Positions 1 through 64,000 of a stretch of 64,000 nucleotides of DNA are shown here, one piece after another; the first letter of the stretch is position 1, and the number at the start of each line of letters is the position of its first letter. The notes beneath the pieces are model-generated. The model was not told the DNA's origin. It ran no database searches and saw only the letters and a list, made by a program, of their open reading frames with translations. A program made the translations under genes and the position numbers. Origin of the DNA: an uncultured Myxococcales bacterium (lineage in GTDB: Bacteria; Myxococcota_A; UBA9042; CAIXZC01); assembly GCA_964626565.1 (NCBI GenBank), contig CAZVFX010000020.1:6152-70151 (forward strand). The letters are read 5' to 3'.

Positions 1-312
1 TCCGAAGAAGGTCACCCGGGAAATCGACAGCTCCACCGGCCCCTGGTAGACCTCTCCGGTCTGCCCGTGTTTGATGTACACCTTCATGCGCACCGTCTCA
101 CCGGGTTGCGGGTTGCCCGGGAAAGTAGAAAACGTAACGTCAAATCCTTCCGCATCCGCCTCGATGACCATGGTGGGAATCTGGGGATAATCTTCTGAGT
201 AGAGGTAGTGGGGGAGACCGAGTTGATGGTGGGCTGAAGCAGGTGTGGGGCAGAGCAGCGTCAGGCACAGAATCCCAAACAGCGTCGAGCCGGTCCGGCT
301 AATTTCCGTCAT
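1..312 (-). CDS. Secreted protein of unknown function, 3' end truncated by window edge; last visible gene of the bc/nap operon
   Basis: Not in ORF track (no stop). Hand translation from ATG at 312 (ATGA overlap with napH stop): MTEISRTGSTLFGILCLTLLCPTPASA-HHQLGLPHYLYSEDYPQIPTMVIEADAEGFDVTFSTFPGNPQPGETVRMKVYIKHGQTGEVYQGPVELSISRVTFFG, open to base 1; signal peptide ending ASA. Confidence 0.8.
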   Translation of the reverse strand, partial: MTEISRTGSTLFGILCLTLLCPTPASAHHQLGLPHYLYSEDYPQIPTMVIEADAEGFDVTFSTFPGNPQPGETVRMKVYIKHGQTGEVYQGPVELSISRVTFFG

Positions 313-1190
313 CGTTTCACCCCATAGGCCAACGCACCCGGCTTGCACGCTGAGATGCACAAACCGCACTGATCGCAATCGGGCCCCAGTTCCTGTGTCA
401 TGGGCTGCAAATCGTACGGACAGACAGGGCCACACTCACCGCACTGCTCGCATCGGCGGCCGTCCCTGCTGATCCGCAGCAACCGGAACCGGGACAGGCC
501 CACGTAGACCGCGCCGCCCGGGCAGACGTAACGGCACCACCAGCGGCGCGACAGAATCAGTTCAATGAACAAGATGAGGCCCAGGAACAGCAGGCCGTTG
601 CCCCATACACCGTTGTAGGTCCTATAAAACAGCTCTCTGCTGATCACGGCTGGCGGATAAACCAGTGACAGCACCGGCATCCCCACCAGATACGCCATCA
701 GCAACCCTCCGCCCAGGACCCCGAATTTCATCCGGCCGTGGAACTTGGCATCGAGGGCTGGGTAGCCCAACTTCTCCAACAAAGAACGTAGCCGGTCATT
801 AATCTCCAGCAGCAAACTCATGGGGCACAGCCAACCGCAGTACACCCGCCCCAGAAGCAGAGTCAGCAACACCGGGATCAGCACGGAAAGCAGGAGCGGG
901 AGATACAGGGACATCGAGGTTACGGTGGACTCCACCAATGCCAGAGGGTCGGAGATCTTGTAACCGCCGACGTCGAGGGTCCACACGCTCCCCCGCACCG
1001 TATGAGTCAACTCCACAACCTCCTTGCGATCGCCACCTTTGAACAACGTGTGCAGTGCGGAAAGAAGCACGGATTTCTCAACAAACGCCTCGTCCCTCTG
1101 CTGGACCTTAATGCCATAGAGATTCACCATCGGCACGGCAATGATCAGGATCCAGACTGCCACCTGCACTGTTCGCCGGGCCGCTTGCAC
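309..1190 (-). CDS. napH: NapH/MauN-family membrane ferredoxin (quinol dehydrogenase membrane subunit)
   Basis: TM helices, GRVYCGWLCP and WWCRYVCP motifs, two C-terminal 4Fe-4S motifs (CEQCGECGPVCP, CDQCGLCISACK); directly downstream of napG. Confidence 0.88.
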   Translation of the reverse strand: MQAARRTVQVAVWILIIAVPMVNLYGIKVQQRDEAFVEKSVLLSALHTLFKGGDRKEVVELTHTVRGSVWTLDVGGYKISDPLALVESTVTSMSLYLPLLLSVLIPVLLTLLLGRVYCGWLCPMSLLLEINDRLRSLLEKLGYPALDAKFHGRMKFGVLGGGLLMAYLVGMPVLSLVYPPAVISRELFYRTYNGVWGNGLLFLGLILFIELILSRRWWCRYVCPGGAVYVGLSRFRLLRISRDGRRCEQCGECGPVCPYDLQPMTQELGPDCDQCGLCISACKPGALAYGVKR

Positions 1191-1194
1191 TGCG

Positions 1195-1785
1195 CTACTC
1201 CCTCCCGTCCGCGGTGGGAATCACGCGAATCGCCTGTGGATAGTGATAGCAGATACGCTCACACAGGCCGCACCCTACGCAGTTCTCGGCCACCACCTCT
1301 GGCCGCTCCCAGGCGCCTATGGTAATGGCCTTATTCTGCAAGGGACAAGCCCGGTAGCATATCCCGCAAATGCGGTCGTTGTACGAATAGCAAAGGTCCT
1401 TGTCGATAACAGCTTTGCCCATGCTCACGGTCCGGCCGATAGTCTCCAGGTCGTCGGGGATCGGTTGGATCGCTCCGGAAGGGCACACCTGCGTACACTT
1501 CATACACAAGGTGCAGCCCTGCTCACGGGCGACGATGAATGGTGTCCCCGATTTGGGCCCCGAACCGATATCAAAGAAGTTGAGGCACTGATTGGGGCAA
1601 ACATCGCCGCACAGCCCGCACCGCATGCACTTACGCACAAACTGTTCTTCTTCAAGGGAGCCGGGCGGGCGCAGGAAACGGAGCTTCCCGGGGCCGGGGG
1701 CCCACCGCACCACAGGCAGCAGCCCCAACCCCGCGAGTGCGGCGCCGTACTTGATGAACTGTCGTCGGTCGATTTTTGGTTTCAC
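1195..1785 (-). CDS. napG: NapG/MauM-family periplasmic polyferredoxin
   Basis: Tat motif DRRQFIK, LRPPGS motif, four Cys clusters (CMRCGLCGDVCP, CTLCMKCTQVCP, CGICYRACP, CVGCGLCERICY). Confidence 0.9.
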   Translation of the reverse strand: MKPKIDRRQFIKYGAALAGLGLLPVVRWAPGPGKLRFLRPPGSLEEEQFVRKCMRCGLCGDVCPNQCLNFFDIGSGPKSGTPFIVAREQGCTLCMKCTQVCPSGAIQPIPDDLETIGRTVSMGKAVIDKDLCYSYNDRICGICYRACPLQNKAITIGAWERPEVVAENCVGCGLCERICYHYPQAIRVIPTADGRE

Positions 1786-1788
1786 AAG

Positions 1789-4605
1789 TTAGACCCTGTC
1801 CGGAATCTTCTCCACCCGAGCCGCCAGCTTTTTGAAATCGGCCTGACCCGACACCGGGTCAAACCCACGATGTGCAACCGCATTGACCAGCCAGAAGTTC
1901 TTCTCCGGGTCCGCACTATCAGCTACCGACAGGTTCCACGGAGAGAATAGTTGCCCTTCCACCACCAGGTTTCTGGCCGGCCGCACGCGGCTGTCTAAAC
2001 CAACCGAAACCCGCGCCTCGTAGCTGCCCCTGCGGGTAGACACGCGCACCCAGTCTCCGTCTTTCAGGCCGTGCCGGGAAGCGTCCTGAGAGTGCATTTC
2101 GACGTATTGCTCCAGCACCAGCTTCCGGTTTGTTGGGGACCGGATAGTCTTGGCGGTATGGAAATGCTCATATACAACTCCCAGGTTCAGCCAGAAGGGG
2201 TACCTGTCCTTCGGCACTTCCGCCCCGGGAAGCTTCGCAAAATCAAAGTCGGGCATCTCAGGAGTCAACCCCCAGTCCCTGACTTTGACCAGCAACTCCG
2301 GGTGGTCGATAAGCAGGAAATCCTTGTCCACCCCAACCCTCCGCAAGTCCCCGATTACCTCCGGGTACTTTGAATAGTCCTGCTCGCACAGTTTCATGTT
2401 GGCCTTGCCGTTGGGGGTACGGAACGCCCCGTACGGCTTGTCCGCCCACCCTGCCTCCTGATTCAAGTACCGGCGGGGAGTGCCGCCGGCTCGGGCAATC
2501 TCGGCGGTCGGCGCAGGCCACTGAATGCCGCGCTTTTCCCGGATGACTGTGTAAGGCGACAGTTCCCTCTCTGCAGCCACCTTCACCAACTCCTTCCACA
2601 AACCCCAGAAACCACCCCCTTCCTTGTCCACCCGGGCCACGATCTCGTCGAAGTCGGTATAGGTCTCCCTCAGAATCCCGGAGAAATCGCAATCCGCGCC
2701 CCGGCTGGCCAGGGCCATTTCGATAAACACCTCTTCTACGTTGTAGAAACCCTGCTCGTTCTTGCTGTAGGGGAACATCTTGGTCCCTTCCAGGCCCAGC
2801 ATGTCCGCGATGTGAATCCCCTTGTCCACGACTATGTCCAGGTCGGGGATGCAGTTCGTTGGTGGCTCTGCGGCCTTATCCGTCACGAAGATTCGGCGCT
2901 CCGATTGAATATACGTCCCCCCACACTCCCCCCACGTGGCGGCCGGGAAAACCACATCTGCATACAAGTTGTTCGGTGCGTGTCGGTAGATCTCCTGGAC
3001 CACTACGAACATGTCGTTGAGCGCCGGCCGCACCAGGGTCTTGGTCTCGGGAAGGTCGATATGGGTCGCATAGATAAGGAACATGGCCCTAACTTTGCGC
3101 GGATCCGAGTCGGGCAAGAGGCCTCGCTCCATCATGCCCACGGCAAAACCGTGATTGGTGGAATCGGCGACCTGTTTCAGTCGCTCGGCCGGAATCTTCC
3201 AGACGTCGGAGAACAGCTCGATCCCCTTTTCGTTGTAGCCCCCTTTGCCCTTGAGCCCCTGGTTGAAGGGCAGGCGGCCGGTGAGCCCCCCGGTGAGACG
3301 CTCGCCCATGGCGTTGGGCTGGCCCGTCTGGGAGTGGGGCCCGCACCCGGGGCGGCCGATGTTGCCGGTGAGAAGGTGCAGATTGATTATACTGATCACG
3401 TTGTGCTGTCCGTGGATACTCTGGTTGTAGCCGATTCCCCACCAGGTGAGTACTCCGCCCCTTCCCCGCTCGTTGCCTTTGCGCGTGGCCGCAGCCCACT
3501 CGCCCGCGATCTTCCTCACGAATTCCGTACTCACACCCGTAACCTCCCCGGTCTTCTCCGGGTCGTACCTCGCCTTGATCCCCTCGATGTAAGCCTCGAA
3601 GCCCGACGTGTGCTTCTTCATGAAGTCCCAGGCAATGACGTCCGGATGCTCGGTGAGCAGAACAAACGCAAGGTTGTTCAGCAGAGTGATATCACTGTTC
3701 GGCTGTATCTGCGCATGGTAGGCGTTCTCCTCATAGGCATCCTCGAAACCTTGCACGGTGCCGGTTCGCCTGGGGTCCACCACCATGGTCGGGATTTTCG
3801 CCGACTTCTTGTAGTCGGCTGCCCGCCAGAAGATGATGGGATGAGCTTCCCTGGGGTTATGGCCCCAGAACGAGATAAAATCACACAATTCGACGTCGTC
3901 GTAGCAGGTGGGCGGAGTGTCGGAACCGAGGGTCTTGAAATAGGCGGTGACCGCACTGGTCATGCACATTCTGGCGTTGGCTTCCATGGTGTTGGACGCC
4001 ACCACCGCCTTCATGAACTTGTTCTCCAGATACTGACCCTCGAAGGTCAACTGACCGGAGCCGTAGAGGCCAACGCAGTTGCCGCCGTGGGTTTTCGCCA
4101 GGTGAGCGATCTTGTGGCTTGTCATTTCGCTCGCCGCCTCGTACGGGACCTTCACCCACAAGTCGTCGTCGAAAGCGCCCTTGGTGAGGGACGAAAAGCC
4201 CAGGTCCCCGTGTCCCGGCTTGTTCCACTCTTCCCAAGTGTCTTTTCGCACCAGCACTTCGGACAACCGGTCCACGTAAATCGGCTCGTTGGCCGTCAGT
4301 CCCTTGATGCACTGCATCCCTTTGTTGGTGGGATGGTTTTTGTCCGGCACCATGCCAACTATCTTGCCGTCTTCAACCTGGATCATCGTGCCGCATCCCA
4401 CACCGCAATAGGGGCAGGCGGAAAGGACGTTGCCGCCTCTGCCGGTCTGCACCTGCGCCTTGACAGTTCGCAACTCCTTGTCCTTGCTTCCCCCGCAACC
4501 GATGGTATTCGCCGCAGTAATGCTGGACATCGCTGCCGTAGCTTTTAGGAACTTCCGCCGGGTCAACGTCCAACGCTTCCCGCCATTCTTCTTTCCCTCG
4601 CCCAT
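1789..4605 (-). CDS. napA: Tat-exported bis-MGD molybdoenzyme, periplasmic nitrate reductase catalytic subunit (NapA/NarB-like)
   Basis: TRRKFLK Tat motif; CPYCGVGC...CIKG 4Fe-4S; NARMCMTSAV active-site segment with Cys ligand; GQPNAMG; C-terminal MGD domain (HFHT); adjacent napGH. Confidence 0.85.
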   Translation of the reverse strand: MGEGKKNGGKRWTLTRRKFLKATAAMSSITAANTIGCGGSKDKELRTVKAQVQTGRGGNVLSACPYCGVGCGTMIQVEDGKIVGMVPDKNHPTNKGMQCIKGLTANEPIYVDRLSEVLVRKDTWEEWNKPGHGDLGFSSLTKGAFDDDLWVKVPYEAASEMTSHKIAHLAKTHGGNCVGLYGSGQLTFEGQYLENKFMKAVVASNTMEANARMCMTSAVTAYFKTLGSDTPPTCYDDVELCDFISFWGHNPREAHPIIFWRAADYKKSAKIPTMVVDPRRTGTVQGFEDAYEENAYHAQIQPNSDITLLNNLAFVLLTEHPDVIAWDFMKKHTSGFEAYIEGIKARYDPEKTGEVTGVSTEFVRKIAGEWAAATRKGNERGRGGVLTWWGIGYNQSIHGQHNVISIINLHLLTGNIGRPGCGPHSQTGQPNAMGERLTGGLTGRLPFNQGLKGKGGYNEKGIELFSDVWKIPAERLKQVADSTNHGFAVGMMERGLLPDSDPRKVRAMFLIYATHIDLPETKTLVRPALNDMFVVVQEIYRHAPNNLYADVVFPAATWGECGGTYIQSERRIFVTDKAAEPPTNCIPDLDIVVDKGIHIADMLGLEGTKMFPYSKNEQGFYNVEEVFIEMALASRGADCDFSGILRETYTDFDEIVARVDKEGGGFWGLWKELVKVAAERELSPYTVIREKRGIQWPAPTAEIARAGGTPRRYLNQEAGWADKPYGAFRTPNGKANMKLCEQDYSKYPEVIGDLRRVGVDKDFLLIDHPELLVKVRDWGLTPEMPDFDFAKLPGAEVPKDRYPFWLNLGVVYEHFHTAKTIRSPTNRKLVLEQYVEMHSQDASRHGLKDGDWVRVSTRRGSYEARVSVGLDSRVRPARNLVVEGQLFSPWNLSVADSADPEKNFWLVNAVAHRGFDPVSGQADFKKLAARVEKIPDRV

Positions 4606-4628
4606 CTGAGATCCTCCTATTGTGTGCC

Positions 4629-6677
4629 TCAGTTTGGCCCCGGCCCGGATGAAACCGGATGGTGCCAGGTCCGAACGTAGGCCACGATGTCATTAATCTG
4701 TTCGGCCGAGAGTTCCTCGTATCCCTGGGCCCCTTTCGCCCAGGAACGCATGGCCGTGCCTTGCCTTCCCATGGCGATGGTTGCCTGCAGGAAACCGTTG
4801 GTGGCCGCTTCCAGGAACTCCGGGTTGTTCAACGCCGGGCCGTGCTCGCCTTCCCCATCAACGCCGTGACAACCGGCGCACATCCCCGCGTAAAGGTCTT
4901 TGCCCAACGATGGAGTGCCGGGAGTGATGTTCGTGTGGAGTACTTCCGGTTCGTGATGTTCACGGCTGCGGATAAATGCGACCAGGTCGCCAATCTCGTG
5001 ATCGTGAAGTTGTTCCAGCCCCTGCAGCCGCTTGCCCCAACTCACCATCGCGGTGTCCCGTCTCCCCCGGTAGATGGTCTCCCGGATGTATCCGTCGGAA
5101 GCAGCGGCAAGAAAATCCCTGTTCAGCAGCGCAGGTCCCACCGCACCCTGGCCGTGTTTCCCGTGGCAGCCGGCGCACATTCCTGCGAACATGCTTTCCC
5201 CCTCCTCCGCATCACCTTTGTTCAGTTCGAAGGATGGCAGCGCGGCAGGCACAGTCTGCCACGAGCGCATAAGCGTCAGCAGACCGGCTACTTCCCTGGC
5301 TGAAAGCCCGGACCATGACGGCATGGCCGTGTTCTCCCGTCCATCCACCATGGTCCGGAATAGGAATTTATCTGAGGCGACGGCCAGGAAATCCTGGTTG
5401 TTGAGCGATGGCCCGATACCCCCCTTCCCATCCGGGCCGTGGCAGATGCCGCAGCGAGAAGGATAGAGCCGCCTTCCCAACTCCTCGTCTCCATCGACTG
5501 CAGCCGTCGCCGCGTAACTGGGGGCGACCGGTCTCCAGCTACGCACGTACTCCACCAGGCCGTCCAACTCCGCCTCGGTGAGACCGGCCTGTTCCGCGGT
5601 CCAGGCTGGCATCAACCTGCCGCTGCGACCGTTGCGCACCGTGAGCTTCAGCATCTGTGGAGAAGCCACTGCCAGGAAGTCGGGGCTGTGGAGGGGCGGG
5701 GTGGCTTCCTCGAACTGTCGCAACTCCCTTCCTTCCCCCGCCGCACCGTGACAACTGGAGCAGAGCGCAGCGTAGGCCAGGGCACCGTCCATGGGCCTCC
5801 TCTTTCCCTTGAACTCCGCAATGGAGTCGAGGGACTGATAGAGCGCCGGGAATTCAAGACCTGTGAGCGCCATGGTAAACGAGATGAGAGCGGTCAAGTC
5901 GTCTTCATCGAGGTCGAGGGCAGGCATCTTGCTGCCCGGCGACACACGCTCCGGAGCCACGAAGTGCTCGCGGAGCCACGTCCGCTCCGTACGCTCTCCC
6001 TCCACATGAGTGAAATCGTACTCGTGCTTCGTCTTGAGGCCCTGCCTGGTAAGTTCGGGCCCGAGGGTGCCGCCCGTTCCTCGCACAACGTGACAGCCGA
6101 GGCAACCGTTTTCCAGGAACAACTTCTTTCCCCGGGCCAGTACATCCGCGCCGGGCAGTTCCTGTTGAGGGTCGAATACCGCCATGTGGCATTTGCCACA
6201 GGAAAGCTGTGCATAGGCCATAGGCAACACGGGGTAGTCCCAGTGTATGCCCGGCGACCTCGCGAATGCCTGCCGCCGGCTCAGCGCCCTCCCCTGCCCG
6301 CCATGACACACAGTGCAACCGAACTTCTCGATGGGGTGGTGGAGCAGGTAGTCGCCGCTGTGGGCGCGGTGAGGCAGATCCGCGTCCGCCATGGAAGGAT
6401 TCTCCAGGCCGCCGTGGCACGTAATACAGCGGTCAACTCTCCCCAACTCGGGAAGCAGATTCTGTTGGATGGCGATGGGGAAATCCTCGGCGGCTTCAAT
6501 CTGGGCGTCGGTCTTGGCGGCCGCCCTGAGTTTCTCCTTGAATTCCAAGCGATAGCTCTTCCACTCCCGGAGCGCCAACTCCTCATAAGCGGCCAACCCG
6601 AAGAAGAGGATACAAACCAGGCTGCCGCCGATGGTCACCCACTTATAGAAACGTTCCAGTCGGTGCATGCTTGCCAC
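4629..6677 (-). CDS. Membrane-anchored octaheme cytochrome c (cytochrome c subunit of bc complex)
   Basis: N-terminal TM; eight CxxCH: CITCH, CTVCH, CGKCH, CLGCH, CSSCH, CGICH, CAGCH, CAGCH; GTG start, alternative ATG at 6668. Confidence 0.9.
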   Translation of the reverse strand: MASMHRLERFYKWVTIGGSLVCILFFGLAAYEELALREWKSYRLEFKEKLRAAAKTDAQIEAAEDFPIAIQQNLLPELGRVDRCITCHGGLENPSMADADLPHRAHSGDYLLHHPIEKFGCTVCHGGQGRALSRRQAFARSPGIHWDYPVLPMAYAQLSCGKCHMAVFDPQQELPGADVLARGKKLFLENGCLGCHVVRGTGGTLGPELTRQGLKTKHEYDFTHVEGERTERTWLREHFVAPERVSPGSKMPALDLDEDDLTALISFTMALTGLEFPALYQSLDSIAEFKGKRRPMDGALAYAALCSSCHGAAGEGRELRQFEEATPPLHSPDFLAVASPQMLKLTVRNGRSGRLMPAWTAEQAGLTEAELDGLVEYVRSWRPVAPSYAATAAVDGDEELGRRLYPSRCGICHGPDGKGGIGPSLNNQDFLAVASDKFLFRTMVDGRENTAMPSWSGLSAREVAGLLTLMRSWQTVPAALPSFELNKGDAEEGESMFAGMCAGCHGKHGQGAVGPALLNRDFLAAASDGYIRETIYRGRRDTAMVSWGKRLQGLEQLHDHEIGDLVAFIRSREHHEPEVLHTNITPGTPSLGKDLYAGMCAGCHGVDGEGEHGPALNNPEFLEAATNGFLQATIAMGRQGTAMRSWAKGAQGYEELSAEQINDIVAYVRTWHHPVSSGPGPN

Positions 6678-6683
6678 TCCTCC

Positions 6684-8198
6684 TCAATGCCCGGGCCAGT
6701 GCGCAGGGGACCAGTAGAAATCCCAATTCGGTCCCCTGAAATAGACGCCCATGATGGTCAGGATGATGAAACCCACCAGGAAACAGGTAAACAAGCCAAT
6801 TGCGGCGTCGCGAGTCGACCCGCTCCGCTTGAGCAGAAACAACGACCAGAGCGCATACGCCACGACAATCGCCGACCCTGGATTGATGAAGGTGATAACG
6901 ATCTGAGGAATCTGAGGAATCCAGTCCCTCAGCCAGCCGAATCGGACCGTGAATGCCAGCAGGGCCAAGGTGAAAATGGTGCCGGCCACCACCGAGACCC
7001 CCAGCGCCCTTTTCCCGCTGGGGCCGGTGAACCACTCCCCCACTCCGGCCTCCTCCCGGTCGAGGTAGGGGATCAGCATGAGACCGAGGACAACTACCGT
7101 GGGAATCCCGATACCACCCATGAATGCCGAATATGACACCAATTCCTGCAGTCCGAGGAAATACCACGGCGCCTTAGCCGGATTCTCAGGAATTGCAGGG
7201 TTGGCCAACTCTTTCAGCGGGGCGTCAAAGAAATAGGCCAGAACCATCATCCCACCCAGGCACAGCATAAATACCGCGACTTCAGCCCAGATGGCAGTGG
7301 GCCAGGACATTACGGTGTTGTCCGGCCCGCGATCAAGTTGGGGGGAATCATCCTTCACCAGCTCCATCAGACCATAGGTCTTGCCGGCCTCGGGCGCGCC
7401 CACCGGGTCTTCTCCCTCGTCGTCGGGCCTGCTCAAGCCTCCGTCCTTTCGGATTCGCCAGAAATGCACGCCGATGAGTATGACGCAAGTCAAGGGGAGG
7501 ATCATGACGTGCAGAAGATAGAACCTGGTCAGCGCCTCCTGGCCCACCATGGTTCCGCCGATGAGCACCTCCTTGATCAATCCACCAATATCGAACCAGG
7601 CGGTGATTCCCACGGCATCAGTGAGTTCACGTGGACTGGCCGCGATGTTGGCACCCACGGTAATGGCCCAGTATGCGAGTTGATCCCAGGGGAGCAAATA
7701 GCCGGTGAAGCTCAGCATGAGCGTAACCGCCAGCAGAAGCATCCCGATAACCCAGTTGAATTTTCGCTGCCGCTTGTAGGAGCCGGTGTAGAAGACCCTC
7801 ACCATGTGCAGGAGAACAACCAGCACCATGCCGTGAGCGGCCCATCGATGGATGTTTCGCATGTACCGGCCGGCGCCGACCACGAAGGTGATGTCCTTGA
7901 CATTGTTGTAGGCCAGAGCCGTTGTGGGATTGTAGTAGAACATGAGCATGATGCCGGAGACACACAGCAGTAGAAACAGAAAAAACGACATGAGGCCCAG
8001 GCCCATGGTGAACCACGGTTTGAGGCTGTGTCGGTGAATCCGCACCGAATGGATGTGCAGGAAGAAGTTCTGAAAAATCGCCTGGGACCGCTCCCGGTCA
8101 GACCGGGGCGGCCATGGATGGCGCAGGAGCGAACCGGTGAATGCGCTACCGGCCCCCCTCAGGTTGGAAAAGAATGTCTTCAGTCCATTGTCAGCCAT
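6684..8198 (-). CDS. qcrB: Cytochrome b of Rieske/cytb complex (b6-type N-terminus fused to subunit IV, extra C-terminal TMs)
   Basis: Heme-ligand His pairs in RNIHRWAAHGMVLVVLLHMVRVF and LLHVMILP...GVHFWRIRKDGG; GYLLPWDQLAYWA; Qo-type KAPWYF. Confidence 0.92.
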   Translation of the reverse strand: MADNGLKTFFSNLRGAGSAFTGSLLRHPWPPRSDRERSQAIFQNFFLHIHSVRIHRHSLKPWFTMGLGLMSFFLFLLLCVSGIMLMFYYNPTTALAYNNVKDITFVVGAGRYMRNIHRWAAHGMVLVVLLHMVRVFYTGSYKRQRKFNWVIGMLLLAVTLMLSFTGYLLPWDQLAYWAITVGANIAASPRELTDAVGITAWFDIGGLIKEVLIGGTMVGQEALTRFYLLHVMILPLTCVILIGVHFWRIRKDGGLSRPDDEGEDPVGAPEAGKTYGLMELVKDDSPQLDRGPDNTVMSWPTAIWAEVAVFMLCLGGMMVLAYFFDAPLKELANPAIPENPAKAPWYFLGLQELVSYSAFMGGIGIPTVVVLGLMLIPYLDREEAGVGEWFTGPSGKRALGVSVVAGTIFTLALLAFTVRFGWLRDWIPQIPQIVITFINPGSAIVVAYALWSLFLLKRSGSTRDAAIGLFTCFLVGFIILTIMGVYFRGPNWDFYWSPAHWPGH

Positions 8199-8224
8199 GT
8201 CACCTTCTCCTCCTCACAGTCCGC

Positions 8225-8707
8225 TCATGCAAGGAGCGCGTCATCCCGGCTTACCGTGCGGCCGGCGTCCACAATCAACTGCCCGTCAGGGCTGAGGCTC
8301 ATCTTCAACCAGTCAAGGGCCCTGGGCGCTGGTCCCGACATTACTTCGCCCTCCTCGTCAAAGTTTGACCCATGGCAGGGGCACTTCAACGCACCGTCTC
8401 GCAACGCGACCACACACCCTAGATGGGTGCAGATGGCGGACAAAGCCCTGAAGCCGAAGTGGTCGTTGCGAACAAACACGTTCCGCCCCGGTATCAACGT
8501 GATGGAATCGGGCTGAAAGTCAGCAGGGAATCCCACCTTGAACCGGGTTGAGGGCTCGTTGAGTACTTTGGGTAGAGGAAGCTGCGCCGTCCCCATAAAC
8601 GCCATGCACCCGGCGCCGGCCACCGAGGCGACCGCCAGTTTGCCCAGGAAATCCCGCCGATCCATAATGGTGTCGCCATCCGCTGCCTTGCCTGATTTCT
8701 TGCTCAT
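8225..8707 (-). CDS. qcrA: Rieske 2Fe-2S protein of bc complex
   Basis: Tat motif DRRDFL + TM; CTHLGC and CPCHGS boxes; GPAPRAL. Confidence 0.95.
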
Positions 8708-10584
8708 TTGATAACCTCCTGGAACCGAAAGGACTCCATGGTGATGGCGTCCACCGGGCAGCGCTCAGAGCACAGCCCGCATCGAATACACCGGGTCTCA
8801 TCCTTGATGATCGCGCCTGCTCCTCCCGGCCCCGCATCGCCGTAGCGGGCCGCAACCAGTTGGGCCAGCGACTCATCTCCCTCCAGCCGGCCCACGGACA
8901 CCAGCCGCAAGCAGCGCTCCGGGCATACATCGGCGCATCCGCCACAAAGGATGCAGCGATCGCCGTTGAATATGGTGTTCACCGCGCAATCAAGGCAGCG
9001 AGCGCCTTGCCTTTCCCCCTGCTCCTCTCCGAATCCAAGCTCTACCACCGCCTCCATGGAGCCCTTGCGCTCCTCAGCAGACATGGCCGGAATCTCCTCC
9101 CTCGGCAGGGACTCGAAGCCGGCTTCCCGCGAATAGCCCTTCACCATGGAGTGAACGCATGTCGACTCCAAACCCAGTTCGACTCCGGTGAGGTGCTTGT
9201 AGATGGCACGGGCAGCCTGCTTACCGCTGGCTATGGCGTCAATCATCAGGCCAGGACCCAGGGCTACATCACCAGCCGCAAAGACCCCTTCCCCCCGGGT
9301 CACGACCTTCGTATCGTCCAGTTGCAGCAATCCACGATCGGTCAACTCAACGTCTGCCGCGTCAACGAAAGACAGGTCGACCGTCTGCCCGACGGAAAGA
9401 AAGACCTGGTCAGCCTCCAGAACCATACTTTCGGCTTCATCAAAAACCGGTGCGAAACGGCCGTCATCACCGAAAACCCGAGAGCAACGCACGAACTTCA
9501 CCCCTCGCGCACGCCCCGCATCATCCACCAGGATCTCCCGGGGCCCCCAGGAATTGTGCCTGATGACACCCTCTTCCTCGCCTTCCTCAATCTCCACAGA
9601 ATCAGCGGGCATTTCGTCGAGAGATTCCAAGCTGACCAGATGCACCTGCTGCACACCCGATTGCCGGACCAGGGTCCGGGACACGTCGTAGCCGGTTTGC
9701 CGCACCAGGGTCCGGGCGACATCGTAGGCGACGTTGCCGCCACCGATGACAACCACCTTTTCCCCCAGTTCATGCCCCTGTCCCAACGCTATGTCCCGTA
9801 GCAGGTCGACGCCGCCGATAACCCCAGGAGCATCTATGTTGGGCAACGGAATCTTGCGCGATTTCTTGGCTCCTACAGCGATTAGCACAGCGTCGTGGCT
9901 TTGACGCAGTTCGGCCAAAGTCACGTCCTTTCCCACCGCTACATTGCAGCGGATTTCAGTACCCATGGCCTCAATAACGCTGACCTCCGCGCGAATTAGC
10001 TCCCGCGGCAGACGATACGACGGCACCCCCAGGTACAGCATCCCCGCCGGTACCGGCTCCATTTCGTAGATGACGGGCTTGACGCCCATGAGGCACAGGT
10101 CGTGGGCCGCGGCCAGCCCCGCAGGGCCCGAGCCGATAATGCCCACACTCTTCCCAGACCCTTCCACTGGCAAATCGACGTCATTGAAGTGACGCAGGAG
10201 GTTCTCGGTTACCTCATAATCCGCGCAATCTGCGGCCGCGTCCCAGTTGCGCCGGACGTGGCCCAACTCCTTGCCCCCCTCCAGCCCGGCCTCGGGGCCG
10301 AATCGAGAACTCACAAAACGCTTGAGAGCGCGAATCGAAACTGCCTCATCGATGTCGGCCCGCCGGCAAGCCGCCTCGCAAGGTGCGCCGCAAATGCGAC
10401 CACAAATGGAGGCGAGGGGATTGGGAGCACGGGCAATGAGGTACGCCTTTTCGTAGTCGCCTTGGGCGATGGCCCGCACGTACCCCCTGGAATCGGTGCG
10501 CACCGGGCACTCCGCCTGGCACTTGATCTGTTCCCTCCAATACGCCCGGTCGGGCACCCGCACCGTAAACCTCTCAGCAGCCAT
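8704..10584 (-). CDS. GltD/NfnB-like FAD, NAD(P)-binding Fe-S oxidoreductase with C-terminal ferredoxin domain
   Basis: CQAECP and [15 protein letters not shown] clusters; GSGPAG and GGGNVA dinucleotide motifs; FAAGD; [12 protein letters not shown] and [12 protein letters not shown]; no signal peptide; ATGA overlap with Rieske gene. Confidence 0.9.
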
Positions 10585-10636
10585 GACCGTGTCCCCGTTC
10601 TGCAGTCACCCCCCATCTATCAGATGGGAGTTGTCT

Positions 10637-10665
10637 ATTCTGGCCCCGCAGGGGCCTTTCGTCAA
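10637..10665 (-). promoter_or_regulatory. Candidate sigma70 promoter of the bc/nap operon
   Basis: Minus strand TTGACG-N17-CAGAAT about 50 nt upstream of the ATG at 10584. Confidence 0.4.
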
Positions 10666-10762
10666 CCGCAAGTTGACAAATGGACATGTTTATCCCTAGT
10701 TAGCTACTCAACTGAGCTCTTTCGAGATAGACACGAGGTGCAGCTTGGGAACGATTCAGCCG

Positions 10763-11560
10763 TTAGGCAAGGTCATATACTGCGGTATTTCGGTCATTCA
10801 GGTGAAAAACTAAAGATTCCTTGACCGTCTCGGGGCTGATGGTCGCGGTGATCATCTGCTCGCCGCCTCTGGCTTGCGCGATTACCCGGGCGCAGGGGTC
10901 CACTACCATGGAGTGGCCGAAGTAGTAGTTGCCGTTGGCGTCGGCGCCTACTGAGTTCACTGCGATGAAGTGAATCTGGTTGTCGTAGGCCCTCGCCCGG
11001 TTGGTTAGAGACCAGATGTCGAAGTCACGCAAGAGCGCCGACGGCCGGATCACTACGTCCGCACCCTTCAGCGCCAGAGTCCGCACCAACTCGGGGAAAT
11101 CACCATCGTAGCAGATAACCATCCCGATCTTTGCAAACGGGGTGTCAAAAACCTCAACCTCGGTGCCCGGCGTCGTGTAGATCTGCTCCGTTGGGAAGGG
11201 ATGGGTCTTGCGGTACACGCCGATGATGTTACCGACGTCACCGATGAGAATCGACGCGTTGAAAATTACGCCCCCCGTCCCCTGCTCCCAGATGGGCCAG
11301 ACCACGTGCACGCCGTGGTGGGCCGCCCGTGCCTGAATCGCCTCGGTCCACGCCCCGGGAATCGGTTGCAGCAGCTTCCAGAATTCCTCTTTGGGCATGC
11401 CCGGATGGAAGCCGGTAGTGATGGTTTCGGGAAACACCACCAGGTCCGGCGAATGCTCCGCCACCGCCCGGTCCAGCCAGTCAATGCACTTGGTGATGTT
11501 GGCATCGGCATCCAGCGGCTTCACCGCAAACTGAATGCAGCAGACTTTGAACTCTTTCAT
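10763..11560 (-). CDS. Carbon-nitrogen hydrolase (nitrilase superfamily)
   Basis: Glu-Lys-Cys triad in FPETITTG, YRKTHPF, ICYDGDFPE; start reset to ATG 11560 (MKEFKVCC), just after the cyclase stop. Confidence 0.92.
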   Translation of the reverse strand: MKEFKVCCIQFAVKPLDADANITKCIDWLDRAVAEHSPDLVVFPETITTGFHPGMPKEEFWKLLQPIPGAWTEAIQARAAHHGVHVVWPIWEQGTGGVIFNASILIGDVGNIIGVYRKTHPFPTEQIYTTPGTEVEVFDTPFAKIGMVICYDGDFPELVRTLALKGADVVIRPSALLRDFDIWSLTNRARAYDNQIHFIAVNSVGADANGNYYFGHSMVVDPCARVIAQARGGEQMITATISPETVKESLVFHLNDRNTAVYDLA

Positions 11561-11562
11561 GG

Positions 11563-12327
11563 CTAGTGTTCCTCGAAGGCCACCACCCGGCAGAATGCAG
11601 ACTCGCCATCCACGAACCGCCACGGGAAGCAACCGATCTTGATGCGTTTGTTCAACACCTCGTCGATCTGGCCGCCGATGTTCTCCACGTGAATCACGCC
11701 GTCCGGGAACAACGCCAGGTGCATCAACTGGTAATCTTTGGTGCTGAAGAAATCGTCCAGCCCCTTGCCGTAGTTCTTCTGCAACGCGGCGTCCGCCTCA
11801 ATGGCCAGGTGCGGCATCCAATCCTTGATCTTCGTATTGAACGGATGGTCCGCAGACCCGCAATCGACCCCGATCCACTTGAGCTTCAGGTCCCGCGCCC
11901 AGTCGGCAAATTCCATGGTCGGACCCGGGTGTTTGCACATGTAGCGCACTTCGTCAGCCTCCGGCTGGTCCCACCCGTAACGGTGGTACCCGGTATTAAT
12001 TATAAGAATGTCCCGGGGCTTCACCTCTACCCGATCGGTAATATCTTTCGAAGTGTAGACTCCATAGTCCACCGCGATGTCGGAAAGGTCCACGACTACC
12101 GCGTCGCCGTACAGCTCCTCCAGCGGCAGCGACGCGATGTCCTTGCCCGCACCGTAAAAGTGCAGCGGGCCGTCCAGGTGCGTGCCCACATGATTCGAAG
12201 TGGTGATCAACTGCCCGTTGGCGCCGTTGGGCGCCAGGCGTTTGAAGAATTTTACCTGGAGCGGCTCATAAGTTGGCCACGGCGGAGTCAGGATGCCGCA
12301 TCTTTGTGACAGGTCGTACAGTTTCAT
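11563..12327 (-). CDS. Cyclase / kynurenine-formamidase-family metal hydrolase
   Basis: HVGTHLDGPLHF (HxGTHxDxPxHF), HVENIGG, C-terminal RVVAF. Confidence 0.92.
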   Translation of the reverse strand: MKLYDLSQRCGILTPPWPTYEPLQVKFFKRLAPNGANGQLITTSNHVGTHLDGPLHFYGAGKDIASLPLEELYGDAVVVDLSDIAVDYGVYTSKDITDRVEVKPRDILIINTGYHRYGWDQPEADEVRYMCKHPGPTMEFADWARDLKLKWIGVDCGSADHPFNTKIKDWMPHLAIEADAALQKNYGKGLDDFFSTKDYQLMHLALFPDGVIHVENIGGQIDEVLNKRIKIGCFPWRFVDGESAFCRVVAFEEH

Positions 12328-12339
12328 TCTTTACCCCCT

Positions 12340-13548
12340 CTACTCGCGATAGTCGTTCAGGTTCAACAGCTTCCCGTGGCTTATCACCGCCGCGGGTTCG
12401 GCATGATTACGAAGTGCATCTGTGATGTTGTTTTCCTTCAGCACCACCAGGTGAGCAGTCATTCCCACGTCCAGGCCAAAATCCAATACGTTGATGCACT
12501 TGGCAGCCGCGGTGGTAACCATGTCGTACAGCACATGCATCTCCTCTACGGTGGTCATCCATAGAAGGTGGGAATTCAGAAAGGCCACTTCCAGCATATT
12601 GTTGCGGCCGTACGGGTAGTAAGCGTCGGAGATGTCGTCTTGTCCCAGGCAAACAAGGTTGCCTTCAGCAAGCAGCTCTTTCACCCGGGCGTGAAGCGGC
12701 CCGGTGTGCGGGTCGCTCACAACCCCCATCTTCGCCATCTTCAACAGCGCGGACAGCTTCTGAAAATAGGGAGTTGGATACAGCGCCATGGCCCGGGCGT
12801 GATGGGCCAGCCCCCTTCCCTCCATGCGATTCTCGATAAGCGCGGTGGCCAGCATTTCCGTAGTTTTGAGACCCGCGTCGCCAGCATCATCCACCAACAT
12901 GGAGACGTCAGTGTTAAACTCCTTGGCCAGGGCCACCATCTTGTCCACGTGGTCCTGCTCATCGGCTTCGGTAAACTCGATCCACGGGATGCCGCCAACC
13001 ACGTCAGCGCCCAGCTCCATGGCCTCCCGCACCAGCTCCGCCGTCCCCGGCTCCCGGGCCACGCCATCCTGGGGGAAAGCCACCACCTGCAGGTCAACGA
13101 TCCCCTTGAACTCATCCCGCACCTTCAGCAGCGATTTCAGCCCGATGAGCTGCGCCTTACTGTCGATATCGGCAAACGCCCGAATGTGCAGGTTGCCGTT
13201 GAGCGCCGCCAGCTTCACAGCCCTGCGCACATTGGGCACAATCCACTCTTCGTCGTACTGCTCCTTGACCTTGGCCGCGGACTCGATCGCGGTCATCGCC
13301 TTGCCCATGCCGTCTGCATGGTAGTCGGCCAGCGCGGCTTCGGACATCTTCTCCAGCGTATACACTTTGCACAGGTGCAGGTGAGTGTTCACAAACGACT
13401 CGGTGACCAGCCCGCCTCCCGCATCCACCACTTCCGCGTCCGGTGCCGAAATCCCCTCTTCGATGGCCGCAATCCGGCCGTCATTTATGAGGATGTCCAC
13501 AACTTCGCCGGTGCGACGCAACCGGCCGTTCTTGATGAGAATGCTCAT
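12340..13548 (-). CDS. Metal-dependent amidohydrolase, cytosine/creatinine deaminase-like
   Basis: THLHLCK (HxH), VVAFPQDG, VVGGIP, HHARAM, LGQDDISDAYYPYG, GMTAHLVV. Confidence 0.88.
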   Translation of the reverse strand: MSILIKNGRLRRTGEVVDILINDGRIAAIEEGISAPDAEVVDAGGGLVTESFVNTHLHLCKVYTLEKMSEAALADYHADGMGKAMTAIESAAKVKEQYDEEWIVPNVRRAVKLAALNGNLHIRAFADIDSKAQLIGLKSLLKVRDEFKGIVDLQVVAFPQDGVAREPGTAELVREAMELGADVVGGIPWIEFTEADEQDHVDKMVALAKEFNTDVSMLVDDAGDAGLKTTEMLATALIENRMEGRGLAHHARAMALYPTPYFQKLSALLKMAKMGVVSDPHTGPLHARVKELLAEGNLVCLGQDDISDAYYPYGRNNMLEVAFLNSHLLWMTTVEEMHVLYDMVTTAAAKCINVLDFGLDVGMTAHLVVLKENNITDALRNHAEPAAVISHGKLLNLNDYRE

Positions 13549-13564
13549 TATTTACCCCCCCAAT

Positions 13565-14965
13565 TCATGCCTGGTCTTTTCTGGCAAAAGCTGCGAGCGC
13601 CGCCTCGAACATCTCCCGCGGCGCATACAACAGGCCGGCGCCGACCTGGCCAATGCCCGGCTCTTTGTGCGCGATGCCCGTATTGATAATCGGTGTCGTG
13701 CCCGTCTCCACCACTTTTCGAATGTCCACCCCCACCGGGGTCCCCGCGAAATCCAGCCCGGGCATCTTGTAATGAAGATGCCGGCCGACACAAATTCCAT
13801 ACATCTCACGGGTGTATCTGATCGCGTCCTCCGGCGTGCCACCCACGAACTGCACAATGGCCGGCGCGGACGCCATGGCGAACCCGCCAATACCCGCCAC
13901 CTCCGAAATGGTCGAATCGCCCAGATCCGGATTGGCGTCCTCCTGAGAAAAGCCGGCAAAGAACAGCCCTTCCGGCATGCCCGCCGGCGCGGTGAACCAC
14001 CTGTCTGAAAGACCAGCCACCCTGATGCCGATTTCGGTACCGTTGCGCGCCATGGCGCTCACCAACGTGCTGTTCTCCAACCCCAACACCGTGTCCGCCA
14101 CAGCCTTGCACGCAGCCATTGATACGTTGAGGTAGAAATGCACGTTCCCGGAGATGAACTCGGCTATCTGCCCGATGGTCTTCTTGCGCAAGCCGGTGTT
14201 GAGCATCGCGGCGGTCAAGTCCCGCAGCAGCATGGTGGTAGCAGCCACGTTTCGATTGTGGCACTCATCGCCCATCTGCAACGCCTGGGCGGTGAGGTTC
14301 CTCAGGTTGATACCGCCCGACGCTGCCACAGCCTTCTTCAACGCGGGCGCCAGCACCCTCTCCATCCATTTCAGCCGGCGAATCACTTCAGAGTCGTAGG
14401 CACCGAATCTGAGCACTTTGCCCAGCCCCTCGTTGAGGGTGCAATAGGCGGTGTTTCCGAATGTCTCGTTGCGCACCACCCACACGTACATGGAAGGGGA
14501 AACCACCCCGGCCATAGGGCCGACGGTGGAGTGATGATGACAGGGGACCAACTTCACCCGCCCCTTCGTTACCAGTCGCTCCGCGGCCGCGCACGAGCGC
14601 GCCTTGCCCTCGTACATAAGCGCGCCCATGACTGCTCCCCGCACCGGGCCACACATGGCCTCCCATGCTACCGGCGGACCGGCGTGGAGAATCGTGTCGG
14701 GCGTCATACCGGGGATGACATCGAGCGCTCGCGCCACGTCCACCAGCACAGCTTCACTGTCGATAAGCCGCTTGACCCCTTCCTCGTTGGCCCGGTCGAT
14801 GGCTTCGTGGTCCAGAGAATCCAGCAATTCGGCTGCGGGAAGCGGCGGTTTCCACTCCACCTGCACCGCGGGGACTCCCTGGTGGCGAAGCGATTCACCG
14901 AACGAATCGAGGCCGAACGACACCACCTTGAGATCATCGCCCAGAAGTTTCGCCCACTTGCTCAT
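13565..14965 (-). CDS. yahG: DUF1116 protein, YahG-type (AllG/YlbE paralog family)
   Basis: N-terminal V.QVEWKPP segment as in YahG; ILHAGPP, PCHHHSTVGPMAG, LNEGLGKVLRFGA, GDECHNRN, NPDLGDSTISE, INTGIAHKEPGIGQVGAG. Confidence 0.88.
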   Translation of the reverse strand: MSKWAKLLGDDLKVVSFGLDSFGESLRHQGVPAVQVEWKPPLPAAELLDSLDHEAIDRANEEGVKRLIDSEAVLVDVARALDVIPGMTPDTILHAGPPVAWEAMCGPVRGAVMGALMYEGKARSCAAAERLVTKGRVKLVPCHHHSTVGPMAGVVSPSMYVWVVRNETFGNTAYCTLNEGLGKVLRFGAYDSEVIRRLKWMERVLAPALKKAVAASGGINLRNLTAQALQMGDECHNRNVAATTMLLRDLTAAMLNTGLRKKTIGQIAEFISGNVHFYLNVSMAACKAVADTVLGLENSTLVSAMARNGTEIGIRVAGLSDRWFTAPAGMPEGLFFAGFSQEDANPDLGDSTISEVAGIGGFAMASAPAIVQFVGGTPEDAIRYTREMYGICVGRHLHYKMPGLDFAGTPVGVDIRKVVETGTTPIINTGIAHKEPGIGQVGAGLLYAPREMFEAALAAFARKDQA

Positions 14966-16518
14966 CGCTCACCTCCCCCCGGGGCCAGCTTGCCCCGGGC
15001 GCAAACCAGGGCCGCAAACCGGGCCGCCTGAGCGTTGGAAGGCATAACCACGACACCCATCTCGTTGAGGGCCCGCTTCTGCCGATGATAGCCCTGAGGA
15101 TCGGCGGGCGTGCCGGTGAGGGACGCAACCACCGCCACATCCCTGTCGGTCGCCCTCTTCAATGACGCAGCCATGGCGCCGGCCGGATCGGGATGGGACC
15201 CGTACCCCAGCACCACATCCAGGAGAAGCACGGCAGTCTGCTTGTCTTCAGCTTCCTGAACGATGCGTTGGTTCCTGGATTCGGAATCGATCATCGGGTG
15301 AGGTCGTCCCTGGGTGAATTCATCGTCTCCCAAGTCCACCAGGCAGTGCCCCTGGCTCACTCGGCTGTCGGCAAGTTTCAACCTCGGGTCCAGTGGGATG
15401 TTACTCCACACGTCGCCTACCACTTCGCTGAGCACCAGCATCGCTTCGTCACACAACGTTCCGCCCGTAAACAAACCGCGAATATACCGGCGCCGGGTCG
15501 CCAGATTGGAACCAAGCGCCTCGGACAAAGCCAGCGTTTCCGCATCAATGCCGGAGCTGCGGGTCAGCGTCTTTTCGCCCCGGCTCCACGCCACGGACAC
15601 CAGCGCCGCCTCTTCAAGTGACGACGCAAAGCGCACCCGCCGGCTACCCCTTCCGGGCCGCTGTCCCAGGAAGTTCACCACGTACCGTTTTTTGCCTCTC
15701 CCGAGCTCCTCTAGGATGAGATTCGCGACATCGTCATCGGGAGGCTTCGACACCAGGCAGATCACCTTGGTTGCCGGATCGGCCTCCAGACGCCGGATCC
15801 CTTCGAGCATGGTCAGCCCACCAACCTCCACAGACAGGTCGCGTCCCCCGGTGCCGATGGCCTGGGAGACGCCTGCGCCTTCCCGATCAATGAGACAGGA
15901 AACCTCCTGGAGGCCGGTGCCCGCGGCGGCCACAATGCCGATATATCCGCGCCGCACCACATTGGCGAAACCGATGGCGATTCCATCCACAATTGCCGTG
16001 CCGCAGTCCGGCCCCATCACGAGCAGACCTTTGTCCGCACCCAGCCTTTTCAACTCGATTTCATCGGCCACCGGCACATTGTCACTGAAGATAAATACGT
16101 TGAGGCCCGCATCCAAGGCCCGCCGGGCTTCCCGTTTCACGTACGGGCCCGGAATGGAGAATAACGCCAGGTTGGCGCCGGGCAACAACTCCCGGGCGGA
16201 TTCCAAACCTGCGGGCCGATGCGCGGTACCTTCCCTACGCTCATTGCGCCCCTGCAGCAACCGGTCCGCTTCATCCGCAGCCCGTTCTCCGGCCTCATCA
16301 TCAAGAGCCGAAATGCACAGGACAAGGTCGTTGGCCCCCGCCGCGGCCGCTTCCGGAGCCAACATGCCCGCGTCCGACAGCAGCTTGAGGTTCGCCGGCG
16401 TCCCCATGACGCAAGCCACTTCATCCACTCCTTCCAACGCCCTCACCGCAGCCGCGATGGTCATTAGAAACACCGAATCCTGGTACATGTTCTTCTTGAC
16501 GACGTTGTGCAAAACCAT
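14962..16518 (-). CDS. fdrA: FdrA/YahF-family acyl-CoA-synthetase-like protein
   Basis: YQDSVFLM, FSDNV, MGPDCGTA, GTGGRDLS, GLFTGGTL, GRPHPMID (phospho-His); start reset to ATG 16518 with GAGGG RBS. Confidence 0.92.
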   Translation of the reverse strand: MVLHNVVKKNMYQDSVFLMTIAAAVRALEGVDEVACVMGTPANLKLLSDAGMLAPEAAAAGANDLVLCISALDDEAGERAADEADRLLQGRNERREGTAHRPAGLESARELLPGANLALFSIPGPYVKREARRALDAGLNVFIFSDNVPVADEIELKRLGADKGLLVMGPDCGTAIVDGIAIGFANVVRRGYIGIVAAAGTGLQEVSCLIDREGAGVSQAIGTGGRDLSVEVGGLTMLEGIRRLEADPATKVICLVSKPPDDDVANLILEELGRGKKRYVVNFLGQRPGRGSRRVRFASSLEEAALVSVAWSRGEKTLTRSSGIDAETLALSEALGSNLATRRRYIRGLFTGGTLCDEAMLVLSEVVGDVWSNIPLDPRLKLADSRVSQGHCLVDLGDDEFTQGRPHPMIDSESRNQRIVQEAEDKQTAVLLLDVVLGYGSHPDPAGAMAASLKRATDRDVAVVASLTGTPADPQGYHRQKRALNEMGVVVMPSNAQAARFAALVCARGKLAPGGGER

Positions 16519-16582
16519 GCTGGTCACCCTCGGAGCCTTGGGAGTGTTTCCGGCGCCCGCGTTTTGACTCCGTTCAGTAAAC

Positions 16583-16611
16583 TTCCCAACGTTTGGCAAG
16601 TCAAGTAGAAT
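16583..16611 (+). promoter_or_regulatory. Candidate sigma70 promoter for the Sel1 lipoprotein gene
   Basis: TTCCCA-N17-TAGAAT in the divergent intergenic gap. Confidence 0.35.
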
Positions 16612-16659
16612 CGATCTGACATGTTTGTATCAGGCGCGTGCCCCCGCGAGGTGAGTTCA

Positions 16660-17415
16660 ATGGCGTTATCCCTAGACAGACCTAGCCGGCGATTGACCTT
16701 TGTCATGCTCCTCGCCGGCTTGACCCTCGGTATTGCCGGCTGCAAGAAGAAGACGCCCGCGGCGCCCGCACCCACAGCCCAGGCGGTAGAAACAGCTCCT
16801 GTGGCAAAGGTCCCCGAGGTCGTTCAACCGCTCCGGAGCCCTGATACCCGTTCGAAACAGCCAACCTCCGCCGACGCACACGTGGCGCCAAAACCGATCG
16901 ACAAAACGGCCTTGAGAGCGACCCTGGCCGCAGACGAAAAGAGCTGTGAAGCGGGGGACGGAGCTGCCTGCGTCAGAGCCGCTGACACTTATGGCACCGT
17001 GAACAAACACATTGACGAAGTCTTTATGGCCTACCTGAATCACCGAGCCTGCTCGGGAGGAGCGCTCGAAGCGTGTAACAAGTTGGGCGACTTGCTGGAG
17101 GAAGGCACGCCGGAAGTACCCGGGGCCCGTTCCCGGTTCGACGACATGTGCAAACACGACAACCTCAACGGCTGTTACGCGCTGGCAGGCATCGAGATGG
17201 GATTCTACGGAGGTGGCCAGGATATGGCCGCGGCCGAAAAGAAGCTGCGGAAACTGTGCGACCGCGGACTCGGAGTCGCGTGCCACGACCTCGCGGTCTT
17301 TTTTGCAATCACCGCCGAAGGCCTCCCGGACGTCGATGCAGCCGTTCCGCTGCTGATCAAATCATGTGAGGCGGGCTGGCCCGCCGCGTGCAAGGCGCTC
17401 TCAGGCGAAGAATAG
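16660..17415 (+). CDS. Lipoprotein with Cys-rich Sel1/Hcp-like repeats
   Basis: GAGGTG RBS before ATG 16660; lipobox IAGC; Pro/Ala linker; five Cx7C repeats such as CEAGDGAAC, CDRGLGVAC, CEAGWPAAC. Confidence 0.8.
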   Translation: MALSLDRPSRRLTFVMLLAGLTLGIAGCKKKTPAAPAPTAQAVETAPVAKVPEVVQPLRSPDTRSKQPTSADAHVAPKPIDKTALRATLAADEKSCEAGDGAACVRAADTYGTVNKHIDEVFMAYLNHRACSGGALEACNKLGDLLEEGTPEVPGARSRFDDMCKHDNLNGCYALAGIEMGFYGGGQDMAAAEKKLRKLCDRGLGVACHDLAVFFAITAEGLPDVDAAVPLLIKSCEAGWPAACKALSGEE

Positions 17416-17426
17416 GAGCGCTCCGA

Positions 17427-19808
17427 CTATCTCAGCACCCAGGTTCTGGAGCCGTGCTTCACCTTGATACCAAAGCCGTTGAACCCGGGAAGGAGGTTCA
17501 CCAGGGGCGGCGATTTGCGCTGACCGGAGGCCTTGTCCAACGTTACCTTCCTCATGCCCAGGTCGTAGATGACCCGGTAGACCGCATCCCCCAGGTCAAC
17601 TTTGCGGGGGAACACCCGGTCGAGCCAGGACCGCACCCCGTCCGGCAGAGCAGGAGCAAGAAAGTCAGCTTCGGACAAGAGCTGCAAATCCGCCCCGCTC
17701 TCCACGCCCAGCTCCGACACCCGCTCCAGAACCCATTCATCGATGACCGGCACCGCCTTGTGGTCATCGGGCAGTTCGACCGGTTCCTCCAGGAACTCGG
17801 GTGCCAGGTTGCTCCTCCGCAGCCTCAAGTAGAGTACCAGTGCATCCAGCCGGTCCACTGTTTCCGCCAGGGCGCGGGGAAACAGCCTTCCCTCAACGAA
17901 GAGCCTGGCGATGGCTCCGCAGGCCAACTCTCCTTCCGGCATCTCCTCGCGTTTCTCCAACACCCTGCCTGCGTAGACTCGGTCCACCACTGCAAAAGCC
18001 TTGCCCCTGTCAACAATGACCCTTCCTACCGAGTCATCTCCCAGTCCCGCTTCCACGAGCCAGGTGAGGGGCATGGGCATGGCCACGCTGGCGATGAGGG
18101 AGGTCTTGCGGTGACCGACCCCGATTGCCCTCACCTCCAGGGCTGCCAGCGCGTCCACTTTGTCCTCGTTAACTGCGCTCTCCCGGGCCAGCATTATTTC
18201 CGTCCCACCGTTGGCCCAGGCCACCCCTTTCTTGCGACGCCGGGCAATATAGGCGCAACGGCTATCAGCACGCAGTGCGGCCATGGCCAGGGCCTTTCTG
18301 TCGGGAGACCTGTCCATGTTTCCGGCCCCCTTCAGGCCGAAAGCCTGACGCAACCGCTTCCGCGCGGAGCGAGCTTCCTGGAGCGAAAACCGTGAGAGTC
18401 CGTGACGGCCCGGCTGCCCTTCCCTGACGGCCCGGATCAAAGCGACCGCATCACATCCGCCCGCCTTGAGGTCGTCCTCCTTTTCGTCGCTGCCGGGACG
18501 GCCGGTAAACATGATGCGACCCACTGAAAGTGCGGCAGCCAGGTCCAATGCGTCATCCAGGCAGCCCAGCCCCTTTGCCTCCACCAGAAGATTGCCGAGG
18601 AAAGGGTCCAAAGGCAGGCTGAAAAGCGACCTGCCACGGTCGGTGACAACCCGGTCTTCCAGTGCCCCCAGCGCGGTGAGGTCTCCCACCGCGGAAGCCA
18701 CCGCGAAATCTGGAGGCGGGTCCAGGAATCTCAGCTCGTCAACCCGCACTCCGCATGAAGCAGAAGCAAGTACCAGGGGCACCAGCGATTCCCGGCGCAT
18801 CTCGGGCGGGGTGATTTCAGTGAGCCGGGCATCTTTGCTCCACAATCGGAAGCACACACCGGGCGCGGTCCGGCCCGCTCTCCCCGCGCGCTGCTCAGAG
18901 CTGTCGGCAGCAACCGGAACCAGGGTCAGGTAACCCCGTCCGTTGTGGTAGCGAGTGCGGCGCACCAACCCCGAATCCACCACCACCCCTACCCCGGGGA
19001 TTGTGATGGAGGTTTCCGCCACGTTGGTGGACAGAATCACCCGCCGCTTGGGGCCGGGTTGAAAAATGCGGCTCTGGTCCTTCAATGTCAGGCCGCCGTG
19101 TACCTGGAGCACTTCGAGATTCTTGAACGCGGCCAACGCCTGGGCGGCTTTGGCGATTTCTCCCTTGCCCGGCAGGAAAACGAGGAGGTCCCCCGGTATT
19201 TCAGACGACGCCCTCACCGCCGCGCGAATTCGGTCCTCCAACCCGCGCACTTCGGGCAGAAACGCCTCACCCGCCAGGTGGCGAGCAGCAACCGGGAACT
19301 GCCTGCCTTCCGCGGCCAGGTGCACACCTCCCAGATACCCGGCAACCCGGTCGCCGTCCAAAGTCGCGGACATCACGGCCAGCCGCCCATCGTACGAGTG
19401 TAAAAGCAGGGCCAGGATCAAGTCGACATCCAGCCGTCGCTCGTGGAATTCGTCCAGGATAACGGTGCCGAAGTCCAGCGTTCTGCCACCCGCCAGCCAC
19501 GCCAGCACAACGCCGGGCGTGGCGAACAGAATCTGCGTGTCTGCCGACGTCCGGTTGTCGTCTCTAACGCTGTAGCCGACCTTCCGGCCCAGCGGGACCC
19601 CTTCCAGTTCCGCCACCCGCGCGGCCAGCCCCCGGCAAGCAACCCGCCGCGGCTCCACCACCAACACCCGTCCGCCATCCACACACCAACGCGGCACCTG
19701 GGTGGATTTCCCCGACCCGGTAGGCGCGGTAATCACCACCGGCCCTGCACCGAGACACTGCAGCAATTCAGGCCGTAGCGGTTCTATCGGTAATTCAGAG
19801 CTAGTCAT
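17427..19808 (-). CDS. hrpB: ATP-dependent DEAH-box RNA helicase, HrpB family
   Basis: APTGSGKST, LDEFHER, MSATLD, STNVAETSITIPG, QRAGRAGR; start taken at ATG 19808. Confidence 0.9.
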   Translation of the reverse strand: MTSSELPIEPLRPELLQCLGAGPVVITAPTGSGKSTQVPRWCVDGGRVLVVEPRRVACRGLAARVAELEGVPLGRKVGYSVRDDNRTSADTQILFATPGVVLAWLAGGRTLDFGTVILDEFHERRLDVDLILALLLHSYDGRLAVMSATLDGDRVAGYLGGVHLAAEGRQFPVAARHLAGEAFLPEVRGLEDRIRAAVRASSEIPGDLLVFLPGKGEIAKAAQALAAFKNLEVLQVHGGLTLKDQSRIFQPGPKRRVILSTNVAETSITIPGVGVVVDSGLVRRTRYHNGRGYLTLVPVAADSSEQRAGRAGRTAPGVCFRLWSKDARLTEITPPEMRRESLVPLVLASASCGVRVDELRFLDPPPDFAVASAVGDLTALGALEDRVVTDRGRSLFSLPLDPFLGNLLVEAKGLGCLDDALDLAAALSVGRIMFTGRPGSDEKEDDLKAGGCDAVALIRAVREGQPGRHGLSRFSLQEARSARKRLRQAFGLKGAGNMDRSPDRKALAMAALRADSRCAYIARRRKKGVAWANGGTEIMLARESAVNEDKVDALAALEVRAIGVGHRKTSLIASVAMPMPLTWLVEAGLGDDSVGRVIVDRGKAFAVVDRVYAGRVLEKREEMPEGELACGAIARLFVEGRLFPRALAETVDRLDALVLYLRLRRSNLAPEFLEEPVELPDDHKAVPVIDEWVLERVSELGVESGADLQLLSEADFLAPALPDGVRSWLDRVFPRKVDLGDAVYRVIYDLGMRKVTLDKASGQRKSPPLVNLLPGFNGFGIKVKHGSRTWVLR

Positions 19809-21618
19809 ACTCCGGCACACAGTCGGCGAGGTTCTGCTTGATATCGATGATGTTGTACATCAACTCGAGGAGATCGTCCGGATCAAGGTCGCTGGCGTGA
19901 TAGTAGGACCCGCCGCCATCCTCGGCGATCTGCTTGTTGGTATGCGCTCCGTCGCCCTGGGACAGGTCAATGACGTGGGTAGTGACCATAATCGGATCGC
20001 CATGATAGTCGTCCAGTCGCCACGGTGTATCGGTGTTGTACGGCTCCGAGCCACCGGTGTAAGGGTGAGGATAACCTTTGCACACCCCGCCTTGGCAGGT
20101 GGCGCCGTCGAAGCAGTCGTCGTCGATGTCACACCCGAGGCCGTAGCGGAACCGCTTGGCCTGAATACGCGGATTAAAGAAGTCGGAAAGCTCTGTGGGC
20201 GGCTCCTCTACGCCGTCGGTAAACAGGAGGATCATGTTGGTTCTGCACGGACCGAAGGGGTCCTTGCATTTGCCGTCCTTGCAATAGTAGTTGCGGCTGC
20301 CGCAATCCTCGTCGGTTTCGCACGACTTGCCGTTGATGACTACCTGCTTGCGATACACTTCACCGGCGTAGAACATGGACCGGCCCAGTGGTGTGTTGCC
20401 CAGCGCTCTGAGTTCCGGGTCGGTGTGATACCAGCACACCTTCGCACCCGCGTCCGGGTCATTGGCGCAGAAACCGCCCGGACAATCGGGGTGACTGGTG
20501 CACGGCTCAGCGGTGGGCCCTACCGCCTCATCAAAATTGACCCACTTCTGAGCCAACCCGAAGTTGTCCTCGGCAAAGGTCTTGGGGAAAGGCACGCACA
20601 TGATTTCATGGAGATATTTCTCAAAGTAGCTATTCTCTCCAGTGACATGTGAACCGTCATCGCCGGTCATGTAGTTGGAGTCAGCGAAACCGAGCCCATA
20701 CCAGCCCCGCCCCATGGAGAACAGGTCGTTGCAAGAGGTCACCGGCGGGTGTTTGATGCGGTCCGCGAAGCGGGTCAGTACGAGGCTGAACGCCTTTAGT
20801 TGCTCCGACTGGAAGAACTTATTGAACACGTACTTAGACATCCCGAGTTTGGACTGCGGGCAGTTGGCATCTTCGCACTGTGGGAACGGCTGGGCCGAAC
20901 AGCCACCGGGGCAGATACAAGGCACGGTATCCAGGAAGCCCATGGACGCCATTGAGCCCGACGTGTCGAATATCACCAGGAGATTGTGGTCGATGAGTTC
21001 GCATTCATCCTCGAAGCAGCCCATACCGGGCGGACAAGGCGCAGTGATGTGACCCGAACCGTTGGGCAGGCACTGGACTTTCAGCCCGTTCTCACAGTGG
21101 TATTCACCCGGATTGCACAGAGTTTGGAGGCACTCACCACCCCAGCAGCCAAAACCCTCGGAACATGCAGTTTCGTCCCACGCTTCGCCGTCGTCCAGGC
21201 AGGCCGCGGCCAGCAGCGGATCCAGGCACTTCTTTTCGCCCGGAATGCAGAACGTGGTTACGCACATGTCCTCCTTGCACCATTGACCCTGAATTGGGCA
21301 GTCATCATCCACCATGCAGTAGAGGCATTGGCCTGAATCCTCGTCGCAATAGCCGGGCGGGCAGCCAAAGGGGCAGAGGCCCAGGTCGGGCTGAGAAATA
21401 TCCGGGATGGTCTCGGTCGCATCTCCGGGTTCAGGCACGTCGGCGGTTACCTCCGGGAGGGTCAAATCCGCGCCCACCTGGTCGCCTGAGACGGTCTCCA
21501 GGTCCCCGCCCGCGGTGGAGTCTGAAGTTGTGTCGCCGGCTGCGCCGCTGGTGCTGCAGGCCATAAGACAGAGCGCCAGGGACAACAGGCAGCCCGTTAC
21601 CATTCTCCAATCGGTCAT
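19801..21618 (-). CDS. Cys-rich VWA-domain lipoprotein (CglB-like architecture)
   Basis: Lipobox LMAC; acidic linker; Cys-rich repeats; MIDAS DTSGS, TPLG, FTDG. Confidence 0.78.
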   Translation of the reverse strand: MTDWRMVTGCLLSLALCLMACSTSGAAGDTTSDSTAGGDLETVSGDQVGADLTLPEVTADVPEPGDATETIPDISQPDLGLCPFGCPPGYCDEDSGQCLYCMVDDDCPIQGQWCKEDMCVTTFCIPGEKKCLDPLLAAACLDDGEAWDETACSEGFGCWGGECLQTLCNPGEYHCENGLKVQCLPNGSGHITAPCPPGMGCFEDECELIDHNLLVIFDTSGSMASMGFLDTVPCICPGGCSAQPFPQCEDANCPQSKLGMSKYVFNKFFQSEQLKAFSLVLTRFADRIKHPPVTSCNDLFSMGRGWYGLGFADSNYMTGDDGSHVTGENSYFEKYLHEIMCVPFPKTFAEDNFGLAQKWVNFDEAVGPTAEPCTSHPDCPGGFCANDPDAGAKVCWYHTDPELRALGNTPLGRSMFYAGEVYRKQVVINGKSCETDEDCGSRNYYCKDGKCKDPFGPCRTNMILLFTDGVEEPPTELSDFFNPRIQAKRFRYGLGCDIDDDCFDGATCQGGVCKGYPHPYTGGSEPYNTDTPWRLDDYHGDPIMVTTHVIDLSQGDGAHTNKQIAEDGGGSYYHASDLDPDDLLELMYNIIDIKQNLADCVPEYD

Positions 21619-21782
21619 CCCATCCTCCGAAATCAGGGTGGCCCTAGTATACAGAAAGTGTTGCGACCCACCAACATGCTTTCATTCTTGCAAAATCCCC
21701 CCAGTATTGCTTTACTAGTCTGCAGGACTCCGAATCCCGGCAACGGGCAGAGCCAAACATATAGGCCACGAGGTGAAAGAGA

Positions 21783-24700
21783 TTGTCCCCCACGGACAAA
21801 CATAGGACCCACGAGGAGTTGCTCAGGGAATTCCGGCGCCTGCGGGACCGCGTAGCGGAACTGGAGCACTCCGAATCCCGGGAATTGGCGGTGGTTCATC
21901 GTATCACCGAGATTTTTCTGTCTACGCCAGATGAAGCGATGTACGGCGAAGTTCTCGCCGTCATTCTTGAAGCTCTGGACAGCAAGCACGGAGTCTTCGG
22001 TTACGTCGATGAACAGGGAGATCTGGTTTGTCCGTCCATGACGCGAGAAGTTTGGACTCAATGCCAGGTAGGCGACAAGGACATCAGATTCCCTCGAGAG
22101 CAGTGGGGCGGAATCTGGGGCGAAGCTCTAAGGACGGGAAAAAGCGCTTACTCCAACGAACCCTTCGACGTGCCGGAGGGGCACGTCCCCATCGCCCGAA
22201 CCATTGACGCGCCCATCGTCCACGGCGGCAAGCCCATCGGCAATCTGATGGTCGCAAACAAGTCCATCGACTATGACGATGCAGATCTCGTGTTTCTTGA
22301 ACGCATTGCCGACCACATTGCGCCGGTTCTTTTCGCACGTTTGCAGCGGGAACAGCAAGCGGTCCGCAGGGAGCAGGCAGAAGCCGCAGTGCAGCAGAGT
22401 GAAGAGCGCTTTCAGGACCTGGTGGAAAACGTCTTCGACTGGGTCTGGGAGGTGGACGAGGACGGAAGATACACTTACGTCAGCCCGCTCATCAATGAGT
22501 TGCTGGGCTTGAAGCCCGAGGAAGTATTGGGCAAGACGCCCTTCGACCTGATGCCTCCCGGAGAAGCGGAGCGGTTGGCGGACACTTTCGCTCGCATGGT
22601 GGCCGAACAAAGACCGCTGGTCGCGCTGGAGAACATCAACATCCACAAGGATGGGAGACTCATCGTCCTCGAAACGAGCGGCGTACCCTTCTACGACTCA
22701 AAGGGCAAATTCAAAGGCTATCGCGGCGTTGACCGGGACGTCACGCAGCGCAAGAACATGGAAAACGAGTTGCGCCGTTCCCGGGAGAACCTCGAAGAGA
22801 TCGTTGAGGAGCGCACCGCGGACCTCCAAATGGTAATCAATCAACTCCGGCTGGAGGTGGACACCAGGGAGAAGGTCCAGTCCGAGCTTTCAGGATCCGA
22901 GGAAAAATTCCATTCGCTGTACCAGGTGATGGCCGAGAGTGTGTGCCTGCACGAAGTGATCTACAATACCGCGGGAAAAGCCATAGACTACCGCATTCTC
23001 GACGTCAATCCGAAATACGAAGAGATCACCGGGCTGACTGCCGAAAAGGCTGCCGGAACCCTGGCTTCGGAACTCTACGGCACGGGCGACCCGCCATATC
23101 TGGAGCTGTACGCAAAGGTAGCGGATTCCCGGGAGCCCACCTACTTCGAGACCTATTTTCCGCCCATGGACAAGCACTTCGGCATCTCGGTATCATCACC
23201 AGCCAAGGGGCAGTTCGCCACCATTTTCACCGACATCAGCCCCATCAAGAAGGCGATGCAGGCTCTGGAAGAGGGCGAAGCGCGTTTCAAAGCGATGTTC
23301 GAAAACATGAGTAACGCGGTGGCCACCTACGAGGCAGTCGACGATGGTGAAGATTTCGTTTTCTTAGGTTTCAACCGGTCAGCCGAGAAGATGGACGGTG
23401 TGCCTCGCAAGGACCTTTTAGGCAAGCGAGTGACCGAAGTGTTTCCCGGGGTGAAGGACCTCGGCCTGTTCGACGTCTTTCAACGGGTATGGCGAACCGG
23501 CAACAGTGAGAATCATCCGGTCTCATTTTACCAGGATAAGCGGCTGGAAGGCTGGCGGGAGAACTTCGTCTATAAACTGCCCAGCGGTGAGGTGGTTGCG
23601 ATCTATCAGGACGTCACCGACCGCAAGCGAGCCGAAATCGCACTGGCAGGAGAAAAGGAGCGCCTCGCGGTCACGTTGCGTTCCATCGGAGACGGGCTCA
23701 TAGCTACCGATACCACGGGCAACATCCTCCTGATCAACAGAGTCGCTGAGCAGCTAACCGGATGGGACCGGGAGGACGCGGTCGGACGGCAGTTGAGCGA
23801 AGTGTTCAGGATCGTCAACGAAAAGACCCGTCAACCGTGTAAAAGCCCGGTAGAGCAGGTACTTGAAACGGGCAATGTTGTGGGCCTTGAGAATCACACG
23901 ATACTCATCGCCAGGAATGGAGACGAGCGGGTCGTTGCCGACAGCGGCGCTCCGGTTCGGGATGAGAACAGTGAGATCATCGGCGTCGTTTTGGTGTTCA
24001 GGGACGTGACCGAACAGATCGCTCTGGAAGAAGATCTCCAGCGCATGCAGAAGCTGGAATCGGTGGGAGTGTTGGCAGGCGGCATCGCCCATGACTTCAA
24101 CAACCTGCTCACCGCGATTCTGGGTTACGTCAGCCTGGCCAAGCTTTCGGCCCGGCCGGGAGACCGCCAGCATGACCGACTGGAGCAGGCGGAGAAGGCT
24201 GCAATGAGGGCCCGTGACCTGACCCAACAACTACTCACTTTCGCTAAGGGTGGTGCGCCGGTGAAGAAGGCAGCCTCGCTGGCCGAACTCACCCAGGACG
24301 CGGCCAGCTTCGCGCTCACCGGCTCCAACGTCGGCTGCGAATTCGACCTGGCCCCGGACCTGTGGACCATTCAGATCGACCCCGGCCAGATAAGCCAGGT
24401 AGTCAACAACCTCATCATCAATGCCAACCAGGCCATGCCCGAGGGAGGTATTGTGGAGGTCGCGGCCCGGAATCTGACGGTGGAGTTGGGCCACACTTCT
24501 CCGCTGCCCGCCGGGCGGTATGTCCGGCTCACCGTCAAAGATCACGGAATCGGAATTCCGCCCGACCATATTCCCAACGTTTTCGACCCGTACTTCACCA
24601 CCAAACAGAAGGGTAGCGGTCTGGGATTGGCCGTCTGCTACTCCATCGTGAGAGCCCACGAGGGTCTGATCTTTGCTGACTCCAATTTGGGTGAAGGTAC

Positions 24701-25163
24701 GACCTTTGATGTTTACCTTCCCGCCGGTGAGGCCGACCAGTTGGGCATGGACCTGGACGAGGCCCTCCCCTTGCAAGGGAGCGGCCGTATCCTCGTCATG
24801 GATGATGAAGAAGCGATCCGCAGCCTGGCCCACAATATGCTGTCATTCCTCGGCTACAAGGCAGATTGCGTCGCAGACGGTAAGGAAGCGATCAGGCTGT
24901 TCCGTGAGGCGCACCGGGCGGGTACCAGCTACGCCGCGGTGATTCTCGACCTCACCGTGCCCGGGGGAACAGGCGGCGTCAAAACTCTTCGGACGCTGAA
25001 AACTATCGACCCACAAGTCAAGGCCATAGTCTCGAGTGGCTACTCCAACGACCCGGTGATGGCAGATTTCAAAGCACACGGCTTTCTCGCCGCGGTCCCC
25101 AAGCCGTACCGGGTGCGCGACCTCGGAGAGGCTGTCTACTCCATAGTCATGCTTGATAGTTGA
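21783..25163 (+). CDS. Cytoplasmic hybrid histidine kinase (GAF, 4 PAS, HisKA, HATPase, REC)
   Basis: GAGGTG RBS, TTG start; GAF LMVANK; PAS/PAC repeats; GGIAHDFNNLL H-box; PYFTTK, GSGLGL; receiver MDDE...LDLTVPG. Confidence 0.93.
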   Translation: MSPTDKHRTHEELLREFRRLRDRVAELEHSESRELAVVHRITEIFLSTPDEAMYGEVLAVILEALDSKHGVFGYVDEQGDLVCPSMTREVWTQCQVGDKDIRFPREQWGGIWGEALRTGKSAYSNEPFDVPEGHVPIARTIDAPIVHGGKPIGNLMVANKSIDYDDADLVFLERIADHIAPVLFARLQREQQAVRREQAEAAVQQSEERFQDLVENVFDWVWEVDEDGRYTYVSPLINELLGLKPEEVLGKTPFDLMPPGEAERLADTFARMVAEQRPLVALENINIHKDGRLIVLETSGVPFYDSKGKFKGYRGVDRDVTQRKNMENELRRSRENLEEIVEERTADLQMVINQLRLEVDTREKVQSELSGSEEKFHSLYQVMAESVCLHEVIYNTAGKAIDYRILDVNPKYEEITGLTAEKAAGTLASELYGTGDPPYLELYAKVADSREPTYFETYFPPMDKHFGISVSSPAKGQFATIFTDISPIKKAMQALEEGEARFKAMFENMSNAVATYEAVDDGEDFVFLGFNRSAEKMDGVPRKDLLGKRVTEVFPGVKDLGLFDVFQRVWRTGNSENHPVSFYQDKRLEGWRENFVYKLPSGEVVAIYQDVTDRKRAEIALAGEKERLAVTLRSIGDGLIATDTTGNILLINRVAEQLTGWDREDAVGRQLSEVFRIVNEKTRQPCKSPVEQVLETGNVVGLENHTILIARNGDERVVADSGAPVRDENSEIIGVVLVFRDVTEQIALEEDLQRMQKLESVGVLAGGIAHDFNNLLTAILGYVSLAKLSARPGDRQHDRLEQAEKAAMRARDLTQQLLTFAKGGAPVKKAASLAELTQDAASFALTGSNVGCEFDLAPDLWTIQIDPGQISQVVNNLIINANQAMPEGGIVEVAARNLTVELGHTSPLPAGRYVRLTVKDHGIGIPPDHIPNVFDPYFTTKQKGSGLGLAVCYSIVRAHEGLIFADSNLGEGTTFDVYLPAGEADQLGMDLDEALPLQGSGRILVMDDEEAIRSLAHNMLSFLGYKADCVADGKEAIRLFREAHRAGTSYAAVILDLTVPGGTGGVKTLRTLKTIDPQVKAIVSSGYSNDPVMADFKAHGFLAAVPKPYRVRDLGEAVYSIVMLDS

Positions 25164-25221
25164 CATGCTCCCGGAAAACCGTGAACCTTACTGATGGCAA
25201 ACAACGATTGGAGGTATTTTG

Positions 25222-25797
25222 ATGCGAATCTCGGCAACCCTGGCGGCAGTAACCCTGCTCGCCCTCACGCTCAACGGCTGTTTTCTGGAAGACGCGGTGG
25301 AAAAAGCCATCGAGGCCTCTGCCGGATGTACTGAGGATGACTTGGGCAAACTCAACGAACCGGCGCTCCCTAACTGCTCCAAGGCGGTGGCCTGCTGCAA
25401 GTTCATCAAAGGTGAATGCGGCGAAATCACCTTGTTCGACTTTCCGGAAGAGGTTGTCCAGGCTTGCGACGCCAACGAATTGGTACTTTCTGAGTTGATC
25501 GATGAGTATCAAGGCCTGACCGAAGGCGATTGCCCCAAATATCTCAACGACGATGCTTGCACCGAGGGGTTGGACAAGACCAAGGAGAACTACCGCGAGG
25601 TGGTGGACCTGGGCAAGGTGGACAAAGCTGCGGCCGGCGCTCCGAGTTGCAAGTTGATTATCGAGGAGACGGTGGTGCCGCTGAACGAAGGTCTGGGTAG
25701 CCAGGCGAAGTACCTCCCCACCGCGTGCGAAAACGTAGCCGGAGTGATATCCGAAGGCTATGACGACATAAGCGAAGAGACAGGCGACTCCCGCTAG
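25222..25797 (+). CDS. Small acidic Cys-rich lipoprotein, unknown function
   Basis: GGAGGT RBS 6 nt before ATG 25222; lipobox LNGC; ten further Cys. Confidence 0.75.
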   Translation: MRISATLAAVTLLALTLNGCFLEDAVEKAIEASAGCTEDDLGKLNEPALPNCSKAVACCKFIKGECGEITLFDFPEEVVQACDANELVLSELIDEYQGLTEGDCPKYLNDDACTEGLDKTKENYREVVDLGKVDKAAAGAPSCKLIIEETVVPLNEGLGSQAKYLPTACENVAGVISEGYDDISEETGDSR

Positions 25798-25968
25798 CTT
25801 CCGGATACCCCCCCAACACAACATCAAGTAGCCTGCGGCCGGCACGGGGCACCATATGGTGTGTCTGCCCCTTCAGCCATCGATTCGCGGATCTGCGCGT
25901 GGTTCCTCAGTTTGCGGAAAATGCACCCCTGAGGAGACCGTTCTACACCTCCGCAAACCGCTGATTTT

Positions 25969-25991
25969 GGGGCTTTTTAGGCCCCGTTTTT
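25969..25991 (+). terminator. Possible intrinsic terminator
   Basis: GGGGC-tttttag-GCCCC hairpin followed by GTTTTT. Confidence 0.4.
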
Positions 25992-26261
25992 CCACCGCCT
26001 TCACCCCGGCGACTGGCTCGCAAAGCGTGTCACTGTGCGGCCGGGGGACAATCGGACAGCTAACGGAGAAACTGTCGTTTGCGGTTATTGCACTGACTTC
26101 GTCTTCGCCTTCCTGAGAATAAGTGAGGCCCATAATCCAATAATATCAAGCTGTAATACGCAGGCCGATTTCGCAGCGTTGACAACCCCCGGACCTTCTG
26201 CAATGTTCCGGGCTGGAACTGGATGCAAACCGCATTCACAGCACAAAAGGGGGACTGGCGA

Positions 26262-26966
26262 ATGAGACGGAAGAAGGTAGTCATTGTGGAAGGCATCATC
26301 GGCGCGGGCAAGAGCGTCTTGACCCAGGAATTGGGCCAGGCGTTGGGCGAAAAGACGCTGGTGCTCATGGAGCCTGATGAGCAGGACGACTCCAACCCCT
26401 ACCTTTCCGACTTCTACTCCGACGCCCGCCGTTGGGCCTTCATCATGCAGGCTCACCTGCTCCAGGCCCGCTATCGTATGCACCTCCACGCCCAGTGGCA
26501 TGCAATGAGCAACAACGGTCATGCCATTCTCGACCGCAGTTACTTCGGCGACACCTGCTTTGCCCGACTCCAGGTGGCGCACGGCTCCATGTCCAAACGT
26601 GAGTTCGAGACCTACCAGAACCTCTATCACGCCATGACCGCAAGTGTGCTGCTTCCAAACGTCTGTGTGCGCCTCCTCGTGGGTCCGGAAATCGCCAACC
26701 AGCGCATCGGCCGCAGGATGGAAGACCGCGAAGGCCGCAAGTGCGAACAGGCCATCGACCTCCAGTACCTGCGAGACCTGGACCGGGAGATCTCCCATAT
26801 GACCGGCGTCTTGCGCCAGCTTGGCGTCACCGTCATCGACATGCCCTGGGACGTAGACCGGGAAACGGTTGAATCCCGCCGCAGCGCAGTGGAAAGCCTC
26901 GCTTCCCGCATTGATGAGCTGGAAGCTCCCGACTTCTTCCTGGATCTTCACCGTCGGACCATCTAA
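26262..26966 (+). CDS. Deoxynucleoside kinase family protein
   Basis: P-loop VEGIIGAGKS, EP...NPYLSDFYSDARRWAF, LDRSYFGD; start taken at ATG 26262. Confidence 0.9.
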   Translation: MRRKKVVIVEGIIGAGKSVLTQELGQALGEKTLVLMEPDEQDDSNPYLSDFYSDARRWAFIMQAHLLQARYRMHLHAQWHAMSNNGHAILDRSYFGDTCFARLQVAHGSMSKREFETYQNLYHAMTASVLLPNVCVRLLVGPEIANQRIGRRMEDREGRKCEQAIDLQYLRDLDREISHMTGVLRQLGVTVIDMPWDVDRETVESRRSAVESLASRIDELEAPDFFLDLHRRTI

Positions 26967-26986
26967 CCCGACTCTCTCCCACGGCC

Positions 26987-27124
26987 GTTCCTGCGCATCG
27001 CAGGCCCCTCGCTCGCTCTCGGGGTACTAAAGCTGTTCCTGTGCATCGCAGGCCCCTCGCTCGCTCTCGGGGTACCAAAGCTGTTCCTGTGCATCGCAGG
27101 CCCCTCGCTCGCTCTCGGGGTACT
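26987..27124. repeat. Intergenic 48-bp tandem repeat, about 2.9 copies, each with two hairpins
   Basis: Unit GTTCCTGYGCATCGCAGGCCCCTCGCTCGCTCTCGGGGTACYAAAGCT starting at 26987, 27035, 27083; no spacers. Confidence 0.95.
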
Positions 27125-27192
27125 GTTTTGTGTATCGCCCGATGCTGATGTATTGTGGATAGGTCTGCAACTCGACCGCGATTGGGCGCAAG

Positions 27193-30100
27193 ATGGAGAA
27201 GAAGGAACAGGCAGGGCTTCACGACCGGCAACTACTGTTCGGCGTGTTGTGCATTCAGGCGGGCTTCCTGAAGCCTGAGCAGTTCCTCGAAGAAGCCGCA
27301 GCCTGGGCAGTCGATCCCTCACGGCCCCTTGTGAAACGCCTGTCGGAGCGAAAGCTCATCAGCCCCATGGACCTTGAGCTGGTGCAATCCCTCGTTGCAC
27401 GCGCGGTGATGGCACACGGAGGGGATGTGCGTGCATCCCTGGAGTCTTTCGGCGGGCAACGGGTTGTGGCCGAGTCCTTCGGCCCCTCGTTGTCCGAAGA
27501 GACCCCGTCAGAGACGTGGAACGTCTCCACCATGGGTGCCCCTCTCATGGAGCAGAAGGCGATGTCCGAGGAGACCACCGCCGAGCTTGTCGAGCCCGAC
27601 AGCATGGAGCTGGTGACCGACGAAGACGAGGGACGCTACGGATACCTCAGCCGTAGCGCGCTCTACGAACGGGAAGAGCACAGCGACACGGTGAAGACCG
27701 AAAGCGCCGAGCTGGGTCGGGGCGGCATGGGAAGGGTGCTGCTGGTCCACGACAAGTACCTGGGCCGGGACATTGCCATCAAAGAGCTACTCTATTCCGG
27801 GGGATCCACAGCCAAGGCAGGCACCCCTCGCTACGGGCCTGACTCGCCAGCTTCAGCATCCGCCAATATGATGGAGAGGTTTCTGCGCGAGGCCAGGGTT
27901 ACCGGCCAATTGGAGCACCCTTCCATCGTACCGGTCTACGAACTGGGCAGGCGACGCGACGGCACCTTGTACTACGCTATGAGATTGGTTCGGGGGAGGA
28001 CACTGGCAGAAGCAATTAACGACTGCAAATCGCTTCCTCAACGACTGATGTTGCTTTCCCACGTCGGCGACCTGTGCAACGCCATCGCTTATGCTCACAG
28101 CCGGGGAGTGATCAATCGCGACATCAAGCCCCAGAACGTGATGGTCGGGGAGTTTGGTGAAACGGTAGTCCTCGACTGGGGGCTGGCCAAGGTCGTGGGG
28201 CAGCAAGACCTGCGGCGCACCGATCTCGCCCGGAGTATTGCGGTGGTGGATGCCGGAGCCGCGGGCAAAACGGTAGCTCAGTTTCTCGGCACACCCAACT
28301 ACATGCCTCCGGAGCAGGCTTGGGGCAAACTGGAGGACGTGGACGAACGCTCCGACGTCTGGTCAATCGGCGCGGTGTTGTACGAGGTGCTCACCGGGCA
28401 ACCTCCCTTTCACGGCAGCAACGCGATGGAGATCATGGTTCGGGTGCGGGAAGGGGTTGTGGTCCCCGTCGAGGAACTGGAGCCGGACGCGCCGCCCGAC
28501 CTGGCCGCCATCGCGAACCAGTGCCTCGTAGCTTCGCGGAAGGGGCGATACCAGACCGCACGGGAAGTAGCTCACGAAATCGATCGCTATCAGTCGGGCG
28601 CCAGGGTTCACGCTTACGGCTACTCTTCCTGGGAACTGCTGAAACGGTTCATAGCCAAGAACCGTGCGCTGTCGGCCGCCGTGGGCGCCGCGTTCCTGAT
28701 CCTCATCGTCTCCACAGTTCTCATCTGGCAACAGTGGGAGATTGCCGTTGACTCAGAGCAACGGGCGGTTGCCAGCGAGGGCGAAGCACGAATAGCGCTC
28801 GGGCGGGCGGAGCAAAGCGAAGCAGAAGCGCGCACCGCAGAGGGCAAAGCCACTGAAAACGCGCGGCAGGCCAGGAAAGCGAAGGCCAGCGCGCTGCAAA
28901 ACGAGAAGGAGGCGATAGCCGCCCGGGAGCTGTCGGAAAAGAGACGCACCGAGGCGGAAGCGGAGCGCAACCGGGCCATGCAGGCGGAGGAAGAGGCTCG
29001 AATCACCCTGGCGGAGGCTTTTGTGGAGAAGAGCCTCTCCTCATCAGATCAGGGCCTGCACGCGCGTGGGGCTGCGTATGCAGCGCGCGCGTTGGAACTC
29101 ACTGAACGACCCGATGCACGGGGCCGTTTGCTGGAGTTTTCGCTGCACGCGTCATACCCGAAACTGCGCACTGTGATACCCGGTGGGGTAGGCGCGTCCG
29201 GAGGCATGGCGCTGTCTGCTGATGGAGGCAGGCTCGCGGCAGCCGCGGCCGACGGCACCATAACCGTGTTCGGCCTGGCGGAGGGCAAGGAGATTCTCCG
29301 GTTTGACGAACCTTGCGCGGTCCCTCGATCCTTGGCCTATTCCCCGGACGGCAAGACGCTGGTCGCAGGTAGTAACGACGGTCGGGTCTGTGTCCTGGAC
29401 CTGGTGCCGGGCGCGGTCCCCATATCCTTCCGGGCCCACTTCGACTCGGTGCGCACGCTTGCCTACTCGGCTGACGGAAGGGTGCTGGCCACCGCAGGAG
29501 ACGACGCCGCAGTGCGGGTCTGGGATTGCGCCCACTGGACCGAAATCTCGGCCCTGCCCAAGATCCCGGGCAAACTGTCGGCCATGTCGTTGTCCCCGGA
29601 CGGCACACTGCTGGCCACCGCGGACACAGCAGGTACGGTACGCCTTTGGACTGCCGACTCCAACGCCAAGGAACTGGCCTCTTTCGGCGGCTTTGCCGGC
29701 GGAGCGCTGAGCCTTGCCTTCGCACCGGACGGCAGCCTGCTGGCCGCCGGCGGCGCCGACCGTTCGCTCCGACTATATGACGTTGCCGGACGACGTGAGA
29801 CAATCCGGCAGGAAAACCAGGCCGGAGCTGTCTTGTCGCTGGCCTTCGGCCCCGGGGCAGCAACGCTGGCGTCCGGATGCCGTGGCGGGGCGCTCAGCCT
29901 GTGGAGCCTCAGTGGAGCTGAGCGGCCTGCCATGCTTTCCGGTCACTCGGATTCGGTGCACTCGCTGGCCTTCGCTTCTAGCGGAAATCTGGTGGCTTCC
30001 GCCGCAGGTTCAGGAGATGTCCGCCTTTGGAACCCTGCCTTGAAGAAGGAAGAGGCAAGGTTGGGCGGCCACGTTGACAAAGTATCCGCGGTCGCGTTCT

Positions 30101-31926
30101 CCCCTCTGGGAAACACTCTGGCCTCCGGTAGCGCGGATGGAACGGTGCGCCTGTGGGACGCGTTCACCGGCTTTGAAATCAGCCGGCTGCAAGGGCACGC
30201 GGGCAAGGTTTATGCAGTAGCCTTTTCCCCCGACGGTTCCAGCCTCGTATCAGGGGGAGAGGACGGCGCCACTATCTTGTGGGACATCGCGTCGGGCAGC
30301 CCCTCAGCAAGCTGGCCCGGGCCGTCGGGGAAAGTCTATGCGGTGGCGTTCTCGCCCGACGGCCGACTTGTGGCCTCCGCAGATGAGCAGGCCGTGCGCT
30401 TGCGGGACACTTCTACCCGCGCATCGCTAGCGGCATTCCGCGGACACTCAGGCAGAGTGCTTTCCCTGGCGTTTTCAACCGCCGGGCGACTGGCTTCTTC
30501 GGGTGAGGACCAGACGGTGCGCGTCTGGGACCTGGCGACTGGCAGCGAAATGAGTCGCATGGAAGGCCACCAGGGCCGGGTTTACTCAGTGGCCTTCTCC
30601 CCGGACGGACGGCGGCTCGCGTCGGGGAGCGCGGACGGCACCTTGCGGTTGTGGAATGCGACCACCGGGACAGAGACCGCAAAGCTGGAAGGCCATTCTG
30701 GAGCCGTCTATAGCGTGGGTTTCTCTCCCGACGGGCAGACAATCGCGTCGGGCGGATTCGATTCTTCGGTGCGGCTGTGGGACCTCGCCTCCGGCGCAGA
30801 AGTCGCGCGCCTCGCCCACCACCAGAGCTGGGTTCTGTCTCTGGCTTATTCGCCCGATGGAAAGAGCCTGGCGACCGCAGGCGGCGACCGAGCCATACGC
30901 TTGTGGGACACTGGAACCTCCTCCGACCGGGGATGGTTCAAAGGCCATGCCGGAAAAGCCTATTCCGTCGCGTTCTCACCTGACGGAAGGGTTCTGGCTT
31001 CGGGAGGCGGAGACCATAAGGCGAAGTTATGGGACACCGGCAGGGGGTCCGAATTGTCTTCTTTCGAGGGGCACGGCGGTAAGGTGTACGCCACCGCGTT
31101 CTCCCCTTCCGGCAACACTTTTGCATCCGCCGGTGAAGACGGCACGGTACGTATTCGTGACCTGGTGGGCGGCAAGGAGATACTCAACTTCCGGGGCGAT
31201 GACCAGTACGTATGGTCCCTCGCTTTTTCACCCGACGGGGGTACACTGGCCACTTGCGGAGGGTCCAACCTTATTCGATTGTGGGACCCTGTGTCCGGAA
31301 AAGAAAAAGCAACTCTCTCCGGCCCCCAATCCCGGGTTTGGTCCCTCGCTTTTGCTCCTGACGGCAAGACTCTGGTCTCCGGAGACGGGGAGCAGGTAAT
31401 CGCGTTGTGGGATGTCGCCACCGGAAGGGAGACCGGGCGGTTGGAAAGATGCGGAGGCGTAGTCCTCTCTTTGGCCATTTCTCCCGACGGCAAGCGCGTT
31501 GCAGCCGGCTGCATGACCGATACCGTGAAGCTGTGGGATCTTACCTCGGGCAAGGCCAAGGACATCGTCATGGGCGGAGGAAAGGTGTACTCGGTAGCCT
31601 TCGCACCCTCGGGAGATGCTCTGGCGGCCGGGTACTACGATGGTGCGATCCGGCTCTGGGACGTATTGGGCCAACGACCACTGGCCGTAATGACCAAGCA
31701 TGAAAAGGCGGTAGGCGACCTCGCTTTCTCCCCTGACGGCTCCCTCCTCGCCTCCGGCGGAGTAGACGGCCACATCGGCCTGTGGCAACTCGACAACTTG
31801 CGCATCCCCGGGCCGGAATTGGCCCATCGCATCCTCGCAGAGCACAGCCTCGCAGCCGACGGCATCGCCCTGATGCCCGACCCCGCCCGAACGTTGGGCC
31901 GCTTTGTTTGGACTGACGGCAGATAG
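27193..31926 (+). CDS. Hanks-type Ser/Thr kinase + hydrophobic helix + coiled coil + 21 WD40 repeats
   Basis: GRGGMG, IAIKE, NRDIKPQN, DWGLAK, GTPNYMPPEQ; AAVGAAFLILIVSTVLIW segment; A/E/R-rich coil; WD40 repeats counted by hand. Confidence 0.93.
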   Translation: MEKKEQAGLHDRQLLFGVLCIQAGFLKPEQFLEEAAAWAVDPSRPLVKRLSERKLISPMDLELVQSLVARAVMAHGGDVRASLESFGGQRVVAESFGPSLSEETPSETWNVSTMGAPLMEQKAMSEETTAELVEPDSMELVTDEDEGRYGYLSRSALYEREEHSDTVKTESAELGRGGMGRVLLVHDKYLGRDIAIKELLYSGGSTAKAGTPRYGPDSPASASANMMERFLREARVTGQLEHPSIVPVYELGRRRDGTLYYAMRLVRGRTLAEAINDCKSLPQRLMLLSHVGDLCNAIAYAHSRGVINRDIKPQNVMVGEFGETVVLDWGLAKVVGQQDLRRTDLARSIAVVDAGAAGKTVAQFLGTPNYMPPEQAWGKLEDVDERSDVWSIGAVLYEVLTGQPPFHGSNAMEIMVRVREGVVVPVEELEPDAPPDLAAIANQCLVASRKGRYQTAREVAHEIDRYQSGARVHAYGYSSWELLKRFIAKNRALSAAVGAAFLILIVSTVLIWQQWEIAVDSEQRAVASEGEARIALGRAEQSEAEARTAEGKATENARQARKAKASALQNEKEAIAARELSEKRRTEAEAERNRAMQAEEEARITLAEAFVEKSLSSSDQGLHARGAAYAARALELTERPDARGRLLEFSLHASYPKLRTVIPGGVGASGGMALSADGGRLAAAAADGTITVFGLAEGKEILRFDEPCAVPRSLAYSPDGKTLVAGSNDGRVCVLDLVPGAVPISFRAHFDSVRTLAYSADGRVLATAGDDAAVRVWDCAHWTEISALPKIPGKLSAMSLSPDGTLLATADTAGTVRLWTADSNAKELASFGGFAGGALSLAFAPDGSLLAAGGADRSLRLYDVAGRRETIRQENQAGAVLSLAFGPGAATLASGCRGGALSLWSLSGAERPAMLSGHSDSVHSLAFASSGNLVASAAGSGDVRLWNPALKKEEARLGGHVDKVSAVAFSPLGNTLASGSADGTVRLWDAFTGFEISRLQGHAGKVYAVAFSPDGSSLVSGGEDGATILWDIASGSPSASWPGPSGKVYAVAFSPDGRLVASADEQAVRLRDTSTRASLAAFRGHSGRVLSLAFSTAGRLASSGEDQTVRVWDLATGSEMSRMEGHQGRVYSVAFSPDGRRLASGSADGTLRLWNATTGTETAKLEGHSGAVYSVGFSPDGQTIASGGFDSSVRLWDLASGAEVARLAHHQSWVLSLAYSPDGKSLATAGGDRAIRLWDTGTSSDRGWFKGHAGKAYSVAFSPDGRVLASGGGDHKAKLWDTGRGSELSSFEGHGGKVYATAFSPSGNTFASAGEDGTVRIRDLVGGKEILNFRGDDQYVWSLAFSPDGGTLATCGGSNLIRLWDPVSGKEKATLSGPQSRVWSLAFAPDGKTLVSGDGEQVIALWDVATGRETGRLERCGGVVLSLAISPDGKRVAAGCMTDTVKLWDLTSGKAKDIVMGGGKVYSVAFAPSGDALAAGYYDGAIRLWDVLGQRPLAVMTKHEKAVGDLAFSPDGSLLASGGVDGHIGLWQLDNLRIPGPELAHRILAEHSLAADGIALMPDPARTLGRFVWTDGR

Positions 31927-31932
31927 CCGTCC

Positions 31933-34038
31933 CTAAGGATCCGCCTCAACCGGCGGTTCGCCCTGAACCACTTTGTAGCGGTGGTTGCCGGCTACCTGGA
32001 ACTGCTGGATGGTGAGGTCCTGGTCGGGCCAGCGGATGGTTACTTCAGCCAGGCATTCGTCGCCCAGGCCGAAGTGCTGGACAAAGTCCCGCTGCGTGCC
32101 GAAATGCCCGTGGCCGCCGTCTACTTCCCACTTGCGGGTGACACCGTCCGGAGTGGCCACTGATATTTGCGCCCCGATGGCGGAACGGTTGGAGCCGTCG
32201 GCCCCCTCAACACTGATCTGCAGCCAGTTGCCCGCATCACCCAGGATGTTCTCGAACAAACGCACCTGCAACGTCTCGTAACAGTCGTCCAGGTACTGGC
32301 CGCCGCACCGCATCTTGGAGTGCCCCACCAGCACGTCCAGGTCTCCGTCGCGGTCAAAGTCCGCCGCGGTGACGCCGTGGTTTCTCAAATGCTCAAAAAA
32401 GTCCTCTGTGCCTACCTCCAGGAACGTCTCCGCCGATTCCTGGTGATACAAGTGGGCGAGGGTGTACGGGTAGTCGGAGGAAGCGACGTGAATGTCCAGC
32501 CAACCGTCGTTGTCGAAGTCAAACACCGTGTTGGTCATGTCACCATCATCCCACACCGGCCCGGGCTCCCCGTCCCCGTTGATGTCCGGGTGCAATTTGG
32601 TAAGCCCTGTAACCTCATTCCCCGGCCGCTCGAACCTCACGTCCGCTTCACCGGTGTTCACCACCAACTCCGCCGGGTCGGAACTGGAGCCCACATCCCA
32701 GTGCACAATTTCGCCGGTCATCAGGTCGATGAACCCGTCGTTGTTCACATCCGCACAGGTGGTGGTCGCGCTGTTGCCGGCCAAACGCCACGGCTCCCGG
32801 TCTGTCGCATGATTCCAGCGGAACGCATCCGCATCCACCTGACACTTGATCCACGTGGGCCCCGGCACACCCTCGCACTCATCATCTTCAGGGTGCAGCT
32901 TGCACCAGCACTGGGCCGACTCGTTGTCGCTCCAGTCCATTCGGTCGTCGTAGGCGTAACCGGAGTACACGGACACATTCTCGTAAGTAACCGAACCCGA
33001 CTTTCCGGACACCCCCTGCCACAGATGATTGGGGCACCTTCCATACGATGCGGTTAGCAACTCAGGCACGCCGTCATTGTTCAGGTCACACGCGGTAGAC
33101 CCCCACGCCCACGAATGGCCCAGCCCATTATTGAGATTGTCGGGCGGCAGCAGCCACGGCTTCGTTTCGATTCCGGTCTGTTTGGAGACATCGGTGAAAG
33201 CCCCGGTACCATCCCCCTTGAACAGCTTGTCCGGAAGCGGCTGGTTCGTGCCGCCCACCATGTTGTTTACCGTCCAGATATCAAGGAACCCATCCCTGTC
33301 GAAATCCACCAGCGTGACTCCTGCCGGCACCGTGTACATCCCTTCCTGCCGGTATCCGTTCTCCTGCGGCCCCAGCGAAAAAGTGCCGTCGCCGTTGTTC
33401 AGGAACACTTCAGAGGTTTCGATCACGGTTTTAGGATCGTGAACTGTATTCGCCATCACGAAATCCACATCGCCGTCGTTGTCCAGGTCCCCGGCCGCGA
33501 GCACTTCACCCGGTCGACCCAGAGTGTCGTCGGTTCCATACCTCGTCTGCACAATGCCCGACGCTTGTGTAGCGTCTTCGAATTTCCCCGTCCCCGTATT
33601 GCGCAGCAACCAGAACGACCTGTCGCCACCGGGAGAAAAATCATCCACGCCGCCGCCCCAACGAACAATCAAGTCGGTCCAGCCGTCGCCGTCGTAGTCG
33701 GTCGCGTTGATCCGGAAGCCCTGCACCGCAATGTCGATGAGCCCCCACTCCGCAGTGACTTCCTTGAAGATCTTTACCCCGGGAGACCAGAGGGTTCCCG
33801 GGTTGGGCGTGCACTCCACAGGCGGAGGCCCAACGTCGGCCTCGACCTCTGCCGGGAGGACATCGTCCGGATCCACCACGTCCGCGGGTTCGATGTCACT
33901 CGAGTCGACATCGCCAGGTTGGGTGGACGCGTCGGGAGACGAAGACTCCGGGGTCACGTCCGACGCCTCCCCACCATCGCCGTTGCCGCAGGAAGCAGCC
34001 CAGATCACTACAAACAACAAGAGTGACAACTGTTTCAT
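31933..34038 (-). CDS. CRTAC1-family lipoprotein (FG-GAP repeats + ASPIC/UnbV)
   Basis: Lipobox AASC; DYDGDG, DLDNDGDVD, DFDRDG, DVNNDG, DFDNDG loops; C-terminal VDGGHGHFGTQ...HFGLG. Confidence 0.88.
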   Translation of the reverse strand: MKQLSLLLFVVIWAASCGNGDGGEASDVTPESSSPDASTQPGDVDSSDIEPADVVDPDDVLPAEVEADVGPPPVECTPNPGTLWSPGVKIFKEVTAEWGLIDIAVQGFRINATDYDGDGWTDLIVRWGGGVDDFSPGGDRSFWLLRNTGTGKFEDATQASGIVQTRYGTDDTLGRPGEVLAAGDLDNDGDVDFVMANTVHDPKTVIETSEVFLNNGDGTFSLGPQENGYRQEGMYTVPAGVTLVDFDRDGFLDIWTVNNMVGGTNQPLPDKLFKGDGTGAFTDVSKQTGIETKPWLLPPDNLNNGLGHSWAWGSTACDLNNDGVPELLTASYGRCPNHLWQGVSGKSGSVTYENVSVYSGYAYDDRMDWSDNESAQCWCKLHPEDDECEGVPGPTWIKCQVDADAFRWNHATDREPWRLAGNSATTTCADVNNDGFIDLMTGEIVHWDVGSSSDPAELVVNTGEADVRFERPGNEVTGLTKLHPDINGDGEPGPVWDDGDMTNTVFDFDNDGWLDIHVASSDYPYTLAHLYHQESAETFLEVGTEDFFEHLRNHGVTAADFDRDGDLDVLVGHSKMRCGGQYLDDCYETLQVRLFENILGDAGNWLQISVEGADGSNRSAIGAQISVATPDGVTRKWEVDGGHGHFGTQRDFVQHFGLGDECLAEVTIRWPDQDLTIQQFQVAGNHRYKVVQGEPPVEADP

Positions 34039-34057
34039 AAGCTACCTCGACTAAACG

Positions 34058-35230
34058 TTAGATCGATCCCATCTCGCCCGGCCCGTCCAGCGCTTCCTCG
34101 TCGTGCGCCGGTCCGTCCTTGTAGTCTGCTTCGCCTAATTCCGGATGCTCAATGGCGGGGATGTAGCGACGATAGAGCCTGGAGCCGGCATGGAGCACGA
34201 ACAAGGGGATGGCGACAAAGTAGGCCGCGTAGTTGGCCAATGAGACCAGGTAGTAGGAAAGGTCTGAATAGCTTCCCGCCATGCCGGCCGCCCAGGGCAT
34301 CACCACGTTGGCTTCTGCCGTGTATACAATGCAGTTCCACAAGATGATGGCGATGCAACAGTAGTTCAGCGTGATATTGCCTAAGACGCTGGCTGCATGG
34401 GTCCACTTGAACCCGCTGGATCGATTATCGGAAAACGGCCAGAAAAGCACTGACCCAAGCACCCCGAACTGGTCCACGAAAGTGTGCCCCCAGAATGACA
34501 GGGTAATGATGCCGAACAGGGTCAATGCCATGGGTGCCGTAAACGCTGCCGCCCCCGCGCCGGACATCGCCCCGAACAGCGCGTAAATCAGATAACCGAG
34601 AACACCGCAAAGCAGGCCCACGAAGGGACTGTGCGCCCAGGTGCGGTGCCAGGGGATGAAGTCCATTCGGACGTAGTCATCCACCGGCACGAACGAAAAA
34701 TCGGGGCCGGAGAAGATGGCTACCTCGGTCTTGGCGTGGTACGGATTGTTCATCTTCGCTTTGAAGGGCGCCTCGGCGTACAGTTGCTCCTTGGGAACAT
34801 CGGGGAGCGACCGGGGCAGATGCCCGCCGCCGCCCATGGTCTGGCCCATGGTCTTCAGCGGCCCGATCTGCGCGATCACCTTCCTGTTTTCCTGGTCGAT
34901 GCGAATGGAGTAGGTGCGATGATAGTTGGCCGACACTTTCAACGTGTGGAGTTTGACTCGCACAGTCTTCTGTTGGTCGGCCGCCTCATCCACCGCTTTC
35001 GCCACCAACTCCGCAATGGGCCGGGCATCCAGATTGTCCAGGTCCGGAGTCACCGTGTATTCGTGCTTCCACAGGTAACGGCAGATGCGAAAATCCAAGG
35101 TGTCGGGAAGCAGGCCGAAAGCGCCTCCCGCCAGCAGGATAAAGGAGTTTTCCTCCAGGGTCGCCCGCATCGCTTCGGGGAAACAGGTTGCCACCGCCAT
35201 TCCGGTGAGGAAATGTCCGATTCCTTTCAT
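34058..35230 (-). CDS. YdjM-like membrane metal-dependent hydrolase with soluble insertion
   Basis: GGAGGT RBS before ATG 35230; GHF, LLPDTLDF, WHRTWAHS, GHTFVDQFG, LFWPF; about 120-aa insert between PD and HR motifs. Confidence 0.8.
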   Translation of the reverse strand: MKGIGHFLTGMAVATCFPEAMRATLEENSFILLAGGAFGLLPDTLDFRICRYLWKHEYTVTPDLDNLDARPIAELVAKAVDEAADQQKTVRVKLHTLKVSANYHRTYSIRIDQENRKVIAQIGPLKTMGQTMGGGGHLPRSLPDVPKEQLYAEAPFKAKMNNPYHAKTEVAIFSGPDFSFVPVDDYVRMDFIPWHRTWAHSPFVGLLCGVLGYLIYALFGAMSGAGAAAFTAPMALTLFGIITLSFWGHTFVDQFGVLGSVLFWPFSDNRSSGFKWTHAASVLGNITLNYCCIAIILWNCIVYTAEANVVMPWAAGMAGSYSDLSYYLVSLANYAAYFVAIPLFVLHAGSRLYRRYIPAIEHPELGEADYKDGPAHDEEALDGPGEMGSI

Positions 35231-35241
35231 TTCTCCACCTC

Positions 35242-36582
35242 CTACAAGAAGCCGAGCCAGCGGGCCACATCGGGCCCGAAGCCGGACATATTCAAGCACA
35301 TTGGAACAAGAAGGCAGGCCAGCAGATTGATGCGCCGGCTATGCCACAAATTGGGAACCATGCCGATCACCGTGGACACCGCAAGGATGATGAGACCCTG
35401 CCAACTGGTGATCGCAGCTACCAGTCCGATCATGATGATCATGCCGAAAAACGAAATCCACTTGTAGTTGATCTTCCTGGCGATCCAGATAGCCATGCGA
35501 GAGTACCAGAAAACCAGGAGGAACGAAATGGCTCCGGTGAGCACGATGATACCGGCGATGCTGAGGAACTGGGCGTAGGTCTCCGGTACAAAGAAGAGGC
35601 TGATGTTGATGGCAGCCCCACCCCGGCGCAGGAACACGCCGGGCATGAAGAAGAAGAGCAGGGTGCCGACGTAATACATCACCCTTCCTGCACCGCCTCC
35701 GATAATGAACTGCCGGTCGCCGCCGGTTACCGTGGCATGCCCGGTGAGCAGTAAGGCCGGACCCGGCGTAATCGCTGGCGTGAAGCCGGCGAAGATCCCC
35801 GCCAACAGACCCGACGCGCTGCCTCGCACCACGTCCTCGGTATACAACTCCACCGACTTGGCCACGTGTTGCGGCGGATTCTTCACCGTGGCCAGCAGAG
35901 TCAAGAGCTGGCTCGGAATGGCGAACAACCCCACAAACACCGGCATCAGCGACTGGAAGGTCGCGTCGGTGGGGATGATGGTACGATAGAAAATGAACAT
36001 GCCCAGAAGACTCGCCAGCGCGAAACTTACGTAGCCCATACAGATGGGGATCCACCCATCCAGGATTCGTTTCAGCGCCGTAGGCGCGGTGCCCGGGTCT
36101 TTGGGCCACTCAGTCATGAGCAGAAACACGATCACCGCACCGGCAATCCAGTACAGGTGCGGCCGCAGCAGGTCCCTGAAAAACACGGCCACCGGCTGAC
36201 CAAAGGTAGGGAAGAAAAGGCCGATTACCAGAATCGCCACCAGCGAGCCCACGGAACCCAGAATCACAGCCTCATGCCCCCGCCGCTCGTATAGGAATTT
36301 CTCATGCGGCAACATGATATATCGATACGAATCATCACACGGCTGGAAGAACTGTGACGAGATGGTGAACAAGAGCGAAAAACCCACCACCAACCCGATG
36401 AGGAACGAAGTCAGCAGCATCGGGTCCAGCCCCGAGAAGAAGTGATACACCGCAAACACAATGGTCATGGTGATCGCAATGACGTTGTAGATGTGCAAGC
36501 CCGGAATAAGTGAGGCGATCGCGGAAATCCCTACCCCCACCAGAGCCAGCACAATACTCATGAACAAGAGGCTAAGTTCCAT
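35242..36582 (-). CDS. DUF112 / archaeal-type TctA-family multi-pass membrane protein
   Basis: SLIPGLHIYNV and MLPHEKFLYERRGHEAVILGSVGS resemble the DUF112 signature; many TMs; TAATG coupling to upstream gene. Confidence 0.75.
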   Translation of the reverse strand: MELSLLFMSIVLALVGVGISAIASLIPGLHIYNVIAITMTIVFAVYHFFSGLDPMLLTSFLIGLVVGFSLLFTISSQFFQPCDDSYRYIMLPHEKFLYERRGHEAVILGSVGSLVAILVIGLFFPTFGQPVAVFFRDLLRPHLYWIAGAVIVFLLMTEWPKDPGTAPTALKRILDGWIPICMGYVSFALASLLGMFIFYRTIIPTDATFQSLMPVFVGLFAIPSQLLTLLATVKNPPQHVAKSVELYTEDVVRGSASGLLAGIFAGFTPAITPGPALLLTGHATVTGGDRQFIIGGGAGRVMYYVGTLLFFFMPGVFLRRGGAAINISLFFVPETYAQFLSIAGIIVLTGAISFLLVFWYSRMAIWIARKINYKWISFFGMIIMIGLVAAITSWQGLIILAVSTVIGMVPNLWHSRRINLLACLLVPMCLNMSGFGPDVARWLGFL

Positions 36583-37166
36583 TACTCACCTCCCTTGTCG
36601 TCGGGGGGCATCGTCGGCGCACCGGCTGGGATTATCTCCAACATCGAACTTGTGTTGACGGTCAGGAGTTGAAAACCCTTCCCTGCGTGAAAAGTGCCTT
36701 CAACATTCACCAGATCTCCCTTTACCGGCACCCGCTTCTCCTGCTCCAGGGTGTAGTAGATTGGGCCCTCTACCTTCACCTTCAGGCCGAACTTGTTCGC
36801 TTCCGTGCCGTCGGAAAGCCAGAAAGTGTAGATGTCCGACGCCTTGTAAGGAGTCCGGACCATCTGCGTCTTGGTGACCTTTCCTTCCACCCGGAAGTGC
36901 TGGAATGCATCCTTCACATCCAGATCAGATATCTTCGCCACCGGCGAGCCGACCATCCCGGCTGCAACCAGGAGCACCACTCCCAGCGCGAGGATGAATA
37001 ACGCGCATTTCATGAGCGTCGTTTCCTTGACCCGCTTGTCCGGGGATGTCGCGCTGCAGCAGTAGTAGCACACCTCCACCGGCTCAATGGACGCACCGCA
37101 ACTCGGACAGGGCAACAATCCCCCACCCCCGCCGTGCGCACCGCCTTCTGCTTTGGATTCCTGCAT
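36582..37166 (-). CDS. Zn-ribbon + single TM + OB-fold protein
   Basis: CPSC...CYYCC, TM, then RVEGKV...FWLSDGT...GDLVNVEG OB-fold pattern. Confidence 0.72.
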   Translation of the reverse strand: MQESKAEGGAHGGGGGLLPCPSCGASIEPVEVCYYCCSATSPDKRVKETTLMKCALFILALGVVLLVAAGMVGSPVAKISDLDVKDAFQHFRVEGKVTKTQMVRTPYKASDIYTFWLSDGTEANKFGLKVKVEGPIYYTLEQEKRVPVKGDLVNVEGTFHAGKGFQLLTVNTSSMLEIIPAGAPTMPPDDKGGE

Positions 37167-37187
37167 ATTGTTCTCCGCTCGTAGCAG

Positions 37188-38141
37188 CTACTTTCTCAGT
37201 TCCAAAATCTCGATTTCTCCGGGGTCCGCCAGATGCAGCCGCCACCCCTTGGCGAAACTTGAATCCTGGTAGCGCAAGGCACCCGTCACGCTGATTCGCG
37301 CGCCGTTGGGAGGCGCACCTCCCCACTCCAGGTCTGTCGGCAGGATCGCACCAGCCAACTCCAGCACAGTCCACGGGATAACCACATCGAGGTTGGCCCA
37401 CCTGCCGTCGATCTTACCCGCTGACAATCTGATCTTGGCTTCGTAGTTCTTGTAGGTCTTGCCGTCTTTCTTCTTACCTTCCCTCCGGACGTAGTTTCGG
37501 TACACCTTGCCAACCACCCGGACCCGATCGAATTCGTTGAAGTCGTCCCTTCCCGCGGTCGCAATCTCCCGGGGCCTGTAGTCAGCCAGGGGAGGCGGCC
37601 GTGTGATGGTCAACTCTTCGGGAGCCCCAACGATGAGCGAGTGACGGTGCATGCGGATCTGGAAGTTCCCCATCACATGCACCCGATCTCCTACCGCCGG
37701 GATCTTGCCCGCCTTGACGATGCGCCGGGTCGCGTCCTCGTAGGTCTTCACCCGGGTACGTGCACTGCCGTCGTCAAGACAGAATTGCAGAGTGCCCGCA
37801 GTGGGGTCGTCAGAGCCGGAAGCATGATAGAGCCGGGGAGTGTCGCAAACGACCCCTTCCAACTGGACGTAGGCAAAATTGCTCTGCTCTGTCAGAGACG
37901 CCACCTTCACCAGGGGATTCCCGATGGTCTTGCCCAGATGCGCCAACACAAAAATGCCGATAATCCCAATAATCGGAGACGCATACTTGGTCACCCGGAG
38001 GATCATCCGCTTGTTGTGATGCGCGCGGCAGTAGGGGCAGAACTCCAAGGGTCCCACATACCGCTTGCACTTCGGGCAGTTGGTGTAGTCGTTTGAATGG
38101 CTTAGGGTGTAAGGCTCAATTCCGGGCGGTGGGCCGGTCAT
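37188..38141 (-). CDS. Zn-ribbon + single TM + two OB-fold domains
   Basis: GGAGGT RBS before ATG 38141; CPKC...CPYC, TM, VQLEGVV...LDDGS...GDRVHVMG and RVRVVGKV...GARISVTG. Confidence 0.72.
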   Translation of the reverse strand: MTGPPPGIEPYTLSHSNDYTNCPKCKRYVGPLEFCPYCRAHHNKRMILRVTKYASPIIGIIGIFVLAHLGKTIGNPLVKVASLTEQSNFAYVQLEGVVCDTPRLYHASGSDDPTAGTLQFCLDDGSARTRVKTYEDATRRIVKAGKIPAVGDRVHVMGNFQIRMHRHSLIVGAPEELTITRPPPLADYRPREIATAGRDDFNEFDRVRVVGKVYRNYVRREGKKKDGKTYKNYEAKIRLSAGKIDGRWANLDVVIPWTVLELAGAILPTDLEWGGAPPNGARISVTGALRYQDSSFAKGWRLHLADPGEIEILELRK

Positions 38142-38242
38142 GCCAGCTACCTCCATCATATGAATCAGGGATCAGAAAGGCCTTTCGAGTACAACAGGCA
38201 GCAGGTACAAAGTCAAGGACTTCCGTGTGCGCGCCCGCGGAC

Positions 38243-38271
38243 TTGAATCGAGGGCCGGAAGTTGCCATTAT
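38243..38271 (+). promoter_or_regulatory. Candidate sigma70 promoter of the B12-rSAM/LuxEC operon
   Basis: TTGAAT-N17-CATTAT with extended -10 TG at 38263-38264. Confidence 0.5.
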
Positions 38272-38300
38272 CATCACTGATCGCAACGGAGGCTACTGCC

Positions 38301-39953
38301 TTGAACACAATGTTGCTCCACGTGCCGAAACTGGAGGACTACTACCTCCCGTTCGGCCGTTACATGAACGTCAACTACATGCCCATGGGGCTCCTTGGCC
38401 TGGCCCGACATTTGAAGCAGAACGGGCACGATGTAGAGGTGCTCCACGCAGGCGTCGAGAAGATACTCGACCCGGACTGGCGCATTGCTGATGAGATCGC
38501 CGATTTGGACGTAAAGGCGGTAGGCTTGACGCTGTTCTGGCACTACCAATCCTACGACGTCGCCCAGGCGATCCGCCGCCTGAAACAGGCCCGGCCCGAC
38601 CTCTTCATCTTCCTGGGCGGCATCACCGCATCATACTTCGCCGACGATATTCTGAAGACCCTGCCTGAAGCCGACGCAGTGGTGATGGGCGAAGGGTTCG
38701 ATTCGACCTTAGGGCTGCTGGCCGGACTGGAAGCCGGCGGTGATCTCTCCGGAGTCCCCAACCTGGTGTGGCGCCGCGCCGGAAAGGTAGTGGTCAATCC
38801 CGACCGCCTGCAGCATCCCCAGCAACTGTTCGACAGCCTCTCCTTTGCCGATTTCTCCCCCATGCGGCACCACGACACCTACATCCGACAATTCGGTTTC
38901 CCCCTGGCCTACTCCTGGGAACGAACGCCGGAAGAAAACCGGCAGTTGATGACCATGGGACGCAGTTTCTTTCCTCTGTATGTCGGCAGCGGCTGCAACA
39001 CAGCGTGCTCTTACTGCTGTGGCAACACGGCCACGTTGAAACGAATTAACGGCGGCCACCGCCTCATGTGGCGCTCCCACGACGCGGTGTTGCGCGATGT
39101 AAAAACCGCTCTGGACTTTGGCTATCGCACCATGGCGCTGTGCTTCGACCCCATCCCCGGCACCGGGCCCTATTATGCCGAGCTGTTCCGCCGCTGGAAG
39201 AAGGAGACCCCCGAGGCCGACTTGTACTTCGAATGCTGGGGCTTGCCCGAACCCGATTTTGTGACTGCGTTTGCCGATTGCTTCGAGCCGCCCCATTCAT
39301 ACCTGGCGCTCTCCCCCGACTCTGGAAGCGAGATGGTCCGCCGCAAAAACAAGGGCAATTTTTACACCAACAGCCAGTTCTTCGAGTGTGCGGACAGTCT
39401 CGTGCAGCACGACATCCAGATGGACGTCTTCTTCTCCCTCGGCTTTCCCGGGGAAAACATCGCCCGGGCGCTGGAGACCCGGGACATGATCCGCAAGGTC
39501 TCCGACGGCTACCCCAACGTGCGCAGACTCATGACCTGGGCGGTGCAGTTGGAGCCGGGCTCACTTCAGTTCGAGAATCCCGATCATTGGGGCATCGTCA
39601 CCAACCGAAAGACTTTTGACGATTACGTCAACCTCCACGGATCCCGCGGCGACGCCTACTCGATCCTGGGCTACAAGATCCGGGACTTCTTCGGCGATGA
39701 GCGGGATCATTGCTCCATCGAAGAATTCGAGGAGCATTTCCAGCATTTCAAGTGCATGGAATTCTGCTTTCTTAGCAAGGACCCCCGGGTGTATAATGAT
39801 CCCGGAATGGGACGGGCGGAGTGCCTCCGGCGGCGCGACGCTCTGGCCGGGCGACGGGGGGCGGAATCGCCGACTCAAGAGATCAGCGCAACCTATAGCT
39901 GCCGGCAGGCGACGGGGGACGAACGCCCCCGGACTCCCCGGGTAGAGATATGA
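38301..39953 (+). CDS. Cobalamin-binding radical SAM enzyme
   Basis: GGAGG RBS before TTG 38301; B12 domain (PMGLLGLA, GGITAS, GEG); CNTACSYC; SPDSGSE; FSLGFPGE. Confidence 0.9.
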   Translation: MNTMLLHVPKLEDYYLPFGRYMNVNYMPMGLLGLARHLKQNGHDVEVLHAGVEKILDPDWRIADEIADLDVKAVGLTLFWHYQSYDVAQAIRRLKQARPDLFIFLGGITASYFADDILKTLPEADAVVMGEGFDSTLGLLAGLEAGGDLSGVPNLVWRRAGKVVVNPDRLQHPQQLFDSLSFADFSPMRHHDTYIRQFGFPLAYSWERTPEENRQLMTMGRSFFPLYVGSGCNTACSYCCGNTATLKRINGGHRLMWRSHDAVLRDVKTALDFGYRTMALCFDPIPGTGPYYAELFRRWKKETPEADLYFECWGLPEPDFVTAFADCFEPPHSYLALSPDSGSEMVRRKNKGNFYTNSQFFECADSLVQHDIQMDVFFSLGFPGENIARALETRDMIRKVSDGYPNVRRLMTWAVQLEPGSLQFENPDHWGIVTNRKTFDDYVNLHGSRGDAYSILGYKIRDFFGDERDHCSIEEFEEHFQHFKCMEFCFLSKDPRVYNDPGMGRAECLRRRDALAGRRGAESPTQEISATYSCRQATGDERPRTPRVEI

Positions 39954-41143
39954 AGATAACCATCATCGATAGCACCCTGAGGGAAGGAGAACAAACGCCG
40001 GGGGTGGCCTTTACCGCCGAGGAGAAGGTGGAGATAGTTCGCCTGCTTGCCGACGCAGGCGTGACCCACTTCGACGCAGCCACTGCGGAGTCCTCCGACG
40101 AGGATGCGCACTTCATTGCCATGGCCATGGACCAGGTGCCGGACGTCAAGTTGGGAGTAAGCTGCCGGTTGCGGCCGTCAGCACTACGCCTGGCCGCCGC
40201 CACCGGGGCCGCAGACCTGTTCGTGATCGTCCCCACCAGCGACATTCACCTTGAGAAACGGCTGCGCATGAGCCAATCGGACCTGCTCGAAGAATTGACC
40301 GGTGCCATCGCGGACAGGCCCGACCCGTGTCCGCGGATCAACATCGCGCTGGAAGATGCATTTCGCACTACCCCATATTTCATCCTGCAATGCATCGAAA
40401 AAGCCCTCGAAGCCGGGGCGACCCGATTCTTCGTCTCGGACACCGTGGGCACCACAACTCCCCGCGGAGTGCGCAGGATGGTGCGCACCGTGATGAGCGA
40501 ATTCCGCGACAGAATCGAACTGGGCACCCACTTCCACAACGACTTCGGCCTGGCCACCGCCAACACCCTGGCCGCCCTAGAGGAGGGAGCCACCCTTCCC
40601 ACCGCATCGGTAAATGGCCTCGGCGAAAGGGCCGGTATCGCTGACCTCGCTCAGGTTGCGGCCTCAGCCAGGAAGCTGCTCGGCGCGACCCACACGGTTC
40701 GCCTTGACCGGATGCGGGCCGTAAGCACGCAACTCGCCCGCCTCACCGGGATAACGGTCTCTCAAAACTCCCCCATCACCGGTCACAACGCGTTCCAGCA
40801 CACCTCCGGAATCCACGTCCACGGTATGCTTATCGATCCCGCCACCTACGAGGCGTTGGACGGCCAGTGCTTCGGTGCAAAGACGGAGTTGATACTGGGA
40901 AAACAGTCCGGCCGCCATCACCTGCGACACTTGTTGGATGAAGCAGGATTGGAGGCCCCGGACGACCTGGTGGAGGCTCTGCTCCAGCAGGTCAAGGCAG
41001 AGGCCGCCAACCCGCGCCGCCGAGAAGCGCTGCGCGCTTTCTCGGATCGTTTCGACGACCTCAACAAAAGAGTGCTGCCAGTGGACTGGAGTCTGCTGCT
41101 GGAGTGGCTGAAACGACGGGCAGGCAAAACCACGGAGAGTTGA
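39950..41143 (+). CDS. Homocitrate/isopropylmalate-synthase-like DRE-TIM enzyme without regulatory domain
   Basis: DSTLREGEQ, SDTVG, HFHNDFGLATAN, NGLGERAG, HTSGIHVHG, LGKQSGR. Confidence 0.88.
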   Translation: MKITIIDSTLREGEQTPGVAFTAEEKVEIVRLLADAGVTHFDAATAESSDEDAHFIAMAMDQVPDVKLGVSCRLRPSALRLAAATGAADLFVIVPTSDIHLEKRLRMSQSDLLEELTGAIADRPDPCPRINIALEDAFRTTPYFILQCIEKALEAGATRFFVSDTVGTTTPRGVRRMVRTVMSEFRDRIELGTHFHNDFGLATANTLAALEEGATLPTASVNGLGERAGIADLAQVAASARKLLGATHTVRLDRMRAVSTQLARLTGITVSQNSPITGHNAFQHTSGIHVHGMLIDPATYEALDGQCFGAKTELILGKQSGRHHLRHLLDEAGLEAPDDLVEALLQQVKAEAANPRRREALRAFSDRFDDLNKRVLPVDWSLLLEWLKRRAGKTTES

Positions 41144-41144
41144 C

Positions 41145-42314
41145 TTGACGCTGTTCGACAACATCTGGAGCGGACACTGCACCGGAAAGAAGGACGGCGT
41201 CTACGAACAGTTGCGCGTCGACCTCGTCTATGGTCACGAAGGGACGTTGGCCCTCTGCCTTGAACAACTGAAGAAATATGACGGGCCCAAAATGGCCCCG
41301 GAACAGCTCTTCTTTGTGGTGGACCATTTCTCTCCGCCCTCCTCCGGCCCCTTCGCCGACATCGTCCGCGATCTTTCCACCTTCTGCTCCCAGCGGCAGA
41401 TTTCGCTCCGGATGCACGAGGGGATCGGGCACCGGCTCATGCTGGAAGACGAAAGAGTGCAGCCGGGCATGCTGGTCGTCGGCGCGGATTCCCACACGAC
41501 CACCATCGGCGGCAAAGGGGCGCTGGGGATAGGCCTTGGCTCTTCCGACGTCCTCGCCGTGCTCATGACCGGCACCGTGTGGCTGAAACGCCCCCCGGTG
41601 GCCGCAGTGCGCCTGCATGGAGAACTGCCCCCGGGGGTGGAGGCCAAGGACGCAGTACTCCAACTGCTGGCCGACCACGGCCAGGGCGGCTTCCTCGGTG
41701 AAGTTGTTGAATATCAGGACGACTCCACTGCCGGACTCGCGCTCGAACAGCGGGCCGTGTTGACCAACATGTGCGTGGAAATGGGCGCAGTATCGGCCCT
41801 GGTAAGCAATTGCACCCCCGACGGCTCCGCGCGCAAACTCGATCTCGACCTGTCGGGACTTTCGCCTCTGGTAGCGCGCCCCGGGGCTCCCGATAATGTG
41901 ACACCCGCGAAACAACTTGGCGACGTGACAATAGACACCGCCATGGTGGGCTCTTGCGCCGCGGGTGGATTGTCGGATCTGGAGACCGCAGCCAGACTCC
42001 TTGCCGGGCGCAAGGTCGCGCCGGGCACCAACCTGCTGGTCACCCCCGCAACCAGGCGGATACTTATAACAGCAGTTGAAAAAGGGATCATCTCGACCTT
42101 GCTTGAAGCCGGCGCAGTCTTGCTCAATCCGTCCTGCGGCGCCTGCGGCGGCATCGACAAGGGGATCCCCGCAGTGGGAGAAACGGTAATCACAACCGCA
42201 CCCCGAAACTACGGCTCCAGGGCGCGGGTCGGCTCCAAGGTCTACCTGGCCTCTACCGCCACCACCGTAGCCAGCGCGTTGGCAGGCACCATTTGCCCGG
42301 GCGGAGGGTCGTGA
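41145..42314 (+). CDS. Two-subunit aconitase-family dehydratase, large subunit (LeuC/HacA-like)
   Basis: VVDH, GIGH, GADSHTTT, three cluster Cys (GSC, SCGAC), TAPRNY. Confidence 0.88.
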   Translation: MTLFDNIWSGHCTGKKDGVYEQLRVDLVYGHEGTLALCLEQLKKYDGPKMAPEQLFFVVDHFSPPSSGPFADIVRDLSTFCSQRQISLRMHEGIGHRLMLEDERVQPGMLVVGADSHTTTIGGKGALGIGLGSSDVLAVLMTGTVWLKRPPVAAVRLHGELPPGVEAKDAVLQLLADHGQGGFLGEVVEYQDDSTAGLALEQRAVLTNMCVEMGAVSALVSNCTPDGSARKLDLDLSGLSPLVARPGAPDNVTPAKQLGDVTIDTAMVGSCAAGGLSDLETAARLLAGRKVAPGTNLLVTPATRRILITAVEKGIISTLLEAGAVLLNPSCGACGGIDKGIPAVGETVITTAPRNYGSRARVGSKVYLASTATTVASALAGTICPGGGS

Positions 42315-42315
42315 A

Positions 42316-42801
42316 ATGATCATCGAGGCCAGAGCACTGGTATTGGGAGACAACGTCAACACCGACCTGTTGCACCCCCCGGCATTCTACTCCACCGACG
42401 ACAAGACTGCGGCCAGGGGAGCCTTCGCCGGCCTGGACCTGGACAGAGCAGCCCTGGGCCCGCCCCCTTACGTCATACTGGCGGGGAAGAACTTCGGGTG
42501 CGGATCCAGCCGGGAGTCGACCATGAGGGCGCTGAAAACCGCCGGCCTGGTGGCCATCGCGGCGCGGTCTTTCGCCCACATCTTCCACCGCACCGCGACA
42601 AACCTGGGCGTACCAGCCCTCGTCATCCGGGGAAACCCGGTGGCAACAAAGACCGGGGCCAGCGTCGCTTTCGACTCCGAGCTGTGGACGGTACGCTTCG
42701 AAGGCGCCACAACCGTCCCACCCGAACCCTTTGAACAACAGCTACTGGCAGCCGGCGGCCTCGAGAACCTCCTCGCCGGCAAGGATTGGCAATGGGAATA
42801 G
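42316..42801 (+). CDS. Two-subunit aconitase-family dehydratase, small subunit (LeuD/HacB-like)
   Basis: GDNVNTD, AGKNFGCGSSRE, SFAHIFHR, AAGGLEN. Confidence 0.9.
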   Translation: MIIEARALVLGDNVNTDLLHPPAFYSTDDKTAARGAFAGLDLDRAALGPPPYVILAGKNFGCGSSRESTMRALKTAGLVAIAARSFAHIFHRTATNLGVPALVIRGNPVATKTGASVAFDSELWTVRFEGATTVPPEPFEQQLLAAGGLENLLAGKDWQWE

Positions 42802-44024
42802 ATACCGCACACCAGGCTCCGGCCAACTACGACGTCGCAGTAATCGGCGGCGGAGTGGCGGGGTTGAGCGCAGCGATAAGAGTCCGCTTCGTCAAGGCGA
42901 TGGAGGCGCTGCCGTTGTCGGTAGTCGTTTTCGAGTGCTCCAAGCCGGGGGGCCTCGTAAGGGTTGGTCAGCAGAGATACGTGACAGGGCCCTCCTTCAA
43001 ACTGGATGCGGACAACATTCTCGGCGACCTGATGGGAGACGTTGAGCAATATGAAATCCCCATCCTCCGCACCAGGATAACTGCTGTGGAGCAGGCGGGT
43101 AAGAAATTCGTATTGCACGGGGAAGACGGCTCCCACACCACTGCGCTCAGCGTCGTAGTAGCCACCGGCTCAAGGCCGTTGTGTAACGAGCTGGAGTTTC
43201 TGGGCGACGGCGTGTTCATCACCTACAAAGGGCTCAGTTTCCTACCGCTGATCCTCGACGAAGCGGTGAAGACCGCGGGGGGAAAGCCTGTCGCAGTGGT
43301 GACCAACCGGCGCATCGGCGCCCTGTTGCCCCTGTTTGGCAACCGGACCGCAGACTTCCTCTATCTGCTTTTTCCACCTGCGGCCGAATCGGGAGGATTG
43401 AAGATGCCGGGGAGGACCTTGGACATCGCCGGTTTTGAAGTCCGCAAAGTCGACGGCGGCTTTGAGCTGGAAGTGCGCTCGAGGTCGGGGGAGACTTCTG
43501 TGGAAAAGTGCGGCGCGGTGCTGCTGGACTACGTTTCGTTCCAAACCGAACCGTCCCTGCCTTCGCTCGACGTCCCGATCCGCCTCGGCCCCACCGGTGC
43601 GCCGGTGGTGGACTCTTTCCTGGCCAGCAGCGTCCCCGGCCTCTATTTCGCCGGTGACGTTACCTGCCGATACGCCAACACCGCGGCCGCCATTTCCGAC
43701 GGCGTCCTGGCAGGTTTCGGCGCCTACTCCCACGCCTATCGGACCCTGTTCGGCCACTCGCCGCCCCTCTTTGCATACCGGGCTCCGGAGAGCCCCGGGC
43801 AGTTCCTCGCCGGGGAATTGCCCAACCTCTCAGACGGGCATTTGATCAGGTGGCTGCAAACCCCATCCCAGGGGCACCCGCTAAGAGCCTGTGACGGCTC
43901 CACACTGGCCGAAGCTTCCCGGGACTCGGGGCTGACTGTTTCCCGGGTGAAAGACCTTGTGCTCGACGCGATCAGGGACAAACGCCTCACCGTCTACCCG
44001 CCGCAAACCTCCGGGGGAAACTGA
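42792..44024 (+). CDS. TrxB-fold FAD-binding protein lacking the redox CxxC
   Basis: IGGGVAG, VVATG, GLYFAGD; no CxxC and no second GGG motif; C-terminal extension; ATG 42792. Confidence 0.75.
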   Translation: MGIDTAHQAPANYDVAVIGGGVAGLSAAIRVRFVKAMEALPLSVVVFECSKPGGLVRVGQQRYVTGPSFKLDADNILGDLMGDVEQYEIPILRTRITAVEQAGKKFVLHGEDGSHTTALSVVVATGSRPLCNELEFLGDGVFITYKGLSFLPLILDEAVKTAGGKPVAVVTNRRIGALLPLFGNRTADFLYLLFPPAAESGGLKMPGRTLDIAGFEVRKVDGGFELEVRSRSGETSVEKCGAVLLDYVSFQTEPSLPSLDVPIRLGPTGAPVVDSFLASSVPGLYFAGDVTCRYANTAAAISDGVLAGFGAYSHAYRTLFGHSPPLFAYRAPESPGQFLAGELPNLSDGHLIRWLQTPSQGHPLRACDGSTLAEASRDSGLTVSRVKDLVLDAIRDKRLTVYPPQTSGGN

Positions 44025-45136
44025 TGACCCCGGGCAAACTAGCTGACGAACGGGCCGAAATCGCGGCTCAACTGCGTGCCGCCATCGGAGGCGACGACTG
44101 GAACGAAAAGCAGTTCAACTCGCTCGCGTTAGCCTTGTTTGCCCATCAGTATGAACATATGGCGGCCTATGGCAGACTGTGCGACAGTCGCGGGATTTCG
44201 CCGGCAACCTTGCGCCAATGGCGGCAGATACCGGCCGTCCCAACCACCCTGTTCAAGCAAACAAGCCTGGCCTGCGGCCCCCCCGAACAGATCGCAGCAG
44301 TGTTCAGCACCAGCGGCACCAGTGAAGGGCCGGCCAAGGGAAAGTCACACTTCTCCCTCGACGGCCTGGCGCTCATGAGGAAGAGCATTCTGGTCAACGC
44401 TCGAAAGATGCTCTTTCCCGATATCGACAAAATGCACATCCTGGTGCTGGCGCCCTCGCCCGAGCTGGCCCCCCAGATGATCATGGCCTGGGGTATGGCC
44501 CGGCTGCTGGAGCAATGGGGAACCGACGAAAGCCGCTTCCTGGTAAACAAGGATGGACTCGACGTGCCCACCCTCATGTCGCTCCTGCGTCGGTTCTCCA
44601 AGGCGTCGGAGCCGGTTACCCTCATCGGCGCATCCTTCGGCTTCGTGAACCTCCTCGAAGCGCTCAAAGCCAAGGAGCTGTCGTTCTCCTTGCCCGCAGG
44701 CTCGCGCATAATGGACGCGGGCGGGTACAAAGGACGCTCCCGGGAACTCACCAGGGCCGAACTCGAGCAACTTTTCCTCGATGGTTTCGGGGTCCCGTCC
44801 CACCAGGCCGTGAACCTGCTCGGGATGACCGAGCTTGCGTCCCAATTCTACGACAACTCCCTCGTCCGCTCCGCAGGGGAAGGTGTTGGTCTACAAAACC
44901 CGGAGTGGACTCGCACCAGGGTGGTGGACCCCATGACCGGCGAGGAGATGCCGGCAGGAGAAGAAGGGGTCTTGTGCCACATGGACCTGGCAAACCTCGA
45001 TACCCCCATGCACGTACTCACCGACGACCTCGGCGTCGCCGGCAATGACCGTTTCAAAGTGCAGGGAAGACTCAACGCAGACGACTCCAGGGGGTGTTCC
45101 CTCACCGTTGACGAACTGACGCGGAGCCGACCATGA
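44024..45136 (+). CDS. LuxE-family acyl-protein synthetase
   Basis: PTTLFK, FSTSGTS, GGYKG, GMTEL, C-terminal RGCSL acyl-acceptor Cys; TGATG coupling. Confidence 0.88.
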   Translation: MTPGKLADERAEIAAQLRAAIGGDDWNEKQFNSLALALFAHQYEHMAAYGRLCDSRGISPATLRQWRQIPAVPTTLFKQTSLACGPPEQIAAVFSTSGTSEGPAKGKSHFSLDGLALMRKSILVNARKMLFPDIDKMHILVLAPSPELAPQMIMAWGMARLLEQWGTDESRFLVNKDGLDVPTLMSLLRRFSKASEPVTLIGASFGFVNLLEALKAKELSFSLPAGSRIMDAGGYKGRSRELTRAELEQLFLDGFGVPSHQAVNLLGMTELASQFYDNSLVRSAGEGVGLQNPEWTRTRVVDPMTGEEMPAGEEGVLCHMDLANLDTPMHVLTDDLGVAGNDRFKVQGRLNADDSRGCSLTVDELTRSRP

Positions 45137-46485
45137 ACGCCGATTTCCCCACCTCCTGGCTGCCTCCGGATCTGGGGACAGACCTCTCGTCTCTCGACGC
45201 CATCATGGCCGCAATGGCCGCCCGAAAGGAACGCCTCACGGCGCTGCCGGTTCAGCGCATCATCGATGCACTGGACGCCACCTCGAAAGAGTGGCTTCAG
45301 CCGGATGATCCACGCCGCGACAAACTGGTGGCCGCCATCTCGGCCGCTACCGGAGTGTCACCGCAAATGGTGGCAATCTCCATTCGCCTGGAAATGGAAA
45401 GCTCTCTCGGACCACATCTCCTCGCCGCGCTGAAAAACGAAATCGGCAACCCTTCCTACCTGGATCTCTTTGCGCCAAACACCCTGCTGGCCGGCGAGAC
45501 TCTTGCCCTAGGTCCTAACCTGGTGGGCGGGATCGTGTCGTCCAACATCCCCGCTTTGCCACACCTCACCGTCATGCGGAGCCTGCTCGTGAAGGCGCCC
45601 TGCGTGGTGAAGTCGTCCAAGGACGAGCCCCTCTTTCTCCCTGCCTACCTGCAGAGCCTGTGGGAAGTGGACCCGGAGGTGGGCGGATGTGCAGCCGCGG
45701 TGAGTTTCGGAAGGGAGCAGACCGAACTGCTGGACACCTTCCTTGACGCCATCGACTTCCTCATCGCTTACGGAGGATTGGACGCCATCGCGGGCCTACG
45801 CAAGAAGTGGCCCGAAAGTTCCCGCACACTCTACCACGGCCACAAGCTGGGCTTTGGCATCGTAACAGCCGAAGCGTTGGGGACAGACCTCATGGATCTG
45901 GCCGCAAAAATCGCCTGGGACGTGGTGCTCTTCGACCAGGAAGCGTGCCTCGCTCCCCACGTTGTTTTTGTCGAAGCAAGTCGAACGGACACACAGTCGT
46001 TAGGGGAAAAGGTGGCCGCGGCCATGGAGAAGCTGGCCGCTGAGTTGCCTCCGGCCAAACGCTCTCTCTCCGCCAGGCTGGCAGTACGGCAAGAGCTGGA
46101 CTCCCTGGCCGCACTCGACCAGACAGCAAAGGTCTGTCCCGCGGGCAGCTTCGAGAACGGCGTGGTGGTAGTTCAGGAAGCCGATACTTTTCACCCTTCC
46201 CCGCTCGGCCGGTTCGTCAGATTGGTGCCCGTAAGATCCCTGGACGCCGCCTTGGAACTCGTCAGGCCCTTGCAAGGTCTACTGCAAAACGCATCCATCG
46301 CATGCCCCGACGAATCACGCCGCCGCCACATCGCCACCGCCCTGGCCCGGGAAGGAGTCGCCAGGGTCTGTCCCCCCGGCAACATGGGCACCCCTTCCAT
46401 GATGTGGCATCATGACGGCTTTCCGTGCATATCCAAAATGCTCACGTTTTGCGATTGGGAAACCGGGGTACATCACCAGGACTAG
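45133..46485 (+). CDS. LuxC-family acyl-CoA/acyl-protein reductase
   Basis: SSNIP, VVKSS, IAYGG, FDQEACLAPH catalytic Cys, WHHDG; ATGA coupling. Confidence 0.88.
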   Translation: MNADFPTSWLPPDLGTDLSSLDAIMAAMAARKERLTALPVQRIIDALDATSKEWLQPDDPRRDKLVAAISAATGVSPQMVAISIRLEMESSLGPHLLAALKNEIGNPSYLDLFAPNTLLAGETLALGPNLVGGIVSSNIPALPHLTVMRSLLVKAPCVVKSSKDEPLFLPAYLQSLWEVDPEVGGCAAAVSFGREQTELLDTFLDAIDFLIAYGGLDAIAGLRKKWPESSRTLYHGHKLGFGIVTAEALGTDLMDLAAKIAWDVVLFDQEACLAPHVVFVEASRTDTQSLGEKVAAAMEKLAAELPPAKRSLSARLAVRQELDSLAALDQTAKVCPAGSFENGVVVVQEADTFHPSPLGRFVRLVPVRSLDAALELVRPLQGLLQNASIACPDESRRRHIATALAREGVARVCPPGNMGTPSMMWHHDGFPCISKMLTFCDWETGVHHQD

Positions 46486-48695
46486 TGCGAATTGAGTGAG
46501 CCGAACTGCGGTTCGACCTGCAGGCCCACTGCGAAACCGGGCCGCAACGACATGTACTGGCCGTCGGAAGTGGTGTCTTCCCACCAGACATAGTCCAGGC
46601 CCGCGGTCGCGTCCGCGTCGGTTTTGGAGAAGTTCACCGTGGGGCCGGCATACAGCGACACCCAGTCAAACAGCCGCACGCCCAGCACCGCGCGGAATTT
46701 CGACACAAAGCTGGGGTCGTCCCAGTCGTTGGAGTGGAAATGGGACTGCTGCATCAAGTCCAGTTCGACCCACACCGGGTCGAAGTCGAAGTGCCCGCCC
46801 AGGCCGATAACCGGCGCAACGATCTCCTCTTCTTCCCGAGGATCCCAACCGATGCCGAGGGTGGTGTAAAAAACCTTACTGCCCATTTTGATGCCAGCGT
46901 TGGTGGGCATGGTGTCGCTGCCCCAAAACGTCGGGGTAAGGATGCCGTCTCCCGCGTAGTTGATAACGCCGATGGGTACGCTGTTGCCCATCTTCGGCGC
47001 CACGTTCACGACTCCGATCATGGCTCCGGACATTTCCCCGGAGTAGTTCACAACTCCCAACTGGGCGCCGCTGGCCTCCCCGGACGTAATGTTCACCGTG
47101 CCGGCCTGGAAGCCGCTCATGGACCCGGCGTAGTTGGCCGCGCCGGCAGCCTGGAAGCCGCTCATCCTGCCGATAGTAAGGGAGGCGCCGCCCGCGGCCT
47201 GGAACCCCTCGAAATTCCGCTTGGTGAGCACGCCGCCACCGGCAGCCTGGAAACCGCCAAAATCCCCGAGGACAACGCTGCCGCCGCCATTGGCCTGCAT
47301 GCCTTCGAAATTCCCACCCGCAACACTGAGGGTCCCCGCAGCTTGAAATCCGGAGACGCGACCCCGAGTGTAGTTGAAGGTCGACGCCAATTGTGCACCG
47401 GAAGCGTCACCCTCCCGAATCGCGCCCACTCCAGAAAACTCCGCACCTTCCAGGTAGTCGCCCCAGCCCAACAGCAGGTTGAAGGCCCAGTTATTGACCG
47501 TCGGCCCGTCCGCGCGGGGGTCAGTGCTGAGACCGGGAACGATAGTGAGGGTCACCGGGACCTTCTTTGCACCGGAAGCACTCACTGACGGGACGCCGCC
47601 CCGGCTTACGGTCATCTCCCGCTCCACCGGCTCGAGAGCCGCAACCGCCAGCGTCGTCTTGGCCCCCTTCTTGAGGGTGAAGGTGCCTTTGCTCAATTTC
47701 ATAGGCTGCTCAACGGTAAGCGAGTACTCGCCCGGCTCAATGCCGAAGCTCATGGGGCGTCCCGCAGGCTTGTTGATCTCCGCCACCAGGTGTCCGGCCG
47801 AGTCCCGGATAAACAGCCGCCCTTCCAACTCGTCGGGCAGCAACAGCAGGGCCGACGTGCCGTGGAGGTCGGTGAGCACCACGTCCCCGGCACCGGTGAG
47901 TTGAAAATCGTAAGACGGATGCTGCGCGCCCGCAGTGGTGGACTCGGTGCGGGCCAGGGTCTCGTTGAAAGCGTACTGGTACGCCTCGTTCAGCGTCACC
48001 TTGCCGTCCCTGCTGATGTCCGCCGCACCTCTTAGCCCCGAAACCATGTAGTGCGTAAAGAAGGAGCCCCCTACCCGGTCCGATTCCTGGGCCGCTTCGT
48101 CCGCCGATGAAGAAGTAAGAAATGCATGGCCCTTCACCTGGGATGATTCATCCACCAGGAAGGGCGCCCGCCACTGGCCGCCCTTGCGCCGGGTGAGCGC
48201 GCCGGATGCGCAGGAATCAAGCATGGCGATGCGCACGTCGGCAGGCAATCCGTCCAGCGCGGCACGGACCTCTTTGTAGGTGTAGAGCTCCCCGTTCAGC
48301 AGCAGCCCTTTTTCGTCGGAGTGGCCCGAGTAGTAAAACACCACCTCCAACCGGGCGCCCGAGTCTTTGGCAGCAACCAGCCGCCTCTTCATGTTCGTGA
48401 ACCCCTTCACCAACTCCCCACGGCTGGGATCCTTGAGCAAGATCTTGTCGCCGGGCGCCACACCTCCCAGCTCCCCGAGGACCCTGGAAAAAGCTGTGGC
48501 ATCGGTGCCCGCGTACAGCAGCCGCACCCGGTCCTTACCGCCGAAATTGGCTCCTGCAGCCAGCAGAAACCGCCGCAAGGTCACTTTTCCACCCGACGAC
48601 TCGTCACCGACAGCCGGTTTCGAGTACGCAAAGACGGTAAGCAGGCAAGCCACACTCAGTACACTGTATAAAAACCCTTTCACGAATGTTCTCAT
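46482..48695 (-). CDS. Secreted caspase-family (C14) protein with Gly-rich surface repeats and C-terminal beta-rich domain
   Basis: Signal peptide; YSGHSD and LDSCASG His-Cys dyad; GSFFTHYMVSGLRGAAD; repeated GFQAAG/GAQLG..N units. Confidence 0.85.
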   Translation of the reverse strand: MRTFVKGFLYSVLSVACLLTVFAYSKPAVGDESSGGKVTLRRFLLAAGANFGGKDRVRLLYAGTDATAFSRVLGELGGVAPGDKILLKDPSRGELVKGFTNMKRRLVAAKDSGARLEVVFYYSGHSDEKGLLLNGELYTYKEVRAALDGLPADVRIAMLDSCASGALTRRKGGQWRAPFLVDESSQVKGHAFLTSSSADEAAQESDRVGGSFFTHYMVSGLRGAADISRDGKVTLNEAYQYAFNETLARTESTTAGAQHPSYDFQLTGAGDVVLTDLHGTSALLLLPDELEGRLFIRDSAGHLVAEINKPAGRPMSFGIEPGEYSLTVEQPMKLSKGTFTLKKGAKTTLAVAALEPVEREMTVSRGGVPSVSASGAKKVPVTLTIVPGLSTDPRADGPTVNNWAFNLLLGWGDYLEGAEFSGVGAIREGDASGAQLASTFNYTRGRVSGFQAAGTLSVAGGNFEGMQANGGGSVVLGDFGGFQAAGGGVLTKRNFEGFQAAGGASLTIGRMSGFQAAGAANYAGSMSGFQAGTVNITSGEASGAQLGVVNYSGEMSGAMIGVVNVAPKMGNSVPIGVINYAGDGILTPTFWGSDTMPTNAGIKMGSKVFYTTLGIGWDPREEEEIVAPVIGLGGHFDFDPVWVELDLMQQSHFHSNDWDDPSFVSKFRAVLGVRLFDWVSLYAGPTVNFSKTDADATAGLDYVWWEDTTSDGQYMSLRPGFAVGLQVEPQFGSLNSH

Positions 48696-49510
48696 GGGGT
48701 GATCCCTCCGTCGTCCTTTCTCAGGAGCAGCTCTATCTGCTCCTGCCCTTCTTCCGAAACCAGCGCTTCCGTTGCGCGGTTCGCAAGGTCCCCCGCGCTG
48801 CGAAGGATATCCTCAACGACCAACGGCTCCCGCGAAGCCACCAGGATAAACCGTTCGAATGCCGGCGCATCGTCCAACTCATACGAGCGGTGCAAAGTCA
48901 CCGCCCCGCCCAACTCCAGTTTCGTCGACCCGTGGGGTGTTTCCGGAAAATGCAATGTCACACTGCCCCGGCCATCGATAGAGATGAGCACGCCGTATCG
49001 GGCATCCCCCGCCCGATACTTCACCTGCAGCAAGTCCCCTTGCGCAACCAGGTCGCCATCATCCAACTGCTCGTCATCACCGTCCCGTTCTCTAAAGACC
49101 ATCAACTGGGGTTTTCCTTTCACGCGTTCGGTTTCGGAACCGTACGCAGGCGGGTGCGGCGTGTGGTTTACAACCTTCTTGTGCACTTCGACTTTGTGGG
49201 TCTCAGGAACCGCCACCCAAACAACGACTGCAAGCGCGGCCGCAGCCAACGGTGCCGCGGGGATCCACCACCGCACCGGATTGGTCACCCGTCCTTTCGA
49301 CGCCATACTGCCTTCGATGCGCGCAGCCATTGAGCGCGGTGCATATCGCTTGAGGATCTCCTCGTTGGAATCCTCAAGAGCGGACAGGCGCTCCTTCCCT
49401 CCCGGCTCCGCGTCCAGCCTCGACCGCACGGCAGCGGCCTCCGCCTCGGGCAGTTCGCCCAGGGCCAGGCGTTCCAACAGCAGGTCGGGAACTCGGATAA
49501 CGCGCCTCAT
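48692..49510 (-). CDS. Putative single-pass anti-sigma factor with DUF4384-like extracytoplasmic domain
   Basis: LLERLALGEL N-terminal anti-sigma-like helices without Zn Cys; TM; GDLLQVKY...LISIDGRG...LHFP; ATGA coupling to sigma and caspase genes. Confidence 0.75.
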   Translation of the reverse strand: MRRVIRVPDLLLERLALGELPEAEAAAVRSRLDAEPGGKERLSALEDSNEEILKRYAPRSMAARIEGSMASKGRVTNPVRWWIPAAPLAAAALAVVVWVAVPETHKVEVHKKVVNHTPHPPAYGSETERVKGKPQLMVFRERDGDDEQLDDGDLVAQGDLLQVKYRAGDARYGVLISIDGRGSVTLHFPETPHGSTKLELGGAVTLHRSYELDDAPAFERFILVASREPLVVEDILRSAGDLANRATEALVSEEGQEQIELLLRKDDGGITP

Positions 49511-50013
49511 GCCGACACCTCTTCCAACTCGGCAAGCCTTCCCCTGAGCGTGCGCCAGCGCGTGCGCACACCCGCTACCCCCAGACCCCCCACCCCCGCC
49601 CCCACCACCAACCGCACCCCCGCCAGAAGATGGAGTACAGCAATGGTCCTGGTGGAAGGTTTCTCGCGAGCGAAGATCCGCTGGAGGAAGGTCCGAGCTT
49701 CGGCCCTTCCCGCCGGCTCATCACAAGCAGCAATCCGGTCCAGCAGTTCAGCTCCCGGGTCTTCCGGATGCCGGCGCCGGGAACGGATCCGATTGAGGCA
49801 CACGTTGGTGGCGACCCGGTAGAGCAGACTGGAAGGGGCATCCCCCGTCAGCCTGTCCCTGGCCCGCAACACCTGCACAAACGTGTCCTGCATCGCATCC
49901 ACCGCGAGTTCCTCCTCTTTCAACAGTTGGCGGCATCTCCTGAGCACCATTGGCCCAAACCGCCGGTATAGACCTTCAACGTCAACGGACAAGGCATCTC
50001 CCCCTGTCAACAT
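49507..50013 (-). CDS. ECF RNA polymerase sigma factor (region 4 sequence suspect, see findings)
   Basis: Region 2 LYRRFGPMVLRRC...DAMQDTF...LYRVATNVCLNRIR; possible TTG start at 49992. Confidence 0.88.
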   Translation of the reverse strand: MLTGGDALSVDVEGLYRRFGPMVLRRCRQLLKEEELAVDAMQDTFVQVLRARDRLTGDAPSSLLYRVATNVCLNRIRSRRRHPEDPGAELLDRIAACDEPAGRAEARTFLQRIFAREKPSTRTIAVLHLLAGVRLVVGAGVGGLGVAGVRTRWRTLRGRLAELEEVSA

Positions 50014-50095
50014 TCACTGCAACACCGGACACTGTATGAAGTGTTACCTGAAAAGCGGTTTGGGGGCAAACAAGCCGCCCCAGCCCCCGCATCCA

Positions 50096-50313
50096 GCACC
50101 ATTCGTTACCCCAACTGCTGACCGAGCTCCGATCCGCGCGTATGGCACCCGTCTGCATCGAGGCGAGGGAGGGGCTGCGTCACACCACCTCCGACAGGAA
50201 CAAAGGCGTATCATCACATCCGGCGCAGCGCAGCCCCTCCCTCGCCTCGACAGTAGAATGTGCCTGAAGATGATGTCAGATCCTCGGTCAGCAGTTGGGG
50301 TAACGAATGGTGC
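50096..50313. repeat. 218-bp element with nested perfect inverted repeats (31 bp outer, 22 bp inner)
   Basis: 50096-50126 is the exact reverse complement of 50283-50313; 50158-50179 is the exact reverse complement of 50229-50250. Confidence 0.95.
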
Positions 50314-50353
50314 CGAGCGCGATGACCTGAGGAAGATGCGACTGGCGAGGGCG

Positions 50354-50611
50354 CTACAGCCCTTCGGCAGATTCGGCCATCTTGTCGCCGAAGCCGTCCC
50401 GAACCTTGATTAGGTTTTCACCCTCCGGAGGCGCCAGCAGGGGGACCTCTTCGACCGATGGGCCGGTGGCCTCAACACCGATTTTGCCTTCCTCGATGTT
50501 CAGCACCTGGGTTACTCCTTCCTCGCCCTTCTTGTCTTCGGCCAGAAGAGGGCTGGCGGAAACAAACGCCAAGCCAACTACCACTGCAATTAGGACCGTG
50601 ACTGCTCTCAT
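50354..50611 (-). CDS. cglF: Small exported protein resembling adventurous-gliding protein CglF/GltF
   Basis: AGGAG RBS before ATG 50611; signal peptide ending LLA; C-terminus ENLIKVRDGFGDKMAESAEGL fits the NLIxxRxxFxDKxxxSxxxL pattern I recall for CglF. Confidence 0.6.
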   Translation of the reverse strand: MRAVTVLIAVVVGLAFVSASPLLAEDKKGEEGVTQVLNIEEGKIGVEATGPSVEEVPLLAPPEGENLIKVRDGFGDKMAESAEGL

Positions 50612-50722
50612 GATACTCCTCCCGGAAGGTCTTACACCAACGGCGACCGCGTACGAGCCACATTGGCTCGACACCGAAATATATGATACGTTCCGTAGAG
50701 TCAAAAGTTCGGAATAAATACC

Positions 50723-52162
50723 ATGGTCGCGTCAATATCAGTGGATCCGGTCGTCATCTCCATCGTCGCGGTCTACTTGAGCGTCATGCTGTTTATCGGC
50801 TGGTACGCTTCGAAGAAGATCAAGAAGAGCGAGGATTTTCTGGTCGCGGGAAGACGGCTGGGACCGATCATGATGGCAGGCACCCTGGCCGCGACCGAGG
50901 TTGGTGGCGGCAGTTCCATGGGAGTCGCGGAGAAAGCGTACGGAGAGTGGGGTATGTCCGCGGCCTGGTACGTCCTGGCCATGACCATCACTTTCCTGGT
51001 TCTTGCTTTCGTGGCCCCGCGCCTGCGGGCCGCCCTGGTGAAGACCGTCCCGGAGTTCTTTACCCGTCGGTACGGCGGTTCGTCCGGCATGCTGACCGCG
51101 ATCATAATGATCCTTCCATTGGTGGGCCTCACTGCAATCCAGATGATCGCGTCGGCAGTGGTGCTCTCGGTGATGACGGGCCTGGAATACCAGACTGCGG
51201 CAGTGCTGGTCTGCGTGGTGGTCACCGTCTATTCGGTGCTCGGCGGGCTGTGGAGCGTGACACTCACCGATGTAGTCCAGTGGGGCCTCATTGTGGTGGG
51301 ACTCATGGTCGCGATTCCCTTTGCCCTGGACGCGGCCGGAGGCTGGGACCGGGTAGTCGCCACGGTGCCGCCCGCGAAACTCAGCATGACCGAAGGGATC
51401 GGGACCGGCACCATAATCTCGCTGGTCATCATGTACATCGCTTCGTTTGCAGTGGGCCAGGAGGCTGTGCAACGCTACTACGCAGCGAAAGACGGGCGCG
51501 CAGCAAAGCTGGGGTCGCTGTACGCGGGAATCGTCTATCTGGTGTTCGCTTGCGTCCCCGCAATCTTAGGCGTCATCGCATTCAGCATGGTGCAACAGGG
51601 AGTGATGGATGCAACGCTCATCGAAGCCCACGGCACCCGGTACGTACTGCCGGTCCTAGCCGCCAACGTCATGCCGTCGTGGCTGGTAGGGATCGTCTTT
51701 GCCGCACTTATCTCGGCCACCATGTCGTCCGCGGATTCGGACCTGCTAGCCGCAGGCTCCATCTTCTCCAACGACATCTACGCCCGCGTTTTCCGCCGCA
51801 ACGCCACGGACAAAGAACTGCTGTTGGTTACCCGGATTACAATGGTAGCGGTTGCAATCCTCGCCCTGGGTGTAGCGCTCACCAACACCAAGAACATGAT
51901 CGCCATCCTCATGTTCTCATTCACCCTACGCGCGGGCGGATCATTCTTCCCCTATGTCCTGGGACATTACTGGAAGCGCGCCTCCCTCCCCGCGGCCCTG
52001 GCGTCCATCATCCTCGGCAGCGCCACCGTAATCCTCGTTGAACAAGAGTTCATCCCCTGCTTCGGCCTGGACGCCATCATCCCCGGCCTGGCCATCAGCC
52101 TCATCGCTTTTGTCACCGCCACCTGGGCCTGGCCGGCCGCCGTTGACGAGCCGCAAAAGTAA
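50723..52162 (+). CDS. Sodium:solute symporter (SSS) family transporter
   Basis: DFLVAGRRLG, ATEVGGG, TVPEFFTRRY, GGLWSVTLTDVVQ, QRYYAAKD, SATMSSADS; about 13 TMs. Confidence 0.93.
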   Translation: MVASISVDPVVISIVAVYLSVMLFIGWYASKKIKKSEDFLVAGRRLGPIMMAGTLAATEVGGGSSMGVAEKAYGEWGMSAAWYVLAMTITFLVLAFVAPRLRAALVKTVPEFFTRRYGGSSGMLTAIIMILPLVGLTAIQMIASAVVLSVMTGLEYQTAAVLVCVVVTVYSVLGGLWSVTLTDVVQWGLIVVGLMVAIPFALDAAGGWDRVVATVPPAKLSMTEGIGTGTIISLVIMYIASFAVGQEAVQRYYAAKDGRAAKLGSLYAGIVYLVFACVPAILGVIAFSMVQQGVMDATLIEAHGTRYVLPVLAANVMPSWLVGIVFAALISATMSSADSDLLAAGSIFSNDIYARVFRRNATDKELLLVTRITMVAVAILALGVALTNTKNMIAILMFSFTLRAGGSFFPYVLGHYWKRASLPAALASIILGSATVILVEQEFIPCFGLDAIIPGLAISLIAFVTATWAWPAAVDEPQK

Positions 52163-52190
52163 ATGAGCGGGCCCCGAGCTAGGCGCCGAT

Positions 52191-52220
52191 TTGAATTATC
52201 CGGACCCAGGTCCGTATAAT
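52191..52220 (+). promoter_or_regulatory. Candidate sigma70 promoter for peptide/SPASM locus
   Basis: TTGAAT-N18-TATAAT followed by AGGAGG RBS at 52241. Confidence 0.55.
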
Positions 52221-52252
52221 GGAAGCCACATCAGGCTTCAAGGAGGCAGTTG

Positions 52253-52513
52253 ATGACTTCCCCACGTTACCCCACCAGGCAGGAAGCTCGCTCCCTGCTG
52301 GATAAGATGCGAAAGATATCCGCGGGCAAAATCGCGGGTGCTTCGTTGCTGGCGCTGGCGGCACTTGCGCCCCGCTGCGGCGGCGCGGCCTACAACATGA
52401 AACCGTACGAGTCGTACGACATGGAGGCGGACAAGCGGCAGCCGCCCGCACAGGAAACATCGGGCACCGATGAATCCACCGCAGATGCGGAACGGAAAAA
52501 GACCGCGGACTAG
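52253..52513 (+). CDS. Small protein, candidate substrate of the adjacent radical SAM enzyme
   Basis: AGGAGG RBS; 86 aa MTSPRYPTRQEARSLLDKMRKISAGKIAGASLLALAALAPRCGGAAYNMKPYESYDMEADK...; stop 7 nt before rSAM ATG. Confidence 0.7.
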   Translation: MTSPRYPTRQEARSLLDKMRKISAGKIAGASLLALAALAPRCGGAAYNMKPYESYDMEADKRQPPAQETSGTDESTADAERKKTAD

Positions 52514-52520
52514 CACGCCC

Positions 52521-53621
52521 ATGCAAAGCGTCCTCTTCCTCACCCGGCGGTGTAATTTTCGCTGCACCTACTGTTATGAATTCCCTTCCGGGTCTTCGAG
52601 TCCCCAGGTCGACATGACGGTGGAGACCTTGCACAAAGCCATCGACTGGACCATTGACAACTCTTGCGATTCAGCGGGCTTCGGCCTGTTCGGCGGAGAG
52701 CCACTGCTGGCCTGGGACCTGCTGCCCGAAACGGTCGAATACGCCACCGCAAAGGGTGCGGCGGCCGGCTGTGACGTGGCTTTCTCCCTGTCCACCAACG
52801 GCTCCCTCGTTACCTCGGAAAGGGCCGAGTTCCTGGCGGCCCATCCTTTCGTGATCCAGTACAGCCTGGACGGCAACCAGCAGATGCACGACATCCATCG
52901 GGTAACGATGGGCGGCAGTGGGACTTTCGCCACGGTTGAAGCGGGCCTCGGGCAGTTGCTAAGCCGGAATGTGCCGGTAGATGTGGTGTGTGTAGTTACT
53001 CCGGAAAACGTCTCTTTCCTGCCGGAAGCAATCGACTATCTGGCGGGCGTGCAGAAGCTGGAAAATGTGTCCCTCAACATCTCCTACCTGGCGGATTGGA
53101 CCAAGGATGCGCTGGAAACTCTTGAGCGTTCGTTGGGCCTGGCTGCAGACCGGGTGGTGGACAGCTATCGCCGCGCAATCCCGCTGAACATAAACGCTTT
53201 CGACGAGAAAATCCGCACCTGGGTTGACGGCGGGTACGGAGCCCACCAGTTCTGCCCTTTCGGAGAAGGCAAGGTCGCGGTCGACGTCGGCGGCGACATC
53301 TACCCGTGCGACCGCATCGCCGGCGACGGCTCCAACCGGGAGATGATCATCGGCCACGTTGACACCGGCATCGAGTTCGACAAGGTCGTCCGCTTGCGCA
53401 AATCAGCGGGAACGGAAAAACCGGACTGCCCGGGCTGCCCCATTCGCGGCCGCTGCCGCCACTGGTGCGGCTGCGTAAACTACGAGGCCGCGGGCGACGT
53501 TGGCTCGGTATCCGATTTGTTTTGTTTCACCGAACGGCTCAAGGTAGGATTGGCTGATCGGGTGGCCGAAACCCTGTTCGCCGAGCGTAACCCGGCATTC
53601 TTGTCACGGTTCTACGGCTAG
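52521..53621 (+). CDS. Radical SAM/SPASM-domain maturase
   Basis: CNFRCTYC, FGGEPLL, STNGSL, SLDG; SPASM CPFG...IYPC, CPGCPIRGRCRHWCGC...C; start reset to ATG 52521. Confidence 0.92.
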   Translation: MQSVLFLTRRCNFRCTYCYEFPSGSSSPQVDMTVETLHKAIDWTIDNSCDSAGFGLFGGEPLLAWDLLPETVEYATAKGAAAGCDVAFSLSTNGSLVTSERAEFLAAHPFVIQYSLDGNQQMHDIHRVTMGGSGTFATVEAGLGQLLSRNVPVDVVCVVTPENVSFLPEAIDYLAGVQKLENVSLNISYLADWTKDALETLERSLGLAADRVVDSYRRAIPLNINAFDEKIRTWVDGGYGAHQFCPFGEGKVAVDVGGDIYPCDRIAGDGSNREMIIGHVDTGIEFDKVVRLRKSAGTEKPDCPGCPIRGRCRHWCGCVNYEAAGDVGSVSDLFCFTERLKVGLADRVAETLFAERNPAFLSRFYG

Positions 53622-53646
53622 GCTGCCTCCCAGTAACTCAGTTCCG

Positions 53647-55059
53647 GTGTACGCAATGGTAGGAAAGTCGTGCCTGTTTCTCGTGATTCTGCTGTCAATC
53701 AGTTCGCTCTCTACTGCCGAACAACCCGGACCCCCGGTCAAACAGCCGGCTCCCTACGTCGACCTGGTCAAGGACATGCGGGCCGCGGGATTGATCGGCA
53801 TGGACGCGTACTCGATGCTCGCACAACTCACCGCCCTGGGCCCCCGACTGGGCGGCTCACCCGGGGCTGAACGCGCAGTGGAATTCACCCGCGAGCTCAT
53901 GTTGAAGAACGGGTTTGAGAACGTTCATCTCGAAGAGGTGACCGTGCGCCGTTGGGAACGTGGCCCGCAGGAAACTGCGGTTCTTGCAAGCGGCACCGGG
54001 AAAGAGCAAACAACACTCAGCATCGCTGCCCTCGGCGGCAGCGTAGCCACCCCCGAGGAGGGATTAACTGCCGGCGTAATCGAGGTAAAAAGCCTGGAGG
54101 AAGCTGACAAGTTGGGTGACAGAGCCAAGGGTAAGATCATCTTCTTCAACCGGCCCATGGACCCCACGCACCTCAACACTTTTGACGCGTACGGCGGGGC
54201 CGCGGACCAGCGGGTCCACGGCGCCAGCCGTGGGGCCAAGGTTGGAGCGGTAGCCGTGCTCGTGCGTTCCCTTACCATGCTGCCCGACGATAATCCCCAC
54301 ACGGGCGTCATGAAATATGCAGAAGGGGTCCCGAAGATCCCCACGGCAGCCTTGGGGATCAAGAGCGCGGAACTGCTTAGCCGGCGCCTCCAGTCCGACC
54401 CCGATGCCACGGTCACCATCAAGATGGAATGCCGGGATTTGGGCGACGTGGTGTCGCACAACGTTGTGGGCCAGCTCACCGGCACTGAGCTCCCCGCGGA
54501 AGTTGTCGTATTGGGCGGGCACCTGGACGCCTGGGATCTCGGTCCCGGGGCACACGACGACGGTGCGGGGTGCATTCAGTCCATTGAAGCGCTCCGCATC
54601 ATCCAGTCCCTCGGTCTGAAACCCCGCCGTACCATCCGGGCCGTTATGTTCATGGACGAAGAGTTCGGCGGAACGGGCGGGCGCGCGTATGCGGGGGATC
54701 AAAAAAGAAAGAAGGAAAAACACATCGCAGCCATCGAGTCGGACCGGGGCGGATTCATACCCCTCGGTTTCAACGTACGGGGAGATGACGGGAAGGTAGC
54801 GTCTGTGGCTCGCTGGCTCCCTTCCCTCGAAGAAGCGGGAATCGTCTGGGTGAAGCATGGATACGGGGGGGTGGATATCAACCCGCTCCACGATACCGGC
54901 ACTCTCACCATCGGATTGGTGCCCGATTCCCAGCGCTACTTCGACGTCCACCACAGCGCCAATGATGTCATGGAGACCGTAAACCCGAGGGAACTGGAAC
55001 TGGGCGCCGTGGCCATGGCTGCGCTGGCCTACATACTGTCCGAAGAAGGGGTGGAATGA
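53647..55059 (+). CDS. Secreted M28 metallopeptidase with PA domain (carboxypeptidase Q-like)
   Basis: Signal peptide; GHLDAWD, AHDDGAG, MDEE, IESD, HHSAND; alternative ATG 53656. Confidence 0.9.
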   Translation: MYAMVGKSCLFLVILLSISSLSTAEQPGPPVKQPAPYVDLVKDMRAAGLIGMDAYSMLAQLTALGPRLGGSPGAERAVEFTRELMLKNGFENVHLEEVTVRRWERGPQETAVLASGTGKEQTTLSIAALGGSVATPEEGLTAGVIEVKSLEEADKLGDRAKGKIIFFNRPMDPTHLNTFDAYGGAADQRVHGASRGAKVGAVAVLVRSLTMLPDDNPHTGVMKYAEGVPKIPTAALGIKSAELLSRRLQSDPDATVTIKMECRDLGDVVSHNVVGQLTGTELPAEVVVLGGHLDAWDLGPGAHDDGAGCIQSIEALRIIQSLGLKPRRTIRAVMFMDEEFGGTGGRAYAGDQKRKKEKHIAAIESDRGGFIPLGFNVRGDDGKVASVARWLPSLEEAGIVWVKHGYGGVDINPLHDTGTLTIGLVPDSQRYFDVHHSANDVMETVNPRELELGAVAMAALAYILSEEGVE

Positions 55060-56231
55060 GAACGTCGACACGACTGGTGAGCGCAGCTCTGTCCCTCCTG
55101 CTGTTGTGCCCTGCATGCGCGGATCGGGAGCCGGCGCCGGCGCCCCCCGCCCCGGGGGAGCAGGCGCCCCCCCGGGAGGACGTTCAGTGCGTCGAATTGG
55201 ACGAATCGAAAGCGAGCCGGTTTGTGGCGCTATCGCTTCACTGCGTGGACCGAGAATTCCCCAACAAGCCGTCCAACGTTGTGGATGGGGACGACACGGT
55301 GAGGCCGCCCCGGGAATTGACGCCTGCCTTTTACGGCTGCTTCGACTGGCACTCCGCGGTCCACGGCCACTGGGCCATGGTGAGGGTGTTGAAGCGCTAC
55401 CCCGGCATCAGCGAGGCCGCCGAGATTCGCGCCGCGCTGGACCGCCACCTCACACCCGAACTGATTCAGAAGGAGGTGGAGTACTTCACCGCGTCACGGA
55501 ACAAGACTTTCGAGCGCCCCTACGGCTGGGGCTGGCTGCTGCGGCTGGCCGCAGAGTTGCACTCCTTCGAGGATCCCGATGCCAAACGCTGGTATGCGGC
55601 CCTGAAGCCGTTGGCCGCCCTGCTGGCCGATCGGACGAAGGCATATCTTACAGTGCTGTCATCCCCGATCCGAGCGGGCACCCATCCCAACACCGCGTTC
55701 GCCCTGGTCCACATGTGGGATTATGCCCGCCAGGTCGGGGACGGGGGGCTGGAAAAAGCCATTGCGGAGGCGGCGAAGCGGTTCTACCTGGAAGACCGCA
55801 GCTGCCCAACGGAATACGAGCCGTCGGGCGAAGATTTCATCTCGCCGTGCCTGGCCGAGGCTGACATTATGCGACGGGTGTTGAAGCCGGTCGAGTTCTC
55901 TGCCTGGCTCGCAGACTTCCTCCCCGATCCTTCCAGCTCAGAATTCGGCCCGCTGCGCAACCCGCCGGAGGTGCGAGACCGAAGAGACCCGAAAATCGGG
56001 CACTTGATCGGCCTCGATTTTCAGCGGGCCTGGGCCTTCAACGGCCTGGCCGCCGACCTGCCGGAAGGGGACTCACGGAGGGAACAGTTTTCCAAACTGT
56101 CCCGGCTTCATTGCAAGGCCGGTGTGGACCTGATGTTCGACAGCGGCTACGGCGGCAGCCACTGGCTCGCCTCGTTCGCACTCTACCAGCTTACAGAGGT
56201 GGGTGTTGGTGGGAAAATTACTCCCCGATGA
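55056..56231 (+). CDS. DUF2891-family exported protein/lipoprotein
   Basis: FYGCFDWHSAVHGHW, FERPYGWGWLL, HPNTAF, EPSGEDFISPCLAEA, YGGSHWLASFA. Confidence 0.85.
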   Translation: MRTSTRLVSAALSLLLLCPACADREPAPAPPAPGEQAPPREDVQCVELDESKASRFVALSLHCVDREFPNKPSNVVDGDDTVRPPRELTPAFYGCFDWHSAVHGHWAMVRVLKRYPGISEAAEIRAALDRHLTPELIQKEVEYFTASRNKTFERPYGWGWLLRLAAELHSFEDPDAKRWYAALKPLAALLADRTKAYLTVLSSPIRAGTHPNTAFALVHMWDYARQVGDGGLEKAIAEAAKRFYLEDRSCPTEYEPSGEDFISPCLAEADIMRRVLKPVEFSAWLADFLPDPSSSEFGPLRNPPEVRDRRDPKIGHLIGLDFQRAWAFNGLAADLPEGDSRREQFSKLSRLHCKAGVDLMFDSGYGGSHWLASFALYQLTEVGVGGKITPR

Positions 56232-58740
56232 CGCCGGCGTAGCGCATGGCCCAGTAGGGCAGCAGCCAGGCCATGGGGCCCTGAACTCCGGTGCCGTTGC
56301 CCCCGTCGTATTTGACGTGCAGATTGCCGTTCCACCAGACAGTGCGAATCTCATCGTAGGGAAACACTGTGGCGAACTGGGGGTCGTCGAAACGGTCGTC
56401 AGGCCAATCCGCGGCGTCCATGCGATGGCTGTTGTCCATTTCGAAGATGCGCTGGTCAAAGGGCATCTCCCGAAGGCTCTGGAGCGCAGGCTCCATCTCG
56501 GTGTGCTCGAAACCAGCCAGCAACGCCACGTACGCGGTCCACAGCGGGTTTCGCTCCACCTTTTCCCACTCGTATAAGAAGAGCAGGCTGTCGATCCAGA
56601 TCTGCCGGCGGTCGTCGTCGGGCTCGTAGCGGATAAGCGTGTTGTACGCCATCATGGCCAACTCGTGGTCCGAGTGATTCATGAAAGACGGGTTGGTGAT
56701 GGTGTACGTATCTTCGTGGGGCATGGCCACCTGATCGTACTTGTGCACCGTGACCAGCTCTTCGTAGGCATCAAAAAACTTCTGGTCACCCGTGATGTGC
56801 CAGGCGCCCAGCAAGTGCCCCAGGATCTCGATGGAGTTCAGCCACCCTTCCCCATGCCACGAGCCGATGCAGAACGATACCGCCTCCACCTTGTTCTCCG
56901 CCTCGTCTGCGGCTTCAATGCACGCGTCCATACCGTCGGCCGCGGCCCCGATGCGCTCCGGGTACCAGTGCCCATGCCCGGTTTTCACACCGTCCAGATC
57001 TATCAGCTTGTAGTCGTTGTCGACAAGGTAGGATGCCGCAAGCCAGACGCGATCGGCCAACTCCTGGCGCTCCTCGTCTGTCTTCGCACACAGGTCGTAG
57101 AACAAAGGATAGCCGTAGAAATGCCCGGCATACTCATCGGAAGAGGTGTCGTCCTTCCAGTAGTAGTCGTGCCCCTCGTAGTTGACCAGGTGCCAGTTCT
57201 CCTGGGGAATCTTGTTGTCGTAGACGCCGCCCTCGTCGTCCCGGACCAGTGACCGGGTGATAAAGCCGGTCTGTTTTCCTTCCTCGGCGAAGCTGATCGC
57301 GGGGATGTCCACCTGCAAATACATGACATCGGTAGCCTTGCGGGCTTTGTCGTAGTAGTACTCGTCGCCGGTGGCCGCGTACGCGTAACACCACGCCCCA
57401 ATTTGCATCTGGGTCCACAGCCCGTCGTTGTCCTTGTCGCTGACGAACCAGGAGGTAGGCTCCCACGGATCGTCGGTCCAGGCGTCGGAAGGGACAAACC
57501 CGTCCATGCGCCAGAAGTGCTCGTCCTGCAGCTCTTCCATATGCTGCGCCTTCTCCGCCAGGGTGCGGCTTACCCACTCGATGCGGCTGATGCCGGCAGG
57601 AGTCCCCAGCCAGATCCGCCCCTGGTCATCGACGGCTGCGGCATTGACCTGGTTATGGGGCAGCCAGCGCTGAGAGGTGTAGTGATCGAGCCTCGCAAAT
57701 GCCTTGCCACCGGCAAACGGCTCTTCCAGCGCACTAGCGCCGATACCGTGGGCCAGCACCAGACGGCCACCACCGAGAGCCAGTCCCCGCACATCGTGGT
57801 ACGGGATGCTGCCTACCCCGGGCTCCACGATCTGGACATCGCCCGCTTCAATTCTGGCGATGCCGGTTGCTGCTCCCGCCAGCACAGCTCCATCCGGGGC
57901 CGCCAGCACTGAGCGGACATCGTCATCGGATATGGGGTGCGAGGCCAGCACGTCGCCATCCCAGGAATGCAGTCCGGCATCGGTGGCGAGCCATAGCACC
58001 CCCTCAGCGTCCTCAGCCAGACCTCGGATCTCCATACCTTGCAACTGTCCGCCACCAACCTCAGCAAACCCCGGGTCGAGGCTACCTTTCTCGAGGGCGA
58101 ACAGCCCGCCGGCCGCGGTCCCCACAAAGATCTCCGCTGCGCCCAATTCCACCGCGGTCAGAGCAGGGCCCGGACTGTACACGAAGTCGGTTTGTTGTGA
58201 GCCGGTATTGTGGTAACCCACGCGGGTGGCCGTCGCAAAGATGAGGGTTCCGTCCTCATCCAGAGTGCGGGCGATGTCCACCACCGGTTCCGACACTCCC
58301 GCCGGAATATATGCGGCCTCAAACTTACCGGTATCTTCGTCAAACCTGTACACCCCGTCGGCAGTACCGGCCCACGTCTCCCCGCCGGCTGCAGACAGAC
58401 AGCGAACATCAAGGGAAGGCAAGGTCTCAACCGTCCGATACATGGTCCGCTCATCCATGAGGTACGGGTCCGATGCCTTGGCCAACTCCGGGCTGTCTTC
58501 CTTGTGAAAGAACGCTGGGTCGGGATAGACAAAGGGCACGTCCGCGGGCGGAGCATCAACCGTCTCTTCCGGAGGTTGCACGTCCGCACCCGTATCCGCA
58601 GGCAGTTCCGCACCCGCGTCCGCGAGCAGATCCGCAAGCAGCTCGACCCCACCTGCATCCGCCACGTCAGTTGCCCCTCCTCCACCAGAGGAGCAAGCCA
58701 ACAACGCACAACCTGCCAGAATAATCAGCACTGGTCTCAT
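56218..58740 (-). CDS. Large lipoprotein: ligand-binding beta-propeller + helical hydrolase-like C-terminal domain
   Basis: Lipobox LLAC; repeats ETWAGTADG, VLWLATDAG, RIWLGTPAG; C-terminal DNDGLWT, DTSSDE, NHSDHEL, WLLPYW. Confidence 0.7.
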   Translation of the reverse strand: MRPVLIILAGCALLACSSGGGGATDVADAGGVELLADLLADAGAELPADTGADVQPPEETVDAPPADVPFVYPDPAFFHKEDSPELAKASDPYLMDERTMYRTVETLPSLDVRCLSAAGGETWAGTADGVYRFDEDTGKFEAAYIPAGVSEPVVDIARTLDEDGTLIFATATRVGYHNTGSQQTDFVYSPGPALTAVELGAAEIFVGTAAGGLFALEKGSLDPGFAEVGGGQLQGMEIRGLAEDAEGVLWLATDAGLHSWDGDVLASHPISDDDVRSVLAAPDGAVLAGAATGIARIEAGDVQIVEPGVGSIPYHDVRGLALGGGRLVLAHGIGASALEEPFAGGKAFARLDHYTSQRWLPHNQVNAAAVDDQGRIWLGTPAGISRIEWVSRTLAEKAQHMEELQDEHFWRMDGFVPSDAWTDDPWEPTSWFVSDKDNDGLWTQMQIGAWCYAYAATGDEYYYDKARKATDVMYLQVDIPAISFAEEGKQTGFITRSLVRDDEGGVYDNKIPQENWHLVNYEGHDYYWKDDTSSDEYAGHFYGYPLFYDLCAKTDEERQELADRVWLAASYLVDNDYKLIDLDGVKTGHGHWYPERIGAAADGMDACIEAADEAENKVEAVSFCIGSWHGEGWLNSIEILGHLLGAWHITGDQKFFDAYEELVTVHKYDQVAMPHEDTYTITNPSFMNHSDHELAMMAYNTLIRYEPDDDRRQIWIDSLLFLYEWEKVERNPLWTAYVALLAGFEHTEMEPALQSLREMPFDQRIFEMDNSHRMDAADWPDDRFDDPQFATVFPYDEIRTVWWNGNLHVKYDGGNGTGVQGPMAWLLPYWAMRYAGVIGE

Positions 58741-58768
58741 GGTCTCACCTGTCGAATTTTGTGTTTCG

Positions 58769-58826
58769 GCTCACAGCTCAAAGCTCACTGCTCACAGCCC
58801 AAAGCCCAAGACTCACAGCTCACAGC
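58769..58826. repeat. Intergenic heptamer tandem repeat, consensus GCTCACA x8
   Basis: gctcaca gctcaaa gctcact gctcaca gcccaaa gcccaag actcaca gctcaca gc. Confidence 0.9.
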
Positions 58827-58832
58827 CGCCTA

Positions 58833-61800
58833 TTAGTCGCAGTGAGAGCCCAGCCCGTCCAGAGTGTCCTTGGGGAAGATCTCCCATTCCATCGCCGGGT
58901 CGAAATCATCGCCGCCGTTGGAATCTCCGGAGCTGACCAGGCAGGTGCGCCGCAAGGTCATATCCTTGGTGGAAACGATGCCGCCCGCACCGGTCCAGGC
59001 TTCACCAGGGTCTTCGCCTATCTTGCCAATGATATCCGCGGGCTGTCCCAGGCAATCCAGAGCCACCGCATCATTACCGGTAAAATTGATGTTCCCGGAG
59101 GTCTGGTCACAGGCACTGTCGTCGGAGATGCTGGGATTGCAGACTACATAGGTGCCGCCGCCCCCAATAGGAACCGCATTCAGCGCCACGGTCTTGGATA
59201 TGGTGGGAGAACCGTTGGTGAACACCAGGATCGCACACTGAGACAGATCAAACTGGCCTTGACCGGCATAGTAGATCTCAAGGGCTTTGTTGTAAGAACC
59301 GCCTTCGATATACTCGCTGAAGAAGAGGGCGGGTCCGGAAGGTCCGCCGCCCTGTCCGATATAGCTGAACGGGGCCGCGCTGCCCTGCTGGTCGAGGATG
59401 GGATCGCCGTTGTAGACGTATGGGCCGGCCATGATGCCCAGCTCGCCCGGGTCATAGGCAACTTCGAAGTCAACGTTTACCGTCTCCCCGTCACCCACGG
59501 TGCCGGAGGGGATGGTGCCCACAAACTCGTCGTTGTTGTTTATGTCCGCGTTGAAAGTCATCGCCACCGTATCAGGTTCCTGCTGGCCCTGCACGGTGTA
59601 AAGCATGGTGGCCTTGATGCCCGCGCCCGGCCCGCCCGCCTCGGTCACATTGGGCATGTAGATCTGCAGATATATGTCGAGGGGCTGACTGCCCGGGAAA
59701 GGCAGCCCCGTGGTGGGCCACACGTCGCCGGCCCACTCCACCTCGCAAAGGTCGGGAATGGCGTCCTGGTCGTTGTCCAAGGCGTCGTCTCCCAGCGGGC
59801 AGACATCAGCGGAATCGGGCACGCCGTCCTGGTCGGTATCCACGCAGGGCGCCGCATCCACACAATCCTCGTCGACGCAGTCGAACTTGCCGTCGTCGTC
59901 GTTGTCCAACTCGTCGTCACATTCGATTTCGCCGCAACCGTCGATGCCCTGACAGACCGGGTCATCGCAGTCAGTGAGCCCGTTGTCGTCGTCGTCCTCC
60001 TGGTTGCTGCAGTCTGTTTCCACGCACAGGTCGTTGGGGGCTCCGGGCGTACCGCCGTCGCCGTCACCGAACGTCGTGGTTGAGGGGCACCAGAAGGCGG
60101 AGTCGTTGTTGGAGGTGGAGTCGGTGGCGTCCACAGCCAACTGCAGGCTGGAGCCGTTGGGTATGGTCCAGAAGCCTTCCGGCGCATACACTACCTCATC
60201 GGCTACCACTTCTCCGAATGAGAGAATGATCTCGTCTTCATCATTGGCCAGGGTGAAGCCGGAGTACACGTAATCGATGGGCGCGCCGCCGTTGACCTGC
60301 TTGTCATCGTTGCGGCCCAACACCAGGTACTGGTCCGGCGCAATGACCAACGAGCTTTCCACGGTGAACTCGTTGTTGCCGAAGTCCATCACGGTCATCC
60401 CCTTCAGTTCATACTCGATCTCGGACGCGTTGTAGATTTCGAACCACTCCTTCTGGGAGTCGGTGCCGGTGGGGTTGGCCATGATCTCGGTGATCACCAG
60501 GTCTCCCGGCTCGGGAACAGGAAGACACTCGGGCGCTTCGGAGCAGTCGTCGACGTCATCGCAGTCGGTGAGCCCATCACAGTCGTTGTCCGTTTCGTCG
60601 GTGCAATCCATTTCCGCCTGGCAGTTGGAATCATCAGCACACAGCGGATCGCAGCAGTCCACCAGGTCGTCGCCGTTGTCATCCTGGTCGTTGCCGCAAT
60701 CTTCGCAAATCCAGTCGCCGGACTCGCACTGGCCGTTGACACAGACGTCGCCGTCGGTGCATTCCTCGGCGTCACTGCAGTCGATGTCCAGGTTGGTGGT
60801 TTCGCACCCGGCGTCGGGGTTGCACACGTTTCCCGTGCACTGATTCTGGTCGTCGCAGAATCCGTCGTTGGGAGCGTTGACCACCACGTCGTTCTCTTCG
60901 TCGCAGGAGTCGTCGGTGCAGTCGATCTGGTCATCAATCTCCGGGACCGGGCCATCCTCGCAGATACCGGTATCCGAGGCGCAGGTTTCAAGGCCGTTGC
61001 AGAAGACGCCGTCGTCGCACACTTTCTCGGTGCCGCCGCATTCCCCGTCAGCGCAAATGTCGTCATAGGTGCACAGGTCGAGGTCGTCGCACCCCAGGGT
61101 GTTGTCCGTGTATTGGCACCCATCGGTAAGGTGACAGGAATCGTCGGTGCAGACGTTGGCATCGTCGCAATGCACGTCATTGGGGGTGTTCACCACCTGG
61201 TCGTTGTCCTCGTCGCAGGAATCGTCGGTGCACGCCACCAGGTCATCCAGTTCCGGCGCTTCGCCGTCCAGGCAGTCCTCGATGGCATCGCAGTACTCTT
61301 CGCCGTTGCACCACAACGTGTCGTCGCACAGGGTATCGTCGGCCTCATGCACCACAACGTCATTCTCTTCGTCGCAGGAATCCACGGTGCACACCACCAG
61401 GTCATCCAACTCCGGCGGCTCACCATCCAGGCACCCTTCAACATCGTCGCAGTACTCCTCGCCGTCGCAGAAAGTAGCATTGTCGCAGAGCAGGTCCGAC
61501 GCGGTGTGGGTTACGACGTCATTTTCCTCGTCGCACTCATCTTCGGTGCAGTCCACCAGGTCGTCCAGTTCGGGCGGTGTACCTTCAATGCAACCCAGTT
61601 CAACATCACAAACCTCGGGGCCGTTGCAGAACTCACCATCATCGCAGAAGTCGGAGTCAGGCTCGTTGACCACCACATCGTTCTCTTCGTCGCATGAGTC
61701 GATGGTGCACTCCAGCTCGTCGTCTATGACCGGTTCCTCGCCGTCCAGGCAACCTTCCGCTGCGTCGCACACTTCGGCGCCGTTGCACCACAGTGCGTCA

Positions 61801-63074
61801 TCGCAGGCGGTGTGGTCGAGCTCGTTGACCACCACGTCGTTCTCTTCATCGCAGGAGTCCACGGTGCAATCCACCAGGTCGTCCACTACCGGCGCTTCCC
61901 CTTCCAGGCAGCCGCTGGCCGCGTCGCAAGTCTCCAGCCCGTTGCAGAAGTCGCCGTCATCGCAAACCACCGGTTCACTGATGCACTCACCACCGTCGTC
62001 GTTGACATCGCAGATGTCCACGGTGCAGGCGTCGGCGTCGTCGCACAATGCGTCGGTGGCCACATGGACTATCATGTCCGACTCTTCGTCGCACTCCTCA
62101 ACTGTGCAATCGACAAGGTCATCGTCTACGGGAACCGGCCCCTCGAGGCAATCCCCGGTGTCGGGGTCGCACGTTTCCAGGCCGTTGCAGAACTCACCGT
62201 CGTCGCACACCACGTCGTCGGCCAGGCATTCGCCGGCCACGCAAGTGTCGTCTTCGGTGCAATTATCACCGTCGTCGCACTCCACGTCGTCCAGGTTGGT
62301 GTCCTGGCAACCTTCCTCAGCGTCGCACACGTTGGTGGTGCACATGTTGCCGTCGTCGCACGCATCGTCATCGGGCGTGTGGACAACTTCGTCCTCGTCT
62401 TCATCGCATTCGTCCACGGTGCACTCGACGCCGTCATCAATCTCGGGCACATCCTCGGCCACGCAGTCGCCGGTTTCGCCGTCGCAAACCTCGAGGCCGT
62501 TGCACCACAATTCGTCGTCACAGATTATCGGTGCGCCGCCGCACTCCTTGTCCGCACATTGGTCGTTTTCGGTACAAAGGTCACCGTCGTCACAGGCAGC
62601 ATCGTTGGCCAGCGCCTTGCAGCCGCCCATTTCGGGGTCGCACACGTTGTCGGTGCACTCGTTACCGTCATCGCACCCTACGTCGTCGGGGGTGTGGGTA
62701 ATCTCGTTGGTGGCTTCATTACATTCGTCCACCGTGCACGATACGCCGTCGTCCAGTTCCGGCGGCGTTGTGCCTGCACACTCACCGGTCGCAGGGTCGC
62801 AAGTCTCAACGCCGTTACAGAACAGGTCGTCGTCACACTCTTTGGCCGTGCCCTCGCACACGCCGTCAGCGTTGCAGGTGTCGCCCTCGGTACAGGGGTC
62901 TCCGTCGTCGCACGCATCACCCTCCACACACACATCGATGCCGGCATCGCCGCCCGCATCCTCGGTAGCAACAGCATCCTTGTCGTCGTCGCCGCCCCCG
63001 CCCCCACAACCGGCAGGAAGTGCAGTGAACATCACCAACGCAGCCAGCACGGCAAACAGTTTAAGACTTCTCAT
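58833..63074 (-). CDS. Giant Cys/Asp-rich repeat surface lipoprotein with two lamin-tail domains
   Basis: Lipobox PAGC; nine CDDxxxCNGxExCD-type units; DxDxDG calcium-type loops; LTDs LVITEIMANP...EWFEIYN and LFFSEYIEGGSYNKALEIY. Confidence 0.88.
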   Translation of the reverse strand: MRSLKLFAVLAALVMFTALPAGCGGGGGDDDKDAVATEDAGGDAGIDVCVEGDACDDGDPCTEGDTCNADGVCEGTAKECDDDLFCNGVETCDPATGECAGTTPPELDDGVSCTVDECNEATNEITHTPDDVGCDDGNECTDNVCDPEMGGCKALANDAACDDGDLCTENDQCADKECGGAPIICDDELWCNGLEVCDGETGDCVAEDVPEIDDGVECTVDECDEDEDEVVHTPDDDACDDGNMCTTNVCDAEEGCQDTNLDDVECDDGDNCTEDDTCVAGECLADDVVCDDGEFCNGLETCDPDTGDCLEGPVPVDDDLVDCTVEECDEESDMIVHVATDALCDDADACTVDICDVNDDGGECISEPVVCDDGDFCNGLETCDAASGCLEGEAPVVDDLVDCTVDSCDEENDVVVNELDHTACDDALWCNGAEVCDAAEGCLDGEEPVIDDELECTIDSCDEENDVVVNEPDSDFCDDGEFCNGPEVCDVELGCIEGTPPELDDLVDCTEDECDEENDVVTHTASDLLCDNATFCDGEEYCDDVEGCLDGEPPELDDLVVCTVDSCDEENDVVVHEADDTLCDDTLWCNGEEYCDAIEDCLDGEAPELDDLVACTDDSCDEDNDQVVNTPNDVHCDDANVCTDDSCHLTDGCQYTDNTLGCDDLDLCTYDDICADGECGGTEKVCDDGVFCNGLETCASDTGICEDGPVPEIDDQIDCTDDSCDEENDVVVNAPNDGFCDDQNQCTGNVCNPDAGCETTNLDIDCSDAEECTDGDVCVNGQCESGDWICEDCGNDQDDNGDDLVDCCDPLCADDSNCQAEMDCTDETDNDCDGLTDCDDVDDCSEAPECLPVPEPGDLVITEIMANPTGTDSQKEWFEIYNASEIEYELKGMTVMDFGNNEFTVESSLVIAPDQYLVLGRNDDKQVNGGAPIDYVYSGFTLANDEDEIILSFGEVVADEVVYAPEGFWTIPNGSSLQLAVDATDSTSNNDSAFWCPSTTTFGDGDGGTPGAPNDLCVETDCSNQEDDDDNGLTDCDDPVCQGIDGCGEIECDDELDNDDDGKFDCVDEDCVDAAPCVDTDQDGVPDSADVCPLGDDALDNDQDAIPDLCEVEWAGDVWPTTGLPFPGSQPLDIYLQIYMPNVTEAGGPGAGIKATMLYTVQGQQEPDTVAMTFNADINNNDEFVGTIPSGTVGDGETVNVDFEVAYDPGELGIMAGPYVYNGDPILDQQGSAAPFSYIGQGGGPSGPALFFSEYIEGGSYNKALEIYYAGQGQFDLSQCAILVFTNGSPTISKTVALNAVPIGGGGTYVVCNPSISDDSACDQTSGNINFTGNDAVALDCLGQPADIIGKIGEDPGEAWTGAGGIVSTKDMTLRRTCLVSSGDSNGGDDFDPAMEWEIFPKDTLDGLGSHCD

Positions 63075-63246
63075 ATGGTCCCCCGTTTATTTAGCGACCC
63101 GCCCATGGGCGAGCCCGAATTAACAAGATCAGTACTACTACGATCGACAAGGAGTGTATTTATTTCGGTATCAGTTGGCAAGCGGTTAGCTGGCCTCTTC
63201 AAGTAGCACAGTCGCCGCTCTTGCATTTGGCTTAGATATTGAGTCA

Positions 63247-63270
63247 AATTACTCATGGCATTGAGTAATT
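63247..63270. promoter_or_regulatory. Palindrome upstream of the AAA+ ATPase gene, possible operator
   Basis: AATTACTCA-tggcat-TGAGTAATT, ending 15 nt before the ATG. Confidence 0.4.
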
Positions 63271-63285
63271 GGTGCGGGAGGTGCT

Positions 63286-64000
63286 ATGTTTCGTCGAGAA
63301 ATGGCTGAGACTCTTGAGCAGAGACTCACGGAATCCAGGCAGTTCATCCAGGTTCTGGTCGGCCCTCGCCAGACGGGCAAGACCACTATCGCAAGACAGG
63401 TGATGAAGCACTTGACCGTTCCGGTTCGCTACGCGACCGCTGACGAACCGGCCCTGAAACAAGCGGGCTGGATGGAACAACAGTGGGAACTGGCGAGACT
63501 TACGGCAAAACCCGACGGAGTACTCATTCTCGATGAGATTCACAAGTTGCCGGGGTGGGCCGAAACCGTCAAGCGCTTGTGGGATGCCGACTCCATGGCC
63601 GCCGGCGGATTGCGGGTTGTCTTGCTGGGCTCCTCGCCATTGCTGATGCAGAAAGGTCTGACGGAGTCCTTGGCCGGCCGATTCGAGCTGATCAGAGTCC
63701 CACACTGGGACTTTGACGAGATGTCCCAGGCGTTCGGCTACACCTTTGAAGAATATGTGGTGCTCGGAGGGTACCCGGGGGCAGCCTCCCTGCGAGAGGA
63801 CTTTGCCCGCTGGCGAAGCTACATACTCGACGCCTTGGTGGAGACGGCCATCTCCCGGGACATTCTGTTGATGACTCGGGTTGACAAACCTGCGCTCCTG
63901 CGGAGGACCTATGAGCTGGCGTGTGCACATTCCGGACAGATTCTCTCCTTCCAGAAAATGGTAGGCCAACTGCAGGACGCCGGCAACACGACAACCATCG
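63286..64000 (+). CDS. AAA+ ATPase (AAA_14/DUF4143 family), 3' truncated by window edge
   Basis: Not in ORF track (no stop). GGAGGT RBS; MFRREMAETLEQRL...VGPRQTGKTT, LDEIHK, LLGSS, ESLAGRFE. Confidence 0.9.
   Translation, partial: MFRREMAETLEQRLTESRQFIQVLVGPRQTGKTTIARQVMKHLTVPVRYATADEPALKQAGWMEQQWELARLTAKPDGVLILDEIHKLPGWAETVKRLWDADSMAAGGLRVVLLGSSPLLMQKGLTESLAGRFELIRVPHWDFDEMSQAFGYTFEEYVVLGGYPGAASLREDFARWRSYILDALVETAISRDILLMTRVDKPALLRRTYELACAHSGQILSFQKMVGQLQDAGNTTTI

Follow-up and report, generated by a model that had tools for sequence, protein, structure and literature searches.

The window, a 64-kb stretch of DNA, carries at its left end eight minus-strand genes in the order flavoprotein, Rieske protein, cytochrome b, octahaem cytochrome c, molybdoenzyme, NapG-like protein, NapH-like protein and secreted protein, the domain types being those assigned by Pfam and NCBIfam. 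From the ORF coordinates, the successive gaps are −4, 26, 6, 23, 3, 4 and −4 nt, all at or below 26 nt, and direct reading of the sequence confirmed both ATGA overlaps, as an earlier interpretation made from the letters of the window (the sequence-only reading) had described. AGGAGG ribosome-binding sites precede the Rieske and the molybdoenzyme genes. The close spacing and apparent translational coupling point to a single operon. The sole gap above 26 nt upstream of the eight genes (10585..10762, minus strand) was assigned, by consensus matches alone, as a leader and probable promoter region, with a sigma-70-like site (TTGACG-17-CAGAAT, 10665..10637, minus strand) and an inverted repeat (GTCAAC-N5-GTTGAC, 10661-10677) that overlaps the −35 hexamer. 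Two metagenome contigs identical to the window (L001 and L002) extend the operon two genes past base 1, giving a full operon of ten genes. Beyond the secreted protein they encode a second NapG-like ferredoxin (194 aa) and then a NapH-like membrane protein (510 aa, about ten hydrophobic segments), after which a convergent gene adjoins the operon end; the sequence-only reading had counted eight genes and missed this pair. Its statement that napB, napC and napD are missing from the operon was borne out, as queries with E. coli NapB, NapC and NapD gave no match at E<1 in the 64-kb window and none in contigs reaching 10 kb past its left end. Amidohydrolase, AllG and FdrA-type catabolic genes lie in the surroundings of the operon.

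The first gene (8704..10584, minus strand) encodes an FAD/NAD(P)-binding iron-sulfur flavoprotein of 626 aa that is predicted to be cytoplasmic; no signal peptide was detected in it. Pfam and NCBIfam assign an N-terminal Fer4_20 domain, an NfnB/GltD-type core and a C-terminal 2x[4Fe-4S] ferredoxin domain. The nucleotide motifs GxGxxG (residues 151-156) and GGGxxA (281-286) are invariant, as are about 20 Cys residues, and the best PDB matches are the NfnB-type modules of Stn/Nfn (NADPH/FAD), with GltD next. The start of the Rieske [2Fe-2S] subunit (160 aa; 8225..8707, minus strand; Pfam, NCBIfam and PDB matches) overlaps the flavoprotein stop as ATGA. This protein has a Tat motif (RRDFL), an N-terminal anchor and the cluster motifs CTHLGC and CPCHGSNF, and its best PDB matches are Kuenenia 9rk4 (8e-23) and 9rk3 (2e-16), with b6f Rieske proteins behind (1e-13). 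It is nearest to Kuste4569 and Kustd1480 and retains the potential-raising Ser (PMC12954380). In the fused cytochrome b (504 aa; 6684..8198, minus strand), alignment and hydropathy indicate a four-helix b6-type part joined to a five-helix subunit-IV-like part. The haem ligands are His117/131 and His230/245, with b6-type His spacing; in the alignment the Qo motif is APWY and the CxGG haem-cn motif is absent. The best PDB matches are to cytochrome b6 and the best NCBIfam matches to ExtP and ExtQ, both under cut-off. Near the N terminus His48 and His55 are invariant, at the location of an extra b haem modelled in Kuenenia (PMC12954380).

The window and the Kuenenia stuttgartiensis complexes Kuste4569-4574 and Kustd1480-1485 have several parts in common: the Rieske protein, a cytochrome b of b6-like type, a subunit-IV-like part with five helices, a cytochrome c with six or eight haems replacing c1/f, and a cytoplasmic FeS flavoprotein that binds NAD(P) and is encoded in the operon (PMC12954380; Kartal et al. 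2013 cited there). The link to anammox complexes drawn by the sequence-only reading thus appears to hold, for the Rieske protein by sequence (the PDB match), for cytochrome b by its described architecture and for the flavoprotein by its presence (PMC12954380). Unlike in Kuenenia, cytochrome b and subunit IV are fused and CxGG is absent, the host is no anammox bacterium (about 60% GC, no anammoxosome context), and the exergonic partner is a molybdoenzyme of the same operon rather than an octahaem protein resembling HAO; a partner reaction for Kustd1480-1485 has yet to be proposed (PMC12954380). By Qo motif, length and operon, the window cytochrome b can also be likened to the APWY clade (Kao and Hunte 2014, PMC4122944), or clade G' of subfamily G (Dibrova et al. 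2017, PMC5600118), which likewise combines an APWY Qo motif with a long fused cytochrome b and a large conserved operon. Co-occurrence of NAD(P)-FeS oxidoreductases with subfamily G cytochrome b was noted in these studies, where the function of the clade is given as "none ... characterized" and "unknown function" and a molybdoenzyme link is not reported (PMC4122944, PMC5600118).

The Tat-exported molybdopterin oxidoreductase (938 aa; 1789..4605, minus strand) was assigned from Pfam, NCBIfam, motifs, Tat signal and tree. Its Mo-ligand Cys-Met (NARMCMTSAV) and TGQPNAMGE motifs match Nap/Nas and not the C/U-H and RGQNN of Fdh. The label "NapA-like" does not stand for orthology: the protein is 26-28% identical to E. 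coli NapA, scores 321.6 against a NapA equivalog cut-off of 904 (NCBIfam) and falls in a large clade of its own inside the Nap/Nas/Fdh group. Met308 of Desulfovibrio desulfuricans NapA is Ile here, and the window subclade has a lipobox-like Cys after the signal. Shewanella (S. gelidimarina and S. benthica among them) and marine lineages of sulfur and iron oxidisers carry members of the clade. Their constant companions are NapG, NapH, a further NapG/NapH-like pair and a small periplasmic protein with an anchor; NapG adjoins the molybdoenzyme in 76 of 80 related loci, whereas NapB and NapD are absent from all 80, and Crp/Fnr regulators, MoaA and NnrS occur in the neighbourhoods of relatives. In the window, the NapG-like periplasmic ferredoxin (196 aa; 1195..1785, minus strand; Pfam, NCBIfam, 35% identity to E. 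coli NapG) has four [4Fe-4S] motifs and a Tat motif (RRQFIK). The NapH-like membrane protein (293 aa; 309..1190, minus strand; Pfam, NCBIfam, 25% identity to E. coli NapH) has four transmembrane helices, two CX3CP motifs and two C-terminal [4Fe-4S] motifs. The secreted protein runs off the window after its first 104 codons (1..312, minus strand); as completed from L001/L002 it has 190 aa, a C-terminal helix anchor and an invariant N terminus after signal cleavage (HH.LGLPHY.Y), and it is conserved as part of the molybdoenzyme module. Its AF2 model is an Ig-like beta sandwich (pLDDT 88) with weak fold matches to CrdA, PmoD and FetP.

In common with E. coli napFDAGHBC, the system has NapG and NapH homologues and a Mo-bisMGD enzyme that is exported by Tat and carries a Cys-Met site and an N-terminal [4Fe-4S] cluster; it differs in the absence of NapB, NapD and NapC, in a class-I c-type haem domain as donor, and in the extra NapG/NapH-like pair and the anchored 190-aa protein. 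Nitrate is the probable substrate. It is rather unlikely, though a serious alternative, that the enzyme reduces chlorate, perchlorate, iodate or selenate with the wiring unchanged. The clade falls below every NCBIfam equivalog cut-off and lacks NapB and NapD throughout, a sister architecture carries a PcrA-like enzyme that scores 981 bits to perchlorate reductase 4ydd/5e7o, and C. jejuni NapA reduces chlorate and perchlorate (PMC12769810). Against this, the active-site motifs are those of Nap/Nas, the clade occurs in the lineages named above with NapC, NapG, NapH and Fnr-type regulators, and nitrate is by far the commonest such acceptor in the source habitats.

Between cytochrome b and the molybdoenzyme lies the gene for a membrane-anchored octahaem cytochrome c (682 aa; 4629..6677, minus strand; Pfam and eight CxxCH motifs, at residues 84, 121, 160, 192, 306, 409, 501 and 600). 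An N-terminal helix is followed by three close-set haems, one SoxX/FixO-like haem and four class-I domains. Residues 401-571 and 491-672 align with a Shewanella dihaem cytochrome c at 33-37% identity, and the four class-I domains make up two tandem dihaem c copies. A free class-I dihaem cytochrome c is encoded directly upstream of the molybdoenzyme gene in almost every one of the 73 loci that lack a bc complex, and NapC/NirT is present in 37 of 80 molybdoenzyme loci. These comparisons suggest that in the window lineage the octahaem protein stands in for the free dihaem protein, and the bc complex for NapC. The homology of the octahaem C-terminal domains to the free dihaem protein of bc-less relatives lends independent support to the route from Rieske protein through octahaem cytochrome c to molybdoenzyme that the sequence-only reading had put forward.

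The pairing is kept over deep divergence, which bears out the sequence-only reading. The flavoprotein is followed by Rieske and cytochrome b genes in 45 of 45 metagenome loci with at least 2.5 kb available downstream, and is very probably a physical subunit of the bc complex. A periplasmic molybdoenzyme follows in 30 of 31 loci with at least 7.5 kb available; the next partner across the 31 is PcrA/pNar-like in 27, Nap-like in three and another protein in one. The closest relatives of the molybdoenzyme (64-76% identity; L007-L011, L087) keep the flavoprotein, Rieske, cytochrome b and multihaem cytochrome c genes adjoining, as do distant relatives (about 60%; L013, L018, L092, L124, L135, L164). 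The bc unit is also modular, a feature that the sequence-only reading had overlooked: a PcrA/pNar-like version occurs in L088-L091 as well as in the 27 metagenome loci, its type II partner scoring 981 bits to 4ydd/5e7o, and 546 bits to NarG against 257 bits to NxrA. By these matches, all molybdoenzyme partners seen are candidate reductases of very high-potential oxyanions, either Nap-like or PcrA/pNar-like. Terriglobales loci, whose hosts are likely heterotrophs, are among the soil versions of the operon. The bc genes could instead encode a general complex III that happens to be located ahead of a nap-like operon and is not specifically coupled to it, and their presence in just seven of the 80 best molybdoenzyme loci in genomes might be taken that way. 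We consider mere adjacency very improbable and disfavour it: the 23-nt gap between the octahaem cytochrome c and molybdoenzyme genes holds a ribosome-binding site and no terminator-like site, the linkage persists where subunits share 39-50% identity and where the genes have been reordered (L010), a periplasmic molybdoenzyme nearly always follows the flavoprotein-bc genes, and the cytochrome c subunit of the bc complex itself incorporates the dihaem partner of the molybdoenzyme. The bc-linked molybdoenzymes group at the family base in an NJ tree and are not dispersed.

Some precedents narrow the novelty that the sequence-only reading had claimed. In Caldithrix abyssi (Cabys_2564-2556), napA, napG and napH share a locus with Rieske/cytochrome b genes, without napB or napC, and the authors proposed the complex as a Nap feeder; that locus differs in having a tetrahaem NapM rather than an octahaem protein with class-I domains and an attached epsilon-Hao gene, and no NAD(P) flavoprotein was reported (PMC5317091). 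Nor is a bc-dependent, energy-conserving Nap uncharacterised, since proton-motive, QcrABC-dependent NapAB has been demonstrated in Campylobacter jejuni, where NapGH is present as in the window but the genes lie apart, NapA, NapB and NapD are of the canonical kind and Qcr is ordinary, without a flavoprotein; a Q cycle has been demonstrated as the mechanism, and NAD(P)+ bifurcation was not proposed (PMC6195509). The periplasmic Nar of haloarchaea and Methanoperedens is also tied genetically or functionally to Rieske/cytochrome b, and the Methanoperedens nar cluster encodes a long 9-helix NapH-like protein and small anchored periplasmic proteins that recall the 510-aa and 190-aa proteins here; these enzymes are however type II (NarG-like), no flavoprotein subunit was reported (PMC4683180, PMC3509893), and their nearest parallel is the PcrA/pNar-like version (L088-L091 and the 27 metagenome loci), not the window.

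Taken together, the operon may encode a complete respiratory chain of its own, leading from quinol to a nitrate-type molybdoenzyme in the periplasm, with a low-potential branch to NAD(P)(H); we assign this model about even chances. Quinol would be oxidised at the Qo site of the anammox-type Rieske/cytochrome b6-like complex, and the high-potential electron would reach the membrane-anchored octahaem cytochrome c by way of the Rieske cluster; the C-terminal class-I domains of that cytochrome would dock on the Tat-exported molybdoenzyme, where nitrate would be reduced. With the bc complex in NapC's place and the octahaem protein in that of the dihaem protein, the quinol-to-nitrate step would be proton-motive; comparative evidence supports this predicted routing well. 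As parts of the molybdoenzyme module, NapGH and the second NapG/NapH-like pair would probably provide a parallel quinol entry or assist maturation. The low-potential electron would cross two b haems to the cytoplasmic face, where the iron-sulfur clusters and FAD of the NfnB/GltD-type flavoprotein would form its link to NAD(P)(H). We infer this link and its direction, and judge NAD(P)+ reduction the likeliest, by quinol bifurcation powered by the very positive nitrate couple, as proposed for Kuenenia.

Bifurcation toward NAD(P)+ is itself plausible at somewhat less than even confidence. The very high-potential acceptors predicted for all the molybdoenzyme partners seen match its need. Bifurcation is exergonic solely with a low-potential quinone, and the Terriglobales hosts, as likely heterotrophs, have no obvious need for quinol-derived NAD(P)H. 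GltD/NfnB-type modules usually oxidise NADPH, which makes electron input as natural as output. The CxGG haem-cn motif inferred for planctomycete complexes is absent here, and Kao and Hunte associated the APWY Qo motif with reversed operation (PMC4122944). Overall the earlier interpretation is partly supported. An equally simple reading is that the flavoprotein acts as a built-in NAD(P)H dehydrogenase: electrons would pass from NAD(P)H through FAD, Fe-S clusters and b haems to quinone at Qi, the quinol would then be oxidised at Qo, and the assembly as a whole would work as a proton-motive oxidoreductase between NAD(P)H and nitrate that contains an internal Q loop. We hold this possibility tentatively, as on the unlikely side. 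The nearest solved relatives of the flavoprotein (GltD, NfnB, Stn and Nfn modules) bind NADPH as donor, many hosts, such as those of the Terriglobales loci, are probably heterotrophs, catabolic genes neighbour the operon in the window, and any quinone type would serve. Electron input leaves unexplained, however, the restriction of the bc clade to very high-potential acceptors, other NAD(P)H dehydrogenases are normally present in cells, and the Rieske potentials measured for the nearest relatives, above +300 mV, agree with bifurcation (PMC12954380).

The complex might also run in reverse, the molybdoenzyme oxidising a periplasmic substrate such as nitrite and its high-potential electrons, with low-potential electrons from NAD(P)H, reducing quinone through a reversed Qo site. 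The APWY motif would fit, and Kao and Hunte tie this clade to reversed flow, citing the p-cresol methylhydroxylase cluster of Geobacter metallireducens (PMC4122944). We regard reversal as improbable, given that both the active site, of Nap/Nas type, and the PcrA/NarG-like partners are suggestive of reductases (the type II partner being far closer to NarG than to NxrA in bit score), Fnr/Crp regulators are adjacent, bc-less relatives use NapC, a quinol dehydrogenase, and spending NAD(P)H to push nitrite electrons into quinone offers no clear benefit. Forward operation remains our preferred reading. The pairing of this bc complex with a periplasmic molybdoenzyme is uncharacterised and conserved in many uncultured bacteria, and it could be used to find out whether complexes of this kind split quinol electrons to produce NAD(P)H.

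The sequence-only reading described eight consecutive same-strand genes in the leftmost 10.6 kb of the window, and this layout was borne out, with domain types that match Pfam and NCBIfam families. The genes encode a flavoprotein (8704-10584, 626 aa), a Rieske protein (8225-8707, 160 aa), a cytochrome b (6684-8198, 504 aa), an octahaem c-type cytochrome (4629-6677, 682 aa), a molybdopterin enzyme (1789-4605, 938 aa), a NapG-like protein (1195-1785, 196 aa), a NapH-like protein (309-1190, 293 aa) and a secreted protein that runs off the window edge (1-312), all on the minus strand. The intergenic gaps along this order are -4, 26, 6, 23, 3, 4 and -4 nt, with ATGA at both overlaps, one of which joins the flavoprotein and Rieske genes, and AGGAGG precedes the starts of the Rieske and molybdoenzyme genes. 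The sole sizeable gap upstream (10585-10762) holds a promoter-like site. Three short palindromes are present in the leader (10610-10677, minus strand): GTCAAC-N5-GTTGAC (10661-10677) overlaps the -35-like hexamer, GGCCCC-TGC-GGGGCC (10642-10656) lies within the promoter spacer, and CCCATCT-GAT-AGATGGG (10610-10626) sits immediately ahead of the flavoprotein start. They may bind a regulator or form an RNA hairpin; none of the three has the orientation of the FNR consensus. Upstream on the same strand, a cluster encoding a CN-hydrolase, a cyclase, an amidohydrolase, AllG and an FdrA-like protein (10763-16599) looks, from its gene content, like nitrogen-compound catabolism of the allantoin or oxamate type, and it accompanies the operon on identical contigs. 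Many large eukaryote-like or repeat proteins are encoded elsewhere in the window, including a 1577-aa WD40 protein (27193-31926, plus strand), an FG-GAP/ASPIC protein (31933-34038, minus strand), a caspase-domain protein (46482-48695, minus strand) and a 1413-aa lamin-tail-domain protein (58833-63074, minus strand). A scan of ten large ORFs found no taxonomic marker gene, and one of the closest genomes bears the label Calditrichaceae.

The molybdoenzyme sequence was found identical on 11 metagenome contigs, two of which (L001 and L002) reach 10 kb beyond window base 1. Read past the edge on these contigs, the operon has ten genes. The secreted protein is 190 aa long with a C-terminal membrane helix (window 1-312, minus strand, continued in L002 14294-14866), and it is followed just past base 1 (L002 14856-16969) by a 194-aa NapG-like ferredoxin and then a NapH-like membrane protein (510 aa, about ten hydrophobic segments); the gene past the latter is convergent. 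A 1314-aa Cys-rich repeat protein is encoded at L002 16979-20923 (minus strand). The second NapG-like ferredoxin matches E. coli NapG as closely as the first and is probably cytoplasmic, since it lacks a twin-arginine motif. A nine-helix NapH-like protein and small anchored periplasmic proteins have been described in the nar cluster of Methanoperedens (PMC4683180). The 190-aa protein matched none of the Pfam and NCBIfam families searched. Its N terminus after signal cleavage is invariant (HH.LGLPHY.Y..YPQ.P), and the AF2 model shows an Ig-like beta sandwich followed by the C-terminal membrane helix. A fold search with the model returned weak generic beta-sandwich matches (E about 1e-3), the best low-rmsd ones being weak matches to the periplasmic copper-binding sandwiches H. 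pylori CrdA, PmoD and FetP, a hint that histidines at the N terminus may bind metal. Some homologues of this protein bear Ca. Poribacteria names at NCBI.

The product of the fifth gene had been called NapA-like, and it does not qualify as NapA proper. The NapA equivalog cut-offs were not reached (NF010055, 321.6 bits against 904; TIGR01706, 298.6 against 930.55), and identity to E. coli NapA is 26-28%; together these exclude an orthologous NapA. A long branch separates the molybdoenzyme clade from E. coli NapA in a neighbour-joining tree without support values. An FdhF-type model scores the protein about as well as the NapA equivalog does, and in a PDB search FdhF and NapA were matched equally well, with HDCR FdhF at the top. 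A formate dehydrogenase was nevertheless rejected, as the active site has Cys-Met and TGQPN rather than Cys/Sec-His and RGQNN. The Mo-ligand region reads NARMCMTSAV (NapA, NPRLCMASAV or NARHCMASAV; FdhF, ARLCH) and the second motif SQTGQPNAMGE (NapA, SLTGQPNACG; FdhF, LRGQNNVQG), both aligning with the motifs of D. desulfuricans and E. coli NapA. Judged by sequence, then, the decisive active-site motifs are nitrate-reductase-like. Met308 of the D. desulfuricans enzyme is replaced by Ile, and the PNAMG-R spacing presumably resembles that of assimilatory NasA/NarB. The protein carries the Molybdop_Fe4S4 domain with its N-terminal [4Fe-4S] Cys motif; a Tat twin-arginine motif is kept throughout the clade (TRRKFLK in the window enzyme), and the window subclade has a lipobox-like Cys.

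Homologues of this molybdoenzyme are numerous: 5299 of the 8000 candidate proteins tested matched at E<=1e-20, and the best 120 listed measure about 880-940 aa and share at least 57% identity with the window enzyme. When GTDB species genomes were scanned, at least 578 loci came up, in Gammaproteobacteria, Alphaproteobacteria, Zetaproteobacteria, Myxococcota, Bdellovibrionota, Hydrogenedentota, Omnitrophota, Verrucomicrobiota and Sericytochromatia, with two cultured species, Shewanella gelidimarina and S. benthica. We compared the ten operon proteins with the 80 best molybdoenzyme loci by tblastn. NapG, NapH, the 190-aa protein, the 510-aa protein and the second ferredoxin were near-constant companions of the molybdoenzyme. 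The possibility that napB, napC or napD lies just past the window edge was ruled out: tblastn with the E. coli NapB, NapC and NapD proteins gave no match at E<1 in the window or on contigs L001 and L002. Pfam showed neither a NapB nor a NapD domain in the ten operon proteins, and NapB and NapD were absent from all 80 loci at E<=1e-4. NapC was present at 37 of the 80, those being loci without a bc complex, and nearly all bc-less loci have a dihaem class-I cytochrome c gene directly upstream of the molybdoenzyme gene. The Shewanella gene order is dihaem class-I cytochrome c, molybdoenzyme, napG, napH, a 202-aa protein, a 513-aa protein, ferredoxin and NapC/NirT. Crp/Fnr regulators, MoaA and protoglobin-PAS sensors are among the neighbours of molybdoenzyme loci.

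This bc-less Nap-like system (L064 9298-18111 in S. gelidimarina, L083 in S. benthica and most of the related loci L012-L086), in which the molybdoenzyme measures about 900 aa, the anchored protein about 200 aa and the NapH-like membrane protein about 510 aa, and which often includes NapC/NirT, is apparently unnamed; it is experimentally accessible, since two cultured Shewanella species carry it. The NapG-like protein is 35% identical to E. coli NapG (113.7 bits, below the subfamily cut-off of 178.85) and the NapH-like protein 25% identical to E. coli NapH (129.2 bits, below 213.05). The features tested were, for NapG, Tat export and four [4Fe-4S] clusters and, for NapH, four helices, two CX3CP motifs and two cytoplasmic clusters; motifs, topology and best family matches are those of NapG and NapH. 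As NapGH and the second NapG/NapH-like pair occur in the molybdoenzyme module with or without a bc complex, they are not specific to the bc architecture, and either a parallel quinol entry or a maturation role is plausible for them. By this census, a large family annotated as "NapA" in marine Gammaproteobacteria, Alphaproteobacteria, Zetaproteobacteria and Myxococcota belongs to a separate system, and a system that lacks NapB and NapD and has its own accessory genes affects the nitrate-reduction potential read from metagenomes.

The first four genes of the operon encode a bc module that resembles the Rieske/cytochrome b complexes of the anammox bacterium Kuenenia stuttgartiensis (Kuste4569-4574 and Kustd1480-1485). 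The Rieske protein has a Tat motif and an anchor, and its best PDB matches are the Kuenenia structures 9rk4 (8e-23) and 9rk3 (2e-16), with b6f Rieske proteins at 1e-13; the names Kuste4569 and Kustd1480 were assigned to these two structures from their Tyr/Phe and Trp content. The cluster motifs CTHLGC and CPCHGS (CPCHGSNF) are present, and with this relatedness they place the protein in the anammox type. It keeps the potential-raising Ser, and Phe replaces Tyr as in Kustd1480, for which a potential of +335 mV was measured (PMC12954380). In the cytochrome b, the haem ligands are His117/131 (14 apart, 13 between) and His230/245 (15 apart, 14 between); the latter spacing is b6-type, and cytochrome b6 tops the PDB matches. 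Five hydrophobic segments beyond helix D form a subunit-IV-like part, as reported for both Kuenenia complexes (PMC12954380); the likeness is one of described architecture, and the b6 and subunit-IV-like parts are fused in the window protein and separate in Kuenenia. Two invariant histidines, His48 and His55, precede helix A; in this region the Kuenenia AF3 model has an extra b haem, placed at the dimer interface and ligated by an N-terminal His (Kuste4571 His43, Kustd1481 His62; PMC12954380). The CxGG haem-cn motif inferred for planctomycete members (PMC5600118) is absent, with TMGLG at the equivalent position throughout the clade. The Qo sequence NPAKAPWYFLG, with APWY instead of PEWY, is invariant in six clade members; by its Qo motif the protein belongs in the "APWY clade" described by Kao and Hunte, a clade of uncharacterised cytochromes b (PMC4122944), and it likewise agrees with what Dibrova et al. 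write of clade G', "large conserved operons ... of an unknown function" (PMC5600118). The c subunit has eight CxxCH motifs and an N-terminal anchor (6-10 haems in relatives) and takes the place of c1/f, as the hexa- or octahaem cytochromes of anammox-type complexes do. The flavoprotein has no signal peptide, and its two Rossmann motifs are invariant, as are about 20 Cys; among solved structures NfnB-type modules come nearest, followed by GltD. As an operon-encoded cytoplasmic FAD/NAD(P)-binding FeS protein it also agrees with the anammox type, being likened to Kuste4570/Kustd1483 by type of protein.

The association of flavoprotein, Rieske, cytochrome b and multihaem c with the molybdoenzyme is conserved in close and distant relatives. 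The bc module adjoins the molybdoenzyme gene in the close relatives L007-L011 and L087 (molybdoenzyme identity 64-76%), with a rearranged order in L010, where the molybdoenzyme gene is last, and in the distant loci L013, L018, L092, L124, L135 and L164; the bc subunits of L013 and L018 are down to 39-50% identical to those of the window. In L009 (OZ252239.1, a complete 3.78-Mb MAG chromosome), the genes for cytochrome b, the octahaem, the molybdoenzyme and the 510-aa protein appear split into shorter ORFs, probably through frameshift errors of a long-read assembly rather than as real pseudogenes. NapC was found at none of these bc-linked loci. The Shewanella dihaem c aligns twice with the window octahaem (residues 401-571 and 491-672, 33-37% identity), and the four C-terminal class-I domains of the octahaem can for this reason be regarded as two tandem copies of the molybdoenzyme's usual donor. 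That the bc module would stand in for NapC and has taken up the dihaem is well supported at the sequence level. In a neighbour-joining tree rooted on E. coli NapA and without support values, the bc-linked molybdoenzymes all occupy two neighbouring groups at the base, which argues for an old, vertically kept association.

Approached from the flavoprotein, all six homologues whose context was looked up are followed by Rieske, cytochrome b, multihaem c and then a molybdoenzyme, which is Nap-like in three (P0130, P0198 and P0219) and a type II DMSO-reductase-family enzyme with beta, haem-b gamma and NarJ-like subunits in the other three (P0225 from Terriglobales, P0209 and P0218). In a metagenome scan of 80 loci sampled from many homologues, Rieske and cytochrome b followed the flavoprotein at every locus with at least 2.5 kb downstream (45/45). 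This linkage and the ATGA overlap rule out that the flavoprotein is an unrelated GltD-type neighbour. Downstream sequence reached 7.5 kb or more at 31 loci, where the partner was a type II enzyme in 27 cases, a Nap-like enzyme in 3 and something different in 1 (L150). The type II alpha subunit passes TIGR03479 and scores 981 bits against PcrA (4ydd, 5e7o), 546 against NarG and 257 against NxrA. Since 30 of the 31 downstream partners are type II or Nap-like enzymes, the flavoprotein-bearing bc unit is, by its gene neighbourhoods, a dedicated partner module of candidate periplasmic reductases that act on oxyanions of very high potential. The type II version (L088-L091 and 27 of L096-L175), in which alpha, beta, haem-b gamma and NarJ-like delta are joined to a module of flavoprotein, Rieske, cytochrome b and hexahaem c, is the commonest in the metagenome sample and includes Terriglobales MAGs. 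L150 (8735-18142) has a third partner type and no molybdoenzyme: NnrS, flavoprotein, Rieske, cytochrome b and a 425-aa multihaem c are followed by a 504-aa protein that matches no Pfam family, and downstream are two small proteins with cupredoxin-like or CarboxypepD_reg-like domains.

In the mechanism that this gene content suggests, quinol would be oxidised at the Qo site and electrons would pass through the Rieske protein and the octahaem c to the molybdoenzyme and nitrate, a route that the comparisons support well. Because a bc complex replaces NapC, the quinol-to-acceptor step would be proton-motive, as was shown genetically for Qcr and Nap of C. jejuni (PMC6195509). We infer that the flavoprotein is a subunit at the cytoplasmic face that trades electrons with the b-haem chain. 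Bifurcation, with NAD(P)+ reduced from quinol, appears possible by analogy, if somewhat doubtful. In its favour are the affinity to the Kuenenia complexes with their high measured Rieske potentials and the very positive acceptors that go with this bc clade (30 of 31 loci). With menaquinol at -75 mV, nitrate at +420 mV and NAD(P)+ at -320 mV, simple arithmetic makes the electron split exergonic by about 125 mV per electron. Counting against it, GltD/NfnB modules usually oxidise NADPH and many hosts look heterotrophic. Conversely, the flavoprotein may serve as an NAD(P)H input, which we consider unlikely, and operation of the path in reverse is very improbable. Even in Kuenenia, the quinol-driven NAD(P)+ reduction that bifurcation would entail is a hypothesis (PMC12954380).

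Every ingredient of the operon is precedented: anammox complexes with an NAD(P) reductase, Rieske and cytochrome b genes in the Caldithrix nap locus (PMC5317091), the C. jejuni system, and the periplasmic Nar of haloarchaea and Methanoperedens, which is linked to Rieske/cytochrome b complexes (PMC4683180). For the gene set as a whole, the literature offered partial precedents only (Caldithrix, C. jejuni, Methanoperedens and the APWY and G' clades). In the literature searched, whose coverage is incomplete, we found neither a Rieske/cytochrome b complex that carries a flavoprotein and is encoded alongside a Nap-like or PcrA/pNar-like enzyme nor an account of the NapB/NapD-less Nap-like clade with its accessory genes. 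The sequence-only reading had proposed an uncharacterised energy-conserving Nap architecture; the full combination is indeed absent from that literature, but energy-conserving Nap respiration as such was already known. The operon architecture is widely distributed and uncharacterised.

It makes the bifurcation question directly testable. Whether the low-potential electron goes to NAD(P)+ or around a Q cycle has so far rested on slow-growing anammox bacteria, and a driving reaction has been suggested for just one of the Kuenenia complexes, from the nature of an HAO-like subunit that its cluster encodes. The operon pairs the same kind of complex with a defined reductase of a soluble substrate in many lineages and names the likely exergonic half-reaction. 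The assay, menaquinol plus nitrate yielding NAD(P)H, would be simple, and the choice of source organism is wider. Our broader proposal, that flavoprotein-bearing Rieske/cytochrome b complexes are widespread quinol-based bifurcating enzymes hard-wired to periplasmic reductases acting on very high-potential oxyanions, with nitrate reduction driving NAD(P)+ reduction from menaquinol, is tentative and rather doubtful. If it is true, bifurcating bc complexes would not be an anammox peculiarity and would have Nap-like partners in marine lineages and PcrA/pNar-like partners in soil Acidobacteria and others, and the formation of NAD(P)H from menaquinol via nitrate reduction would be a respiratory route to NAD(P)H.

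Follow-up and report, generated by a model that had tools for sequence, protein, structure and literature searches.

Within the window, a stretch of 64,000 nucleotides from an uncultured Myxococcales bacterium, five co-directional open reading frames on the minus strand (10763-16518) encode FdrA, a DUF1116/AllG-family subunit, a CodA/AtzC-like amidohydrolase, a cyclase-fold hydrolase and a CN-hydrolase (Table 1). All five are intact and without stops. A previous sequence-only reading of this DNA had described five coupled genes; the reading frames are indeed present, and their families were confirmed by Pfam and NCBIfam. In transcription order, a 4-nt overlap between fdrA and DUF1116 is followed by gaps of 16, 12 and 2 nt, and with this tight coupling the five genes are predicted to form one operon. 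The opposite-strand gene upstream of fdrA begins at 16621, and no U-tract terminator was called in the spacer behind the operon. According to Pfam, the next operon downstream is a flavoprotein/Rieske/cytochrome b respiratory operon. The five-gene operon does not include a hydroxylase, a transporter or a regulator, and in the window region Pfam revealed no XDH-family hydroxylase, NCS2 permease or PucR adjoining it.

Table 1. Features of the fdrA operon and its flanks in the window
Feature	Position	Strand	Remarks
fdrA (AllF/YahF family)	14962..16518	-	518 aa; operon gene 1; succinyl-CoA-synthetase-alpha-like subunit
DUF1116 / AllG-family subunit	13565..14965	-	466 aa; start overlaps fdrA stop by 4 nt
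CodA/AtzC-derived amidohydrolase, LVDD type	12340..13548	-	402 aa; altered active site; cytosine deaminase by similarity-based annotation
Cyclase-fold (kynurenine-formamidase-like) metal-dependent hydrolase	11563..12327	-	254 aa
Nitrilase-superfamily C-N hydrolase	10763..11560	-	265 aa from ATG at 11560; last operon gene
Divergent intergenic region 5' of fdrA	16519..16620	.	102 bp; position of DUF2877 in relatives
Spacer, operon end to next operon	10585..10762	.	178 bp; GC-rich hairpin GGCCCC-TGC-GGGGCC at 10642-10656

FdrA matches Pfam Ligase_CoA (3.9e-39) and CoA_binding, and scores 487.6 bits against the NCBIfam model NF004760 (FdrA; cut-off 433). Since homologues align from about residue 28 of a longer TTG reading frame and a GAGGG ribosome-binding site precedes the ATG, the fdrA start is placed at 16518, which upholds the start proposed earlier. 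DUF1116 is present in one copy in the genome and is equally clear in its assignment (PF06545, 7.5e-97, 323.5 bits, cut-off 27). The designation of the pair as yahF/yahG-type does not hold, as FdrA is 42% identical to YahF and 39% to AllF, and the DUF1116 protein 44% to YahG and 47% to AllG, so that neither E. coli pair is the nearer one. Both subunits are well preserved: of the columns conserved to at least 95%, FdrA retains 62 of 62 (126 FdrA sequences compared), among them the His that is invariant in the GRPHPM motif, and the DUF1116 protein 103 of 103 (176 sequences). Nor has FdrA evolved faster, its mean identity to 119 outgroups being 46.9% compared to 47.3-47.8% for relatives that carry DUF2877.

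In E. coli, AllFGH interconverts oxalurate plus phosphate and oxamate plus carbamoyl phosphate (Kim & Kim 2024, PMC11326118), and the allFGH and yahEFG arrangement used as reference in the sequence-only reading was checked and is correct. That reading had also stated that DUF2877, the AllH family, and carbamate kinase are missing from the operon, and neither is encoded there. The window contains no DUF2877-like frame, and the 102-bp region in front of fdrA is too small for the gene and holds no remnant. Across the assembly as a whole, which comprises 7.6 Mb in 300 contigs and is 94.2% complete, the PF11392 profile gave no match, a custom HMM of 306 nodes run with --max on the six-frame translation gave a best E of 1, and a profile of 295 positions again gave no match while 5 of 5 positive controls were found. 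A split allFGH-type system with both genes encoded elsewhere was the arrangement that would speak against the earlier reading; the genome-wide search favours that reading for DUF2877, which occurs nowhere in the assembly; carbamate kinase alone is encoded elsewhere. The sequence evidence indicates that DUF2877 is genuinely missing from the organism.

The DUF1116 tree places the window in a clade of five rows (95% local SH-like support) together with its nearest relatives, the loci L010 (genome G011), L011 (genome G006) and L105 (metagenome); DUF1116 is 69% identical to its counterparts in L010 and L105. DUF2877 is the first gene in all three loci. Behind it, L010 and L105 have the same five genes as the window operon in identical order; the contig of L011 stops after DUF1116. 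As DUF2877 heads this operon in the closest relatives, a lineage-specific and apparently recent loss of the gene is indicated, and by this comparison the window operon derives from a six-gene operon (DUF2877-FdrA-DUF1116-amidohydrolase-cyclase-CN-hydrolase) that was trimmed at its 5' end by loss of DUF2877. A separate two-subunit design was considered and rejected, since these relatives hold DUF2877 in the same operon. Among 73 other DUF1116-bearing genomes, 61 possess DUF2877 and 12 yield no PF11392 match. The latter include G047 (100% complete), G082 (96%) and G368 (94%), the last two with FdrA-DUF1116-cyclase-CN-hydrolase, and G049 (94%), which has these accessory enzymes too. DUF2877-less FdrA/DUF1116 pairs that are equally intact recur in other lineages.

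The third gene product belongs to Pfam Amidohydro_3 and is cytosine-deaminase-like, yet stays under every NCBIfam cut-off. Among proteins of solved structure, E. coli CodA and AtzC of the mononuclear deaminase subtype match it best (both about 1e-47); it shares with them the fold family, the HxH motif of beta-1 (equivalents of His61 and His63), Gln156, His246 (beta-6), Asp313 (beta-8) and Asp314. In contrast to these enzymes, SMLVDDAGD stands in place of D-x-H-x-D-E-x-D-D, so that Leu replaces CodA His214, a metal ligand on beta-5, and Asp replaces Glu217, the catalytic residue in the HxxE motif. In addition, the HxH motif is followed by LCK instead of LDK or LDT (HLHLCK where HIHLDK is expected). 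The L-V-D-D motif is common to L010 and L105, and all of these changes are invariant in the 120 database clusters nearest to the protein (identity of 67% or more, many phyla). The gene also differs from CodA and AtzC in being genomically tied to Mo hydroxylases and DUF1116 systems: it adjoins a MoL/FeS hydroxylase pair in 6 genomes and lies within an FdrA operon in 4. In a sample of 401 genomes of the phylum, all 6 LVDD-bearing genomes are among the 18 that carry DUF1116, and two more, found independently in another phylum, both have DUF1116. Since the protein has lost His214 and Glu217, which define the deaminase mechanism, and is not YahJ-like (28% identity; YahJ keeps HxxE), it is not a canonical deaminase, as it had been designated earlier, and deamination as a first step is unsupported.

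The cyclase (PF04199, 4.6e-32, 111.6 bits) keeps the metal-binding motif HxGTHxDxPxH intact as HVGTHLDGPLH (residues 46-56). It is 80% identical to the cyclase of L010 and 50-73% to those located directly 3' of DUF1116 in the surveyed loci. This direct succession occurs in 55 of 99 surveyed loci; in the window the cyclase lies one gene further on. For the CN-hydrolase (PF00795, 7.2e-49), which remains under the cut-off of every NCBIfam equivalog, the most likely start is ATG 11560, with GAGGA 10 nt upstream, and not TTG 11632. The motifs of its Glu-Lys-Cys triad are present (FPET, YRKTHPF and ICYDGDFPE), and homologues (44-58% identical) are encoded in the FdrA loci L010, L105, L028, L063, L071, L080, L086, L087, L107, L126, L187, L188 and L207.

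Among 54 FdrA/DUF1116 loci with at least 6 kb of flank on each side, DUF2877 was found in 46, a cyclase in 34, the large subunit of a Mo hydroxylase in 34, an NCS2 permease in 26, thiolase-fold/DUF35 pairs in 16, PucR in 14 and carbamate kinase in 13. As so few of these loci have an adjacent carbamate kinase, its absence from the operon is not distinguishing, although it had been presented as a notable trait. The Mo hydroxylase, which had no place in the sequence-only reading, is the usual partner of FdrA/DUF1116 systems. By its gene content, the operon is assigned to a very widespread class of putative catabolic islands that combine FdrA/DUF1116(/DUF2877) and a cyclase-fold hydrolase with XDH-family Mo hydroxylases, nucleobase permeases and PucR; we found no publication describing FdrA/DUF1116/DUF2877 islands with cyclase and Mo hydroxylase. 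Elsewhere in the genome, contig C84 encodes a MoL/FeS pair that is the reciprocal best match (47-48% identity) of the hydroxylases adjoining LVDD enzymes in other genomes, and this similarity makes it a candidate partner of the operon. One bona fide carbamate kinase gene is located on contig C1, where it adjoins genes for an OTC/ATC-fold carbamoyltransferase and a TetR regulator. The genome has no PF00860 match for an NCS2 permease, and a search for a malonate-utilisation marker gave no match, as did its control.

We propose that the unlinked two-subunit Mo hydroxylase of contig C84 would oxidise a ring of pyrimidine type (uracil or cytosine, for instance), with the CodA-derived LVDD amidohydrolase possibly acting at this entry stage. 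The cyclase-fold hydrolase would then open the oxidised, barbiturate-like ring to an N-acylurea, for example ureidomalonate, which FdrA/DUF1116 could cleave with phosphate to carbamoyl phosphate and an amide such as malonamate, comparable to AllFGH acting on oxalurate. The CN-hydrolase may convert the amide to the acid and ammonia, and the unlinked carbamate kinase would form ATP, CO2 and NH3 from carbamoyl phosphate. AllFGH and the aerobic barbiturate pathway serve as the models from which we infer substrate, intermediates and order of steps. What stands of the earlier N-heterocycle or ureide proposal is an operon of such type around the FdrA/DUF1116 pair; deamination and CoA activation, the latter drawn solely from Pfam domain names, are unsupported. 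Our best explanation, to which we give a probability of about one half, is a DUF2877-less derivative operon of this pyrimidine-type, carbamoyl-phosphate-yielding class in which the pair is still maintained. Since the FdrA/DUF1116 core is maintained, it is probably active without DUF2877. A more far-reaching reading, which we regard as tentative, combines two claims: FdrA and DUF1116 would be a self-sufficient minimal acylurea phosphorylase for which AllH/DUF2877 is dispensable and repeatedly lost, and the LVDD proteins, widely labelled as cytosine deaminases, would form an unrecognised subfamily of amidohydrolases that is highly conserved and has remodelled its metal site. The step they catalyse would be new, coupled to a two-subunit Mo hydroxylase and part of a so far undescribed catabolic pathway of pyrimidine type with carbamoyl phosphate as a product.

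Since near-normal flux in E. coli needs all three subunits, the FdrA/DUF1116 pair may work very slowly or not at all when DUF2877 is missing. The allH deletion mutant formed 1.2 mM oxamate compared to 17.7 mM in the wild type and allF and allG mutants formed none, while AllF and AllG were washed off His-tagged AllH (PMC11326118), which suggests that AllH is a loosely bound accessory subunit. The allH requirement and the prevalence of DUF2877 among DUF1116-bearing genomes would fit a disabled remnant, in which the loss inactivated FdrA/DUF1116 and the operon is decaying or kept for its hydrolases alone. We consider this improbable, given the uninterrupted reading frames, the retention of all highly conserved columns without excess divergence in a lineage about 30% diverged from its DUF2877-bearing relatives, and the equally intact pairs of other lineages. 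Even less probable, in our view, is that the third subunit acts in trans from a gene in the unassembled 6% or so of the genome. The incompleteness of an assembly in 300 contigs leaves room for such a gene, and of 5 genomes from outside the phylum with no DUF2877 at the FdrA locus, 4 carry the gene elsewhere, as do G198, G221 and G144. However, all three profile searches were empty, contiguous sequence spans the ancestral gene position, several more complete genomes also have no DUF2877, and a given gene has, roughly, a less than 10% chance of lying in the missing part.

Two further alternatives concern the chemistry. An acylurea or triazine route without pyrimidines would have the AtzC-like amidohydrolase act on an ammelide- or cyanurate-type s-triazine or another ureide and the cyclase open the ring, while FdrA/DUF1116 phosphorolyses biuret, allophanate or oxalurate. 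The equal similarity of the amidohydrolase to AtzC and CodA, the nitrifier genomes with allFGHK beside triuret and biuret genes (PMC12625717) and the pair of G047, which adjoins a urea-carboxylase-like protein, point in this direction. Against it, the dominant partners of the loci (XDH-type hydroxylases, NCS2 nucleobase permeases and PucR) are nucleobase-type signals, homologues of AtzD/barbiturase, BiuH and AtzF are absent from the operon, and the LVDD enzyme retains the pyrimidine-binding Gln156, Asp313 and Asp314 of CodA; we judge this route to be unlikely, slightly more so than the disabled remnant. More doubtful still is that FdrA/DUF1116 serves as an ADP-forming acyl-CoA synthetase or CoA ligase that activates the acid released by the hydrolases and has no need of DUF2877, an idea in line with the domains of FdrA, its resemblance to the succinyl-CoA synthetase alpha subunit and the thiolase-fold/DUF35 pairs of the census. 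The family's only member with a characterised function is, however, a carbamoyltransferase (PMC11326118), the recurrent energy-linked neighbour is carbamate kinase, and no homologue of the ATP-grasp beta subunit is present.

The DUF2877-less operon resembles E. coli AllF-AllG-AllH with AllK in its adjacent, translationally coupled FdrA and DUF1116 subunits (39% and 47% identity), in the family-conserved residues that are kept and in the carbamate kinase of the genome. It differs from the all cluster in that the assembly has no AllH/DUF2877, carbamate kinase is unlinked, an allantoin gene context is missing and three hydrolases that the all cluster lacks are predicted to be co-transcribed with the pair; allantoin-derived oxalurate is an unlikely substrate. 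With E. coli yahEFG-yahIJ it shares YahF- and YahG-like genes (42% and 44%) accompanied by a gene of the amidohydrolase superfamily. In contrast to yah, however, it has neither YahE (DUF2877) nor an adjacent YahI, its amidohydrolase is 28% identical to YahJ with HxxE absent, and cyclase and CN-hydrolase are found in the window and not in yah. Unlike the islands of FdrA/DUF1116/DUF2877 with cyclase and Mo hydroxylase, the operon lacks DUF2877, is not flanked by a Mo hydroxylase, permease, PucR or carbamate kinase gene, and includes an LVDD-type amidohydrolase. It nevertheless shares with them the FdrA-DUF1116 core, a cyclase that is 50-80% identical and, with a subset of the islands, the CN-hydrolase, and its nearest relatives are full members of this class.

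The sequence-only reading had described five coupled genes (fdrA, DUF1116, a deaminase-like gene, a cyclase and a nitrilase-family gene), and ORF and family calls bear this out. The genes are joined by a 4-nt overlap followed by gaps of 16, 12 and 2 nt, a spacing most naturally read as one operon. The ATG at 16518 was chosen as the start of fdrA, since alignments to homologues begin at about residue 28 of the longer frame that opens with TTG, and the ATG is preceded by GAGGG; for the CN-hydrolase the most likely start is the ATG at 11560, 2 nt past the cyclase stop and with GAGGA upstream. A divergent 102-bp spacer lies upstream of the operon, and a 178-bp spacer downstream separates it from an unrelated respiratory operon (flavoprotein, Rieske, cytochrome b, multihaem cytochrome c). 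Promoter and terminator scans gave a result no better than chance. A GC-rich hairpin without a U tract (GGCCCC-TGC-GGGGCC), about 105 nt past the CN-hydrolase stop, may act as terminator for the five genes and not as an operator for the respiratory operon. DUF1116 is a single copy in the genome, the cyclase-fold hydrolase keeps its HxGTHxDxPxH motif, and the Glu, Lys and Cys motifs of the CN-hydrolase are present. The closest database homologues (P0121 and P0122) show 94-97% identity.

Coordinates of the operon and of other features discussed in the text
Feature	Location	Strand	Remarks
Five co-directional genes: FdrA, AllG/DUF1116, Amidohydro_3 (cytosine-deaminase/AtzC group), PF04199 cyclase-fold, PF00795 CN-hydrolase	window 10763-16518	minus	Pfam and NCBIfam family calls
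Hairpin	window 10642-10656	minus	operon's own strand
HrpB-like helicase	window 17427-19820	minus	flanks FdrA operon
HrpB-like helicase paralogue	L195 6652-9141	minus	flanks C84 Mo hydroxylase
Carbamate kinase locus	L003 6806-8930 (contig C1)	plus	overlaps OTC/ATC-fold carbamoyltransferase; divergent TetR regulator alongside
NifH/frxC-Oxidored_nitro fusion	L215 14002-16620 (contig C17)	plus	872 aa
FdrA-DUF1116 locus of G047	L185 (G047:C14:40000-59999)
No-Pfam ORF directly upstream of FdrA	L187 3636-4811	plus	~390 aa
No-Pfam ORF directly upstream of FdrA	L188 6681-9473	plus	~390 aa
Extra no-Pfam gene	L014 630-1784; L112 8838-9815; L130 8911-9993		330-384 aa
Homologue of extra no-Pfam gene	C38:46696-47862		window's genome

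DUF2877 and carbamate kinase had both been reported missing from the operon, which is correct; genome-wide, the absence holds for DUF2877, whereas carbamate kinase is encoded elsewhere. PF11392 had no match in the assembly (7.6 Mb, 300 contigs, 94.2% complete), with the E. coli control detected. A custom DUF2877 HMM of 306 nodes, built iteratively from 59 locus-derived proteins and run with filters off on the six-frame translation, reached E=1 at best in this genome, and a 295-position profile (A2), which recovered the DUF2877 gene in five of five genomes absent from its alignment, had no match there. Neither upstream of fdrA nor anywhere in the genome was a DUF2877 remnant found, and the organism very probably lacks this protein altogether. 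Across the 15 loci of alignment A2, DUF2877 proteins share only ~20% mutual identity, together with the invariant glycine-rich motifs GLGPGLTPSGDD and GxTSGxD, a putative site that could bind a small ligand or phosphate. The sole carbamate kinase lies on contig C1 (380 bits, cut-off 358). The carbamoyltransferase that it overlaps scores below every NCBIfam cut-off, the best being N-acetylornithine carbamoyltransferase (247 bits vs 288), and the two look like a putative second, classical module yielding carbamoyl phosphate; the surroundings of the C1 kinase hold no more pathway genes.

To trace the origin of the operon, loci were gathered from species genomes (80), metagenomes (80) and, further, from relatives; their annotation drew on the proteins of the window, on Yah and All proteins from E. 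coli and on the DUF2877 HMM. The commonest gene order, over many phyla, is DUF2877-FdrA-DUF1116-cyclase. A tree of DUF1116 places the window in a five-row clade (local SH-like support 95%) with L010 from the same family (genome G011), L011 (G006), the metagenomic L105 and L014. L010 and L105 carry the five genes of the window in the same order with DUF2877 in front, and are 69-70% identical to the window in DUF1116, 75% in the amidohydrolase, 78-80% in the cyclase, 57-58% in the CN-hydrolase and 54-56% in FdrA. L011, a 5-kb contig, ends after DUF2877-FdrA-DUF1116, and the genome of L014, itself a short contig, also has DUF2877. Since the relatives carry DUF2877 ahead of the same genes, the operon in the window has undergone lineage-specific loss of its first gene and is not an independent two-subunit design. 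Recombination between the HrpB-like helicase paralogues beside the operon and beside an unlinked Mo hydroxylase on contig C84 was rejected as the source of the rearrangement, as they are only 42% identical; that they flank both loci is taken as coincidence.

The remaining pair keeps all 62 FdrA columns with a conservation of 95% or more among 126 sequences, including the invariant His in GRPHPM, and all 103 such DUF1116 columns among 176 sequences. Faster FdrA evolution after the loss of DUF2877 would fit the low FdrA identity to the relatives; however, mean identity to 119 outgroup loci is 46.9% for the window FdrA and 47.3-47.8% for the FdrAs of the DUF2877-bearing relatives, a divergence no greater than theirs, which rules this out. 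L010 and L105 are 89% identical in DUF1116 and 73% in FdrA, so the low identity is attributed to the faster clock of FdrA. At the sequence level the pair shows no sign of decay, and we lean slightly towards its being active without DUF2877. To our knowledge, a single enzyme composed of FdrA, DUF1116 and DUF2877 has been characterised, in 2024. The literature on DUF1116/DUF2877, yahF/yahG, ureidomalonate/barbiturate and malonamate yielded nothing beyond this enzyme, E. coli AllFGH, and one metagenomic survey. In E. coli, oxamate amounted to 17.7 mM in the wild type, 1.2 mM upon deletion of allH and 0 in allF and allG mutants, and AllF and AllG washed off His-tagged AllH (PMC11326118). Both the residual oxamate and the wash-off are consistent with a third subunit that is accessory and loosely bound. 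Natural loci with intact FdrA/DUF1116 that lack DUF2877 lend themselves to testing whether this protein has a catalytic or an accessory role.

Such loci are a recurrent minority state, by loss or relocation, as indicated by DUF2877-less genomes and by the scatter of the loci on the tree, where 13 label changes for 13 rows exclude a single clade. Of 54 loci with flanks of 6.5 kb or more upstream and 6 kb or more downstream, DUF2877 is present in 46; carbamate kinase is found in just 13, so its absence is ordinary. Of 73 other DUF1116-bearing genomes, 61 had a PF11392 match (4/5, 12/18 and 45/50). DUF2877 is missing from G047 (100% complete), from G082 (96%) and G368 (94%), both with FdrA-DUF1116-cyclase-CN-hydrolase, and from G049 (94%), where the full-length profile agrees and FdrA-DUF1116 lies ~11 kb from a block of amidohydrolase, Mo-hydroxylase large subunit and 2Fe-2S subunit ... 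cyclase-CN-hydrolase. ORFs upstream of FdrA in G082, G368 and G049 were considered as DUF2877 analogues and dismissed, as none of them resembles DUF2877 and the window lacks an ORF of this kind.

FdrA-DUF1116 of G047 adjoins a 1263-aa urea-carboxylase-like protein (biotin carboxylase, CT_A_B, CT_C_D and biotinyl domains) and a divergent PreT/PreA-like dihydropyrimidine dehydrogenase; the putative substrate of this pair may be allophanate or another acylurea. A conserved ORF directly upstream of FdrA is common to two genomes of a single genus that lack DUF2877; its two copies are 37% identical and do not resemble DUF2877, and one is in frame with FdrA. Some loci have an extra gene between FdrA and DUF1116 or just 5' of DUF1116, of which the window's genome has a homologue with 43% identity. 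The isolate genome of Calidifontibacillus oryziterrae strain ZYK (L085, NZ_ANOK01000005.1) has DUF1116 followed by carbamate kinase; FdrA was not detected in this 21-kb locus, and the genome gave no PF11392 match.

The closest solved relatives of the operon's amidohydrolase are CodA and AtzC. In an alignment with E. coli CodA, YahJ and the amidohydrolases of other FdrA loci, SMLVDDAGD is found in the window protein, in L010 and in L105 where CodA has DVHCDEIDD and the other FdrA-locus enzymes have DMHVDETDD, which means that His214, the metal ligand on beta-5, is replaced by Leu, and Glu217, the catalytic residue of HxxE, by Asp. This LVDD enzyme also has LCK in place of LDK or LDT after HxH, and retains Gln156, His246, Asp313 and Asp314. 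Among the 120 closest database clusters (identity 67-97%) SMLVDDAGD occurs in all and HLHLCK in 118; their labels include Caldisericota, Kiritimatiellia, Anaerolineae, Bacillota, Polyangia and others. Judged by these motifs, the LVDD proteins are a distinct, strongly constrained subfamily, conserved across many phyla at 67-77% identity and routinely mislabelled, many being named cytosine deaminase. Deamination cannot be assumed as their reaction, and the designation deaminase for the window protein is thus not upheld.

The LVDD gene directly neighbours genes for the large and 2Fe-2S subunits of an XDH-family Mo hydroxylase in five genomes outside the window's clade (G049, G419, G198, G221 and G718). 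In G428 a 2Fe-2S subunit gene stands just before the LVDD gene near the contig start, the large subunit not being flagged, and in G726 the LVDD gene lies within the FdrA operon. All six LVDD-bearing genomes of a 401-genome sample from the window's phylum are among its 18 with DUF1116. An independent search in another phylum added two LVDD-bearing genomes, and both have DUF1116; such counts are inflated by relatedness. The window's genome has three XDH-family large subunits; that on C84, with its adjacent 2Fe-2S subunit, is the reciprocal best match of the LVDD-linked hydroxylases (47-48% identity vs ~32% for the other two), and no more pathway genes surround it. This tie to Mo hydroxylases and DUF1116 gives a handle on a putative, widespread nucleobase-type route of nitrogen and energy recovery in uncultured bacteria.

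Unbiased neighbour clustering showed that three-subunit Mo hydroxylases, NCS2 xanthine/uracil permeases and PucR recur at FdrA loci, as do thiolase-fold/DUF35 pairs, a 236-aa protein without assignment, and AS-amidases or CN-hydrolases. The window's genome has no NCS2 permease, and one strong and one weak match to NCS1 (cytosine/uracil/allantoin-type) permeases, both unlinked to the operon; the surroundings of the NCS1 permease on C17 hold no more pathway genes. C17 also encodes a NifH/frxC-type ATPase fused to a nitrogenase-component-1-type (Oxidored_nitro) domain.

We propose a pathway, with a probability of about 0.5 for the overall scheme, in which the unlinked Mo hydroxylase and the LVDD enzyme would carry out the entry stage, with a pyrimidine-type ring as substrate, and the cyclase-fold hydrolase would open the oxidised ring to an N-acylurea. 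FdrA/DUF1116 would phosphorolyse the acylurea to carbamoyl phosphate and an amide, by analogy with AllFGH, the CN-hydrolase would hydrolyse the amide, and the unlinked carbamate kinase would yield ATP. That the substrate is specifically uracil or cytosine is rather doubtful. The sequence-only reading is in part supported, for the operon and the absence of DUF2877, and in part not, for deamination. Compared with AllFGH-type systems and their widespread relatives, the operon is new in its loss of DUF2877 and in having the LVDD amidohydrolase inside the operon.

Follow-up and report, generated by a model that had tools for sequence, protein, structure and literature searches.

A four-gene cassette encoding two membrane-anchored OB-fold proteins (A and B), a TctA-like permease (C) and a putative YdjM-type hydrolase (D) was identified in the window, i.e., the whole 64,000-nucleotide stretch of DNA analyzed here. 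We consider it somewhat probable that the cassette constitutes a nucleic-acid uptake module of the cytoplasmic membrane, resembling ComEC in function and not in descent. An OB-fold and TctA-like pair of the kind essential for DNA uptake in a methanogen is found here in a bacterium, together with a conserved third partner.

Organization and conservation of the cassette

The whole cassette is carried on the minus strand (38141–34058) in the order A–B–C–D (Table 1). A and B are separated by 21 nt, C and D by 11 nt, and the stop codon of B overlaps the start codon of C as TAATG. All four genes are preceded by a GGAG-type ribosome-binding site, that of gene A being GGAGGT, 7 nt ahead of the ATG, and no terminator-like site exceeding shuffle expectation was detected between the genes. 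This coupling, described in an earlier note on the same DNA, was confirmed, and publicly available gene predictions for the source contigs have the same lengths (317, 194, 446 and 390 aa). The divergent intergenic region 5' of gene A is presumed to contain the promoter of the cassette; a scan of it for a sigma-70-like consensus was negative. Neither a TctB nor a TctC gene was found in the operon or the scanned flanking genes of the window, and pilus or further competence genes were absent from the scanned flanking genes. A gene for a secreted FG-GAP/ASPIC lipoprotein begins 19 nt past D. The closest relatives of the cassette come from Myxococcales MAGs (75–80% identity), and the source organism is a probable myxobacterium-like diderm.

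Table 1. Positions of the cassette genes and their parts in the window
Feature	Position (nt)	Strand	Remarks
Gene A: Zn-ribbon, single TM, two OB folds	37188–38141	-	317 aa
A ribbon	about 38028–38078	-	part of gene A
A TM helix	about 37923–38012	-	residues 44–73 in AF2 model
A OB1	about 37602–37871	-	beta-barrel in AF2 model
A OB2	about 37200–37526	-	beta-barrel in AF2 model
Gene B: Zn-ribbon, single TM, one OB fold	36582–37166	-	194 aa
B ribbon	about 37056–37109	-	part of gene B
B TM	about 36951–37013	-	part of gene B
B OB	about 36642–36914	-	part of gene B
Gene C: COG1784-type TctA-like polytopic membrane protein	35242–36582	-	446 aa
Gene D: YdjM/DUF457-family, putatively metal-dependent membrane hydrolase	34058–35230	-	390 aa
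D inserted beta-rich soluble domain	about 34646–35080	-	residues about 51–195; about 145 residues
Divergent intergenic region 5' of gene A	38142–38261	.	120 nt; position only

The genomic context was compared across 80 related loci from at least eight phyla of bacteria and archaea. On each of the three points by which the earlier note proposed to refute its reading (co-conservation, topology of the OB domains, pairing with TctB and TctC), the outcome favoured that reading. Co-conservation was observed in both domains: of 71 loci that could be evaluated, 67 have one or more OB genes immediately upstream in the same orientation, and a YdjM gene is found downstream in 54 of 72 (16/16 in archaea, 38/56 in bacteria), being absent beside 18 of the 56 bacterial cassettes. 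When YdjM-type homologues were taken as the starting point, the OB–TctA–YdjM order was recovered again in two of three contexts. Apart from these genes, the surroundings of the cassette in the 80 loci show no conserved gene family, and TctB or TctC is not a co-conserved partner in any of them, in keeping with the earlier observation that C lacks both. The arrangement is far beyond chance, since dozens of unrelated genomes repeat it within otherwise unconserved flanks.

The carriers include diderm PVC bacteria, Myxococcota, Chloroflexi, cyanobacteria and the wall-less Thermoplasmata; the archaeal loci belong to Thermoplasmata/DHVE2, Bathyarchaeota and unclassified lineages. Of the two groups named in the earlier note, Anaerolineae proved to be carriers, and Thermococcales are absent from the 80 loci. 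The suggested sharing with archaea holds, and in a neighbor-joining tree, which was unbootstrapped, sequences from the two domains are intermixed.

Several loci carry DNA-related neighbours, confined to a few cases. Directly upstream of one cassette (L090), a ComEA-type HHH_3 protein (2.8e-16) and an Exo_endo_phos (EEP) nuclease (2e-23) are encoded, and six loci (three archaeal, three of Chloroflexi) encode, downstream of the cassette, a protein of roughly 1,030 aa that carries a double PLD-like domain. Very distant C members also have OB neighbours: at one locus (L083) a minimal TM+OB protein is encoded two genes upstream, and the Pseudanabaena plasmid pPg_03 encodes a TM+2xOB protein (PF01336, 2e-11). 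One relative resides on a cyanobacterial plasmid, flanked by toxin–antitoxin genes, and a CRISPR-associated gene adjoins another. A scan of 72,556 plasmids returned two weak hits only.

The OB-fold proteins

Both OB proteins possess an N-terminal Cys4 ribbon (CPKC-x9-CPYC, residues 22–38 of A; CPSC-x9-CYYC, residues 20–36 of B), C-terminal to which lies one hydrophobic helix, as had been noticed earlier. Judged by BLASTP (1e-11), B is a paralogue of the N-terminal ribbon, TM and OB1 part of A. AlphaFold2 modeling of A (pLDDT 84) yielded a single TM helix (44–73) and two OB barrels, and its best PDB matches in Foldseek were without exception tandem-OB nucleic-acid binders (RPA, Teb1, Thermus/Deinococcus SSB, HIN-200, RADX and POT1; E 1e-8 to 1e-6), i.e., proteins that bind single- or double-stranded DNA. 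Precomputed PF01336 hits exist on two close homologues of A, and the same family is matched by relatives in A's position at other loci. B gave a weak match to CcmE, a membrane-anchored OB protein (0.001); at one locus (L023), the OB gene in B's position beside the permease matches PF01336 at 3e-11.

Among 94 linked OB proteins, 74 match PF01336, with up to six copies in one protein, and 42 match PF13742; giant PKD+OB surface proteins also occur. DUF4131, the TM+OB N-terminus of ComEC, is matched by 19 of the 94 (best E 3e-8), most of these matches falling under the Pfam cut-off of 31.6 bits. A and B themselves have no DUF4131 match, and hhalign comparison of the A family with E. coli YcaI was negative. 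Weak CcmE and BOF matches occur in a few family members. On the strength of these profile matches, the OB proteins are assigned to the nucleic-acid-binding OB families PF01336 and PF13742. The term OB denotes oligonucleotide/oligosaccharide binding, and folds of this type can also have sugars, haem or small molecules as ligands. From the substrates named in the earlier note (ssDNA, oligonucleotide or glycan), nucleic acid is clearly favoured by the membership in PF01336 and PF13742, the likeness to DUF4131 and the locus with the ComEA-type and EEP proteins.

The Cys4 ribbon is N-terminal to the TM helix in 77 of 89 family proteins, and lysine and arginine in the 12 residues flanking the helix number 3.4 before versus 1.4 after it across the family. 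Because the ribbons precede the helix and the family obeys the positive-inside rule, an N-in, OB-out topology with extracytoplasmic OB domains is predicted, which agrees with the earlier placement of ribbons and OB folds on opposite sides of the membrane. Most of the ectodomains are acidic, with a median pI of 5.4 and a net negative charge in 67 of 89, and protein A, with a pI of 9.3, is basic, unlike most of the family.

This predicted orientation bears on a role in anti-phage defence or in a mobile element, in which a membrane sensor would bind invading nucleic acid and the hydrolase would damage the membrane. The union of nucleic-acid-binding domains with a membrane hydrolase fits such a role, as do the relative between toxin–antitoxin genes and the one beside a CRISPR-associated gene. 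Still, we regard it as very improbable: the OB domains face outward, away from injected phage DNA, PADLOC matches none of the four proteins, the flanks consist of housekeeping genes in stable synteny with no defence islands, and the plasmid scan was nearly empty.

The TctA-like permease and the YdjM-type hydrolase

The PF01970 (TctA) model spans all of C (1.2e-22; profile positions 1–421 of 423) at 80.6 bits against a gathering score of 28.9. C also aligns with a profile of distant archaeal TctA-like proteins (hhalign, 1.3e-48), with which it has the motifs IPGLHxxN, LPxxKxLxEGRGHEAV, RxGGAA and RRxN in common, and a COG1784-type profile retrieved 2,596 representatives among 1.84 billion searched. 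By sequence, C is therefore placed in a small archaeal COG1784-type TctA-like family and not with classical TctABC. The latter, known from Salmonella citrate uptake (TTT family), resembles the present system in that C fits the TctA model end to end; it differs in that the partners of C are OB proteins and YdjM, with no TctB or TctC found in the 80 loci, and in that the C family is separate, small and marked by its own invariant motifs. Haloarchaeal relatives of C stand alone, without cassette partners. No sequence relatives of C were found in the PDB, and Pfam gave no match to the Competence domain PF03772 in C. TctA folds are secondary transporters of small anions, and we know of no TctA-type fold that passes a polymer.

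In Methanococcus maripaludis, natural transformation depends on MMJJ_13020 (an OB fold with a single TM) and on its neighbour MMJJ_13030 (TctA family, 11 TM), each being essential, with complementation (Fonseca et al. 2023, PMC10133366). The TctA-like gene SAMN04488571_104187 of Methanoculleus thermophilus is likewise essential, and the TctA-like protein was proposed as the archaeal DNA transporter (PMC10133366). Owing to this paper, the two-gene core is not wholly uncharacterised, although the earlier note had called the machine so. The window and the M. maripaludis pair share adjacent, co-oriented genes for a single-TM PF01336-type OB protein and a PF01970 TctA-like protein without TctB or TctC, and profile comparison puts C in the same COG1784/arCOG04469-like family; the likeness is one of family membership, architecture and gene order only. 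In contrast to the methanogen pair, the window is bacterial, encodes a pair of OB paralogues that bear N-terminal Zn-ribbons and comprise three OB folds in all, and adds a conserved third partner, the insert-bearing YdjM-type hydrolase, unmentioned in PMC10133366. By analogy, the bacterial cassette may act as the methanogen pair does, although the archaeal transformation phenotype could be indirect.

The TctA fold of C raises the alternative of a small-solute importer, in which C would be an elevator-type secondary transporter of a small anion, the tethered OB proteins would take over the part of TctC as extracytoplasmic receptors, and the scaffold otherwise provided by TctB would consist of their TM helices, perhaps with D. 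The full-length fit of C to the TctA model, the proposal of orphan archaeal TctA proteins as carboxylate carriers (PMC5898192), the capacity of OB folds for small ligands together with the weak CcmE and BOF matches, the mostly acidic ectodomains and the predicted cytoplasmic active site of D are all compatible with it. In the variant closest to nucleic-acid uptake, the substrates would be nucleotides or short oligonucleotides freed by separate nucleases, for which the EEP and PLD-like neighbours could be a source, and D would be a cytoplasmic phosphoesterase. However, import of fragments cannot account for the finding that M. maripaludis mutants in the OB or the TctA-like gene lose plasmid transformation completely (PMC10133366), the PF01336 arrays and giant PKD+OB surface proteins resemble polymer binders, and metabolic genes for any solute are not co-conserved. 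We rate solute import as rather unlikely.

D matches PF04307 (YdjM) with an E-value of 1.6e-13 and a score of 51 bits (cut-off 29) and aligns with E. coli YdjM in hhalign (1.3e-6), where WHRTWAHS is paired with GHRGFTHS and HTFVDQ with HILADM. Across 41 homologues, H6, D43, D46, H195, H200, H249, D253 and R270 are invariant, and the YdjM/DUF457 hallmarks are kept (N-terminal H, D..D, HRxxxHS and H...D). The large soluble insert reported earlier was borne out; it splits the PF04307 profile between positions about 50 and 54 and was modeled by AlphaFold2 as a beta-rich domain (pLDDT 85.5). The D model has no fold match in the PDB (best E 0.4). D belongs to PF04307, and the metallo-beta-lactamase nuclease domain PF00753 is absent from it; the YdjM family is not known to have nuclease activity. 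The conserved site and the insert of D are predicted to face the cytoplasm, and hence D is no simple equivalent of the outer nuclease of ComEC.

D shares the Pfam family and the HRxxxHS and H..D motifs with E. coli YdjM and YbcI and S. aureus SAOUHSC_02424, which are LexA-regulated inner-membrane proteins (DUF457). Unlike these, it shares an operon with OB and TctA-like genes and is twice as long, because the beta-rich domain is inserted after the second/third helix. LexA/SOS regulation of YdjM-family genes is described in both E. coli and S. aureus (PMC6590174, PMC11442139) and is a recurring, unexplained link to DNA. In the literature consulted, the activity of YdjM/DUF457 is described as predicted only, and a phospholipase role has been guessed (PMC11442139).

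That guess lends itself to a function in envelope or membrane maintenance, whereby the ligand of the OB domains would be a glycan, a lipid-linked polymer or a protein, C would serve as a flippase or exporter for an anionic precursor, and D would be a lipid hydrolase or phospholipase. The oligosaccharide half of the OB name, the lipoprotein gene after D and the PLD-like neighbours, which could target lipids and not DNA, agree with such a function. We nevertheless find it improbable, as the OB domains fall into nucleic-acid-binding and not carbohydrate-binding Pfam families, neither the FG-GAP gene nor any other envelope-type neighbour is conserved, and the archaeal genetics indicate DNA uptake; moreover, the very different envelopes of the carriers disfavour a specific envelope polymer.

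A proposed role in nucleic-acid uptake

In the uptake module that we favour, nucleic acid would be captured outside the membrane, in the periplasm here, and brought into the cell whole or in pieces. A and B, each held by one TM anchor with its Cys4 ribbon in the cytoplasm, would together expose three OB folds that bind DNA, a role parallel to that of the DUF4131 OB fold of ComEC and of ComEA. C may be the membrane conduit or the engine of the conduit, and D may act at the inner face on the incoming substrate, or on the membrane or the complex itself; translocation by C (DUF112) and processing by the hydrolase, as the earlier note had it, would be one version of this scheme. The substrate would be DNA rather than small fragments. 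Counting against this scheme are the small-anion transport typical of TctA folds, the mostly acidic ectodomains, the breadth of OB ligands and the mostly sub-threshold DUF4131 matches, the cytoplasmic placement predicted for the site of D, the small number of loci with DNA-related neighbours, the bacterial cassettes lacking YdjM, the solitary haloarchaeal relatives of C and the absence of pilus or further competence genes from the scanned flanks of the window.

The parallel with ComEC/Rec2 and ComEA extends to a predicted outward OB fold behind a TM helix, for which 19 of the 94 linked OB proteins give mostly sub-threshold DUF4131 matches, to a polytopic part in the membrane and to a hydrolase that is metal-dependent, putatively so in our case, and in the one related locus a ComEA-type HHH_3 protein adjoins the cassette. 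The differences lie in the use of separate genes versus one polypeptide, in a TctA fold without detectable similarity to the competence domain of E. coli YcaI (ComEC; hhalign probability of 0.1% for the C family), and in a hydrolase that is YdjM-type, not a metallo-beta-lactamase, and probably cytoplasm-facing. The cassette would be an analogue of ComEC, not a homologue.

Together, an OB and TctA-like core of this kind was already known from a methanogen; in the literature searched, we found no description of its presence in bacteria, of a YdjM partner or of the Zn-ribbons. A bolder and more doubtful proposal is that the cassette represents a three-part, ComEC-free DNA importer common to bacteria and archaea through interdomain transfer, composed of OB arrays, a TctA-fold polymer conduit and a YdjM processing or gating subunit. 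If true, this would provide the first function for the LexA/SOS-regulated YdjM/DUF457 family and would reveal, as a complete operon, the DNA translocon that has long been sought in archaea.

Layout and surroundings of the cassette

The four genes lie on the minus strand and are closely coupled, with spacings identical to those in the earlier note: 21 nt separate A from B, the stop of B overlaps the start of C (TAATG), and C and D are 11 nt apart. A GGAG-type ribosome-binding site precedes every start, and independent gene calls on public marine-metagenome contigs carrying the same sequence returned identical protein lengths for A–D. Terminator-like sites around the cassette did not exceed their frequency in shuffled sequence, and the scan for promoters likewise gave no informative signal.

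Location of the cassette genes, adjoining genes in the window and selected related loci
Feature	Coordinates	Strand	Protein length (aa)
Gene A (zinc ribbon/TM/OB)	38141-37188	minus	317
Gene B (zinc ribbon/TM/OB)	37166-36582	minus	194
Gene C (TctA-like permease)	36582-35242	minus	446
Gene D (YdjM-type hydrolase)	35230-34058	minus	390
FG-GAP/ASPIC (CRTAC1-like) lipoprotein	34038-31933	minus	
Kinase-like/WD40 protein	27193-31926	plus	1,577
Deoxynucleoside kinase (PF01712)	26262-26966	plus	
GAF-PAS hybrid histidine kinase with receiver domain	21783-25163	plus	1,126
Co-oriented gene run divergent from the cassette	38262-46485	plus	
Caspase-domain (Peptidase_C14) protein	46482-48695	minus	737
ComEA-type HHH_3 protein and nuclease upstream of OB–TctA–YdjM	L090:1115-6937		1,433 (HHH_3 protein)
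OB and TctA-like pair, plasmid pPg_03	L091:82858-85352		
PLD-like protein downstream of related cassettes	L035:12438-15551; L047, L073, L032, L048, L057		~1,030

The FG-GAP/ASPIC gene starts 19 nt past D with its own GAGG site and may be co-transcribed with it; its product has a signal-like hydrophobic N-terminus ending in AASCG. This gene is absent beside the cassette in all 80 related loci, and both it and the divergent B12-radical-SAM operon were rejected as cassette partners because neither recurs there. The divergent run encodes a B12-binding radical SAM enzyme (TIGR04190-like, 1.6e-44, with a score far under the cut-off), a homocitrate/isopropylmalate-synthase-like enzyme (HMGL-like and HCS_D2), the large and small subunits of an aconitase, an FAD oxidoreductase, a LuxE acyl-protein synthetase and a LuxC acyl-CoA reductase. 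The run resembles a cluster for the biosynthesis of some unusual alkyl-organic acid or aldehyde and showed no linkage to the cassette in other genomes.

Further genes of the window include those for the caspase-domain protein and the hybrid histidine kinase. In translation, the N-terminal part of the kinase-like/WD40 protein resembles a Ser/Thr kinase; beyond it come a hydrophobic segment, then a coiled region and WD40 repeats (8.6e-178, in 14 matched stretches). About 8 kb from the cassette lies the deoxynucleoside kinase gene, as called on the source contigs, which belongs to nucleotide salvage; its nearness is probably coincidental.

Co-conservation and evolution of the OB, TctA-like and YdjM-type genes

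GTDB was scanned at one genome per species with a profile of C relatives, and hits were confirmed by tblastn (E <= 1e-3). A confirmed relative was present in 247 species-level genomes, and the best 80 loci of these were fetched. The closest are from Myxococcales (75-80% identity), to which the window itself therefore probably belongs; the bacterial loci also come from Wallbacteria, UBP16, Lentisphaerae, Verrucomicrobiota, Kiritimatiellae, Planctomycetota, Marinimicrobia and Anaerolineae/Thermoflexia/Chloroflexia, and the archaeal ones from Thermoplasmata/DHVE2/Aciduliprofundum, Bathyarchaeota and unclassified archaea. Among these best 80 of 247, 71 loci have sufficient flank upstream, and in 67 of them the permease is preceded by one or more OB genes in the same orientation, which adjoin it in nearly all gene maps inspected; for 54 of 72 loci a YdjM-type gene is present on the downstream side. 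The OB and YdjM-type genes occur together in 14 of 14 archaeal loci and in 35 of 50 bacterial ones. All-against-all ORF clustering of the best 80 loci revealed no other family in more than 14 of them, and Pfam scans assigned unrelated functions to the recurrent neighbours. When YdjM-type homologues were taken as the starting point, OB–TctA–YdjM was recovered in two of three contexts.

The pairing of OB and permease genes extends to remote members of the C family. On an archaeal contig, a 105-aa TM+OB protein is encoded two genes upstream of a distant member, and on plasmid pPg_03 of Pseudanabaena galeata a protein with a TM helix and two OB domains (PF01336, 2e-11) is encoded upstream of a TctA-like gene. 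This 175-kb plasmid belongs to the cultured cyanobacterial strain CCNP1313; the genes flanking the pair are toxin-antitoxin genes and topA, and a YdjM gene is lacking. OB pairing is not universal in the family, because the haloarchaeal relatives (24-26% identity) stand alone, and the distant relatives L084 and L085 likewise have no OB neighbour.

Some lineages carry additional genes at the locus. In four DHVE2 archaea (L025, L027, L028, L033), a 433-aa protein with HD and HD_assoc_2 domains is encoded directly past the YdjM gene. Four Wallbacteria/UBP16 loci (L006, L007, L008, L021) have no adjoining YdjM gene and encode a 610-aa DnaB_C-like (RecA-fold) protein directly upstream of the OB genes.

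When the permeases were placed in a tree by neighbour joining, without bootstrap, the window's sequence fell in a clade with Myxococcales, Planctomycetota, Wallbacteria and one Verrucomicrobiota/Lentisphaerae group. In the same unbootstrapped tree, this clade is sister to one of uncultured archaea, with Thermoplasmata/DHVE2 next, and a second clade unites Bathyarchaeota with other Verrucomicrobiota/Kiritimatiellae and Chloroflexi. Such interleaving of bacteria and archaea supports interdomain transfer of the cassette, which the earlier note had raised as a possibility. Both clades are represented in one Verrucomicrobiota MAG, CAZFSE01, by loci L012 (54% identity to the window) and L076 (37%), and paralogous systems therefore coexist within a single genome. 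L076 itself carries two OB-permease units in tandem.

Domain families and predicted topology

A and B are paralogous (BLASTP 1e-11 over the common part); both have an N-terminal CxxC-x9-CxxC zinc ribbon and, after it, a single hydrophobic helix. AlphaFold2 modelled A (pLDDT 84) with one TM helix, residues 44-73, and two OB barrels. A sequence search of the PDB with A gave nothing usable; the top PDB matches of the model are all tandem-OB nucleic-acid binders, namely RPA, Teb1, Thermus/Deinococcus SSB, HIN-200, RADX and POT1 (E 1e-8 to 1e-6). Among 89 related OB proteins having a TM helix, 77 carry at least four cysteines ahead of it, and K/R per 12 residues averages 3.4 before the helix versus 1.4 after it. 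The ribbons are therefore predicted to be cytoplasmic and the OB folds extracytoplasmic, in agreement with the orientation proposed in the earlier note.

Pfam scans of 94 cassette-linked OB proteins, each searched singly, matched PF01336 in 74, PF13742 in 42, a zinc-ribbon model in about 20 and DUF4131, the TM+OB N-terminus of ComEC, in 19 (best 3e-8, mostly slightly below the curated cut-off). The OB component is variable, with one to three genes per locus and products of 105 to 2,451 aa; one Chloroflexi protein has six PF01336 domains, the most seen, and giant PKD+OB surface proteins occur in Thermoplasmata. The ectodomains are mostly acidic (median pI 5.4 in the related family), the window's A being basic. 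An NCBIfam scan of A–D gave no meaningful match. PADLOC likewise matched none of the four, and a defence function appears very improbable.

C matches the TctA Pfam model over its full length (1.2e-22), and its family matches a profile of distant archaeal TctA-like proteins at E 1.3e-48 with signature motifs in common. C is thus not a classical TctA; the distant archaeal profile finds just 2,596 representatives among 1.84 billion proteins, which suggests a small separate family (arCOG04469/COG1784). We know of no TctA-fold protein that passes a polymer, those known to us being small-anion carriers. Searches of the PDB with C and family profiles detected no solved relative of TctA by sequence. 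According to Makarova et al., members of arCOG04469/COG1784 are mostly stand-alone putative carboxylate carriers (PMC5898192). The cassette could also be read as a small-solute importer, possibly of nucleotides or oligonucleotides, with the OB proteins in place of TctC; we consider this rather unlikely.

D matches YdjM/DUF457 above threshold (1.6e-13) and keeps its His/Asp motifs, WHRTWAHS in the window aligning with GHRGFTHS in E. coli YdjM. In the predicted model, a beta-rich domain of about 145 residues is inserted past the first helices, and the loops bearing the invariant residues (H6, D43/D46, H195/H200, H249/D253) share one side with the insert, the R270 loop and the RLYRRY C-terminal tail. 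By the positive-inside rule, the catalytic site and insert are predicted to be cytoplasmic, since K/R is almost absent from the opposite loops. To our knowledge, no nuclease activity has been described for the YdjM family. Sequence and profile searches of the PDB detected no solved relative of D/YdjM, two SLC30A3 zinc-antiporter chains (E about 1.3-1.4) being treated as noise, and Foldseek found no PDB match for the D model, insert fold included (best E 0.4, GFP and C2 noise). In E. coli and S. aureus alike, genes of this family are part of the LexA regulon (PMC6590174, PMC11442139).

A candidate module for nucleic-acid uptake

A transposon-mutant screen for transformation in Methanococcus maripaludis by Fonseca et al. 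(2023) recovered a pair of the same kind, comprising a single-TM OB protein (MMJJ_13020) and a TctA-like protein (MMJJ_13030), whose requirement was verified by in-frame deletions and complementation (PMC10133366). A TctA-like gene of Methanoculleus thermophilus is likewise essential, and the authors proposed, because archaea lack ComEC, that DNA is transported by the TctA-like protein; the paper mentions no bacterial relatives and no YdjM-type partner (PMC10133366). The window is likened to these two methanogens by the kind of pair that it encodes; among the hits looked up from a profile search of 1.84 billion representatives, no named Methanococcus sequence appeared.

Given this precedent, we lean towards the cassette being a nucleic-acid uptake module that follows ComEC/ComEA logic with unrelated parts, and co-conservation and the predicted OB-out topology support the uptake module that the earlier note had suggested beside an envelope-modifying one. 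The bacterial cassette may act as the methanogen pair does: the tethered OB folds of A and B would bind DNA outside the membrane, C would form its passage or drive it, and D would work at the cytoplasmic face. The likeness to ComEC/ComEA is one of function only, and no ComEC homology emerged when profiles of the families of C and A were compared with E. coli YcaI.

LexA control of the YdjM family lends the uptake reading some circumstantial support, as do genes of potential relevance to DNA beside some relatives. A single locus, on a 291-kb unclassified bacterial metagenome contig (L090), has same-strand genes directly upstream of OB–TctA–YdjM for a protein carrying a ComEA-type HHH_3 domain (2.8e-16) at its C-terminus and for an Exo_endo_phos nuclease (2e-23). 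Three archaeal and three Chloroflexi loci encode, downstream of the cassette, a protein with two PLD-like domains and CarboxypepD_reg domains. The PLD superfamily includes nucleases and phospholipases, and this protein could be an extracellular enzyme of the former kind or a phospholipase; for the cassette itself, an envelope or lipid module seems improbable. Against the uptake reading count the small-anion carrier fold, the mostly acidic OB ectodomains, the probably inward-facing D from a family with no known nuclease activity, and the rarity of DNA-related neighbours.

For the passage of DNA through the membrane in natural transformation of archaea, which have no ComEC, the sole candidate so far has been the OB/TctA-like pair, from genetics in one methanogen. 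This core is of a kind known since 2023. We found no later literature on the pair and no description of a three-gene OB/TctA/YdjM module or of bacterial members; the bacterial occurrence, the YdjM-type third component with its insert and the zinc-ribbon anchors were all absent from the literature searched. Our results show a pair of this kind conserved as an operon in many uncultured bacteria (Myxococcota, the PVC group, Wallbacteria and Chloroflexi) and on the plasmid of a cultured cyanobacterium, with a YdjM-type membrane hydrolase usually added as a third component in the window's subfamily. This gives a fuller parts list for reconstitution and several new test organisms, and suggests what the SOS-regulated YdjM family might do. 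It further points to sediment and marine bacteria having another way of taking up DNA, or of scavenging it from outside the cell.
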